NCBI GenBank assembly: GCA_032718475.1
Contig: JAUCBJ010006622.1
Location: 19,522-83,521 of the forward strand
Reading direction: 5' to 3'
DNA length: 64,000 nt
From: Nemertoderma westbladi
Taxonomy: Eukaryota > Animalia > Xenacoelomorpha
Shown here piece by piece: positions 1 through 64,000 of this stretch (its first letter is position 1; every line of letters begins with the position of its first letter). The translations under genes and the position numbers were made by a program. A model generated the notes under the pieces. That model was not told where the DNA came from. It made no database searches and saw nothing but the letters and a program-made list of their open reading frames with translations.

Positions 1-338
1 AAACGCTGGTGGCACCAGTACTGCCGGTAGAAACAATGCAAGAGGGCCGAATAAACGCACCCGCCCATTGTTGGTTTTGTTACCTGACCGATCGGTGAGG
101 AATAAAATCCTGTCGGCGTCCAAAATCCTTAAAGATATCGCTGAGTACCAACGCGTGTGTAAAGCCGGATGTCCATCCACTGATTAGGCGTGAAGAAGAG
201 AGACTACGTCGATTCGCAAAGGATGAGAAACTTAAACCTGAAAATGCGGGAGTAACAATCCGTTATGATTACAGACGCCGTGTTGTTCTCCGAGGGGAGA
301 CGATAATTGATACATTTAAAATGTATAACTCTTTATAG
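1..338 (+). pseudogene. C-terminal part of LINE ORF1
   Basis: Translates to RPLLVLLPDRSVRNKIL...KPDVHPLIRREEERLR...RRVVLRGETIIDTF, typical of LINE ORF1 C-termini; one frameshift near 160; TAG at 336-338. Confidence 0.6.
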
Positions 339-3300
339 GATCACGCTGCACAAAGCTCATCCCATATTCTGTCATTCTGCTCATGGAATATATGTGGTTT
401 ACGAGATAAACTTTTAGAACCACAGTTTTTAGCGTTTGTACATAAATACGATGTAGTATTTCTATCAGAGATAAAAACTGCGAAACCCTTACATGTTCCT
501 GGTTTTGTATCGTTTATTAATGGATCGCAAAGCAGCCATCGAGGTGGAGTTTTGGCGCTCGTGAAAAATGCGTTGTCTAGTAGTATATTGAGTGTTGATT
601 CCACGAAAAATGGACAGTTGTGGCTATGTTTCAAATTCGCGTCTGACTTGATAATTGGTACAGCGTATATCCCACCATCAGATTCTCGCTACTTCTCTAA
701 TGATTTATTCGGAAATTTACATGCTGTATTTAAACAGAACAAGAAAGTGGTTGTGATTGGAGATCTAAATTCCAGAGTTGGAACCCCAGTATATGGTAAT
801 CCTTATGACCTACAAAGATCCAAATATGAATATGATGGTGTAGAGGATAATTCAATAAATGGTCATGGTGAACGCCTCCTACGTATCTGTACAGATTCTG
901 GATGTGTTATTGCCAACCATTTAGTTACTATGGAAAATGGTACACTCGGAGGTGGTTTATCGTACAGAAAAGGTAAACAGTGGATTAGCGAAGTCGATGT
1001 TTGTGTCGTATCCGATGAGTTGATAAATAATATCCACTCAATTACCGGTGATAGGGACCAATCAGGTTCTGATCATGCGCCGTTGGTCGTTAAAGTGGTT
1101 ATACCCAACAACAATGGGGTATCGATGGACGAGAATTTAATAGAAAGGGCTAACAACCTGGGTATTACATGGACTCTAGCAAATAGCAACTCACAACAGC
1201 TAAATGCAGTGTTCAAGAGCCAGTCTCATAAACAGACTGATATTCCACGTTTCGTTGACCTTATGACAAATATACAGCCACCATTTTTATCCAATGAGGG
1301 TTTATCAACCGAAATTATTCAAAAGACGCTCGATATGGCGAACTCAATGATAAATGAAACAGCAAAGTCGTGTAAATCCCATGAAAGTGACGATGCGGAA
1401 GACGTAGAAAATCCAAATACAAATCAGCAACGTTGGGCTAAACTTCTAGCAACGAATAATGCCAAATCTATCTGGCATGCTATCAACTGGAAAGGTGATA
1501 TTGATGGTGGTAAAGTGGTTGATCAGCCAGCACCTTCAGATGAGAACTTTAAAACCCACTTTGAGGCGCTATTAAATCCCGATACGGTAGACGAATTGAA
1601 TATAGACCCGGAATGGAATAACGCTCCTTATGTACCAATTCTAGACCAACAATTTTCTGAAAGGGAACTGGCCGATGTTCTTAGTGATGTTAAGGTTGAG
1701 AAAAGCTACATAGGTATAGCATTAGGTTTATTTTTGGCGTTGCCAGGCAACTGGATGTTATTCTTTCTAACTGTGTTTAATTTAGTTTTGTCATTAGGTT
1801 TATACCCAATGTCATGGTGTATTAGTAAGCTGATTGTGATATTTAAATCTGGTAGGAGGTCAGTATGTACAAATTATCGAGGGATATCCATTATGGAATC
1901 CGTGGCCAAAATTTATGATATGTTGTTAGCAGCTAGGCTTACTATTTGGTGCAACATTAGTAACTGCCAAGCAGGTGGTAGAAAGGGGAGAAGTTGTATT
2001 GAACAAATGTTTGCAGTAAGGTTACTCATAGACTACGCTAAATTTAAAAAACTAAAATTATTTATTTTGTTTGTGGATTTTTCCAAAGCGTATGATAAGG
2101 TGCCAAGGATGAAACTTTTAGACAGATTAAGGAAGGCAGGCTGTGGAAGAATTATGTTGTTAGCAATATTTTCAATTTATAAATGTACAAAAAGTATTTT
2201 AAAGTCAGCTGTAGTTATTACAGCAACTGGTGTACGCCAGGGTGCATCTACGAGTGTTGTGCTTTTTTGTTTTTATATAGACACGTTGGTCAAAATGGTA
2301 ATGTCATCAGTTTCATCTGATGGTTTTTTGGGTTTATTACATATAATGTTATTGATGGATGATACAATTATTTTGTCCACAAACCGCGACTTGTTATTAT
2401 GTAAACTACGTGCTTTAATTTCCTTTTGCAATGATACTGGGATGGTACTTAATTTGAAAAAAACAAAGTTTTTTGTAATAAATGGTACGACAAGTGACAA
2501 AGTACCATTACATGTTGATGATATTATTGTAAAACATTGTGTAGAGTACATATATTTAGGCTCCATTTTTACTGAAGACGGTAAATTTAATACCGTATTT
2601 AATTTACATAAAATTAAATGCGAACAAGTTGTTAATAAATTTTCTATATTTTGTGCTAAAAATACAGCGTTACCATTTGTACTAAAGAAACAAGTTTTTG
2701 AGGCTGGGGTTGCTTCTGTGCTACTATATGGGTGCGAAGGTTGGCTAACAACCAACATTCGAGCTTTAGAGATATTTTATGGTCGGATGGTTAAAACTCT
2801 CCTAGGAGTTAGAGAGCAGACACCAACCAATCTTTGTCTCATTGAAGCAGGCATGCCAGCTATAGAAACTCGTATTTTACGGTGCCGTAAACGATTTTTG
2901 TTGAAGGCAGCAGAATCTTTACCTGCAGATTGCCCTTTTCAGTTAGCTTTAAACTTATGTAAAGGTGCTGACACACCTGGTTCTAGAATGATAAAAGATG
3001 CATTATGTTGGCATGAACCTGGTGTATTTAATAGTAATATTGTTAATAATGTTTGTAATAAACCAGAAACTGCAACCAAATTTTTCACTTATAGAACAAT
3101 TTTAAATCCATCGTTATCGTGTCATCCTATTTATAATTTGAAATCTCCTCTGGTGCCTGATTATTTACGCTTATCCTTTTCAAGATGTCGGTTGATGTCT
3201 CATAACTTGCTGATTGAGAAAGGTAGATGGCAGCGCATACCCCGCGAAAGCAGGGTTTGTAGCTGTGATAATGTGTCTATCCAAGATGAGACACATGTAT

Positions 3301-3455
3301 TACTCAATTGCAGGTTAACGGCAACCATCCGAGATTGTTTCCCAAATATTAATTTCGCAACGTTTGGTAATATAAATGAGCTTTTTGATATAAACTTAAC
3401 AGAAATCTACTCAGTATGTAAATACATAGATTTAGTACTAGCATTGTATAAGTAA
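339..3455 (+). CDS. LINE ORF2: AP endonuclease + reverse transcriptase + C-terminal Cys/His motif
   Basis: Frame is open from 339; APE motifs SWNICGL (381), FLSEIK, YIPP, GDLNSR, SDHAP; RT motifs NYRGISI, FVDFSKAYD, GVRQG, LMDDT; C-terminal SHNLLIEKGRW...CSC...EThvLLNC. Confidence 0.9.
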   Translation, partial: DHAAQSSSHILSFCSWNICGLRDKLLEPQFLAFVHKYDVVFLSEIKTAKPLHVPGFVSFINGSQSSHRGGVLALVKNALSSSILSVDSTKNGQLWLCFKFASDLIIGTAYIPPSDSRYFSNDLFGNLHAVFKQNKKVVVIGDLNSRVGTPVYGNPYDLQRSKYEYDGVEDNSINGHGERLLRICTDSGCVIANHLVTMENGTLGGGLSYRKGKQWISEVDVCVVSDELINNIHSITGDRDQSGSDHAPLVVKVVIPNNNGVSMDENLIERANNLGITWTLANSNSQQLNAVFKSQSHKQTDIPRFVDLMTNIQPPFLSNEGLSTEIIQKTLDMANSMINETAKSCKSHESDDAEDVENPNTNQQRWAKLLATNNAKSIWHAINWKGDIDGGKVVDQPAPSDENFKTHFEALLNPDTVDELNIDPEWNNAPYVPILDQQFSERELADVLSDVKVEKSYIGIALGLFLALPGNWMLFFLTVFNLVLSLGLYPMSWCISKLIVIFKSGRRSVCTNYRGISIMESVAKIYDMLLAARLTIWCNISNCQAGGRKGRSCIEQMFAVRLLIDYAKFKKLKLFILFVDFSKAYDKVPRMKLLDRLRKAGCGRIMLLAIFSIYKCTKSILKSAVVITATGVRQGASTSVVLFCFYIDTLVKMVMSSVSSDGFLGLLHIMLLMDDTIILSTNRDLLLCKLRALISFCNDTGMVLNLKKTKFFVINGTTSDKVPLHVDDIIVKHCVEYIYLGSIFTEDGKFNTVFNLHKIKCEQVVNKFSIFCAKNTALPFVLKKQVFEAGVASVLLYGCEGWLTTNIRALEIFYGRMVKTLLGVREQTPTNLCLIEAGMPAIETRILRCRKRFLLKAAESLPADCPFQLALNLCKGADTPGSRMIKDALCWHEPGVFNSNIVNNVCNKPETATKFFTYRTILNPSLSCHPIYNLKSPLVPDYLRLSFSRCRLMSHNLLIEKGRWQRIPRESRVCSCDNVSIQDETHVLLNCRLTATIRDCFPNINFATFGNINELFDINLTEIYSVCKYIDLVLALYK

Positions 3456-3615
3456 ATTTAATAATTATTTAATTTATTAGGTTCGTGAGATTATAGAGTA
3501 ATATTTTGATTATATCTGGACAGTTATTTTTTTTTTGTTTTTGTGATTTCGTGTGTAGTTCAAGTTTTGTGCACTATATAAATCATTAATTGTCAATAAA
3601 TTCTATCTATCTATC

Positions 3616-3849
3616 TATATCAAATGAAGCCATTCCTCTCCTGATAGCCTGAAGACTTATGTAATATTCGCCTGCCCTAGCTCTATCTGTCAATTGGAAT
3701 ACTGTACCATCAGTTCGGAGCCCAGACAAATGTTGCCGCAAAGGTTGACAGGTTGACGTGGTTTATACAATATAGGTGGACTTGATTCTTTTGTTAGTTA
3801 TTCTATATGACTGGCAACTGGAGACTCTAAAGTTGGAACCACCACCTAC
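3616..3849. repeat. 234-bp dispersed repeat, inverted copy at 55546-55779
   Basis: Near-identical reverse complement (atcaaatgaagccattcctctcctgatagcc...ggaaccaccacctac). Confidence 0.85.
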
Positions 3850-4384
3850 TGCAGTATACAATAATACATCAATTAAAGTTCAATATGATAATGTGCTTTA
3901 AACTTATATGTAAAGATCTAAACCTGATCCTCCATTACAACAATGTGCAACATAATATCCCAGCCAGACATCCAATGCAATTATGACCTGGCCATATATA
4001 TAAAATTATGAAGCAAAGGCCAAGCCCCGCCCAGCTGCCCATGCTGCCATGTCTGGGTTTGCATGTTCCATACATCACCTCTTCATTATCAGGGTCATTA
4101 ACATATGGAACATGCTGGACCTGGAACACAGTAGAAACATCATCATCTCATCACTAATCGCTAGTCTTTTAAACAGTCTTTAGACTCTGCTTTCTTATCA
4201 AGACATCTGAAATGTTTTAGAAATCTAAATGACTGTTTGTTTATAGGCCTACTATACATACATACATCCTTATAAATTGACCTTATAAGGAACCAGAATC
4301 ATTTATAACTTGGGCAAAAAGTGCTTTCAATGAAATTTTAGAAATTCGACCAAAAATATTTTGGCACTTGTGTCAAATCAAATA

Positions 4385-4608
4385 GGTGACCCTCCTAATC
4401 TGCTGATCTGCTAATCCTGAAATCACCAGCTAAAATGCTGAAATTTAGTGCAGGTGATATCAATATTCCTAACTTGTATTGTTTTTTGGTTACTTTCAAC
4501 TCACCTCTGTAACCTGCTCCTTTGCTAACCCTGTAACCGAACACTAGTAAAAGTGACTTTAGTTTTGGTGATTTCAGGATTAGCAGAATAGGAGCTAGGA
4601 GGGTCTCC
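4385..4608. mobile_element. MITE with GG(T/A)GACCCTCCTA termini and TA TSD
   Basis: ta|ggtgaccctccta ... taggagggtctcc|ta; inner inverted arms ctgctaatcctgaaatcacca / tggtgatttcaggattagcag. Confidence 0.65.
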
Positions 4609-5285
4609 TACAGCCCTATTTGACACAAGTGCCAATGTTTTATTTTACTTTTTTTACCGGGAGAAAAAGTAAAATCAATGCAAAAGTATGGCTCTATGGT
4701 GCATTATTATGTGGCAATATTATTCAATATTATTGCAGGTTGCTGTGTTGCCGACTTTGCAAAAGCTGTGCCCAACAAAAAGTTACAATATTCAGATATT
4801 ATGGGGACAACTTTTTCCCTGCTAGTGGGGAAAAAAAGTAGGCCTACTACTTTTAGGGCATATTCAAGCAAAAAAGTAACAATATAAAAATATAAGTTCT
4901 TTAAGCTCTGTACTTCGTTTTATATGTCTACCATCTGATCAGCCACCCCACTGCACCCCTACCAGTAGCCTTTTTAAGTATAAGCCTTTTTAAACTAATA
5001 CTGAATATGTTTTAAATATTATATTTCACACACTCAGACACTACCCTAGGCCTACATCAGTTTATTTTTTTACCTTTGCAATACAGTAACAAGCTAACAA
5101 CTACTGAACTAGGGCAACTATGACTTCTGTCTGTATCTGACTATGCTGCTATGAAATTCAAATTTGGGGTATAACTCAAATTTAGAGAATTAACCTAACC
5201 TTGTATTAAATTTGAGGTAATTCCAAAATTGGGTCTATAATTTGAAATTTGAGGTATTCTCAAATTAGATGATCTCCCTGACTGT

Positions 5286-5920
5286 CTGTAACCTGTCCCT
5301 TTCCCTCAATTAGTTAAATGATCGTTTATTGTTTTGGTTAGAAAAACCCGCCTCTGTAACCTGCCCCATTCCCCCAATTAGTTAAATGATCATTTATTGT
5401 TTTGGTTAGAAAATCCCGCCTCTGTAACCTGCTCCTTTCCCTGAATTGGTAAAGTGACATTTTATTGTTTTGGTTAGAAAGGCCCGCCTCTGTAACCTGC
5501 CCCTTTTCCTCAATTAGTTAAATGATCGTTTATTTGTTTTGGTTAGAAAATCCCGCCTCTGTAACCTGCTCCTTTCCCTCAATTAGTTAAGTGATCGTTT
5601 ATTGTTTTGGTTAGAAAATTCCGCCTCTGTAACCTGTCCCTTTCCCTCAATTAGTTAAATGATCGTTTATTGTTTTGGTTAGAAAATCACGCCTCTGTAA
5701 CCTGCTCCTTTCCCTCAATAAGTTAAGTGATCGTTTATTGTTTTGGTTAGAAAATCCCGCCTCTGTAACCTGCTCCTTTCCCTCAATTAGTTAAGTGATC
5801 GTTTATTGTTTTGGTTAGAAAATCCCGTCTCTGTAACCTGCTCCTTTCCCTGATTTGGTAAAGTGACTGTTTATTGTTTTGGTTAGAAAACTCGGCCTTA
5901 ACCTGCTCCTTTCCATCAAT
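5286..5920. repeat. ~59-60 bp satellite array (~10 units)
   Basis: Unit cctctgtaacctgctcctttccctcaattagttaaatgatcgtttattgttttggttagaaaatcccg repeated head-to-tail. Confidence 0.95.
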
Positions 5921-6592
5921 TGGTAATTGTTTTTGGCTATAAAATGAGTGTTTTGCTACGTCATGTGGTAATCGATTATCGACAACAACCACAAACGATT
6001 AAATATAGAGTCTTTTTACCACAGGCGCATATGGAAATCTATCTCATAGTCTATAAATCATGGAATCATGGAATGTTTTGGCACAGGCATAGTGAAATCA
6101 ACTGTCTGACAGTCCAGAAATCAGCAGTCTGACAGTTTGAAGAAATACATACATAAAAAGTCATTAAAAGGACAATAAAAGGCATTAAAAGGACAACAAA
6201 AGTCATTATGCATAATTCGTAAAAAAAAGGACAAAAAAAGTCAAATAAAGGACATAAAAAATCACTGCCAATTGCTAATACTGTAATACAACAGTAATAG
6301 TCTGATAGTGTTGTGGTAATAGGCCAATAATGGAAATGATCTACTATGCTACTCTGTACTTCAGTAACTGTACTGTACTTCCTGACTTCAGACATACAGT
6401 AGTTCTTCTGATTCTGACTCTAACAGTCTAACTAACAGACTAAACGAAAGACTAGGCTATACCGTCACTCCTAACAGCCTAAGTCTATTCAGCTATTGAG
6501 CTCAATTTTAAAGTTCAGATCAGACTGTGTCTGCCAACTAGGCCTACTAGGGTATAACTTTTCGCCATATCCGTTCCGTATCCGTTCCGTCA

Positions 6593-7630
6593 CCTAAAAG
6601 GTGCCACCCTGCTCCATAGCGCGGGAAATTCAAATGATTGAAAGACATGTTATTTGTACTGGAAAGGGTGGCAGATCAGATCTGCCACCTATTTATTGGC
6701 GGTAAATTCAAATCTGTTTTAACATTGAATACATGAATAGAGTAAGACTAATGTAATGTAATGTAGGTAACTGGCTGGTTACCTAGTCTGGGACTTCGAG
6801 TAGCACGTGAACAACTAAACCAGCACGTTAACTAGTCCGGGGCTTCGAGCAGCACGTAAATAACTAAGCTGACTGGTTAACTTGTCTGGTACATGTCTGG
6901 GAGTGGGCTTGGACAGATATAGCAGTATAGGCAGAGGCATTATACACCTATTTGTTATTACAGTAGGCCTACCTGCGATATATTTTACTATCAGTTCCCT
7001 GCTATATTGTTATAATTATAATGTTCTGATGTAATTATAACTGATACAAGCAAATAATAAATGTTCTTTACATTTTACTGATAGAAGTTAGGCCAAATCC
7101 CCCCACTCCCCCCCCCCCCCTCCTCAATTTGCAATTTTGCTCGAAGTCCCAAACTAGTTAACCAGTCAGCTTAGTTGTTCACGAGCTACTGGAAGTCCCA
7201 GAGGCTAGTTAACCAGTCAGCTTAATTGTTCATGTGCTGCTCGAAATCCCAGACTTGTTAGCCAGTCAGCTTAGTTGTTCACGTGCTACTGGAAGTGCCA
7301 GACTAGTTAATGTGCTGGTGTAGTTGTTCATGTGCTGCTCTATGCCCCAGACTAGTTAACGTCAGGTTTAGTTGTTCACGTGCTGCTCGAAGTCCCAGAA
7401 TATTTAAAACTAAAACAACAACAATAACGGATGAGTGAGTTAAACCGATAAGAAATAATTTATTCTGATTCAATGAATACATTAGTCTTACTCTATTCAT
7501 GTATTCAATGTTAAAGCAGATTTGAATTTACCGCCAAAATATAGGTGGCAGATCTGATCGGCCACCCTTTCCAATACAAATTACATGTCTTTCAATCATT
7601 TGAATTTCCCGCGCTATGGAGCCTTTTAGG
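6593..7630. mobile_element. Foldback/MITE element with long TIRs and internal ~49-bp subrepeats
   Basis: gctccatagcgcgggaaattcaaatgattgaaagacatg... at 6611 is inverted at ~7480-7622; cctaaaagg/ccttttagg outer ends; actagttaaccagtcagcttagttgttcacgtgc units in opposite orientation on the two arms. Confidence 0.8.
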
Positions 7631-7634
7631 GACT

Positions 7635-10492
7635 TGTTACGCACGCGTATTGTTACAACTGTATTATAACTTGCGCACCACCTAGCGGCCAGTATCGGTC
7701 TAACAATTACAATACATTAACTTTCATTTACTGGTAGATGGCTCATTCAATTACATAGTATAAAAGTAGCCAGAAGTTCTTATAACCGGTTGGTACCGGG
7801 AGAGAATATTAAGATTATTATTAATTATCTTTAGAACACATAATAATTATTATGTACACATTTTAATTAAATTATAAAATACTGATTATTGATTACCAAT
7901 GAAACTGAAAACCTTTTTCATTTTATATATTATCTCTATTATTCTACGGCGCGCCCTCACCCACACTCTATCCGTACCCGTCGCAGTCACTTCAGCAGTC
8001 TCCTGGAGTGATCTGACATGGAGATCAAAACCGAGATCGAGATGAACACGGAAACTGAGATGAACTCATAGATCGACACCGAGGTCGAAATCGAGAGAAA
8101 ATCAATCTGATAACGACACTGGCCGCACATCCGAGAACACGCTATTTACAGTATACGATAAAAGACTTTCTCACAATGGCTTACGGAGGATTAGAAGAAG
8201 ATCTGTTAGTAGGAGACACAAATACCTCAACTGTATAGTTTAGAGAACAACCTATTACTGGTGAGCTTCTAGGTCGTAGACTATTCTCTGATACAGGTAT
8301 ACAGTGTACATGCAAATTCTATAGTAAATATAATTAATGATAACAATAATACTCACATATTCGTAAAACCAAGTAAATATAGTGGTGAGAAAACTCTCCC
8401 AGGGGATACTGATGTACCACCCGTGGACGTATGGTTAGGAAGTTTTGAGCGGGACAATTGGTCGTTAGGTAAATGTACAACAGTTTTACCTGGATATTTA
8501 GAGGGAAAAGCGGGCAGATGGTACGACCAAATTATCGGGCGTTTGGAGTTACTTCCCTTTCCCTTCCAGGAACTTAAACAACAATAATCGTTGTTACGTT
8601 TTAGCCATGATGAGAGTCAAACTTATTCTTATACAATTTTTTCAGCTATGAAACAGGAAACGAATGAGAGTGTAGACGATTTTTATTTTATGAAAGACTT
8701 ATGCAAGTGGCAAAGCGTGCATTAAGTACTAGTAATAGTACTGTAGAGATATGCGAATTCGAGTGAGGGATAGATTTTTACATGGTTTACAGAAGGTAAT
8801 TTTATCTAGAGTGAGTGAGAAAGTCAAAGCAACGGATGACTTAGATTCTGTGGTTGCTATAGCGCGGCACATAGAGCAAAGTGTGAGGCTTGAAAACCCA
8901 AACTTATCCTTGCCACTGACTCGAGCAGATTTGGACCAGGTATTCAATCCCAATACAATAGTAAGCAGTTATAGAGAAAATAATAGAGATCAAGCTAAGG
9001 ATAGTAATTCCCAGTCTTTAACTCACCGACTTGCAAATTTAGAAACGGCTGTTGACAAACTTGTAACTGCACTAGACCGGCAACAGTAGGTCCCTTAGCA
9101 CAAAATAATAAGGCAACTATCGTTTGTGACATTTATTTTAAAGCTGGCCATAAAACTATCTATTGCTTTCGGCATCCAAACCGGCAAAATCAACATTTAT
9201 CTTAATATCCAGCACCGCCAAGATTTAATCGTTTTAATGGCCACAGTAGTAATCCAAGTTGGATAAACAGGGGACAAAGAAATTTTCAACACAGTAGAAC
9301 TTGGCGACAACAAAATTACAACGGCCATCCGCAGCAACACCAGCTTTATAATAGTTTTCACCTGTTGATTCAGTATTGAGTATTATCAATCTGAATCTAG
9401 ACCTTATTATAACAGAAATACCGATAGTAATATATCAAACCAAAATAATGGTAATAGGAATTATACAGTACACACCAATGATAATGCAATAAGAAACACA
9501 GCTCCAATACATAATCAAAATACATCAACAGTTGGTAATCCTACATTTTTCCCAAGCAACAGACATCCCCCACCGTCATCTTTCAATAATAAGACTGTAA
9601 TAGTGAATTTTACAGAAACACCCCCTCATGATATGTTCCTTGACGTAATTTTATAGGGCCGTTATATTGAGTCAGGTGTCGTAGATACAGGCGCCCAAAC
9701 TACTATGATTAGCGAACGATTGTTGAATAAAGTACAACCGGGTACAGTAATTGAACCAATTGGAATATATCTACGGGATTTTTGCGGGAACGACCATCCT
9801 TATTTTAGGTGCCGTTTGGTTAAACATTGAAGCAGGAGGGCGTACAGCGTTGGTTCGTGCTTTAGTTGCCAAAGCGTTAGAATGTAATTCTGGAATTATT
9901 TTGGGCTTGAGTGTAAGCGGATTCAATTCCGCCTCATTACCCTCATAAAATGGGATCGTGGCATTTTCAGCAATATGTTGGAGATATGAGATTAGCAATA
10001 ATTAATCTCGTATCACAACCAACATTGGGGGACAGTACAAACCCCGAAGCCACACACAAACGAAGGTTAGAGGTCAAACCACCTCGGAGGGGACACAGCT
10101 AGCAGGGGCTAGCAACAGAGGGGAAACACTCCCAGAGAGTGGAAGGGTGAGAAGTAGGTTGTTAGCCAATAGGGGCAAAGGAGAGCATCCACTAGGTAGC
10201 AGGCCAAGGTAGCATAGTAGTGAAGTAATCATATATTATCTCCTACATACCGGTTTGTCATTCAGTTTACCCAGTTACCAGTTTCAGTGCAGACCGGCAA
10301 CATTGTCTTACCGTCGACACCAAGTGCTGTTATATGCTGTCATCATATATTTTATCTTCTACATACTGTTTATTAACTGTGCTGTTATTATACTTATATA
10401 TTGGAACGCGATGAGCATCAAACTCAAACATTTTCTCCAACGGCCTTGGCCAAGTTACCTGATAACATCAGCCTACGGCGACGCGTACGAGC
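7635..10492 (+). mobile_element. Degenerate Ty3/Gypsy LTR retrotransposon (5' LTR remnant, PBS, gag-protease pseudogene)
   Basis: TGTTAC start, PBS at 7791, broken gag (QETNESVDDF..., RDRFLHGL), decayed zinc knuckle ~9120-9170, aspartic protease VVDTGAQTTMIS at ~9678; many stops; no RT seen. Confidence 0.7.
7791..7802 (+). other. Primer-binding site, probably tRNA-Leu(UAA)
   Basis: TGGTACCGGGAG just after the putative LTR end; complementary to a Leu(UAA)-type tRNA 3' end as recalled, not searched. Confidence 0.5.
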
Positions 10493-10498
10493 ATTAAC

Positions 10499-10883
10499 AG
10501 TAGTAGGCCATCTGTCACCATCAATATTGATTCGTGTCGATGCCTTCAACCAATCGTTGCCTATCGCCTACGCGTAGCCTAACCTCACGATGCCTGCCTT
10601 ACTCGATAGCTGTTACCAACCGTGAGTATTGATTCGTGTTGTTGCATCAACCAACCATCGCATATTCATCTTCGCGTAACCTAACTTCACGATGCATGGC
10701 TAGCCCCCACTACACTATTATATTATATCGATTGCCAACTCACCACCGCTAGCCACGCACGGCTACTCCTCGACGGCTGTCGCCAAATCAATCCAACCAA
10801 CCAAGCAGCCTACCAGTCCAACGCTATGATACGTGAAATTCCGCCACGTTCCAGCTACACGTATACGAACATTTCCATAGTTA
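10499..10883 (+). repeat. Polinton left TIR
   Basis: Reverse complement of ~32949-33324 plus terminal 33419-33427, with few mismatches. Confidence 0.93.
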
Positions 10884-11294
10884 CTCAACCTAACCTAACC
10901 AATCCCACAGCATCTGTGTCATATTGAAAGGCTACCACCACCACCACTAACATTATACTGCGCGTTTTTATTATAATAATTATTGATTATTATTACACAC
11001 AACCCTATGATTCATATTCTTTCACGTATTTCCTATCCACGCAATCAACCAGCCAGCTATTCATCCACGTTGCTCCCCATCTCTTTTCTTATTCGTTGAT
11101 GATTATGACACGTACCATCTCTTCTTCGTTGACTATGCCACATCGCAAATTCATATATATATAAGTGAATGTTTTTAATAAAATTCATCACTTGTAATCT
11201 TCATGGTAATATATTGATACCATATCTAATTTTTTTTGTTCTCACTCTGACATTGTGTTTTTTCCTTAATAATTTATACATTATCTTATTCGTT

Positions 11295-11454
11295 GTATAT
11301 ATAAGTGGTCAGAAATTCATACAAGATTGAAGATGATACTTAACTTATCTACATCGTTAAGTATCATCTTCTCTCTTGTGTGAGATACTTAATGATGTAG
11401 ATAAGTTAAGTATTATCTTTTGTCTTGTGTTAGTTTCTGACCACTTATATATAC
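11295..11454. repeat. 160-bp imperfect palindrome with TATATAAG at both outer ends
   Basis: gtatatataagtggtcagaaa...gatacttaacttatctacatc / gatgtagataagttaagtatt...tttctgaccacttatatatac. Confidence 0.8.
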
Positions 11455-11546
11455 CCAATTTTAGAGTGAGAACTATGGTGTCAATTTATTACAGCGATAC
11501 GGTTTAAAATTTATCACTTGTAATATTTTTCGTATTTATTATTATT

Positions 11547-12608
11547 ATGGCCTTAACGCAAAAAACCGGAGCAACAAATAGCTGGAAATTTACTTACAAT
11601 AAATATACTTGTACCGTCGTTTACAGCAAGTATTTTATTGTGGAATCTCAGGAGGACAACGAATAAATTTGTTTTTCCCATCAAGATACCCGCTATTTGT
11701 TAGACATTCTAGAAACAACCAACAACCAACATCAATCCAGACCAGCAATTATACCAGGTAGGATATATCCCACTCTTCGTTTTGCGCGGGGAAATTTGAA
11801 TATTTCCATCAACCCTACATCGGGTGATGTTTACGTTCAGAAACAAGGCAAATGTAAAGTTCTCAACAAAGCTTTTACTGAAGTTCTAATTCAATACAGA
11901 GGGAAATTATTGCAATTTCTCTCTCCACCGCTAGAGATTATTAGCGATAAATTCTACATTGAATTATCAAATCCAGAGTTTATTGGATTTGTAACAGCTT
12001 TTAAAGGAACCAACTATGTTGGCTTATGGAAAATCAGCCTCAGATACACTGATAGTGTTGGTTTTAACTATTATACGGGTTTCAATTTGTCAAAACAGGA
12101 ACTAACCGTTTTGTTGCGAGAGTGGGACAACCAAGTCGATGAAACAGACAAGCATCTTTTTGATAAAAATATCATTCAATTATCAGACCGTCTCAAAATG
12201 ATTAAAACCAATAATAAAAAAATTATTATCACCAACACCGATAATTCTACTGAAGTAGGTTCCGGCGGAAATTCTATCGAGTTGCATTACTTGAATGATA
12301 AAGCCCATATTAGTTTTCTCAAAGAATCGATGGATGGTGTTTCTCTTACTGAAGCCCATGTTGACGGTTTTGTCCTTTTGGATAAACCTAAAGCGTTCGT
12401 AGAGATCCCATCACCTAATCCAGATGTTGAAGAGAGTTGCTCTCAACCGCAACAGGTCTTTCCTGAAATATTACCTCGGAAGCCAAGATCATCGAGTAAA
12501 TTTACCAACGCATCATCTGCAAAGAAACAGAAAGTTGTCAGTAACCCAGTTCTAGTAGAGCCTGTTACTAATTCTCCATGGAAACCAGTTTATTATCCTA
12601 ACATGTAA
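11547..12608 (+). pseudogene. Polinton ORF with PC4-like ssDNA-binding domain(s); one in-frame stop at 11664
   Basis: ATG 11547 is in frame with the 11697-12608 ORF; FVTAFKGTNYVGLWKI...TGFNLSKQELTVL resembles the PC4 core; C-terminal basic, low-complexity tail. Confidence 0.55.
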
Positions 12609-14562
12609 GCCTAATCATAAGTTAAACTCTTTGCGGTTTCCAATAGTCATAAGCGATTGGCGATTGGTTTAAAATTATTTCCCTCGCTAGCATATAAATG
12701 TTTAGATGTAGTCAATATCATATCATTTCATTTTATTTTAATCTTTGGAGATATTTTATTATTATTATTATTATTTATCTAAACAAACTTCAACATGGAT
12801 AAAATAACAATATGTTGTTCATTCTGTCATATGAATGTAACTAGACATAATTATTTACGCCACCTATGGTCACATTTTGAAAGTTATTCTTGTTTAAAGT
12901 GTCATGTCGTGACTTCATGCAGCGAAATTTGTAAACGACATGAAACGACTACTGGTTGTAAAGAAATGGAGTTCCGCACCTATCAATTGACTTGTTCTAC
13001 CTGTAATAAAGAGTATACATATGACAATTATTTACGACACGATTGTCACTTGAAATGTTACTACACAAGAAAGCGTAAATCTCCGCAACATAAAAATATA
13101 TTATCTAGAAAAAACTTAAGGGTGGCTCTTGGTACATGCGCAACAATTTTTACGCGGGAACAAGAAGCTCACGATAATCGTCTTGAAATTTATGTCCACG
13201 ACCTCCCAACTTCTAGAGATTATCCCGATGTAGAAACAGCAGTGACGCAATTTCGAGGTAATATTCTTCAGTTAATATTAGATAGATTGAAAGAAATGAA
13301 TGTTCTTAGACTGTGGTTAGGTCTAAATGTATTAATGTACAGGTCACATTTTTCAGAAGGTGAGCAATTGGAAACCTTTTATTTTAATTCTTCCGGTGGT
13401 GCTATTAATACTGTAGATTCGCCGCAAAGTTTTGACACATGGTTTGAGTATGTGCTGGGGAATATATTACAAAAAATAGCCATCTTTAACACACGTGGTT
13501 CTGGGTGGCGTATTAAATCTTTATTAAGGGTTGAAATTAAATTAGCTGAATCTAAGTGTAGGTCGTTACTATATAAGGGGCATGGGTATATGGAATTACC
13601 TAAAGCTCTATCAGGTAAACAGTGTGTTATAAATGTACAATCGGCTGATAATGACTGTTTTAAATGGGCAATTATATCTGCAAAATTTAGTAGCAAAGTG
13701 AAAAACAACAAACAGCGTACTTCATCGTACAAAAATTATATGACTCATTTCATTTTTGACAACGGGAACAAAGATTATCCAACAGAGTGGCAGTTAGCAA
13801 TTAAACTTTTTGAAAAACAAAATTCAAAATATATAATTAATTTACTATGTTGGAATAACGACAACAAACACACCCCGGTATCTATATTAAGACAACCTCC
13901 GTTTAGTAAAATTACACGTGATAAACAGTTATTAAATATATTACTTGTAGTAAAAAATAACAATGTACCTAAACTGAATCATTATGTTTGCATAACTAAC
14001 TTGAATCGATTGCTGAATACGAGAGCACTTCATATCAGGAATAGGAAATATTGCGAAAGGTGTTTGGCTCATTTTTTTCAAGCGGAAGTTCTTCATCGAC
14101 ACCGTCTCGCCTGCTACCAAGGAAGAAGTCAGCGCGAGAAACTACCTAATAAAAAAAGAACACACATTAGTTTTACAAATTTAGATAGAACCTTATCCCC
14201 ATTGTTTGTCACCTACTTTGATATAGAATGTATCTTACAACCGTCAGTTAATAATCAAATTATACAGGAGCATATACCGTGTGCTGTGAGTTATTTAATT
14301 GTTCCCAATACTGAATTAATTGATGCTCCAAAATGTCATTTGAAAACATTCGTAAAGTCAAATAATAATAATTGTATTCAAGATTTCTTAGATTCATTAT
14401 ATACTGATTTAACTGAATTATGTTGTTGGTCAGAAATATACACACATAAAACTATGTCATTTACTATTGATTTTGTAAATTTTGAACAAGCAAAATTTTG
14501 TTTTTATTGTAATGTTACTTTAAATAATAATGTTGGGAAAAACAGACACCATTCACATATTA

Positions 14563-14939
14563 GGGGCCGTCCAAGTATGACGTCTGCACTTTTCTCCAAA
14601 ATGTTGACCCCCTCCCTCCCCTAAATCAGATGTCATCAGATAGGCGTTGACACCCCCCCTCCCCTAAATCAGATTAAAAAAAAATGTTCGCGTGCTAATC
14701 ACTGAAACATGGTGACTGGTAACTGAAACAGAAGGTTGTGCTACGGGCCTTCTGGGGCTTCGAACAATTAAAATAGGCAAGCTAATTACTCTTCTGCTAT
14801 ATATCTTCTAGCACCTATAAATGAACATGCTGACGTCAGATTTTGGCTGACCCCCTCCCCTCCCCTCATCAGCACGTCATCAGATTTTCCCAACCCCCCT
14901 CCCCACCTGAAAGTGCTGACGTCATACTTGGACGGCCCC
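14563..14939. mobile_element. PIF/Harbinger-type MITE inside pPolB
   Basis: TIR ggggccgtccaagtatgacgtc / gacgtcatacttggacggcccc; 3-bp TSD TTA (14560-62, 14940-42); removal restores HHSHITGKYIAAACNSCN in frame. Confidence 0.92.
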
Positions 14940-16083
14940 TTACAGGTAAATATATTGCGGCAGCCTGTAATAGTTGTAACCGAAGTTTATCATTGAAACG
15001 ATACCTGTATGTACTTTGCGGGCACAATTCCAACAATTACGATATACATTGTATATTACAAAGCGGATTTAGAGATAAGAAATACACAGATTGGGATATA
15101 AAGGTTATACCGAGAAATACAGAACGATATATTTCACTGAGTGCCTTTATCCCAATTAAAAACACTTCTAAGAAAATTGAGTTACGTTTCTTAGACACAT
15201 ATCAATTTTTAAGCTTTTCTTTAAGTAATTTAGTTGAGTGTTCAACAAAGGATGTAGCCAGTCATGATATAAGCTCAATTTTACCTATTACTCTACAAGA
15301 AATGAAATATTTTTATCCAAACTTGAATAACTCAACGATTAAACGGAAAGGAGTATTTCCATACGAGTACTTGACAGATATAAATAAATTTAATGATACT
15401 GGTTTGCCGTCTATAAATAATTTTTTTAGTAACTTAAGTCAAAAAACATGCACAATTGAAGATTATAGGTTTGCGGGAATATCATGGGTAGAATTCGACT
15501 GTGTGAATCTCAAAAGATTATCTTTTAGCCTATTTAAAACTCGATGTTTGTTTGCTTGCCGATATATTTGAGAATTTTAGGAATGTTTGTAAACAAAATT
15601 ACGATTTAGAAGCGGTTTTTTACTGTCGTATCGCGTCATTTACCTATGATTGCGCGCTAAAATATAATAAATGTAAAATAGAATTAATAAAGGATTATCA
15701 GACATATAGAGATTTTGAAAAATCAATTAGGGGTGGTGTTTCATTTTGTCGAAAACATTATATAGAATCAAATATACCAGGTACAAGTACATATGATTCT
15801 ACTAAGGAAGAATGCCATATTTTTAATATTGATTTCAACTCTTTATATTCTGGGAATTTAAGTAAAAAACTGAAGATTCAAAGAAGTAAGTATTAAACAA
15901 CAAAAAGTTTACCACGAGCTAGAGGTAACGAGTTTTATTGCTCACCGTGTTTAAGTAGACCCGGTCGTGACACTGCTGTACTGCTGTACTGACGGACTGA
16001 GGCTGACAGATAGCAGACACCTTGGCGCCAATATTAGGATTCTTGGCTGCGGTTTTGGTTTTTTTGGTTTTTGGGTTTTCGAA

Positions 16084-19000
16084 ATGGGGAGGTGTTGTGG
16101 GTGCAATAACTTGATTGGCAAATGCAAGAAATGCGTTTGCGCTCACGCCAAGCGGGCCTGCGAAAAGTGTGGTCCGGGGACAACAGGGCGGTGCGAAAAC
16201 CCCTTCGGAACCGGTCAATCCTGTTCTCAGCCGACAGCGTCAGCGTTGTCAACAGTTGACTGTCAGGTGGCGCCTGCACGCATATCTTCCTCGCAACCGT
16301 TGGATCTGAATGTTACCTCTCCAGATGAAACCCTAACGGATCTAGACAATACTCTCGGTCCAAACGGGTCGATCAACCCGACATCACGGCGCCTGATGCT
16401 GGGGTGACCGAGGTCGTGGGATCCACAGAGGAGTTGAATGGCGCCGAACCGTCTACAGCGCCGCCAACAAGTGCAGCCTCGTCTACAGCGCCCCCGACCG
16501 GCGCTGCCTCGGATACAGCGCCCCTGACAGGCGCCGCCTCGTCTACCGCGCCCCTGACAGGCGCCGCCTCGGCTACAGTGCCCCCGACAGGCGCCGCCAC
16601 GTCTACAGCGCCACCGGCGGGCGCCACCTCGGCTACAGCGCCCCCGACAGGCGCCGCCTCGTCTACTGCGCCCCCGACAGGCGCCGCCTCGGATACAGCG
16701 CCCCCAACAGCCGCCGCCTCGTCTACAGTGCCCGCGACAGGCGCCTCCTCGTCTACAGCGCCCCGAACTGGCGCCGCCTCGATTACAGCGACCCCGACAG
16801 TTGCCTCCTCGTCCACAGTGTCCACGACAGGCGCCGCCTTTCCTAGCCCACTATCTAAGTCCTGGCCCCCATGTAATATTGCATCACAGAATTATGGGCT
16901 CCACGCGGACCCAGACGAACTCATGTTAAGAGCATTTGGCACCACACTTGTGGGCAAAGGGACCCCACCTGATGGGCTAATGGATCAATGGCGACGGATA
17001 ACCCAACTAAAAGGGTCTAAATATCGACTGCCCGGAGGCGCTATAGGGCGGGATGTAGTCTCGCTCTTGGACGCAGAGGCCAAGGCCTTTGTTTCCGGTC
17101 TGAACCATAATGCGACCAACGTTCGCTCCGAGAGACTACTACTAGCCGACTCCCTCATCCTACACCGCGATCCGAAGGTAACCAAGGCCGCAGACATACG
17201 ACGGCTAATAAGCCGGAGGTTGGGGATGTGGCGCTCCAGCCAGGTAGAGATGTTGGTCGTTGAGGCTGAACGCTGCTCACTGCGAATTGGCTCCAACAGG
17301 CGATCAACCACGAAGTCGAACCAGCAGGAAAAAGAACAGACTATTCGAATTTTCTCTAGGCTCATGATGGAAGGGAAGGTAAGGAGTGCTGTTCGCTGGG
17401 TCACGGGGCGTGAGACCGGTAGTGTTCTAGATCCGGAATCGGAAATCGAAGTAAACCAACAGCGGGTGAGAGTCCTTGATGTTCTCAGCGAGAAGCATCC
17501 AGCAGCAGCTGCACCCAAAGCCGAGGCCTTATTAGTGTGTGATGATGAGTTGCCACTTCGGGTTGATGTCGAGATCACAGCTGCGCACATAGAATCGACA
17601 GCGCGGCGACTGAAAGGGAGTGGTGGGCCAGCCGGCAGCGACTCAACACGCTGGCGGGACTACCTTATCCGGTATGGGGCACATAGCCAGCGTTTACGCG
17701 AATCTATTGCCTCTATTGCGTGTTCACTTGCCAACAGTGTAGTGCCATGGGAATCAGTTCGGTCGCTGATGGCTAGCAGACTTATTGCCCTCGATAAGTG
17801 CCCCGGGGTTAGGCCCATAGGCATAGGGGAGTGCCTCCGCCGAATCTTGGGTAGATCAATGGCAGAAGCAACTGGAGATGATATCACCACTACGTGTGGC
17901 GCAGAGCAGTTATCTGCGGGCGTGATGGCAGGTGTGGAGGCCGGGGTACATTCAATGCGCTCAGTCTTCGACGAACATAGTGAGGATGGATGGGGCATTA
18001 TTATGGTTGATGCAGCTAATGCCTTCAACTCGCTGAACCGAGTCGCAGCCTTGTGGAACGTCAGGCAGCTGTGGCCTCGATGTTCAATGTTTCTCTTCAA
18101 CTGTTACCGTGGACACAGCATTCTGACAATAAAGGGAACCGATGCTGTGCTGTTCAGCGAAGAGGGTGTAACACAAGGAGATCCTTTAGCTATGCCTTTT
18201 TACGCTTCAGGCATCCTCCCTTTAATCCACGAGTTGCCATCACTTAAGGTTCGCCAAAGTTGGTTCGCTGACGACTCTTCTGGTGCCGGAAAGCTCCAGG
18301 ATATTCTCGAGTGGTACGAGCACTTACTTCGTCTGGGCCCCGCTCTCGGATATTACCCTCAGTCCGCCAAGAGCTTTCTCGTTGTGGCTCCAGAGTTTCT
18401 GGAGGAAGCCCAAAGTGTATTCGCCGAGCACAATATTAACATCGTTACAGGACACCGATTTCTGGGCGGGTTTATTGGTAGCGAGTCGGAGTGTGTGAAG
18501 TATGTCGGCGCCAAAATCGCATCCTGGGTAGCCTCAGTTGACAAGATGGCCGAGGTGGTGGAGGCCCAACCCCACGCTGCTTTCTCAGCCGTAGTTTGCT
18601 CACTCCAACGGGAGTGGGCATACCTCCAACGCGTTGTCCCAGACTGCAGCAGTCAGTTCGATGTGCTAGAGGAAGCGATCAGCGATAGGTTCCTGCCGGC
18701 AGTCTTCGATGGGCGAATTTCGCAACCAGAACTCAAGTTGTTTGCCCTGTCTCCGCGAATGGGTGGTCTGGGGTTGCGGAACCCGGTTAACGAGGCCGAT
18801 ACCAACTTTGCTGTATCAGAACTTGGGACACAGTCGCTGGTGAACGCGATCGCCGGGAAGGAGCCATTCTCCTTAGCCACCCACCTGAAGTGCATGGAGG
18901 GAGCGCGCATGACATCTCGGAAAGAGAGGCAGGGTATGGAGAAAGCCCAGCAGGAGGAAGCGTTGGAAGGAATGGCGGAGCACCAGCGTGTCGCTGTCCA

Positions 19001-19760
19001 ACGGGCGGCGGAGTTCAGGACCGGTGGCTGGCTATCCTCTCTTCCGGTAGCCGAACACCAGTTTGACCTCTCACCCCGGGAGTTTAGGGACGCTGTGGCT
19101 GTCCGGTATGGTAGACCCCTCGTAGGTGTCCCTTGCAGATGCGACGGTTGTGGCGCTGGGTTTGATCTCAACCACGGGTTGAATTGTAAGAAGGGTGGTC
19201 TAGTGATTCAGCGTCACAACGAGCTCCGCGACGCAGTCGGTGACCTCGCGGCCCTGGCATTTGGACCACGAAACGTTATGCTCGAGCCAGTGGTCCGCGA
19301 GCAGCACGAGGATGGCGGCGGGGCTGGTCTGCGATGCGATGTCGGCATTAGGGGAGCGTTCAGTACCCAGACACAGGCGTTGATTGACATACGTACAATT
19401 AACCTTGACGCCGTGTCTTATGCTGGGCGCTCCGTGAGGTCGGTATTGGAGTCGGCGGAAGAGGAGAAGAAACGCTTATATACAGCCGCAGTTTCCGCCC
19501 GCCGAGGTGATTTCTCCCCTTTCGTCGCCTCATGCGACGGCATACTGGCACCGCAGGCCAATAAGCTGTTGCGAATCATCGCAGACCGCCTACACACCAA
19601 CTGGGGGAAACCATACAGTTTGGTAATGGGGTGGGTGCGCGTACGCATATCGTTCGCGATAATCCGCGGCACTTCCCATTGCCTGCGAGGGTCGCGGGTG
19701 AGATGGCGAAGTGGTTTGGGGCTTGAGGACGGCGCCGGGATACCAGGGGGCTTTGCTTAG
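16084..19760 (+). CDS. CRE-like polyprotein: Cys-rich N-terminus, Thr/Ala/Pro linker, RT, CCHC + RLE (one frameshift near 16380)
   Basis: MGRCCGCN..CKKCVC..CEKC..RCEN from ATG 16084; ALDKCPGVRPIGIGE, DAANAFN, QGDPLAM, WFADDS; CDGC..H..NCKKGG..RHNELRD, RCDV, IDIRT, EEEKKRLY. Confidence 0.88.
16440..16840 (+). repeat. 30-bp coding tandem repeat (TAPPTGAASS)n, ~13 units
   Basis: tctacagcgcccccgacaggcgccgcctcg unit repeated in frame. Confidence 0.95.
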
Positions 19761-21141
19761 AGTGTTTGATCGATTATGCGGGGACTGGTATGGTATATTA
19801 CATAATTATTGCTCATTGTAACTGTGTAATGGAGTTGTTACCATCTGTACTACATGCAATATGCTATTGATCATTTAGTGCGTTTTTGCGAAAATATATA
19901 GTAGACCCGGTGGTAGATTTAGACATTGAGGGATCTACTGGATATTTTTTAATATGTGATTTAAATTATCCCAAGGCTATTCACGATCAAACATTACAAT
20001 TACCGTTAGCCCCCGAGCATTTAAGTATAAATGAATCAATGCTTTCACCTTATATGCGGGAACAATTTAATAACTTGTCAATACAAAGAGATACCTCCCG
20101 TAAATATAGAATGTCTATACCAAAACTCATGCTGACACAATTTGATAAAGAGTTTTATCATTTACATTTGAAACTGTTAAAATTTTATATAAAACATGGA
20201 TTAATTGTTACTAAACTACATAAATTATATTCTTTTCAACAAGAATTTGTATTTAAAAATTACATCGATTTTAATATTAATCAAAGGCGACTGGCAAAAA
20301 GTTACATTGAAACAGCTGTCGCGAAATTGCTCAATAATTCGCTGTTTGGCAAATCAATAGAAAAGATAAGAGATCGATGTAACTTTCGTATCGCAAATAG
20401 CAACGATAAATGCGATCAATTGGTAAATCGTATTAATCATGAACAATTTATAATATACAATAATACACTATCGGGACATTTATTAGTGAAAGACTCTGTA
20501 ACTCTCGATAAGCCTATATTTATTGGTAGCACTGTGTTGGACTTGGCTAAATTGGATATGTATGATCTGTATTACAATAAATTGCTACCTATTGAGAAAG
20601 AATTAAACTGCCGTATTGAAATTGCTGCATCAGACACTGACTCTTTGATAGGTTGTTACTATAATACATCGCAGAATAATTTTTTAAAAGCATTAATTAA
20701 AAATAATATTTTAGATACATCCAATTACCCTAAGGATCACCCGCTCTACAGCGATAAAAATAAATCCAGACTCTATTACTGTAAAGACGAACTAGCCTCA
20801 CGTGAAATTAAACAAGCAGTATTTTTAAGACCAAAATTATATTCAATTTTGGAATGGAATAATAAAAATATTCGTAGAGCAAAGGTATTACAAGAGCTGT
20901 TGTGGAAACGAATATTACACATGAAGAATATTTAAAAGCATATAACTCAAATGAAGAAATAAAAAAAACATACACAGATTTCAATCTAAATTACATCGTA
21001 TTTATACCTTAAAGCAAAATAAATTTGCACTCAGTAGCTTTGATGATAAACTTTATTGGCTTAATAAAAATCAATCGCTTCCTTGGGGGCACTATAAAAC
21101 AAACCTCAAAAAACCTATAAAAATATCAAATATACCAATTT

Positions 21142-21723
21142 ATGAAGAACCAAAAGACGACGGTGTTGATGATGAATTATCAAATAGTAAATAAAAATAT
21201 AAGTTGTAAGCAGATTATTTATGGACTTAATTTGAAAGAATTAAAAAAGCAATTGAATGGTAAAATTGTACTCAAACCTAATCAGTTTATATATAAGGTA
21301 TTTGGTGCAACCATATTAATGTTTACAAATGGACGAATAATAATTCTCGGTAGAAAATATAATTTTAATAAAGTGAAAAAACATATATTAGAAAAAACAA
21401 ACATTAATTTGATTTTTAAATCAATCAATTTGTGTACTTATATTTTTAGTATCGATACTGTAATTTATAGGTTACTTATAAATAATATCGGGTTTTATGT
21501 TATATTTGATAATGTTAAACTAGAAATTTCATACGACCCTGAAATATTCAATAACTGTAAAGTCAGAATAAATAATATTGTTGTTGTTTGCTGTTTCTAC
21601 ACTGGTAAATGTACATTAATGTGTTCCCCGTTTAAATTTCATATATATTATCCTATTTTCAACAAGCTGGTTAATAATTTATTATTGTTTGGTGTGGGGG
21701 TTTTTGATGTAAAATATAATTAG
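21142..21723 (+). CDS. TATA-box-binding protein (TBP)-like protein
   Basis: Two TBP-like repeats: YQIVN...LNLKEL...ATILMFTNGRIIILG and FKSIN...ISYDPEIF...VVCCFYTGKCTLM; likely start 21169/21172, overlapping the pPolB stop. Confidence 0.72.
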   Translation: MKNQKTTVLMMNYQIVNKNISCKQIIYGLNLKELKKQLNGKIVLKPNQFIYKVFGATILMFTNGRIIILGRKYNFNKVKKHILEKTNINLIFKSINLCTYIFSIDTVIYRLLINNIGFYVIFDNVKLEISYDPEIFNNCKVRINNIVVVCCFYTGKCTLMCSPFKFHIYYPIFNKLVNNLLLFGVGVFDVKYN

Positions 21724-22412
21724 TACCGGTACGAGTGAAATTTATTGTTGTTGTTGCTTTTTGGTGGTGGAGATTTTTACTGTAAAATATATATATTAAA
21801 TTGAAGGGAGAAGAAATTGATGAATATTTTTTTAAAATCAACAACTAGTTTGAGGGGGAAATTAACTTCAGTAGAGCGATTGTTTCTTGTAACACTCAAG
21901 TAGACATAGTATACTCAGCAGCCGCGGCTAGCTAGCTAGCTAACTTGGCATTGTTGCTCACGAGTGAGCCACAATAGCGCATCTGTTACTTATGAGTGTG
22001 CGTGTGTACAGCAGGCAACGCTAAGCTCGGTGAGAAAAGATTAGGGGTATGTGCTGGTATTCATAGTCAAAGACGATGCCATCCTATCTGTTACTAGTCT
22101 GTATATCGGTACATATCATTAAAACATCCGCTATGCATCTCCCTACATTCAGAATAGAACAATGAACAGAGCATATATCGCTAATCCTCATGGGAAAGGT
22201 TTATGTTGTGCATTTTGTTAACTATGTGAATTTTGTAATGTACACATCTGCGACCCTCTACAAAAATATATATAAACTCAATTTTTCTAACAGTGAACTA
22301 TAATTTTGTTTCCCTACTGTAAAATAAATACCGGTATAGACTAGGCTTAAGTTATCTTCATATTTGAAAAACTAACCTTAACAAACTTCAGTTCCGACAA
22401 CCAACATCTAAG

Positions 22413-22778
22413 ATGGCATTTTCTTTCATTGAAAATAGCAGCAGCGACTGTTTATTAAAATTTGATGTTGATGGAGACGACCTTTACTTTACATCCTTAA
22501 ATGTAACCGAATTACATTTAAAAAACAACAACGGAGAAATAACAATAATGGTTAAAAATAAAACCATGGGCAGCCAAGATCACTAAGCCAGATTGACGAC
22601 CAATAAAAACTTCAATTTAAACGTTAGAGTACAACCTGGAGCGACGCATCAGATATGCCTAGATAATTATAGTAGGGGAGAAAACTGGGATGAACATGAA
22701 CATGAAGATATAGCCGCGGCAGCTCAAGTTCCAATACCAAATCTACTACTTCCCACCGATCCGAGAATACGTCAGTAG
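22413..22778 (+). pseudogene. Small Polinton ORF of unknown function with one in-frame stop (22584-22586)
   Basis: ATG 22413 (MAFSFIENSS...) is in frame with the 22593-22778 ORF; TATATAAA ~140 bp upstream. Confidence 0.35.
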
Positions 22779-23907
22779 ACTCGTCTGCTCGTACAGCAAG
22801 TAGACTCATAGGTCTATATAATTAGTCACGTCTGTTACGTAGAGGGCTAATGTGTGTTACCGGTATCAGTAGGTTTTTGTATTGTATTGTATTGTATATT
22901 TTATATTTTATATCTAATTAAAAAAAAAGCGAATACATAAATAAACTAACTATGTTTTATATAGGCCCCCGTCAACATAGAGTGAATGTTAGTAACAGAG
23001 AATGTGGTGGATTTTATATAGGCTTAGTTAGGTATACTGCGGGCCACACCTATTGTATCCGCGTGGAGCCATTATATGACTGGTTGAATGATGGGGTTCC
23101 TGACTAAAAGTTAATGGTATAGCATACAACATAAAGTGAATGTTGAAAGTTAGTAACAGAGAGTGTGAGGGGATTTTATAGGTCCAATAGCGCTACCAGT
23201 ACCTAACTACACCTATTGTGTCTGTGAGGTAGTCAGCTTTCAGTTGAGGAGTAGTCATTAGGCCTATATGCCTAACCGAATGAAGGTGTACCTTACCTAT
23301 CCGTAAACCATATTGGGTCAACATGCGAAAAAGGGCCCCACATAAAGTTAACTATAGCTGTATAGGCTTACCTATGCAACAGTAGCACGCAGTAATGTAG
23401 ATTAGACCAATTAAAGTTGTAAACAGAAAATTGGAAACATTCAAGTGTAATAGCCTAATCCTTAAATCAAAGAAACCAGCATGCTCTTGCGCTATCCAAG
23501 TATACAGGTACAAGAGTGCTATGGTGCCGGTACCAGTAGGCCTATTGTTAGGTGGGCCTCCTCTAATGCTGTATTCACGAACCCGCATGTCGACTTAATT
23601 TAATTTTATTATTAGTAAGTACGGTACCGGTAACGCTAAAGCTCTGTGGTTGCTGTCGGGGGCCATTCTGCCGTTCTACAGTTTAGCGTTGTTGGCATAT
23701 GTAGTAAAATCAGCTAGCTACTGGTAGTTAAACTCTGATACAACCGCCGGCTACCGGTAGGTGCAGGGTGTTTGTGTGTGTGTGTAAACTTAAGCCCTAC
23801 ACCTTTAGTCAAACTGAGATATAAAAAATAGATTTTAATGTTTTTATTATTTTTATTGACATTAAAACAATTATATTATCCCATCACATTACATGCTTAG
23901 AGTAAAC

Positions 23908-24507
23908 CTACAGTACATCTTCCACCGCAGTTATTTCTTTCTGTTTATCATCATCATCAGTCGCAGTTAAACGCTTTCTCATGAAAAAATGTAGCACCTC
24001 ATACCCCCCAACGCGTTTTGCTGAGCAGTATCGCAGACAGTTATCCCTTATGTTTAAGTGGAACGTGCATTTACTTTCTATTGTAGTGAATCGGTCGTGA
24101 AATCGACAAGGCGTTAAATAATCGTGATATTGCTTATATATTCCCAATTTCTCCACCGAATTTGGCTCGAGAACATCGAGTTGGGAAACTAATATTGCCT
24201 GCTTCAGCAACCCAAATACATGAATATTTTTTTTATATTTTAAATGTCTCTTCATATATTTTTTAAAGTCATCTTGAGAAATGTCCCCGTAGTCCCAGGG
24301 CAAGTGAGAAGTCATATCCCGTAAATTGTTTACGTGAGCTGCATCTAAAGCTGATAACTTAATATTAGACGGGCCTTTAATTAAAAACGTCTTTACATTA
24401 GTTTTGGTGTAATTAGAATCGTATATAGCAAATTCTTTAAATACTACCGGATACTCCTTATTGTCTATCTTATAATATTGAAAATCAACAAAAATAATAT
24501 TATCCAT
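23908..24507 (-). CDS. DEDD/DnaQ-like exonuclease-fold protein
   Basis: IFVDFQ...VFKEFAI, LPWDYGDI, HVFGLLK, CxxH...C; pattern of a Polinton accessory family. Confidence 0.6.
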   Translation of the reverse strand: MDNIIFVDFQYYKIDNKEYPVVFKEFAIYDSNYTKTNVKTFLIKGPSNIKLSALDAAHVNNLRDMTSHLPWDYGDISQDDFKKYMKRHLKYKKNIHVFGLLKQAILVSQLDVLEPNSVEKLGIYKQYHDYLTPCRFHDRFTTIESKCTFHLNIRDNCLRYCSAKRVGGYEVLHFFMRKRLTATDDDDKQKEITAVEDVL

Positions 24508-24542
24508 TTTATCTGATAAACAAAAGCAAGCTAAATGATTAA

Positions 24543-24995
24543 TTACAACGCATGTTGGTTTATTTTATAATAATTAACAAGCCATTTATATAATATTATT
24601 TCATTTATTTCCACATTATTTGTAAACGCTCTCATTGGATAGATTGTGTGAATACGATTTATCAAATAATACAGACAGTACAGACCGCATGTGGTCCTCC
24701 TTGGGTCTTGAAATTGTTTGCGAGTAGTACGCCACCTTGCGGAATTTTTCTCAAGCCATTTTTCGATGCATCTGTTTGGATATTTTGGTCCAAACGAGTC
24801 AAATACTTCGGCCTCATTATCTCGTATATATATCGCGATCCAATGAATCCCAGGCAGATGCTCTTTATCAGTATTTACTATCAAGCCATAATCCTGCCGC
24901 TTATTATTATCTAATTTAGGTAATTTATTAGCTGGAAACGTGCCCAAATAGTGACCACCCACTGGAAACATATCAAGGTCCTCTGTAGATAACAT
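24543..24995 (-). CDS. Adenain-like cysteine maturation protease
   Basis: IVNTD...PGIHWIAI, FDSFG, QFQ...TCGLYC (His/Asp/Gln/Cys). Confidence 0.93.
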   Translation of the reverse strand: MLSTEDLDMFPVGGHYLGTFPANKLPKLDNNKRQDYGLIVNTDKEHLPGIHWIAIYIRDNEAEVFDSFGPKYPNRCIEKWLEKNSARWRTTRKQFQDPRRTTCGLYCLYYLINRIHTIYPMRAFTNNVEINEIILYKWLVNYYKINQHAL

Positions 24996-24997
24996 AC

Positions 24998-26257
24998 TTA
25001 ATCGATATGTATTTCTTTCCTGCTATTTAAACTTAATGATTGATCATAAATATTAAAAACGATTACATTTATGGTTTCAACCAACGGTTCGGCAAATCTT
25101 AATTTTAATTGGCCGTTAGTATATATCGACGGTTGCGGATCTCTAACGTAGCCGTCGGTGGTTAGGTCCCAGGATAGGATGGGACAATTACCTAAGTAGG
25201 TTTCATGGTCTATATTATTACCTCCATAACCGTTAATATATGTATTAATGTTCTTCATTAATTGAGTATACTCAAAAATATATGTTCCATCTGTAAAATT
25301 AGGTTCGTATATTACACCCCCTACTGGAAGACCGTCTACAATCAGTTCCGCGCGTCTAAGGTTAAAATGTTCAAATTTCAAGGGATTGCTAATTAATTCT
25401 CCCGAATAAGCGTTATTTGTTATGAAGCCAATAATAACTAATTTGGGTTTTTTACCATCAAATATGTTTGTTTGGGTGTAATTTGTGGTTTGAGCGGGAA
25501 TAGTAAATGTTGTCACCTCCTTTTTTTGAAATTGATATTCAATATCGTAACTCTCTAAACCTTTTAGGTGACTGCTTTCTATTACTGGATTAACCTCCAT
25601 TCTAGGGATTAGAATCTTTATTTCATCTAATTCTAACCGAAGATTTGTCATAGCGTTTGCGTTTTGAGTGATTTTAAAAATAAACGAATTTGATACTTTT
25701 CTAAAATGCATTCTTAAATCATACCCGGGTTGTATTATTTTAGTTTCAGTATCAAAATCAATTGTCAATCCACTTACAAATTGCATTTGTTTACTAAAGG
25801 CCTCGTCAATAGGATGCGCGCCGGGATCAATTTCATTTCCGTGTTCAGATAAAGGTTGATGAAAGCCACCCGCACCCAGTAGCCCATTTTTATCCTCGTA
25901 AGTTGTAAATAATAAATTGGATAAGTACGACTTGTAGAAATAATGGTTATTGCTATTTTCAACCTGCTTCTCATTAAGGTCTATTTTAATATCACTCCAC
26001 ATAGTTTCAGCGGGGTAATTCAGCATATAAATATGGGAGTTTTCAAGTCGTCTATCCCAGCGTACAGTACATTTTGTAATTAATAACGCGTCTTGCAGTT
26101 TCGTATAGAATTCATTGGATCTCGGTACAAGGAACGTGACCTCCCTAGATTCACTTCTGAGATTAGATATGGGGTAAATTGTTTCATAATGCTTTGCTTT
26201 AAATTCAGTCTGTATTGGCTGTGTAGAAAATAAATCTAATTCCTTAATAATTGACAT
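24998..26257 (-). CDS. Major capsid protein (double jelly-roll, PY)
   Basis: ELDLF..PIQT N-terminus, PKLVIIGF..N.AYSG..NPLKFEHFNL, LKLRFAEPL; position next to the protease. Confidence 0.9.
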   Translation of the reverse strand: MSIIKELDLFSTQPIQTEFKAKHYETIYPISNLRSESREVTFLVPRSNEFYTKLQDALLITKCTVRWDRRLENSHIYMLNYPAETMWSDIKIDLNEKQVENSNNHYFYKSYLSNLLFTTYEDKNGLLGAGGFHQPLSEHGNEIDPGAHPIDEAFSKQMQFVSGLTIDFDTETKIIQPGYDLRMHFRKVSNSFIFKITQNANAMTNLRLELDEIKILIPRMEVNPVIESSHLKGLESYDIEYQFQKKEVTTFTIPAQTTNYTQTNIFDGKKPKLVIIGFITNNAYSGELISNPLKFEHFNLRRAELIVDGLPVGGVIYEPNFTDGTYIFEYTQLMKNINTYINGYGGNNIDHETYLGNCPILSWDLTTDGYVRDPQPSIYTNGQLKLRFAEPLVETINVIVFNIYDQSLSLNSRKEIHID

Positions 26258-26259
26258 TA

Positions 26260-26823
26260 TTAAAAAATACTTTTTTCGCAGTGTTTCAGTTTGCCCTTTA
26301 TTTTTTTATTTTTATTACTACGTCGATGATGTATGTTCATAGACATTGGTCTAGCGGGTCGCTTTAAATCTCTATAAACTTTTTCTACAACTGACCTTGT
26401 TGACGGTTTCATTTTATTTAATGCTTTATTAATAACCGTATTAGCCTGCTGATGTAAGACCCGCTTACCTTTTGGTATTACGTGTTGTCTCATAAATTTT
26501 GTGGTAAATGGTAAAGCTTTCTGTAAAACTTTTTTAGCTAATGGCTTACCAAATTTTTTCAATGTCGATAAAGCGTCTGTAAATATACCTTCTCCGTGTT
26601 GATTTGCCTGTATACCTCTACGATAACGCTGAAAACGACGTTGTTTTAAGTTTGGACCAAATGTGCCAATTTGTTGGCCGTAAGGGTCAATATATGAACC
26701 ACCTCGAAAAACAGGAACTTGCGTCGAACCTCTGGTACTTCTACCACCTTTAAAAACAGCAAGATTAGAGTCTGAACCACCATATTGAGGTTTACTGTAT
26801 CTTTGAAATAAATCAGAATCCAT
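26260..26823 (-). CDS. Basic core protein (PM-like) with QxGG/QxGxG cleavage-type motifs
   Basis: QYGG, VFKGG, VFRGG, QHGEGIF followed by an amphipathic helix; Arg/Lys-rich; ends in SIF. Confidence 0.75.
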   Translation of the reverse strand: MDSDLFQRYSKPQYGGSDSNLAVFKGGRSTRGSTQVPVFRGGSYIDPYGQQIGTFGPNLKQRRFQRYRRGIQANQHGEGIFTDALSTLKKFGKPLAKKVLQKALPFTTKFMRQHVIPKGKRVLHQQANTVINKALNKMKPSTRSVVEKVYRDLKRPARPMSMNIHHRRSNKNKKIKGKLKHCEKSIF

Positions 26824-26824
26824 T

Positions 26825-27679
26825 TTAATTTATACGTTTAAAGTATAATGTAATAGATGTTGTCCCGTATTCAAAATTCAAATCTTTTCCTTCTTTGTCT
26901 GTTATTTCAATATGAATGTATGTTATCTTATATGATTTTTTTACAGGGATATAATGAATTGTATCCTTGACAAATTCTTTATTTATTACGCTACCATATT
27001 TCACATCATCAGGTATCGCAACACGACGAAGTAAAGCTAAACCAAAATCGTTAATATATTGATTTTCAATTATATTAGTATTCACGTACATGTTCGACTT
27101 AGGTTCTGGAATAGAATTGGGTGGTTGAGGGCATAAAAATACCATCTGGTAAGCTTTTTCTCCATTTCCGATAACCTTTATTAAATAACCCTTTATATTA
27201 TTTTTCGTCTTCAAAATAATTTTAAAATTTGGATTTAAATTCGCGCCGAGATTATTTTCAGTAATTCCAAAATAATAGGCTAATTGTTGACCTATAAATA
27301 ACTCTCGCACAGTTTTCCCTAAAATAAATTGCAACCTATTTTGCTGAGTATTTTCAACTATTTGTAATTTATCTTTCAACGCCCCCGTGTTAAAATAATC
27401 TATAATGTCATTGATACTGTAGAACAAACCGGATGGAAGTGTATCCTCAAAATTTTTTTTTCCTTTTTTTAATAAAATAACATTCTCTACATTGTTATAC
27501 ATGGACGGCAACGTAGCTAAGTAAAATATACTTTTTATACCTACCACCCAGTTTTCGTTTGGGTTTATAGGTAAGGCGCCATGGAAATTTATCTGATAAT
27601 TACTAGCGCTATTGCGGGGAAAATCAATTGGACAGGAATTACTTGGTAGTCTTACGTAGAATTCATCCATCACAGCCAC
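26825..27679 (-). CDS. Minor capsid protein (penton, PX) copy 1
   Basis: FYVRLPSNS...FP.N..SNY, WVVGI, MYVNTNII, LLRRV, HYIPV, IEITD..G..LNF..G...ITLYFKR. Confidence 0.85.
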   Translation of the reverse strand: MAVMDEFYVRLPSNSCPIDFPRNSASNYQINFHGALPINPNENWVVGIKSIFYLATLPSMYNNVENVILLKKGKKNFEDTLPSGLFYSINDIIDYFNTGALKDKLQIVENTQQNRLQFILGKTVRELFIGQQLAYYFGITENNLGANLNPNFKIILKTKNNIKGYLIKVIGNGEKAYQMVFLCPQPPNSIPEPKSNMYVNTNIIENQYINDFGLALLRRVAIPDDVKYGSVINKEFVKDTIHYIPVKKSYKITYIHIEITDKEGKDLNFEYGTTSITLYFKRIN

Positions 27680-28535
27680 CCCGTATTAACTTAAGTGTTA
27701 TAACAGTGCGAACTCCACTGAAGTTAATTAATTCGCCTTGTCCGTCACGTAAAGTAATTAAGATTGTTTTTAGTTTTTTATTCAACAACGGGTAATAGCA
27801 AATGCTCTCGTATTCGTGATTAATATATTTTCGATTTAATTGCGTTAAAGGGCAGGTTCTTAAGAGCGGAGCTAAAGCGTCGCCAACAAATGAGCTCTTA
27901 ATAATATCTGTATATATAAAGATAGTGTCTTTATTACGTGTTATATTCGTGGGAGCTTGAAAATCTAAAATGCCAATTTCCGAAATTTTTGGCCTGCTAT
28001 AATTTAAAATTAATATTGGCTGTTCTATATTGCTTAATTCATCTACTGTAGTGGTACTGTATATATCCCAATTCGGAATATCCGGATGATTCCGATCCAA
28101 TAACGGTTTTAAGCCTAGAATTTGTATTAAATCACCACGTAGACTTAATTGTATTTTTTTCAACTTTTTAGGAAATTTAAATTTAATTCTAGAATTATTT
28201 GTATTAAAAATGAATTCGAAATCTCTATATTTCGCTTCAGAATTAAACAGTTTATTTATATCATCAATAATGACTTGAATAGAGTTATGCATACCAGGAA
28301 ATAAACTATATAATTTGGCATCTTTTGCATCTACCCCGATTGACAGCGAGATTTGAGTTTGCAGCGTAATATTACTGTATGTTGCTTGATATTGAAGCTC
28401 GGCAAGCCCAATTTTAGCGTTTGGACCAATATATAATTCTTCGGCTAAATCAACAGTAAACTCGCTAGGATTATTATTGGGGTAAGTGTTTAATGAGCTA
28501 TCTGAAAGTAGAGTGATATATGTATCTGTGGCCAT
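27663..28535 (-). CDS. Minor capsid protein (penton, PX) copy 2
   Basis: YITLLSDSS..YPNN.PSEF.V.L, IGLAEL, IFIYTDII...VGD..APLLR, YYPL, ITLRD..GELINF, ITLKL. Confidence 0.88.
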   Translation of the reverse strand: MATDTYITLLSDSSLNTYPNNNPSEFTVDLAEELYIGPNAKIGLAELQYQATYSNITLQTQISLSIGVDAKDAKLYSLFPGMHNSIQVIIDDINKLFNSEAKYRDFEFIFNTNNSRIKFKFPKKLKKIQLSLRGDLIQILGLKPLLDRNHPDIPNWDIYSTTTVDELSNIEQPILILNYSRPKISEIGILDFQAPTNITRNKDTIFIYTDIIKSSFVGDALAPLLRTCPLTQLNRKYINHEYESICYYPLLNKKLKTILITLRDGQGELINFSGVRTVITLKLIRGGCDG

Positions 28536-28806
28536 TATTATTATTATTTAAGCTCGCTCTCTCTCTACTTGACTCCATTGTACATACAGTACAGTATAAT
28601 GTTAAATTATAGACATCTGTGACCACGTTCATTGTCGTTCATTGTCGCATCTTCTACAATATATGTGCGGGATCAATATTTTACTGGCTTTATTGGCTTT
28701 ATTTAAAACGGATGAACTATAGATATAGTAATATCATTCGAGTTAATATTGATTAATTACGGTCATATGCGACCAAAATGAATTAATATACAGTATAAAC
28801 CTAAGC

Positions 28807-29895
28807 TTATTGAATATGCTGTACCCACGACTGTTTCTTGGATCCGATGAATCGGACTAAATATTCTTTCTTCCCATTGCGTACACGTTCTTTAAGTTTG
28901 CCAATATTTTTATCAATTGCTAGATAAATATTACTATTCGGGTGGACCTTTTGGAGTTCGTGAGAATAAAATGAGCCCTTTATTATAGCTCCAGCACTGT
29001 CCTTAATATCGAACATTACAGCGGGTACTCTATCCAACCTGACACGATGAATAATAAATAATTCACGTGTCCATTGTTCTCGATAGCCTTTAGCAAAAGC
29101 AGTACGAGCGATAGATAATCGTACTGTATCTCCAACTTTAAATTTTATTTTCTTATGATTAATCTGTCTATATTTCCCATATAATCTATTCATTAATTCA
29201 GTTTCATTAAATTTATTAACTTCAATAGGCGTCATTTTTATTGTCCTATGATATGACCTATTATAAGCTGAGATAAGCTTAGGTAAAATTTTAATCCAAA
29301 CATTATTTCCTCGTTGTGTAAAAATTTTGAACATCTTTGTTTTTAATGTTCTATTGAATCTCTCGACAATAGCCGCCTTATTCACAGAGTACATTACGTA
29401 ATACTGTATACCTAACGTATCTAAATATTTCCTTACAGATTTATTTAGAAACTCAGAACCTTGATCCGTGGCGATTCTGTTTGGTTTTCCTTTCTGGAAT
29501 ATTTTTTGCAATATACTAATAATTTCAACACCCTTTTTTGTTTTCATACCACAGCCAAAAGCAAGCCTGCTAAAGGCATCAATACATGTTAATATATAGT
29601 TATAATTATTATTTTGTGATTTATATTGCTGCATATCCACCAGATCTATCATATATATATCTTTTATGCCTCCCGTAAATATTTTAGATGTTGGATAATG
29701 GTGTCTACGTAGAGCGTTAAGGGTGTATGTCTTTTGCCCGCTCATCCATTTCTGGGCTTGTGCTGGTTTGATGTTTGCAGCTTTTGCTAATTTTGCAACA
29801 CTTGCAAATCCCGCAGGGGATGAAGGATCTAAATAAATTCTTAACAGTTTTTTGTCTAAGCTTCGGCTTAAAATCGGTTTCATCTTGCGAGGCAT
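28807..29895 (-). CDS. Retroviral-like (RVE) integrase with C-terminal chromodomain-like region
   Basis: IDLVDM, CIDAFSR, TDQGSEF, VERFNRTLK (D,D,E), KFKVGDTVR, KEYLVRF...SWV. Confidence 0.95.
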   Translation of the reverse strand: MPRKMKPILSRSLDKKLLRIYLDPSSPAGFASVAKLAKAANIKPAQAQKWMSGQKTYTLNALRRHHYPTSKIFTGGIKDIYMIDLVDMQQYKSQNNNYNYILTCIDAFSRLAFGCGMKTKKGVEIISILQKIFQKGKPNRIATDQGSEFLNKSVRKYLDTLGIQYYVMYSVNKAAIVERFNRTLKTKMFKIFTQRGNNVWIKILPKLISAYNRSYHRTIKMTPIEVNKFNETELMNRLYGKYRQINHKKIKFKVGDTVRLSIARTAFAKGYREQWTRELFIIHRVRLDRVPAVMFDIKDSAGAIIKGSFYSHELQKVHPNSNIYLAIDKNIGKLKERVRNGKKEYLVRFIGSKKQSWVQHIQ

Positions 29896-30117
29896 CTTTT
29901 CGACAACCGCAAGTAATATGTATATTCAAATCTCTTATAAAGGGCATCACCGTAAGAACAACTGAAATTTTTTAATTATTTTCTTTGAAGTTGATGTTTT
30001 AAAGGGTTTTCTTTTTGTAGTATTTACTCTAGGTATATCTTGAGGTTTTAAATCAGTAGCTAACGGTTTACTTGATACTAAATATAATTTTCTAAATGTT
30101 ACTCCTGTTTTAACCAT
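29880..30117 (-). pseudogene. Short, probably frameshifted PZ-like ORF
   Basis: MVKTGVTFRKLYLVS... starts just after the PW stop, at the position PZ usually occupies; much shorter than typical PZ. Confidence 0.3.
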
Positions 30118-30119
30118 TA

Positions 30120-30503
30120 TTACCGTCCACGGTTAATTTTTTTCGCAATAGCTGCTCCAGCGGCGGCAGCTCCGGCACTCGCGGCGAGTTTCGCACCAAT
30201 GCCGAGTAAGGGTATTAGAAACGGTAGTATACCTCCAGATTGATTGCTTAACTTTTTTCTGTAACTTGATATATTTTTTGTTTTACGGTTGAGTGATTTC
30301 AATACCTTCTTATAGCGGCGAATATTTCTAAATGAATGAGGGGTTAATTGTACATTACCTTTTAGAACATTTAATGCAGTATTTACAATGAGCCGTATTA
30401 ATTCGTTACTTGCGGTATGGTTAATAAAATAAGTTCTTTGTTGAGGGGTAGCGCTGCGTAGAAATTCCAGTTCGTTACGATATTTCTGCACAAGTCTATT
30501 CAT
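30120..30503 (-). CDS. PW-like core/membrane-active protein
   Basis: ALNVLKGNVQLT, basic helix, QSGG followed by hydrophobic ILPFLIPLLGIG. Confidence 0.8.
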   Translation of the reverse strand: MNRLVQKYRNELEFLRSATPQQRTYFINHTASNELIRLIVNTALNVLKGNVQLTPHSFRNIRRYKKVLKSLNRKTKNISSYRKKLSNQSGGILPFLIPLLGIGAKLAASAGAAAAGAAIAKKINRGR

Positions 30504-30540
30504 TGTTGCAACATTATTGAAAATTGTTACAAAATATTAA

Positions 30541-31224
30541 TTATTTATCATTATTATTATTATTATTATTTTCGCTACGTTTATTGTCAGTGTAATTTTT
30601 AATGTAACAATTATGATTACGAAATATATCAGATCTAAATCTTAAATGTTCGGGTGTTTCCTGTCGTAAATCAATTAAGAAATGTGAAAATGGTTGAATT
30701 GTCGCATCTTGATAGGAATCAACTAAAAATTTGGTCTGCCCTGGTAACATCTGCTTCGCGAAATTTAAAACCGATAAACTGTCTCTCGGATTTTTCATTA
30801 ATACTAAAGTATGGCTATTAATTGATCTTGTGCGGTTATGCTTCCCACCGTAAAACATGTTTTGCGTTATAAAACAAATAAATATATTGGAATGATGAGC
30901 TACCTTAGTAAACAATACAGTTAATGCTGTACTGGACTCAGTTTCTGTTAACAAATCATCTATAATTAATAAATCTCGACTATTCACTAAACTATCTATA
31001 TTTTCGGGCAAACCTTTGTAAAGGTGAGTAATACCGGGAATAGTCAGGGGATTGCTCCCGTAACAATACAATACTCGCAAGGAGGCTTCGTTGAAACAAC
31101 CATTCTTGTGTTTAATTAAATTGCTTACAAAGGTTGACTTTCCAGAACCAGATGGCCCAGAAATTATCATACTCGTTCCCATTTGAAAGTTTAAATTATA
31201 TGGACCTGAATTAAAGTCAGCCAT
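30541..31224 (-). CDS. Genome-packaging ATPase (FtsK/A32-like)
   Basis: Walker A GPSGSGKS, Walker B LLIIDDL, ITQN, RSIN, KNPRD, LIDL. Confidence 0.95.
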   Translation of the reverse strand: MADFNSGPYNLNFQMGTSMIISGPSGSGKSTFVSNLIKHKNGCFNEASLRVLYCYGSNPLTIPGITHLYKGLPENIDSLVNSRDLLIIDDLLTETESSTALTVLFTKVAHHSNIFICFITQNMFYGGKHNRTRSINSHTLVLMKNPRDSLSVLNFAKQMLPGQTKFLVDSYQDATIQPFSHFLIDLRQETPEHLRFRSDIFRNHNCYIKNYTDNKRSENNNNNNNDK

Positions 31225-31440
31225 TTATTATTATTATTAAGATATATCAACAATACAATATAATATAATATCAATATCAATATCAATAAACCATCACCAT
31301 TACTATGTATATAACAATAATTGTTGCAACTACAATATTAGAGTACTGTATATTTAATTAACATACGACGCCGCTACAGTATGTGACGCTCGCTGCAACA
31401 AAAGGTGCTATTTCCAATTATAGTATAGACTGATGTAATT

Positions 31441-31893
31441 TCAAGCATGGTGAGCATCTTTATACGCGAAATAATGATAGGTAACATCGGCGGTTTGGAA
31501 ATCACTTCCTGAAAATTTCGCGCTAATAATTTTTTTATGTTCGCTGCTAAAAAAATAAGGAATATAGTAGCAACAGCATCGTACTACATTTCTATAAAAA
31601 ATATTCTCCAATATTGTAAATAAATCTCCCGGATCATTACTTTCCGCAGAAATATAAGTTATATTGCGAAGCTCTTTCCAATAATAGGGTTGATAACTTG
31701 CCAACTTTATATTAAACTTAGATATGGGTGCGCGACAAATAGGACAAATTTTAGAACAATAATTATTCATTTCGGAATATTGTACAATACATTGTACGCA
31801 AGTTGCATGTTTATTTTCACATTTATAATAATCTCGATGTTGTTGCAATAACTTAGAATAGCAAACTGGACATTTTTCATTTAAAATATCCAT
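31441..31893 (-). CDS. RING-finger protein (putative E3 ligase)
   Basis: CPVC...CENKHATCVQC...CPICR (C3HC4). Confidence 0.8.
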   Translation of the reverse strand: MDILNEKCPVCYSKLLQQHRDYYKCENKHATCVQCIVQYSEMNNYCSKICPICRAPISKFNIKLASYQPYYWKELRNITYISAESNDPGDLFTILENIFYRNVVRCCCYYIPYFFSSEHKKIISAKFSGSDFQTADVTYHYFAYKDAHHA

Positions 31894-32058
31894 TTTCCAA
31901 ATTTTAAAGTAAATTGAAAATAATTACCGCAATACACAACAACAACAACAAACAAAACTGTTATACTGTATATACAAATACTGCTACAATTTTCGACTAT
32001 TTAAAAACATCAAAATTTTATATATAATCATAAAATATTTATAATATAGAGGGAAAAG

Positions 32059-32529
32059 TCAAGAATCAATGATATTATCAACATATTCAACATTATCCGT
32101 TGATTCTTCAGTTTCGATAAAGGATTCTTTTGAAATCATTACAATAAAGAAAGACATAATTTCGTAGGGGCTATGCCGATTTAGCCGTATTTCAAACTTT
32201 TCACCAGCTTCGTTGTATTGTGTAATAACAATAAACCCCTCTATCATGGATAATAGTAAAATGTTGCTTAATTTTCCCTCATGCTCAACTTTCAGGTTGT
32301 AATCTAAGAGATGAACACTATTATCAGAAGCATCAATATCAATTGAGCTTAAAACTTTCCTGGCTTTTTCAGAAAACTCAATTTTATATTTTTTTCATAA
32401 AACTCAATTTTATATTTATCATCTCCCTGACGGTAAATTGTATAATCAATAACAATATAGGCTTGACCATCTTCTGCAAAAAATGAATGCCTTACTATTG
32501 GCATAACCATATCGGAATCAGAAGACATT
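32059..32529 (-). pseudogene. Decayed Polinton ORF of unknown function
   Basis: ATG at 32529 after a TATA-like element; frameshift and a ~25-bp tandem duplication at ~32365-32418; C-terminal part is the 62-aa ORF. Confidence 0.35.
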
Positions 32530-32948
32530 ATTTAATTTATTTTATTGTAAATCAAACAAACAAAGTAAAAACTTTTAAACTAAAACCATTACAAATGATT
32601 AATTGTGATTAAAGCAAGAGATTATATATATAAGATATTTTCAAAAATAATACAGGTCTTAAACTGAGAAATAGCCTAAATTCGGTTTATTGATTGGTTG
32701 ATTAGCTGGTAGGGAACTACTGTATAAACAAAAAAAATTATTGCGTAATAATAATCACTAATGCTCGTATACGCGTAGCTGGAACGTGACGGAATCTCAT
32801 GTATCATACTGGTTGGTTTGTTGATTTGGCGACAGCGGTCGTGGAGTTGGCAATCAATATAATATAATATATGCATGATGCGTGTAGATGGCCACGTCGT
32901 TACCATATACAGTATACAGTGGTGGTGGTTGGTTGCCTGGATAGGAAA

Positions 32949-33427
32949 TAACTATGGAAATATTCGTATACGTGTAGCTGGAACATGGCGGAATTTCACG
33001 TATCATAGCGTTGGACTGGTAGGCTGCTTGGTTGGTTGGATTGATTTGGCGACAGCCGTCGAGGAGTAGCCGTGCGTGGCTAGCGGTGGTGAGTTGGCAA
33101 TCGATATAATATAATAGCGTAGTGGGGGCAAGCCATGCATCGTGAAGTTAGGTTACGCGAAGATGAATATGCGATGGTTGGTTGATGCAACAACACGAAT
33201 CAATACTCACGGTTGGTAACAGCTATCGAGTAAGGCAGGCATCGTGAGGTTAGGCTACGCATAGGCGATAGGCAACGATTGGTTGAAGGCATCGACACGA
33301 ATCAATATTGATGGTGACAGATGGTCATTAAACATCGCGATTTAGCACGTTTTTAATAGCCCTCCGAGATGCAGCCCGTAGCCCAGGCTAGGGAGGAGTA
33401 CGTGGGGGGCACTCTTCTCCTACTACT
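32949..33427 (-). repeat. Polinton right TIR (with 94 extra bp near the tip)
   Basis: Reverse complement of the left TIR; 33325-33418 has no counterpart on the left. Confidence 0.9.
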
Positions 33428-33433
33428 ATTAAC

Positions 33434-33960
33434 CCGGTCGGGATCCCTGACCCCGTCACATTGAGAACATTAGGTGCATTATGTGTACATATTAACTGCA
33501 GTGAGAGAAAAGTATTTCAGGAAGCAGTAAGTCAATTAGAAGAGACAGAACCTATTATTGCCCAGGAAATTAATTCACCGCCTTTACTAAGTACAAACCC
33601 CTTTTCACCCAATTATTTTGAAAAGTCCAGTAGTATACATCCTACCGGATCCTATAGTAACGATGTACCTTACTGTAGAATCCAGCAGTGTATACGGGCT
33701 CGTACAGTATCTGACAATAAATCCCAGTCCAGGGTGTCTAAACAAACAGATACTAAGTACGCAAACTACTACTGGCGAGGAACGGAGCCTGATGTCTATT
33801 CTAATACGTGGGCGAGTCAAATGCCCGGGCGAACTAGACAAAACAGGATACCTGGCCTCTAACCGGTGAGGCAGATGTACAGTCTACAGTGACAGACCAA
33901 ACTCACGGGAAAACAATCCCCGCGCAGCGAATCCTAACTATCGCTAATGGATCTAAATAC
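33434..33960 (+). pseudogene. Probable continuation of the decayed Gypsy element
   Basis: Follows the right TSD; ORF remnants with low-complexity tail-like sequence (RGRVKCP); no 3' LTR found. Confidence 0.3.
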
Positions 33961-34556
33961 TGTAAACTTGCCGCGGTGTGATTTATATGGTTTATATACG
34001 AGCTAGCGGATCAATAGACTAGCGTAACAATACTGCCGACAGAAATAAGCAGTCAAAAGGGTGCCCCAAAGTACCTCTTATGTGCCTTAAACTAAATATT
34101 AAATATCTCCACAAATTACAAAACTACAGAATAGTACATAGAAACTGTAAGATAAATCCTATTGGAAGTATCCTATTGTAATCAGTAGCTAGTAGGTCTC
34201 AAAAGGCGTGTGTGTTTCAGGACGCATGTGTGTACGTGTGTGTGTGTGTTACGAAAAAAACAATTTTGGTGTATCGCCGTTATGCTAGGTTTTAGTGATT
34301 TTAATCAAAATAACAATACCGGGTGCTAGCTACTCGAATAAGTTAGTCGCACGCTGTAGGCTCAATACTTACAAACTGACGTCAAAAGGGCTCTCTTTTC
34401 CTTCTTTCACAACTCAACCGGGCAATTACGGTCCCTCCCAGTAGTAGTACGTAGCTAGTAGTTCTCAAAGATAATTGGTTTGGCTTGCATAGACCCGACC
34501 CACCTAATATAACAGCAATATACTTTACAAATAGCCCCATGCTTTACAATACATAG

Positions 34557-35813
34557 TGTAAAAGCTTTTGCGGAATTGCCCGGTTATTTTCCCCGTAAAG
34601 TACTCTGTAGTTGGTTTAGCAGGCATAAAAGTCCGTGTCATTGCTGTACCGGTGTTTTTAGGGGACATAAAAGCTATTTCTTCTGTATGTGTACTTTAGA
34701 GGACATAATTAGCAATTCTATGACGCAACGCCCTAGATCCTCTTGAAACAGTGTCGTTACTATGATGACAGCTAACGGCTGAGCTTTACACGTGTAGCTT
34801 GCCCGGAGCCTTGCCTTGGTTCTTTGTTCTGCTCAGCTCAAAATGACGACATCTATCAGCTGTGTCCACGTGGAGCCTTTTGCCATTCGACCAATCAGAG
34901 ATTCCCTCTTTGTGTAAAAGCTGTACAGCAGAATTACAGGATTCAGTACTGACGTTTCCCCCACGCCTAGAACACCGGCCGGGGAATGTTTTCTGACATT
35001 AGAGCGTCTTTAATTATAAGATCATCAAACTGTTATCTTGGTCAACTTGGTTAACTCGGTACTGACTACAGCACCACGGTTTTGCACCTCGGCATCTGAT
35101 TAAGCACCCTGACGTAAACTGCTTTTCGCCGCATTATTTACTGCTTTTACTGTGTTGTTAATTGTATCGTTCGTTTACATATTATTATTGGGAAGAATAT
35201 TGATAACGATCCGAAAACCCAATCTTCTTGATACACTAAGGTTAGAGAGACCGGTTACATATAACAATTTGCGACATACATTATCGTGGTTTGTAGTGAG
35301 TTCAATGCTACTTAATAGGCCCTACAAATGTCGGTTGTTATTCTCTTTATATATGATTAAAATCAGTGAATGTCGGCAATTCAGTGTGCAGTTGTGTGCA
35401 ATAGTCTGTGTGTGCTTGACCGAGTAACAAAGCATTTCCTAAAGAATGCACTTTGGTGATCTATAAGACATACTGTTGTGTATAGTGTAAGTCATAGCTC
35501 TGTTTAAATAGATAGAGCGCCACGTCCTAAAGGAACTGCTAATATTTCCCGAAAGTGAATAATATTCGTCAGAGATTATATATTAACGATCAATCGAATA
35601 GTATGGTAGGCCTGCACCGCAATCAAATTAAAGCATCCAAATCCAGTCTCCCGGGTATATCCAGCGGGTGAATGGTCGCGCACAGACTGGCTTTGGCTAA
35701 TGTTAGAATTATTATAGGTGTTCAATACTTGTCATAGGCTGGAGTAGATTTATAACCTAGAAGACATATAGATTTGGCGGGTTAAACTGCCAAAGGTCTT
35801 AAAAGCGCGAACA
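34557..35813 (+). repeat. 5' LTR
   Basis: tgtaaaagc...gcgaaca; direct repeat of 45036-46293. Confidence 0.96.
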
Positions 35814-36099
35814 ATAACAATTTGTGGGATCTTGATTGCGGCGTAAGCGATCAAGACTAAAGTACCGGTCGACCGGTAACCAGTAGGCCTGAATGCCTGA
35901 TCATCCGGACCGGTACTTACAACAGTACAGGTATATCAGTACTATTTCGATTGTGATATTGTATACTGGTAGGCTGTTTAAGAGATTAGGGACGGTACAC
36001 CCCTTGTTTCTTTTGGAGCTTACTTATTTCTGTCAGTTTTATTTATTTGTAGGCTAGTATTGAGCAGAAGGCGTGTAAGCCTGCTCAGTCTGTACAGAC

Positions 36100-36616
36100 A
36101 ATTTGTAGGCTAGACTGTTGTCTGACTGTTGTTAGGTCTGAACGGATTGCAGTGTGTGTAGAGTCTGTCCGATAAAGTGCCAGTTAGTAAGTAGGGGCAT
36201 CTTGAGTTGTAAGGTCAACCCCCTCTTAAAGAATAAGTCGTACTACCGAGTTAGAACGCATACTAACTAACCATTTTGGAATCTGCATATACTGTAGTTT
36301 ATTTAGGCTTGATAGTAGTCTGCCAGCGTCTTGGCCTGTGTTTGTTGGTGTGGTCTGTTCAGGTACCGTACTAGTTATTACTCAGATATTTTGTAGGCTG
36401 GATTGTTGTCTGGCTGTTATTAGGTCTGAAGATTGCGGCGTGTGTAGAGTCTGTCCGATAAAGTGCCAGTTAGTAAGTTGGGGCATCTTGAGTTGTAAGG
36501 TCAACCCCCTCCTAAAGAATAAGTCGTACTACCGTGTTAGAACGCATACTAACTAACCATTTTGGAATCTGCACATACTGTAGTTTATTTAGGCTTGATA
36601 GTAGTCTGCCAGCGTT
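36100..36616 (+). repeat. Tandem duplication (~286-bp period) in the BEL 5' leader
   Basis: gtgtagagtctgtccgataaagtgccagttagtaag...gatagtagtctgccagcgt occurs twice. Confidence 0.85.
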
Positions 36617-37988
36617 TGGTTTGTATTTTGTTTGAGTATTCTGTACGGGTAGCGTAATATTTATTATTCAGAGTTTATGCGATTATTCGCAACATTCATG
36701 TCCCCAAGTTTATTCCTACAGTAATTGTGCTTGTTATACATACCGTTATAGTTAAATTAACCCCGGTACTACACGGGCTGCTTGGCGTAGGTAAAGACCG
36801 GAGATTTTGTGCTTTGGTCACTCCAGCAGATGCCGTGGTTCTTTTAGCTGTTCAAGTATTTTAACTACTGATTATTTGTTGTACAAGTACTTGTACCTAA
36901 TTTAGGGTTTAGTGTACAGTGCTTTCCGAAGGTAATTAGTGTGTAGGCAGTATATTTGTGTTGTAAAGTGGTTAATAGGCACGTTGGTTCTGGTAGACCG
37001 CGGTAATTAACTTCTAGGTAGGGACACTCCGTGATACATAACGTAGTACCTATAGCGATACGGCTATAGGTCGTCAGACGGTGGTATTTTCCTACCTGGA
37101 CAACACAGTGTATTTACTACTACTTATTATTTTCAAATACCGTAGTATCCTGTCCGTTGTAATAACCAGAAAATCTAACACTCTGTTAGACTGGTTTGTA
37201 GTTCCCTGTAAAATTACCCTAAAATTTCGTACGTAATATTTTTGTTGTGTTTAATTAGAGATTTAATCTCACCCGTATCGTAAGTAATTCGTAGATAAGT
37301 AACTTAGGAAGTATAATTATTTGTTTTAGTGTCCAATAAGTAGCACTTCACTGAGAGCGCACAGCTTTTGTGTAGTGATTACTTCCCAGAAATAATAACA
37401 TCTATTTCAATATTGTAACAAAACCCCTCATACGGGTACATATAAATCCACTAAATCTATTAATAAAATAGTAGGCCTGTTATACAACACTTAGGTCTTA
37501 ATATCAGTTGGACTGCTGCTCAAATAACGGTAATAAAGTAAGTAAAGTAACCAAGTAACCCCTAACATTCAGAAATTCAATTATTTTAAAATAATTGACA
37601 TACCGGTATTTACAATAGGCTTATTATATTTATTCTATAAATTTAGGCTGAAATCATACTGGTATTCTGTAATTAATTCTAGTCTGTAATAATTATACTT
37701 ATATATACTATAAGTGTCAGCTGTATACCGGTATTCACGATAGGCCTATTATATATTTATATATATTTGTGCTAAATTTATATACCGGTATTCTGTGACA
37801 AATCTAGTCTGTAATAATACTTATATATATACTATAAGCATACCGGTATTCTAATATATTATATATATATATCACGCTACACTGAGTAGCAGTATCGGTA
37901 ATTAATTATTAGGCTAACAGTGATACTGAATTACTAGACTTGCTTTAACTGTATTTATAGCCGTAGGCATTCAACTGTGTAAACAAAC

Positions 37989-40900
37989 ATGTCAGACACA
38001 ACCCAATCACTGTCGGATAGTGTCTTAGAAAGTGTTAGAATGACTGTTAGACAGTGTCTTAAAAAGATCAGTGACCCAGATCCAAGTATAGAACATCCTA
38101 GATCCAAGTCTAAGTCACCTACTATTGTAAGAAAGGCCATCCCTACAGTAGTAGTGTCAGACCCTAGGCTAGTAGAACAACGTAGGTCTATCATCGGCAC
38201 TCGGGCCCCAGTCAAGCGGGATCAAGAAGCAGCTGTCAAACAGCAGCAACATCCTAGCCAAGAACCTAGTTCTCAACGGCCCGATAGCTCCAGTAGTTCG
38301 GATACTGTTGAGCGGACGCCCGGACGCGGAGTGAAAATGGCGGATACGGTTTATGATGAGCGGCCAACCTATGAAGAATCAACCGACGCCACTTCTTCTC
38401 AAGTGGAAAGCGAAGTGGAAAGCGAATTAACAGCAGCAGAGAAGCCGCGAACTAGAGACGCCATTGACATCTATCTGTCAGACTATCAGCGATTCCTAGG
38501 AGACGAAGAGTTGAGGAGATGACTGTCTGGACTTCGCCCTAATAGTGGAGGAACCAAGCTTGTGTTGGACTCAATCGATGCGGAAATGTTAGCTGCAAAC
38601 CAAGCTAAATTTGATGAAAAACTCCGCCTCGCTAGAGTCCAAGAAGAACAAGTAAAGAAAAAACGGATAGAGGACCGAAAGGCAGCAGCAGTAGCAGCGG
38701 CAATGGCAGAAGCAGAAGTGGAAAGAAAGGCGGCAAAGGCAGTGGCAGAAGCAGAACGGAGAGCGTCTGAGGAGACTACCCAACTGGAGTTGGAAAATCT
38801 GCAAGAGACGCAAGACAACATAAATAAACAATTAACTGCTAGTCAAATGCAGATGATGAGTCGATCTACTCCCAAACGCCAGGAATATACATCATCGGAG
38901 GAAGGCGAGACTACAGATCCTGAAGGCGGAGGAAATAGATCTCGTCTAAGCAGGCGTAGAAAAACATCTCACCGTCACAAATTGCCTGATTTGCCCCCAG
39001 CTGTTAGAAGACAACTAGCTAGCACAGACTTAAGTAGTACAGAACCCACAGACCAAATTATGAAGGTCAAAAGACTCCCTACGATAGTTGATGAGCCTGA
39101 AATAATTAGGCCTGTCGTTCCCAAAGCCACTTCTGTGCTAGAGACCCCTGTACTTCCAGAGCTTAACTCTAAATTCCCTTTACACAGTACTACACTGCCT
39201 GTACCCGGTAGAACAGTCCATGAGAATATCCCTGTCCTGGACGCTGAGAGAGAAATCAAAGATTTGTCTCCCGTCGTCCCGCGTCTGCCCGCTACAATGT
39301 TGGCGACTCCCGCTTCGGCGGTCGAGTGGGTAGAGGAGGGACGGCGGGGGATGAATCTCCTGCTCGGACAGATGCAGGAGACTGTCCACCAACTCAAGGG
39401 AACAGTAAGGGAAAGTATGTTAGAATTGCAAGAAGTGCAGCAAAGTATCGCGCTAGAACGCGACAAATTAGTCAATATACAAAAGGGTATACCAATACCC
39501 CCTGTAACATTGTGTCAACCTGTTAGGTCTGAAGTATTACATGCGCAAGGTGTGGAGCCTACACGCATCTATACTGCTAGTGAAGTAGAAACTCCTATAG
39601 CAAACCCTATTAAGGGTGATTATAAACCTGTTGTTGATGATATTCCCTATAGACCTGATAATAATCCGGGAAATTTATATACCGATAATTCGATATTAAA
39701 TAATACGATGGCCCAAGAAAGCTTTACGCGTCAGATGGCTAGAACAGAAGCCCGCCAAGCGGTCAAAGTGGGAGAAATCGTCAAATTCAATGGAGATGAG
39801 ATGAAATGGTTACCTTTCAATGAATATTACAAAGATAGCATACAGAACTCTGTACTATCTAACGGAGAGAAACTTAGATTCCTCATCAAGTGCTTGGAAG
39901 GACCTCCCAAGTTAATGGCGTTAAAGTTTATTGGACATCCAGATGGATTAAGACAAGTTTGGGATACATTAAACATCAGGTATGGTAACAAGGATAACAT
40001 AGCTAAGTATTTGTATGCAAAATTAGTAGCCCCCCGAAAGTTCCTTAGTAGCGGGATTATAGAGTTTTCCGATGAGATTCAGGAGATCTGTAGACAATTG
40101 GATTGGTTAGGTAAGTCTCATGAATATCAGAGTTCCATGGTTATTGGAGCCGTAGTCTCTACTTTACCAAAGGGTGGAGTATGTACACGCTGGGACAAGA
40201 AAGTGTTGCATATGAATGAGCAGCAACGACGAGGCCCTACCATGGCTGATCTCATGTCCTTCTTAGATAGTGAAGTAAAATTACAACTCATAAAGCAGTC
40301 CAGAGAGAAAACATCGGAAAATAAGGTAAGTGAGAAACCCGTTTCTAGGAGAAGGGTAACACCAGTGTGTTATACTGACGATGGCGAAAGCCAAGCTTCT
40401 CAAGAAGAGGACAGCGGGAAAGACACAGCAAAATCTTACTATGACAACAAGACCTATAAAGACGTAAGTAAATATAAGTCTCGAACCAGTGACAGGAGAG
40501 AACAGGTAACAACAACTCCTCCTACGTCTCCTAAGAGAATTCACGGAAGAAAGCCCGAAGAAAGAACGAGAGTGCATAACGTTACCCAAGGTAAAGTGAG
40601 TAACATCAAACCAAAATGTGCGCTGTGCGACGGGCCCCACCGTTTGAGTGTGTGTGCTGAATTCCTAAAGAAATCCCTGGTAGACAGACGTGAAGTCATG
40701 TGGGATAAGCGGTTATGCTATAATTGCCTCAGACAAGGACACCAACGGCGAACCTGTTACTCCGACGTAAAGTGTGCAAAGTGTGGTGCGAAACATCACA
40801 TCTTGTTACACAGTGAATTCGAACGAAACAACCCGAGTCAGGTAAGTGAGCCCGAACTACATGTCCAATTCAGTGATGTAAATGACACTGATCAAGAATC

Positions 40901-42050
40901 TGAGATGGAAGGATTCTATACGGACGAATTCTCCGACGCCAACGAATCCTGTTACCTAATAAATACCGCAGTGTATCAAGCACTTACATATGAAAAGGAC
41001 ACCGACAATGAGTTCCCCCCAACTACCTTTGACAGACAACCATCTTGGAAACCTCCAACTTCCAACGTAGGAATCAGAGAATTTCCTGTAGTGCAGGTAA
41101 GAGTTCACAGTCCTAACAAAAGTTACATAGTGAACGCCCTCCTTGATTCCGGCAGCACAGGAACATTCATCGATCAAGAACTAGCCGAAGACATCTTTGC
41201 TGGACAACCCAAATTCCGAACTAAGTTGAATATGTCAGGAATTATGCAGGTTTGGAAATCTACCATAACGGCAGATTACTATGTAGGTGCGTTGTCCACC
41301 CCCCAGGATAAATTAGGAGAACAAAGTATAAGGGCAGTAAAAATGGTGGCTATAAAGAACTTCGCTACTACCCAAGGAGAACCTTATAACTGGGACGAGG
41401 ACGAGAGCATCCAGCAGCTTAAGATACCTCGATTCCACACAGATTATCCTGGAGTGCAAATACTCATCGGCCAAAACGCGCATGAGGCGCTAGAGACATT
41501 GGAGAAACGGCCTGCTCAACCACAGCCACTACAAACCTATGCGGTAAGAACTAGAGTAGGTTGGTACTTCACTGGCCCTTCCCGTAGAACTCTCAAAGAG
41601 AGATTACCTCAAGAACAGGTATACCAAGTAAAGGAATGGGAAGTGGAGAGCAGTGAGGTGGACGACCCAACTGAGGGAACACCATACTCCTCAGATAATG
41701 ACGATATTAACTCCACTATAGATCAATGGAGACATTGCCTTGGGACGATTAATCCAGCCGACATTGCTTCCAGAGGAGCAACTCCTCAAGAACTAATAGA
41801 TACTCCAGGCTGGTTAGGTGGATCCGACTTCTTAAGTAAAGAAGAAGAAGAATGGCCTCCTCATCTTACCACAGCGGAGATTAGACAGGCCAAGGGAGTG
41901 GAGAAAGTAACACAACAACTCAATCGCCCAGTTGGTCGTTTATGTTTACTGGAAAGAGACCGAAAACTGTCCGGAAACTATGGAAGGCAAGATACTCTTC
42001 CTACGACCACTTCCCTAATCCGACAAATATCTAGGGACTCCATAACGTGA
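37989..42050 (+). CDS. BEL/Pao gag-protease fused to RNase H and integrase tail fragments; one in-frame TGA at 38520-38522
   Basis: KFNGD..KW..F...LSNGEKLRFL..CLEG (DUF1759-like); three Zn knuckles CALCDGPH, CYNCL..GH, CAKC..KHH; protease ALLDSGS; then QWRH...NPADIASRG...WLGGSDFL and RPVGRLCLLE; no RT or IN core. Confidence 0.88.
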
Positions 42051-45035
42051 CTATATCATTTTATATTTGTTTTTATTTTATATTTATGTATGTATTATTA
42101 TGTAATTTTATTATAATCGTTTTCTTTAATTTTATTTAGTAGAATGTTATTTTAGTGATTATTTAGTAGATTAGTGCAATATATTATTGTTTATTACGTA
42201 CGTAATTACTTATAATATATATTTAGTGTGACGGCGAGAAATAATTATTTTTTCTCTTTCCTTACTGTCCGTATCATATTATAAATACGTGACTACAGTA
42301 GGATGAAATGTCCGTACTTATTAAAGTACAATAAAGCCACTACTATATTCAAGTATTATTGGTAGGCAGAGTATTAGGAATGCAAAGTTCAGATCCTCGT
42401 GTCTCGGCTAAACCAAGCTCTGGGTAGACCTTGGAAACGCCTTGCCTCTTCACACTGACATTGCTTCGTGCGATATTGCTCTCATACCATATATAATAAT
42501 ACATATAGTAGCGTGATGTCCCTCTAACAGTAGCGTGAAATGCAAATAAATCTGTTAAACCTTTTGACCATCTGTAATTCTAGTCGATTAAGATATCGCG
42601 GCACCCACCGATATACTTGAAAGACAAATTCTAGAATCAGTGGTTAACGTCCCCAGACAAGTTCTGGAATAAATTGGTGCCCATCTCAAATATTAATTAT
42701 TTAATATTTATAAATCTATAAATCAAAATCTGTAAAATTCAGATCCTTTAACAATTCTAGTCGATTAAGATATCGTAGCACTTACCGATACTCTTAAAAG
42801 ACAATTTTCATAGAATTAAGGATCCTATGTCCCCAGACCTGCTCTGGAATCAAATTGTGTCAATTGCACTATCAAATAATAAAATTTCAGGGAATTTGAA
42901 TTCATATTTTAATGAATTTAATAAATTGTCATTCTGTGCAATTTATAACATTCCCAAAATCCCATTAATTAATAGATCACGGGAGCGGAGATTCGTCCTA
43001 TTAAGTGTGTTAGAGTGTGAGAATCTCCCATGTATGAGTCAATAGCCGATAAAATTTATAAAATCATATATAAACGAGATATTGGACCATTAAAGAATTA
43101 CTATTAAATAGCATCCCAGATCTGTATGCATTGGAATTACCCTAATTCTACCGCTAGCTTTCCATAATGTCACCATAGTAACACCCACGCTAGAATTAGA
43201 AACAAGTTAAAAAGAACAATAGAAAGCTTGCCCCATTGCATAGTAAGAAATAAATAGCGCACTGCTAGTATCCAAGGATACATAATAATAACGTGGCATT
43301 CTGGAAGGCACTGACTAACGGACAAATGGCCCGAGTGTGTGTAATTTGTGACAGTTGTGTGTGTGGAATTTGTGAGTTTATAGGCGAATGTTACTACTAA
43401 GGTGTGTTTACAGTAGCGAGTCGCAATTGTGAAACTAACCCTAACTCTCCAGTAAGAACCTGAAGTGTATCTAAGCCTTTGGGACGGACAGTGGAGTGAC
43501 TCGTGCTAGTGTCGTTGTCGTTGTGTAGCTACACGTTGGCGGAAAACACAGCGGCGACGATACATTTGCGCTGAGGCTATTACACTGTCCGGGGGCTGAT
43601 TGGGGTAGGCAGCGACGCTCGCTAGCCTAATTATAAGCTCATTATAATATTAATAAACTCATATATAGCAGATATAACGGAGTTGATAGAAGATGGTCTT
43701 GGTATCGGGGAGCGATATACTCTACCTTTACAAGTGTTTGTTGATAGCTTGATACGCGGCGACGCTAGTCCAACTACTACGAAGGACGATGGTCGTTATA
43801 TCGAACTGACGATTTCCTAGAAGCAACTTACGCGTGAATTGGACTATGGAAAATTCACCGCTCGCTACACGCATCGTAATAGTACGTATATGGACTTCTT
43901 AACCATTGGCTATTCTATCGATTCACACGATACGGACTATGTCGAACATATATCCTACCCAGCGGAGTCGGAACGATAAACTGAAATTTGAATGCGAAAA
44001 TTCTATTCGAAATCGACTCGAAAGAAAGACATTAGAGAGACAAATGGACGCGGTAACTCTAACGTATATTTGGAATTCTTGATAGAAGCAATGTAACAAC
44101 AAATAAATATCATCCGCGTTTCCCCTACCAGACGTGCGTCTTTGGTATTATTACGATAAATGCCCTAGACCCAACTAATAAACGGAAAGACATAAACATC
44201 CACGGAAACCGAAACTTGTTCGACATATCACCACCGCTCGCTCGACTCAGACGATCTTTGAGTAAACCTACGATCATAGTTCCGGAATACTCGGTCAGAC
44301 CACCTCGTTCCTTGATTAGACCTCAGACTTTCGATTCTGATGGTATCCCGGATCCTCACGAGCTGTATTCACTGTTCAAAGATCTAGTGCTACCCTAACA
44401 ATTAATCGGTAACACTCCGGCAGCGAGCTCTAGCTAGCCGCCCATCTTACCTAGCCGTATTGGGACGCGGACACCTAATATCACCATTCAACCGTATGGT
44501 CGTCCCAGTTTAACGCGATACAACCCTTCATCAAGGTGAAGGAGGGCGTTGTACGAAACGAGTTAAACGCTATTCTACAAAGATCAGAAAGGAAACCTGC
44601 GTTCGTTCAGATAAACGTAAGTTATAACAGCAAGTCCAAGCGGTAAACGAATTGGCTTTATCTCAGTTCGATTGGGAAATCTTGAATCTCTAAGAAGATA
44701 TCGAGCTTAGACAACCCTATTCTCTGCGAGAGTTTTGGACGAGCGTGTCCAACGACAAGCGGAGGAAAATCAGCTCGAGGAGAAGCAGATCGAAATGGAC
44801 GAGACATTGACCGTAACCCTAAACCTTCTGATGCAATTGTATTGCACCCTTCACCCAGGAGTTATAGCCCTCCTAGTAAAGTGGCTCGCCCCAAAGAGAA
44901 AAGGACTCTTGCTAGTCTCAAGAAACTGCGTAAACGCCGTCCGCGCAAGAAAAACTAACTGTTTAGAGTATCTTTATATTTTAGAAACTGTGATTTTTAT
45001 ATTTTATAGACTAAAATCCCATTTTCTGGGAGCGG

Positions 45036-46293
45036 TGTAAAAGCTTTTGCGGAATTGCCCGGTTATTTTCCCCGTAAAGTACTCTGTAGTTGGTTTAGCA
45101 GGCATAAAAGGCCGTGTCATTGCTGTACCGGTGTTTTTAGGGGACATAAAAGCTATTTCTTCTGTATGTGTACTTTAGAGGACATAATTAGCAATTCTAT
45201 GACGCAACGCCCTAGATCCTCTTGAAACAGTGTCGTTACTATGACGACAGCTAACGGCTGAGCTTTACACGTGTAGCTTGCCCGGAGCCTTGCCTTGGTT
45301 CTTTGTTCTACTCAGCTCAAAATAACGACATCTATCAGCTGTGCCCACGTGGAGCCTTTTGCCATTCGACCAATCAGAGATTCCCTCTTTGTGTAAAAGC
45401 TGTACAGCAGAATTACAGGATTCAGTACTGACGTTTCCCCCACGCCTAGAACACCGGCCGGGGAATGTTTTCTGACATTAGAGCGTCTTTAATTATAAGA
45501 TCATCAAACTGTTATCTTGGTCAACTCGGTTAACTCGGTACTGACTACAGCACCACGGTTTTGCACCTCGGCATCTGATTAAGCACCCTGACGTAAACTG
45601 CTTTTCGCCGCATTATTTACTGCTATTTACTGTGTTGTTAATTGTATTGTTCGTTTACATATTATTATTGGGAAGAATATTGATAACGATCCGAAAACCC
45701 AATCTTCTTGATACACTAAGGTTAGAGAGACCGGTTACATATAACAATTTGCGACATACATTATCGTGGTTTGTAGTGAGTTCAATGCTACTTAATAGGC
45801 CCTACAAATGTCGGTTGTTATTCTCTTTATATATGATTAAAATCAGTGAATGTCGGCAATTCAGTGTGCAGTTGTGTGCAATAGTCTGTGTGTGCTTGAC
45901 CGAGTAACAAAGCATTTCCTAAAGAATGCACTTTGGTGATCTATAAGACATACTGTTGTGTATAGTGTAAGTCATAGCTCTGTTTAAATAGATAGAGCGC
46001 CACGTCCTAAAGGAACTGCTAATATTTCCCGAAAGTGAATAATATTCGTCAGAGATTATATATTAACGATCAATCGAATAGTACGGTAGGCCTGCACCGC
46101 AATCAAATTAAAGCATCCAAATCCAGTCTCCCGGGTATATCCAGCGGGTGAATGGTCGCGCACAGACTGGCTTTGGCTAATGTTAGAATTATTATAGGTG
46201 TTCAATACTTGTCATAGGCTGGAGTAGATTTATAACCTAGAAGACATATAGATTTGGCGGGTTAAACTGCCAAAGGTCTTAAAAGCGCGAACA
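45036..46293 (+). repeat. 3' LTR
   Basis: About 8 substitutions and 1 indel versus the 5' LTR, counted by eye. Confidence 0.96.
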
Positions 46294-47014
46294 CATAGGT
46301 TGTTGTTACACATTTATTAGCGGGATGATAACTATCCCTAATGCTGGGCTATGGCCAAAAAAGTTATTTTGCCCTAGGGCAAAATAACCATATGTAATTC
46401 CCTTTTAGTAGTGAAGTGTTTATCGTGACACCACATACTCACATACAAACATAGGAACCGGTAATGCTGCTGTACTCGTCTTAGGTCTGTTATGTGTCAC
46501 ATCAGGTGTAAATCAGGTATTCAGACCACCAACTAGTTTTGTACTTCATGTTTCATTATTATTGGGCGTTTTGTATTTCATGTTTCATTATTATTGGGCT
46601 GTGCTCCACTAGACTGCAAGGCCTATTTATGTCTCATTAATCACCTCATTGTCATACTCATACTGACGACTTATACTGACGGCACTGACCTATGACTAAA
46701 CTTTCAATTTCCACGGCAAATTAAGAGGTACCGGTACAGTAGGCCTACATAGTGTCACAGTCCAGAGTCGCACCGTACCATGTCTGCAGCCTGCAGCCCT
46801 GCAGGTAGGTCTTGTTTGGCCTGTATTTATAAATGCTGCAAGGTACCGTACTACCTCGTACTGCAGTGAGGCGTTTCTCCAGTTCCTTCCTCCTAAATGT
46901 TAAAAAAAGATATCTAAGAATGTCGTATAAATACGTTCGCCCCTTTCTGCCTTTTCCTTTTTAATACAGACATTGAAACGTTTTAATATTAAAGTAAAGT
47001 AAAAAAAAGTATTA

Positions 47015-47276
47015 ACCAGTCTTCTAAGCTGAAGGTCTGGTGTTCAAGCCCCAGAACAGCCAAATTGTTGCTAGCTTCCAGTTGTACTGTAGGCTAATGG
47101 CAACCTGTCATGAGTTAAGGAGTAAAGAATATGGTTAGATAACCAGAGTACTCGACCTTGGGAGTAGTGTGGTGCCTTCCCCGCGTTACAGATAATAGCC
47201 AAGAGAATGGAGCCTTTGCGTTGTTGCCTCGGGTGTTTCTTCTTACACGTTTGAATATAACTTTACTTTACTTTTA
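47015..47276 (+). mobile_element. 5'-truncated tRNA-derived SINE-like element
   Basis: Anticodon-arm-like gtcttctaagc, B-box-like tgttcaagccc, 3' (CTTTA)n tail. Confidence 0.4.
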
Positions 47277-47949
47277 TGCAGTTCTTAGCCAAAACTACAT
47301 TTTCTAGACCATACTTTGATATAGTGGAGCGGAGATAGGTGTTGGTCGACTCTAAGTGACATCATTCTTTTAAAACTGGCATAACAACCCGTTACTATGG
47401 GAATATTAATGTTATTCTTATAATGTTACTATTTAGTTAGCTCAAATATAACTCAAAATGTGGAGAAAAAGAAGTACCTACTTTTTTCCCTAGGGAATAA
47501 TAGTTAATCATACAGTAGGCCTAGGATTGCATTGAGCTTACTTTTAATGGAGAAATTCCACGAAAAATATTTTCACATTTACATTTTTCGTGGAATTTCT
47601 TAAACTTTATTACATGTGTTGAAAGAGCATCGAAATAGAAAATGTTTGTAGCTTTCCACGTAGTTTGAGCAAAATCCGAAACTCAATAGTAAGTAATATA
47701 TGTATATATATATATAGATTGGCAATGTAAGCCAATAATATGAGCTCAAGTACTGCAATACTGGCCAGCTGGCTGCTGTAGTGTGCAGCGCATTGAACTA
47801 AGCTAAGACTATACAGCTATAGAGATACTTTCCTAAATGCCAGCTAAACAGAAACAAGGCACCAGGGACTATCCCATTGGCTCTGGGCACTGGGCAGACT
47901 TGTTTGGAAACACATATCCATACCAAACAGCCTATATATAGCCTTGCAG

Positions 47950-47985
<36 letters not shown>

Positions 47986-48294
47986 GCTTATAGCTTAGGA
48001 GCCAATTATTGTTGAACTGAGGGTTTGCGTTGACTCACTGGCCCATAGGTATGTATAGTAGTAGACTGTGGGTCGGGTGCCCCGCCGACGGTGGCTCTGC
48101 TTATTGGTTGCTCTCGGTTATACTTGAATGGATCTATCTGTAAGGCAATAAATTGTTATACACAGTAAGTAATAGTGTGGGCTTGCATGAGCTCTGCTTT
48201 CTGGTCTTCTTGCTATGTTGGGAAAAATATTATTTGTTCATCAGGGTCAAAAATTTTAATATTGTATATCTGTAAAATAATATCTTTTTTTCTA

Positions 48295-48384
48295 ACTTAC
48301 GGGCCCCTTCCAACTTACTGACTTACGGGCCCCCGGCAGCTGCCCCTGTTGCCCCCCCCCCCCCCCCCCCATAATCCGTCCCTG
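48295..48384. mobile_element. hAT-type MITE end
   Basis: gggcccc repeats, gcccc...taatccgtccctg terminus; partner end not found. Confidence 0.35.
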
Positions 48385-48529
48385 AGTGCAGGATACATTA
48401 CTGTTAAAAGCATTTGATGGTTGTGGGTTGTTTATTGAACATACTGTATTGTGTCTTATTTTAGTACTGGCGCGTTTGGAATACGTAGGCCTCTACTAAT
48501 GATAAAAGACGTATAGGCATAGTTATGGG

Positions 48530-48700
48530 TAGCACCTACGCGTAGGTCGCGTAGGACCTACGCGTAGATACGCATAGCACCTACGCGTAGTTATTGTTTA
48601 AACTCTGAAACTGGTGATATATGACCCAATGTTGCGAACTACGCGTAGCCACGCGTAGCTAAGCGTAGGCCTACAGTCCTACGCGTCTGCGCGTAGGTCG
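48530..48700. repeat. Cluster of CTACGCGTAG palindromes (MITE-like)
   Basis: About ten (t)acgcgta(g) motifs in two groups. Confidence 0.6.
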
Positions 48701-48755
48701 AAAAGATTTACCCCAGAACAGAAGTACCGCAACCGCAGTCAGGCAGTACCGGTTG

Positions 48756-49773
48756 CCGGTGTCACAAGGAAATCAGCCCCCCCTAGCCCTAGAATATGCC
48801 CCCCGGGGCATTATTTCCTAGGATATTATGTCCCCCCGGGCAATTTTTCCTAGGAAATTTAGCCCGGGGGGGCATTTTCTCCTTAGGAAATAATGCCTCC
48901 CCTCAGGAAAATTAGCCCCCCTCAAAAGTCTGAAAAGTGGTACGATACCGGTCTGCTGGTAGCCACTTTTAATCTACCAACTGCAGAACTTGTAGTAGTT
49001 GGAAGAATAGTACGGTACCGGTCTGCCGGTAGGTAAGCAGGTAAGGCAGTAGCCTAAGGGATGTAGAACAGCATACTGAAGTATCTAAGTCAGTAGGCTA
49101 CTGTAGTAACTACTGGTATAACAGCAGTGCGAGTGTGTGGTGTTGTGTGGGCGCCGAGCAGCTCCAAGCTTTTTTAAGTCTGTAACCTGCTCCTTTCCCT
49201 GATTTGGTAAAGTGATTGTTTATTGTTTTGGTATTGTTTTAGTTTTGGTAAATCCCGCCTCTGTATCCTGTTCCTTTCCCTCAATTAGTTAGGTGATCGT
49301 TTATTGTTTTGGTTAGGAAATCCCGCCTCTGTAACCTGCTCCTTTCTCTCAATTGGTAATGTTATCGTTTATTGTTTTGGTTAGAAAATCCCGTCTCTGT
49401 AACCTGCTCCTTTCCCTGATTTGCTAAAGTGACTGTTTATTGTTTTGGTTAGAAAATCCCGCCTCTGTAACCTGCTCCTTTCCCTCAATTAGTTAAATGA
49501 TCGTTTATTGTTTTGGTTAGAAAGGCCTGCCTCTGTAAACTGCTCCTTTCCTTCATTTGGTAAAGTGACTGTTTATTGTTTTGTATAATTTTTGTAAGTT
49601 TTAGTAGTAATAAGTTTTGTTTATTGTATAATTCAGGGGGGGCATAATTTCCTAAGGCTGTAAGGGGGGGCATTTTTTCCTAGGGAAATTTACCCGGGGG
49701 GGCATTTTTTCCTAGGAAAATATGCCCCCCCCGGGCACATTTCCCGGGGGGGCATATTTTCCTGTTACACCGG
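48756..49773. mobile_element. Foldback element with poly-C/G subterminal repeats enclosing a satellite array
   Basis: ccggtgtcacaaggaaat / attttcctgttacaccgg termini; repeated cctaggaaa..gcccccc motifs on both arms; no clear TSD. Confidence 0.7.
49180..49582. repeat. Second array of the ~59-bp satellite (~6-7 units)
   Basis: Same unit as 5286-5920. Confidence 0.92.
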
Positions 49774-50694
49774 TCACTGGGTCATGTGCTGAAGTAAGCC
49801 CACTGGCTGACTGGCAACTACCTGACTACCGGTAGCGTTTCTTTGTTGTAAGAAGTTTTGTTAGGATAGGCCTAGCCTAACTACTGAACTATAATCAGAT
49901 AATGTCTTGTGGGTCCCTACACAGCTACATCCCTAGCCACTAACTGCTGAACTGTGCACTGCCTAAGTTCAGAAGTTAAAACATAGGCCTACCCGAAATA
50001 TGGGTACGTTATTGCATGTATTGATCGGGTAGGCCTACTACGTTTTAATCAAAGTACTTTTGTCCTGTAACCACTGACTGCCTGAACCCTGCTGCCCTGG
50101 GCCCGGCAGACCGGTGCCGGTATAGTGTTGCGAGTTGCGACCAGCAGTCTTTCAGCATGTTCAGACAGTTAAGAGTTAGAACGGGTCCGACGAATTTGTA
50201 CAAAAAAATACAAAATAGTACAATATAGTACAAAAGAATACAAAAGAGTACAATAAAGTGCTAAAATAGTACAAACGAGTGCTAAAATAGTACAAACGAG
50301 TGCAAAAATAGTACAAAAAGAGTACAAACGATTGAGAAACGCTTGCAAAACGTGTATCCAAGTGTAGTTCAAATCGTTTAGGGGGGCGCACATGATGCAG
50401 TGATGTGCAAAATAAAACAAAGCATTGTCTGATTGTGGGGCGAGCCATGCATTGAGCGGGGGCTGATCTAGCTGTGTTTTAATGCAACTTTTTGTGTTCA
50501 AAAAACGGTCCCAAGCCCGCAAAATTGCAGAGGGAGAAATAAAGTTGCAGATAGAGGCGTACACACATAGCCTACACATAATGCAGTAAAGTACCGGTAG
50601 CATACAGTCTGTCCTTCCTTCAGTATATGGGCTACTTTAAGACTATTAGATAATGTTTACAGTACTGTATGTTTTACAGAACTCAATTACTGTG

Positions 50695-53600
50695 GTTTCT
50701 ATTTTTCTATTTCTATTTCTATTTTTCGATAACAATTTTTCACACACAATGCATGCTATAGGAAGTAATGAGATAATAATATTACCAGTTAAGCTATTAT
50801 TTCAACCACCATACACAACATAAACACACTATTCTACAACTACTATAACTATATAATTGTAATATATTACAGTAGGTAAATAAAAATACTAAGAAATGTT
50901 ACAGTTATTTGGACAATAAAACAAAATATAAGATTTATTAATTTGAATTTAAAATGTAATTTTTCAACCTATTTTTAAAACTACCTATGCTATTTGACTG
51001 TCGCACTATAAGTGGTAAACTGTTCCATATTATTGGCGAAACGGAGTAAATAGATTGTTCACGGACTCTACTTGAATTACGAAATCGAAAGCAATTTTGA
51101 AATTGGGCGTTTCTGGTTTGATGATTATGTATAGATGAAACCGGTGTGAGGAGGGAAGGAAAAACACCACGGGGAAGTAAACCATTGACATACTTGTAGG
51201 AAATCAATGCAATTTGAAAGATAAAGATTTTACCTATTGATAATGGTGCAAATGAAGGGTCACGTCGATTTATAATATTTTGGACTTTCTGTTGCTTCTT
51301 ATGCAGAGTTGCAATTGAGATACGGGGAGAATCCGATGTACTCATTTTCTTTCGTTTTTTTCGCCTTTGCCGTGGGTGAGGCAGTGGATTAGTAAGTGGG
51401 TGATTGGATATGTCCAGGGTTGACTTTCCCCATACCGATGTACAATAAAACAAATAGGGATGGATTAGTGCATAATACAAATGTGATAATGCTTCAATAG
51501 ATGCAAAAGATTTGATCCTATTGATAACACCTATGTTCTTACAAATTTTATTATTATTTTATAAAAGTGGTGTTTCCAATTTAATTTTTCATCAATTATT
51601 ACTCCCAAAAATTTGGCATATTTGACCTGTTGTATTTGTACGTTATTAATAGATAATGATTCACCTGGCGATATCGCTTTGTTACCTGGTTGGAAAAGAA
51701 TGAAATTGGTTTTATCTAAATTTAAAGATAATCGATTGGCACAAAACCACTGATTAATTTTTTCGAGTTCAATGTTTGTATTTCTAATAAGGTTGGAGAT
51801 GTTAGCGTCACCATTTACAATGTTGGTGTCATCAGCAAAAAGTATGAAATTTAAAATACGGGATATATTGGTTAAGTCATTGAAATACAGCAAGAATAAC
51901 AGAGGCCCTAATATAGATCCCTGCGGAACACCACATTCTATGTTTACTAAATCAGATATTTTGCCGTCAATGACAACAAACTGTTTTCGATCCTGCAAAT
52001 AATTTTCAAACCATTTCAAAGCAGTTCCATTGATCCCATAATGTTTCAATTTTTTTAGTAAAATATTATGGTTAACAGTATCAAAGGCCTTAGAAAGGTC
52101 AATTGATACTGCTAATGCTATATTTTTTTTATCAATATGTGAAGTAATTTTATCCAAAAGAGTTAGTAATGCTAATTCAGTAGATCTGTTCAACCGAAAA
52201 CCAAATTGTGAGTGGGATAATATGTCTTGAAGTTCTAAGTATTCTAAAAGTTAATTTTGTACCACTTTCTCTAAAAGCTTTGAAAAAAATGGGAGAACTG
52301 AAATTGGTCGATAGTTTATAGGGGAAGTGGCATCGTTAGCTTTAAATACTGGAATTACTTTTGCGATTTTGAGATCATCGGGAACTATTCCAGTGCGAAG
52401 GGAGGAGTTGATTATATAGGTAATGGGTTTGATTATAGCAGACAGGGTTGGCATAGCAACAGTGGCGTTGATGTCATCATGCCCAGGGCTAGTCTTGGCT
52501 TTCAAATTATTTGCAGTAAGTAAAATATCTGATATTGAGACTTCCTGAAATTCAATAAGACGATTAGGTTTAGAGGGTGAAGATAAATATTGTAAAGGGC
52601 ATTGAGATACAGTTGGAATTTTTGATTCAAGATTTTTTCCAACATTGGCATAATAGTTATTTAATGCTGATGCTATTTTACGAGGTTCAGTTTCAGATTG
52701 AGAATTGTGAATAATAAGTCGGGGAGCAGAATTTTTTGATATTTTACGATTGATTAGAAAATTTATAGATTGCCATAATTGTCTTATCGTTTGTTTTTTA
52801 CCGTCAAGGGCATTTTGAAAATATTTTACTTTTGCGGTTCTAATAATGTTTCTTAGTGCATTACGATAGGTAGTAAATTTTTCTCTACTCGCTAATGAAC
52901 GTTTATTCAACCACTGTCGGTAGAGTCTATCCTTTTTATGTATACAATGTAACAAATTTTCAGGAATCCATGGGGTTTTAGGGTTGGAGATTTTAATGCG
53001 CTTAATAGGGAAGGACTCGTTATACAGCTTGCTATAGGTTGATATAAAGGCTTTATACAAACCGTCAGTGTCATTCTCATTTATTTCCATCAACAATATA
53101 GATTCCCAGTCAGTTTCAGTTAATTTTCGTTTAAATTCATTAATTTGATCAGGAAGACTCTGTCGCTTAAATATAAATTTTTTATTTTTATTTGATAGAG
53201 GTGAATTTGATGATAAGGAGCTTAATAAGAATATTGGTAGGTGGTCTGTAATCCCAGTAACCAGAATACCAGATTTTGATGAATTGGCAAATGTGTTAAC
53301 AAAAATATTATCAATGAGAGTGGCTGTAGTTTCTGTTATTCTAGTGGGTTTGGAAATAGTCGGATGGAAATTATAAGAAGTCATAAGGTTGAAAAAGTCA
53401 GTTGATTGTGTATGTCGATCTATTTTAAGAAGGTCAATATTCCAGTCCCCCATGATATAGCATACCTTGCCCTCCTCGTTAATTTTATTTAAGACAGTAT
53501 CTAGTGCTTTAATGCTGTCGTGAATACATCGGCCTGGGGGACGATAAATAACTCCAAGGATTATATTTTTTTGTTTTTGTTGAGGAATTTCAACAAAAAC

Positions 53601-53848
53601 AGTTTCTATGTCAGCGCAGTTATTTTTCGAAAGATCCTTTCTAGGCTTTACTGCAATTGAGTCTTTTACATATAGACCAACACCACCGCCTTCCTGGTTT
53701 TCCCTACAAAAGGTATAAGATTTAAATCCTGGAAATTCATATGTTTTCAGGTCATGTTTGTCGTCATGTAACCAAGTTTCCGAAATCCCAATAGCATCAA
53801 ATTTACAGTCTAGTTGAATTAAGTAATTGCTAATATCATCAAAATATG
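50695..53848 (-). mobile_element. 5'-truncated CR1/L2-group LINE
   Basis: APE-RT remnants; 3' tail (ATAGAA)n at ~50695-50725. Confidence 0.9.
50938..53848 (-). pseudogene. LINE ORF2 (APE + RT), disrupted
   Basis: GISETWL, GGGVGLYV, IYRPP, GDWNIDLL, IDNIF, TDHLPI, NYRPISVL, DLSKAFD, GVPQGSILGP, FADDT; stop at 52251, frameshift near 51555. Confidence 0.9.
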
Positions 53849-55545
53849 CAGTACATATATATTACATAATTACAATGCAACATCATTTTAATGATCAAAT
53901 TAATTATTATAAGTATTATAAGCAGGGATCGCAGATCGCACACGTACAGTCAGACATCAGTAGTTACTTTTTGCGGTAGTGGTATGGCTTTGCGGTAGCC
54001 TTACTGCCTTAGTGGTGTATACCGCAGTAGCGGTAGTTGAGTTATAGCTGTATAGTTCATACATACCCATACCTGTGGTATTTTCGTATGGCAAAAATAA
54101 GACTACTGTAAACTGTAACCTATTATGTTATTGAGTTAATGTTTATTGGCTAATTGTTTTGATTGGGTTCACTGTGTCAAGTACAATGCACACATCTCCA
54201 ACCAGACACTATATAACATTGATGTTGGAGGTGTCTCATTAGTTCCCCCAAGCTTGACACTAGAACAAAGCCGCCTCCGATTTGCAGGACATTGCTTTCG
54301 TCATGAGGACCAGCCAGTGCACCTCATGGAGTAAATAAGCATGGTGGACAGCCCATGACTTTCTTGAGACGCATCTTTCAGTCTTTCTTACTGTCTCAAA
54401 GGACACTGGCCTTGAAGATGCGGATGATCTGATAGCAAATGTCATGGGTGATAAGGCTGTAAGAGTGTAAGGGAGTTGTGGAGGCGCACTTCTGTCAATA
54501 AGCCGGCACAGCATTCTTAATAGGGCCTATATATATAAAATGCAGCTGCAATGCAGCATGCCGATTGCTGGATTGTAGTTAGTAGTATGTGGTGATAGGG
54601 CTCCCTCAATTGGTAAAGTCAAAAGTGGCCGTTTATTGTTTTAGTTAGAAAAGCCTGCCTCTGTCTGTCTGTAACCTGTCCCTTTCCCTCCATTGGTTTA
54701 TGACGTGTGTTACTTCTGTAGGCTACTTCTTATGTGGAGACCCCAACACGTTAATCAGTTAATCCCGTTTCATTATCCATCCGATTTCAAATACCCTCCC
54801 TGATGTATGGAAAAATTAGAAGAGATGGTGGTAGCATCAACTTGTAGTATTTCTTTCTGATAGGGCTCCCATAAGCTTAGACGAAATCGTAGCGTGTACT
54901 GTAGTAAGCCCTAGCAGCAGCTGCAGTTGGCAAACCTGGCATTGCTACCAGTTTCCACCAAATATAATTTGTAATTAAATATTTCTTGGAGCATAATCTA
55001 ATCTAGTCCTAAAGACTCTAAAGTCCTGGGTACATAAGGCTGTAAGGTTAGACATAACATGAATGTAAACTAAACAATATGCTAAAAGTAAAGTACAAAG
55101 TACCTAGAATGCTAGAATGTACCATTATATTCTAAGTACAGTTACATTGAAGATACATACAGAGAGCTGCAAAGGTAACTTTCCATAACTTAATAGCTGT
55201 CTGGCTGTCTCTCATCTGTTATGCTTCATGTACATTTAAGTTAGATTCTCAATGTCGTGTCCAAAATTGGACGTAAAGTCCAATATTGGACTTTTGTAAA
55301 AATTCAAAGCCTTATAAAAAAAGTTCCCCCTGGTGAATTTCAGGTCCCCCTGTTCAAAACTCTTATTTTTTGATATATTTTCGATTAAAAGAAAAAAATC
55401 CCGCCCGATCCAATTACCGAAGGCCCTGGAACAATTGGCTGATTTGAAGTCCAATATTGGACTCACAGAAGTCCAATTTTGGACTTGAACTGGAGTCGAA
55501 GTCCAATTTTGGACTCAAGTCCAATTTTTGACTTCTCACCGACTG
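53849..55545 (-). mobile_element. Truncated inverted copy of the 56308-58209 element
   Basis: Reverse complement of 56308-58051 with small indels; one terminus (...tctcaccgactg) at 55545. Confidence 0.9.
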
Positions 55546-56307
55546 GTAGGTGGTGGTTCCAACTTTAGAGTCTCCAGTTGCCAGTCATATAGAATAACTA
55601 ACAAAAGAATCAAGTCCACATATATTGTATAAACCACGTCAACCTGTCAACCTTTGCGGCAACATTTGTCTGTGCTCCAAACTGATGGTACAGTATTCCA
55701 ATTGACAGATAGAGCTAGGACAGGCGAATATTACATAAGTCTTCAGGCTATCAGGAGAGGAATGGCTTCATTTGATATACAAAGTGTTAAAGAGGACATC
55801 AACAACCAGAAAACATATTTTTTTCCGAAGATGTGTGATATGAATGATGAACAGAACAGATGAATGCCAGAATATGTAAACTTCCAAATTCTGGAATTGA
55901 TTCAACATCCACAAGATATAGTAGGTCTTCCTGAGTCTGTGACTGTGCAGCTGTGTGAGCTTGAATCTCGCAACAGTGAGGATTTGGTCTACTGTTCTTC
56001 TTACCAACAGTAAGGCTGTAAGGATAGAGTCTCTAGTCTTCTGCATTTTTCTCACCAATCACTAACGGAGTTAACAATCATTAAAGTTATTGACTGTAAG
56101 TTACTGTGCTGTAAGGTTAAGCCTACCCTGCATACATGTCATGTCACAGGTTACACTGGTCACCCATTCTCACCAAGCTCTATAAGCACTAATCAGCAAA
56201 GCCTACTGCTGACAGGCTGGTGATGTTGTAAAGGCTGGCGAAATTTGAGGTTTTGTCTCAAATTTGAGGTTTAACCTCAAATTTCAATTTTCGCCCCCAA
56301 TAAAAGC

Positions 56308-58209
56308 CAGTCGGTGAGAAGTCAAAAATTGGACTTGAGTCCAAAATTGGACTTCGACTCCAGTTCAAGTCCAAAATTGGACTTCTGTGAGTCCAATATT
56401 GGACTTCAAATCAGCCAATTGTTCCAGGGCCTTGGGTAATTGGATCGGGCGGGATTTTTTTTCTTTAATCGAAAATATATCAAAAAATAAGAGTTTTGAA
56501 CAGGGGGACCTGAAATTCACCAGGGGGAACTTTTTTTATAAGGCTTTGAATTTTTACAAAAGTCCAATATTGGACTTTAAGTCCAATTTTGGACGTGACA
56601 TTGAGAATCGAACTTAAAGGTACATGAAGCATGACAGATGAGAGACAGCCAGACAGCTGTTAAGTTATGGAAAGTTACCTTTGCAGCTCTGTATGTATCT
56701 GCAGTGTAATGACTGTACTGTACTTAGAATATAATGGTACATTCTAGCATTCTAGGTACTTTGTACTTTACTTTTAGCATATTGTTTAGTTTACAATTTA
56801 CATTCATGTTATGTCTAACCTTACAGCCTTATGTACCCAGGACTTTATAGTGTCTTTAGGACTAGATTAGATTATGCTCCAACAAATATTTAATTACAAA
56901 TTATATTTGGTGGATACTGGTAGCAATGCCAGGTTAGCCAACTGCAGCTGCTGCTAAGGCTAACTACAGTACAAGCTACGATTTCGTCTAAGGCTATGGG
57001 AGCCCTATCAGAAAGAAATACTACAAGTTGATGCTACCACCATCTCTTCTAATTTTTCCATACAACAGGAAGGGTATTATAAAACGGCTGGATAACAGGA
57101 TAATGAAATGGGATTAGTAACTGATTAACGTGTTGGGGTCTCCACATAATAAGTACAGAAGTAACAAGTAACACACGTCATAATCATAAACCAATTGAGG
57201 GAAAGGAACAGGTTACAGAGGCAGGCTTTTCTAACTAAAACAATAAACGGCCACTTTTGACTTTACCAATTGAAGGAGCCCTATAACCTCACCACATACT
57301 ACTACTACAATCGGCATGATTCATTGCAGCTGCATTATATATATAGGCCCTATTATGTATTAAGAATGCTGTGCCGGCTTGTTGACAAAAGTGCGCCTCC
57401 ACAACTCCCTTACACTCTTACAGCCTTATCACCCATGACATTTGCTAGATCATCCGCATCTTCAAGGCCAGTGTCCTTTAAGACAGTAAGAAAGATGCGT
57501 CTCAAGAAAGTCATGGGCTGTCCACCATGCTTATTCACTCCATGAGGTGCACTGGCTGGTCCTCACGGCTTAAAGCGATGTCCTGCAAAGCGGAGGCGGC
57601 TTTGTTCTAGTGTCAAGCTTGGGGGAACCAATGACTGAATGAGACACCTCCAACTCCAATGTTATATAGTGTCTGGTTGGAGATGCAGAGATGTGTGCAT
57701 TGTACTTGACACAGTGAACCTAATCAAAACAATTAGTCAATAAACATTAACTCAATAACATAATAGGTTACAGTTTACAGTAGTCTTATTTTTGCCATAC
57801 GAAAATACCACAGGTATGGCAGTATGGGTCTGTGGGTATGAATGAACTATACAGCTATAACTCAACTACGCTACCGCGGTATACACCGCTAAGGCAGTAA
57901 GGCTACCGAAAGTGCAAAGCTATACCACTACCGCAAAAAGTAACTACTGATGTCTGACTGTACGTGTGCGATCCCTGTTTATAATACATATAATAATTAA
58001 TTTGATCATTAAAATAATGTTGCATTGTAATTATGTAATATATATGTACTGATACGGGATGCCGTTTTGATTTAAATACCGATATACAGTATGGCAGCAT
58101 GGGTACACTTGGAGTTGTACTAAAGTCCAATATTGGACTTTGGAGTCCAAAATTGGACTTGAAGTCTAAAATTGGACTTGAAGTCCAATTTTTGACTTCT
58201 CACCGACTG
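56308..58209 (+). mobile_element. Non-autonomous DNA transposon with CAGTCGGTGAGAAGTC TIRs and 5-bp TSD
   Basis: aaagc|cagtcggtgagaagtcaaaaattggacttg ... tttgacttctcaccgactg|aaagc; subterminal agtccaaaattggact palindromes. Confidence 0.9.
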
Positions 58210-58918
58210 AAAGCATGTTTGCATCGGTGAAATATTTTATTGCATCGATAAAAGTTCTTATTTTACATAATATTTTAACATATTAAAAGTAGAAGTTGCT
58301 CCAATAGTTTCCCTAAGTCGCAGCAACACTCGATATTATGAGCCTAAAAATACCTCAAATTTGAACAAAAAACCCCAATTTTCGACAGTCTATTACCAGA
58401 ATTCGAAATTTGGGGTAACCCCAAAATTGATGATCTCCCTGACTGACTGTACTAGCGATCATTGCGATTACTCGTAATGACTTATGATAATATTCGCTAT
58501 TATGCATCATATTTATCTATGATCGCTGTTGTTATTAAATTGCTGAACTGTGCACTGTGATGATATATACTGATACGCCGACTATCAGACTGTCAGAAGT
58601 AAAGGAAATATACTAGTACACCGATTACCAGTAATCCATCATTGCAAAGTCGCCTACGCATTACAGCATTACCGGTACACCGATTACCAGTAATCCATCA
58701 TTGCAAAGTCACCTACGCATTACCGGTACGCCGATTATCGGGAGGCACTGCCCGCATTACTAGAACACTACCGGTACACTGTTTATCGGAACGTATTACC
58801 GGTACGCCGATTACCGGAAAACGTTATTGTACTAGGCCTACTGCTGTACTAGTACGCTGACCAAAGCGCCGATTATTTACAATTAAGCCCTAGGCTGCTA
58901 GGCTAATTTTCATTAATT

Positions 58919-59406
58919 ATGGTTCAACTACACTGCACTGCTTTACAAGGGGGCCAACCATGCCCCTATATGACAGAAGATGTTGCTGCTGAGGTGGCTA
59001 TACAAATACTTACAATGCATCAAACTAATGTTCACGGTGCAGCTGCTACTGTAGGGCAACAAGCTGCAATGGGTGGTCCAAAAGCTGAAAAGGTCAAACG
59101 ACCGATCTTGGAGAGTGGAAATACATTAGAGAAATGGAACTATTTTGTATGTAGTCATACCACCATTGCTAAGAACTGAGGTTTTAGAAGCTCTACATTC
59201 AGCACATCAAGGTGTAACATCAATGGTGTCACGCGCTACCTCATCTGTATTCTGGCCAGGCATTACTCCGGATATTACTAATATGCGCTCACACTGTTCT
59301 GCATGTAATCAAATGGCCCCGTCACAACCCAATCAACCACAAATGCCGATGGTTTACCCCGAATACCCATTTCAATGCATCTGTGCTGACTATGCTCATA
59401 TCGAGG
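58919..59406 (+). pseudogene. Gypsy remnant: gag N-terminus joined to the integrase zinc-binding domain
   Basis: KAEKVKRP..LEKWNYF followed directly by VVIPPLLR..LHSAHQG...VFWPG...CSAC..PFQCICADY; cut off by the hAT terminus at 59407. Confidence 0.75.
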
Positions 59407-59519
59407 CAGGGGCGGTTCTAGGATTTTGCTTGGGGGGGGGCAATATATTAAATTTACCAAGAACGATTTTTCGGACTTGTAAATGGCTCCACGCAAGCCG
59501 TGGAGTCCAATCTGGACAC

Positions 59520-60636
59520 GTTTATAAAGGGTCCTACTAAATACTACAAAAAGCACAAAACAAGCACAAAAAAGCACAAAAAAGTCAAGAAAAGCACAAA
59601 AAAGCACAAAAAAGCACAAAAAAGTAAAAAAAAAGCACAAAAAAAGTAAAAAAAAAGCACAAAAAAACACTCTCACATCAAGAGAGATGGGGGGGGGGGG
59701 GGGGGGGCGAAAATATGAGAGATATTGTTACAGACACCCCCTTCCCCCCTGGCATATAAGATAAGTACGCATGAACTCCTAAACAACATTGCAAACAATC
59801 TGGCAGTTATAGAAATTTCAAAGTATACAGTAGTGTTACAACAGCAGTGGTTAAACCCAGGCAGGAACCGTGTTTCCAACAGACGCAGATATCGTAACCA
59901 ATGACCAAGGCAGTTCCGACCTAAGCGAGATTCTTGCAAGTATGACTATGACTAATATCATCATACTTGTCCTCAGACGTTATCGATCGCCCACTCGAGA
60001 GGTTCGGGCAGACCGTGATGTGATATAATTGTACAGTATGTCGATTTATCGGTGAATAAAGGCATTCCAATAATAGAATAATCGCGATTTCGGTCAACAC
60101 TGACATATCCAGTTTACAAGCGCCTATGCTGCGTTGCTACATCGTTACAAGTAATTAACCAGAACGCTGATAAGTTGACATAATGTGACAAGACAATAAC
60201 AAAGTCTACTACAGTATTATAAGTTCTATCCTGATATTTGAATTGAACCATCTTTACATACTGACATTAGCCTGATATTGCACTAGGGTGCTCGTGGTAG
60301 GGCTGTACCTGTAAGTGCTAGTGCTGGACGCTGGTACTCACTCACTGGCAGCTATATGACATGAATGATGAAAGCATACTGGACAAGGACATGTGATTAT
60401 CCTTCCGGTAGCCTAGACACTACTGCACTACATGATATTGCTTCTATCATCTGTTCTATTACAAGCTCAATAAACATCTATCAGTTTGCTTTTTTGTGCT
60501 TTTTTTTACTTTTTTGTGCTTTTTTTTACTTTTTTTGTGCTTTTTTGTGCCTTTTTTGTGCTTTTCTTGACTTTTTTGTGCTTTTTTGTGCTTGTTTTGT
60601 GCTTTTTGTAGTATTTAGTAGGACCCTTTATAAACG
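59520..60636. mobile_element. Foldback element with (AAAAAGCAC)n arms nested in the hAT element
   Basis: cgtttataaagggtcctactaaatactacaaaaagcac... (59520-59670) is inverted at 60485-60636. Confidence 0.75.
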
Positions 60637-60878
60637 CCAGATTTAATTCGTTCCAACATAAACATTCCCAACAACTTGTCTACTCTGAACATTGTGAACC
60701 TGATTTATATTAAATTCAATGCTCAACAATGCAGTACAAAGCGGTGGTACACAGTATCATGGTGGAACCGATAGCGTTACCCCCCCCCCCCCCCCCCCCC
60801 CCCCCCAACATCAGATAACAAATATGATATTTAAATTTTCTACAAAAATGCCTTTGCAATTATGAACAAACAACTGAA

Positions 60879-62360
60879 TTAAAATAACGGCACAATTAAA
60901 TAATAATTATAATAACAATTTATTTTACAAAAAGAAAGAAAGACAAAAGACAAAATACAAAAGAAAGTACGTAAACTATTATTATTATTTACCATTATTT
61001 TAAATAAAAGCCACACAAATAGGTCGAAAATAATGGCGGGCGAAATTAAACTCTGAAAAAACTGAAACCCGTTAAACAATGGAAACTCCCGGATTTTACA
61101 ACTGGCCGACAGTGCGAGGTTGAGCCTGTGGCTGGCGCAGTGTACAAATGTTGCGAGGGGCTGTATACGACAAATGTTTGCCTGGCAGCCATTATATATT
61201 CCTGACATGGCTGCGGCACCATCGTAACCCTGCCCGCGGCATTGTTCGAGGGAGAGGCCCATGCCTTCAATATGTCGTTGGACCTGATTGGCAAGCGAGG
61301 CACCTGTTAAATTCTCTGCTTCGAAAAATCCCGTGAAGATTTCCTCGATCTCCCCGACTAGACTGACGATCCGGAGGCTAACCGACACCTGTGATATCCT
61401 CCCTGCATCAGTTGTTTCGTCAACAAGAGTCGAGAAGAACCCTGCTTCTTTAATTTGCTGGGACAGCTTCTCTTTAATGACCTCGCCAGAACATTCTATC
61501 AGGTCGTTCTGAATCGTATTTGAAATGTACTTTGCATTACCCGGCGCGTGCTCCAGCATCGAGGCAAGGGTTTTGTCCCCAGCATCCACTCGGAATCGAA
61601 GCAGATTCCTGAATAAACCCTCTTCCGTACCCGTGGTCTCTATTTCTTTCCTCTCAGCAATACCGACACGACCGTAGTCCCGGTGTCCACGGAGAGGAAG
61701 ATTATTCCGCCCACAGAACAGAACAGTCTTTATGATGGGGGACAGCTTGGCGCGGTTCGCAGCAATGACGGCAGCATTGGTACCTTCAATCAATGATTCA
61801 ACATTCCTCTCAGGATGATGGAATCCCCCCGTGAATCCACTAGCCCTGGTCATTGCCGTGACATGGGCGGCAGCGCGGTCATGTGCTGCGAGCACCTCAG
61901 TTGCCTTTTTAAACTTCGTCAATGGAACGGCAACCAGTTGGCGTACGGGTTGCATTTGCCGTCCCCCCGCCACCCCAACTCTTTCGGCGAAGAGCAGGCA
62001 CGCCGCACAGAGGCCGCCTTGCAGGCGACGGCTGTATCCCAGCCAAGGATATAGATCCAACCAGCGAGACTGGAAGCGGCGGCCTTCAACGATAGGGAAG
62101 TTAAAACCAACAGGCGGCCTCCACTTGTTGGTCCAGAGCAGATATTTCTGGCCGTCGTTCAACCGACGATGTCCGCCATCCTGACACACTGCCAAATCAT
62201 CAACAAGGTCATCTTGGGGTGCTGGTGCTAGAGGGAGAGCAGCAGTGTCTTCATCAACACCAACCGGGACGGGAGGAGGAACTGGTGTTGGTACTGGATC
62301 TTCCAAACAAGATCTTTTACCGGTAGAAGAAGAGCCAAAAAAGTCCGTAATTCTCTTCAT
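60879..62360 (-). pseudogene. hAT transposase (ZMYM1/PRKRIR-like, DUF4371), C-terminally truncated at ~61090
   Basis: RRFQSRW..YPWL.YS..GLCAAC, LPLRGHRD, YISNTIQNDLI, VDETTD, GQGYDGA..MSG, HCASHRLNL; no third catalytic Glu region or dimerisation domain. Confidence 0.88.
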
Positions 62361-62929
62361 TATTGATTATCGGATTATGATTATTATACTGACTGTATTT
62401 GACAGTGAAATACCGGTATAATCTGTTAATATAATTTCAATACCTACTGCAGTACTGTATAACAATATAAGCCTATGGTTAATGTCATGCCAGCATGCTA
62501 GACAGATAGCAGGATAGTGATATGCGCGTTTTAAAGAAACACTAAACTTGAAAAGAATATACCTACCTGCTACCGGTACCGTATGAATTAGGCCTACCTC
62601 AGTACCCAGTACTCTTAAAGAATTATGTATGGAGTAAGGAGGGTAATGCAGTAATGAGTAGGCCTAATCCTAATGCCTAATGCAGTAATGTATTAGCCTA
62701 GTTACAATGAAATAATGGCGTTTAAATTACATATATTTGGGGTTTGCCAGGGGGGGGGGGGGCAAGCCCCCACCCAAAATGCCTGGGGGGGGGCAGATGC
62801 CCCCTTGCCCCCCCCCTAGAACCGCCACTGTCTGTTGTAGGTACAGGTACTGGTATTTTTGCAAGAATTGAATGCAGACAGAATGTCTTCCGTCACTCTG
62901 TTGGTTGCACCGGTGTCACCTACCAATTA

Positions 62930-63895
62930 CGGAAGCCCATAAGGGTCACCCTTTCGCGTGTGCGTGTGCATTCCTAAAAAATTGCTAAAGCTGTCTATGT
63001 GAGTGTTTACCTCTGTGTGTGAGTGTATACGCTCTGTGTGTGAGTGTATACCTCTGTGTGTGAGTGTATACCTCTGTGTGTGAGTGTATACCTCTGTGTG
63101 TGAGTGTATACCTCTGTGTGTGAGTGTATACCTCTGTGTGTGAGTGTATAGGCCCATAAGGGTCACCCTTTACGTGCGTGCACACAAATGAAATTTGATT
63201 ATTGGAGGGTAATTTAAATATCTTGTTTTTACCTACTACTGAATTAACTGTACCGGTACCTACTGCAGTACTGACTTATTGGATATTACTGTATTACACT
63301 AATACTATTACACTAATACAGACTAATACTGCAGTACCTGAGTCCTGTATGGAATCCAATAGGTCAGTCTGTCAGTAGGTATCAGTACTGCAGTAGGTAC
63401 CGGTACAGTTAATTCATATCAGTACAGCAATACGAAGGCCCTGGTAGTAGGTAAAAACAAGATAGGCCTATTTAAATTACCCTCCAATAATCAAATTTCA
63501 TTTGTTTGCACGCACGTAAAGGGTGACCCTTATGGGCCTATACACTCACACACAGAGGTATACACTCACACACAGAGGTATACACTCACACACAGAGGTA
63601 TACACTCACACCACAGAGGTATACACTCACACACAGAGCTATACACTCACACACAGAGGTATACACTCACACACAGAGGTAAACACTCACACAGACAGCT
63701 TTAGCCATTTTTTAGGAAAGAACACGCACACGCGAAAGGGTGACCCTTTTGGGCCTATACACTCACACACAGAGGTAAACACTCACACACAGAGCTATAC
63801 ACTCACACACAGAGGTAAACACTCACATAGACAGCTTTAGCAATTTTTTAGGAATGCACACGCACACGCGAAAGGGTGACCCTTATGGGCTTCCG
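62930..63895. mobile_element. Almost fully palindromic foldback element with 20-bp minisatellite arms, probable TA TSD
   Basis: ta|cggaagcccataagggtcaccc ... gggtgacccttatgggcttccg|ta; (gtgtgtgagtgtatacctct)n on the left arm, inverted on the right. Confidence 0.88.
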
Positions 63896-64000
63896 TAGCC
63901 CAATACATCTGTAGGCAGTTCAGCAGTGGGCCTATATCATCGTAAGACGTTCAACGTTAAATAGAGAACATGACAACTTGTGTTGAACTTGTACTAAATT

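Follow-up and report, generated by a model that had tools for sequence, protein, structure and literature searches.

A gene for a TBP-like protein inside a Polinton raises the question of how such elements time the expression of their genes, and whether they do so without a helper virus: what would a Polinton do with a TBP? The gene lies in a stretch of 64,000 nucleotides from Nemertoderma westbladi (assembly GCA_032718475.1, contig JAUCBJ010006622.1, positions 19,522 to 83,521 of the forward strand), here called the window. Viral TBPs are well known, as the available portions of two papers set out (PMC7221094; PMC12529657). Closer to Polintons, a TBP is labelled in MELD viruses with an adintovirus-like PolB in the Fig. 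5 legend of Starrett et al. 2021 (PMC8502044; preprint 10.1101/697771). These viruses resemble the present element in carrying a TBP-like gene in a mid-size relative of Polintons, a likeness known from the legend entry alone, and differ in that the TBP comes without residue, selection or promoter analysis in the accessible part of the paper; the accessible supplement of PMC8502044 holds no match for TBP. Neither TBP nor TATA is mentioned in the available main text of two recent Polinton surveys (10.64898/2026.06.19.733378; PMC11131425), and 'Polinton', 'Maverick' and 'adintovirus' are absent from the four searchable supplement files of PMC7221094. Across the open full-text literature (subscription papers, figures and Repbase fall outside this scope), we found no Polinton TBP study beyond that one legend.

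The gene sits inside the element and not at a host locus. The element spans 22.8 kb including insertions and ~18 kb without them, both within 15–25 kb, and is bounded by 376-nt inverted repeats. The left repeat (10499..10883, +; paired arm 10508-10883) begins AGTAGT, and the right one (32949..33324, -) is 99% complementary to it over 376 nt and lacks about the last 9 bases. CATTAA stands near both element ends, though displaced by one base, and the right end is incomplete, which leaves the 6-bp target duplication inexact. On the plus strand are an ORF at 11547..12608, the protein-primed DNA polymerase B (pPolB) and the TBP-like gene. The first of these ORFs is broken by an in-frame stop. An Atlas search links it weakly with PCNA/Rad1 clamps (0.84); if it did encode a late factor of clamp type next to the TBP, the pair would be reminiscent of poxviruses. 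By eye the ORF at 11667-12605 has a PC4-like stretch, for which neither Pfam nor PHROGs nor a PDB sequence search gave support. Ahead of the first ORF, at 11295-11454, lies a long hairpin (71-nt arms, 89% complementary) with TATATATAAG at each end in opposite directions, possibly a bidirectional promoter or an origin-like structure.

The pPolB gene (12795..21194, +) was identified from polymerase and exonuclease motifs in its translation, a Pfam search of its pieces giving no match, and is split into five pieces by two insertions and by frame breaks. One insertion (14563..14939, ~0.4 kb) is MITE-like: it has inverted repeats at its termini and a duplicated TTA, as in PIF/Harbinger elements. 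The other, at 15900..19910 (+; ends approximate), is a GC-rich retroelement-like sequence of ~4 kb with a 1,143-aa frame, at least 12 tandem repeats of 30 nt at its start and an 11-12 nt GTAGACCCGGT near both ends; it had no Pfam match and by eye is presumably of CRE type.

The minus strand holds a block in the order ATPase, two small basic ORFs, integrase, two likely minor capsid ORFs, a basic ORF, major capsid protein, protease and a 199-aa ORF. The packaging ATPase (30541..31224) has a P-loop and a Pox_A32 match below cut-off (E 9e-4), and the 56-aa and 127-aa basic ORFs (29947..30503) are likely core proteins, with an Adeno_PX match also below cut-off (E 0.013). The integrase (28807..29895) is of retroviral type (PF00665, E 3.9e-11). 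Position and look suggest that the ORFs of 281, 290 and 187 aa (the last basic) at 26260..28535 encode putative minor capsid or core proteins. The major capsid protein (24998..26257) has 44 relatives, two of them named capsid protein, and is followed by an adenovirus-type cysteine protease (24543..24995; PF00770, E 1.3e-5) and by the 199-aa ORF (23908..24507), which has a nuclease-like acidic motif by eye, no family match and its own TATA box. A RING-finger-like ORF (31441..31893, -; zf-RING_2, E 0.01) and an ORF in two pieces (32059..32528, -) complete the strand. The terminal repeats and the gene set of pPolB (recognised by motifs), integrase, ATPase (below cut-off), protease and major capsid protein bear out the original prediction that the element is a Polinton, with the caveat that pPolB is broken in this copy. 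The lineage is isolated: its 44 capsid relatives are only 21-27% identical. Family searches detected no TFIIB among the element's ORFs, most of which match no family, so that a remote TFIIB could escape.

Between the converging gene blocks lies a mostly non-coding centre of 2.2 kb (21724-23907) with a diverged ~160-nt repeat (22973-23229) and polyadenylation-like signals on both strands. It includes a 57-aa ORF (22413..22586, +) in a part that differs from copy to copy. Over 22314-22916 contig depth falls far below the flanks in three DNA runs, and this segment, with the 57-aa ORF, is an accessory region of only some copies. Elsewhere in the window are a foldback-like element of ~4 kb with nested inverted repeats (53849-58051), two arrays of a 68-nt minisatellite (5202-5978 and 49109-49680) and further mobile-element ORFs encoding a reverse transcriptase (930-3455), a Bel/Pao-like gag-protease (38586-42050; flanked by long direct repeats at 34556-35445 and 45035-45925) and a DUF4371, hAT-like protein (60879-62360).

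The TBP-like ORF (21142..21723, +) is intact, as predicted, with 193 codons and further in-frame ATGs at 21169 and 21172, the former giving a protein of 184 aa. It overlaps the stop (21192-21194) of the last pPolB-frame piece (20955-21194). Pfam PF00352 matches it in two stretches at E 1.1e-5, with 25.6 bits against a curated cut-off of 22.9, and each half searched singly is a weak match (E 0.005 and 0.013), in keeping with the two TBP-like repeats, or lobes, originally proposed. NCBIfam TBP models reach E 6e-4 and 1.6e-3, far under their cut-offs, and TBP clusters make up 29 of 30 matches in an Atlas search, in which the recognition value was low (1709). A profile built from 120 cellular TBPs scores the ORF at 16.9 bits; all 2,000 shuffles score less (top 7.9), and the runner-up among 572 window ORFs reaches 3.0 bits. 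The protein is strongly basic (24 K/R against 8 D/E) and consists of the TBP core alone, without an N-terminal tail. The TBP match is real and beyond chance.

Relatives of the protein were not found. No sequence relative emerged from 119 candidates or from 1.84 billion representatives, and none from viral contigs or metagenomes; tblastn of phages and plasmids gave chance matches only, the PDB sequence search no match and a spaced TBP motif search 0 matches, while the best 120 of 1,651 matches of a TBP profile search were all ordinary TBPs. Searches for sister Polinton loci through a pPolB piece and through the ATPase found none, and the integrase led to one 1-kb contig; the capsid alignment is very divergent. 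No TBP tested, in a set made up of TBPs other than the host's own, shares more than 25% identity with the protein, which was not classed as a host paralogue. A tree, among the checks originally proposed, was built with 7 viral rows and with 17 of 49 and 15 of 71 cellular ones beside the query (40 in all); the query's branch measures 9.5 changes per column, too long for the tree to place its origin. Eukaryote and archaeal TBP profiles score it alike (12.8 and 15.4 bits). A separate viral contig carries, at 1326-3404, a nucleocytovirus-like capsid gene adjoining a TBP of eukaryote-like type, in which far fewer changes have accumulated than in the protein of the window.

Is the gene maintained, or is it debris? 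Four sequencing runs (at most three samples) were compared over 19500-25500, and four over the ORF. In the three DNA runs the depth of element DNA exceeds that of the inserted retroelement several hundredfold (summed contig depth, not copy number), and contigs of runs X3, X4 and X5 continue from the pPolB end into the TBP-like ORF; run X5, guessed to be RNA, also covers non-coding parts. Among 35 substitutions at a share of at least 4%, 17 are silent and 18 change an amino acid (each taken alone), and third codon positions hold 22. With an expected silent share of 19-26%, pN/pS is 0.25-0.37 (p 8e-5 to 3e-3), a range to be read with same-contig variants not independent, four sites peculiar to the window's copy and a count that is not a codon-model test. 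No stop or frameshift was seen at a share of at least 4% in the four runs, and the sole indel is an in-frame one of 3 nt, while the adjoining downstream non-coding stretch has several; some contigs lose similarity exactly at the stop codon of the ORF. Codons 83-130, between conserved motifs, hold 15 of the 18 amino-acid changes.

The case that the original prediction had set against itself, a captured host TBP/TRF copy decaying neutrally, would suit the lack of relatives found in other Polintons and the damaged state of the element. It fails on the low pN/pS, the absence of disabling changes, the intactness of the ORF while its neighbours are broken, the identity of at most 25% to any TBP tested and the presence of the ORF alongside pPolB in several runs; we regard it as largely refuted, with very little probability left to it. 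The data support a TBP-fold gene that is native to the Polinton family and kept by selection.

What such a protein could do is best approached through its residues, which we mapped in yeast numbering via a yeast-like TBP (P0067); the yeast residue numbers agree with Table 1 of PMC12529657. Equivalents of all four DNA-intercalating Phe are present (F49, F61, F136 and F152), where at least three had been expected, and a shortening of ~5 residues right after F49 makes the role of that residue less sure. The stirrup Y131-D-P-E134 maps to the acidic TFIIB stirrup of TBP, also as expected, with D132 and E134 as its acidic residues; yeast E186 is thereby replaced by Asp and stays acidic. In full, the yeast positions that are kept are N69, F99, L114, F116, F190, F207, G119, G125, G210, K211, R196, Y185, P187 and E188. 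No amino-acid change among copies hits a Phe or the stirrup. The changed positions are V122, T124, N159, V161, L189, P191, L205, V213 and T215. Among 15 DNA-contact positions that could be mapped, the residue is the same at 6 and differs at 9, and at T124, N159, V161, P191, L205 and V213 the element's residue was seen in none of ~120 cellular TBPs. At position 67 (yeast V122) most other copies have Thr, like the symmetric T158.

The base-reading set of Asn/Thr pairs and Pro191 is not kept: T124 becomes L69, T215 becomes M160, P191 becomes N137 and N159 is best aligned with T99, with N69 kept. The original claim that both Asn residues are retained is borne out for the first (N17 or N19) and unconfirmed for the second: in the best gap-free register yeast N159 falls on T99 with a score of +5.5 against -9.7 for the proposed N96 (one smaller alignment put D105 there). 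The equivalents of yeast G192 and G216 are also changed, and extra residues precede the second stirrup. Helix H2 is ~5 residues shorter, with the K138 and R141 equivalents changed and the helix still basic overall. In the available text of the respective papers, Pro191 gives preference to T as the first base of TATA (PMC12529657), second-repeat changes can shift TBP to TGTAAA (PMC10005294), and helix H2 is part of the surface for TFIIA, TAF1, Brf1 and Mot1 (PMC7221094). DNA bending and TFIIB contact thus look kept and base reading looks changed. The residue map argues for altered specificity and disfavours a plain TATAAA-binding TBP.

The kept stirrup also bears on a role outside transcription, in which the protein would bend DNA at the element's termini or in replication, integration or packaging. 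The overlap of the gene with the end of pPolB and the very basic protein would fit such a role, and TBP lobes do have other nucleic-acid roles according to the accessible part of PMC7221094, but an acidic TFIIB stirrup that is kept and unchanged among copies would be useless in it. We consider this role distinctly unlikely.

The original prediction also proposed a structural check. Single-sequence fold prediction is poor (pLDDT 33). With a 90-TBP alignment the model has both lobes in TBP order (pLDDT 74.6, pTM 0.62), a TBP likeness that is partly circular given the alignment used, with an unsure inter-lobe angle. The top Foldseek matches of this model are TBPs (E 8e-9), and it aligns with TBP at Z 12.4 over 168 residues (rmsd 6.4) while departing from it by ~6 Å rmsd and a TM of 0.42-0.49. 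The two lobes are predicted to form a TBP-type saddle.

In a viral fold library the nearest matches to the model include nucleocytovirus TBP-like proteins. These matches would agree with a virophage-like life cycle in which the protein partners the RNA polymerase and the TFIIB that a large DNA virus supplies as helper, as would the reported dependence of some Polinton-like viruses on large viruses. Matches to cellular TBP are as good, though, the element's non-structural genes carry host-type TATA boxes, and we know of no helper virus for the element; we judge such a partnership improbable.

The promoters of the element offer a further line of evidence. Two canonical TATAAAA boxes (21093..21123, +) lie within the 3' end of the pPolB frame, at distances of 76 and 53 nt from the ATG at 21169 downstream, and are the likely promoter of the TBP-like gene, upstream of which the TATA-matrix score of 12.4 is the top of 16 windows (antisense 6.7). 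Across 16 upstream regions, with a background rate of 21%, TATAWAW occurs at -160 to -40 before 7/7 non-structural ORFs, the TBP-like one included, and before 0/9 capsid, packaging and integrase ORFs (Fisher p 9e-5), in a grouping and window chosen post hoc, with three of the seven non-structural ORFs unverified and seven of the nine block ORFs so tightly packed that they may share one transcript. A published TATA matrix concurs (of four windows, three give p 5e-4 and one 0.017), and with the 199-aa gene moved into the block p ranges from 0.003 to 0.06, the latter in the narrower window. The antisense control also differs (p 0.007), TATATA runs being near-palindromic; the upstream regions of pPolB and of the TBP-like gene have a high TATA score on the sense strand only. 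A free motif search of the late block found no shared motif beyond chance. TATAAGA precedes three of nine block ORFs and none of the seven others (p 0.01-0.055), and TAAGA six of nine and one of seven (p 0.016-0.08); both are marginal, lose significance in the narrower window and are missing before the major capsid protein and ATPase genes.

We infer, as the original prediction did, that the protein redirects or antagonises host RNA polymerase II (Pol II), and the promoter pattern leans towards redirecting. An antagonist or decoy would occupy host or element TATA boxes or soak up TFIIB, shutting down host or early transcription and activating nothing. Kept Phe residues and an acidic stirrup beside a changed N-lobe would suit such a dominant negative, as would the failure to find a late motif. 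Yet the changes cluster at base-reading positions, which a competitor for TATA should keep, it is left unexplained why the late block has no canonical TATA boxes, and where TBP mimics have been characterised in viruses that depend on Pol II, they activate transcription, according to the available portion of PMC12529657. We hold an antagonist to be unlikely.

Our best reading, to which we assign a probability of about 0.5, is that the protein, produced early, acts through an altered box to direct Pol II and TFIIB of the host to the late block. The gene would be made early from its host-type TATA promoter; its product would bind an altered TATA-like sequence, bend the DNA with its four Phe and thereby recruit these host factors to the genes for capsid, packaging and integrase. 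Host TFIIB would be used, none having been found in the element, and the shortened helix H2 may allow partial escape from host regulators.

Comparison with known TBPs places this candidate factor. It shares with cellular TBP (PF00352; yeast 1YTB, human 1CDW) the order of its two lobes, the four Phe, the YxPExF stirrup, FxxG[KR] turns and basic charge, and differs in lacking the N-terminal tail, in its identity of at most 25%, in the changed base-reading positions and in being ~5 residues shorter both after F49 and where helix H2 begins. As described in the accessible text of PMC12529657, the beta/gammaherpesvirus vTBPs (KSHV ORF24, EBV BcRF1) are likewise TBP mimics with kept Phe and a changed base-reading surface, the degree of change at DNA contacts in KSHV ORF24 being similar (Table 1); they rely on host Pol II, with host-type promoters on early genes and none on late ones, a pattern like the element's. 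KSHV ORF24, however, is a 752-aa protein with Pol II-binding and extra DNA-binding domains and no acidic stirrup, whereas the element's protein is a bare core of 184-193 aa that keeps the stirrup; the herpes vTBP needs five partners, none evident in the element, and goes with a distinct late promoter motif, where our free search gave no shared late motif. The TBP-like proteins of nucleocytoviruses and white spot virus, in the available part of PMC7221094, are also divergent, stand-alone, two-lobed viral TBPs and the best viral fold matches, but these viruses mostly encode their own TFIIB, unlike the element, in which none was detected; the E186/E188 position is only ~40% conserved in viral TBPs, most of which go with a virus-encoded TFIIB, whereas its equivalents in the element's protein stay acidic. 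The element's protein belongs to the TBP fold family and is neither a canonical TBP nor a member of the herpes system. In its mode of action it may resemble a minimal late factor of the herpes type.

That an ~18-kb element with no RNA polymerase of its own keeps a TBP-like gene under selection speaks for active control of host Pol II; it supports a real viral life cycle for the element and offers a one-protein handle for testing it. A natural TBP of altered specificity that keeps its TFIIB surface would be useful for TBP structure-function work and for orthogonal transcription tools. We suggest tentatively, at somewhat less than even odds, that this isolated lineage uses a one-protein early-to-late switch in which a bare TBP core, with no detectable relative, has acquired a new base specificity and docks host TFIIB. 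If true, this would be the smallest possible viral reprogramming of host RNA polymerase II.
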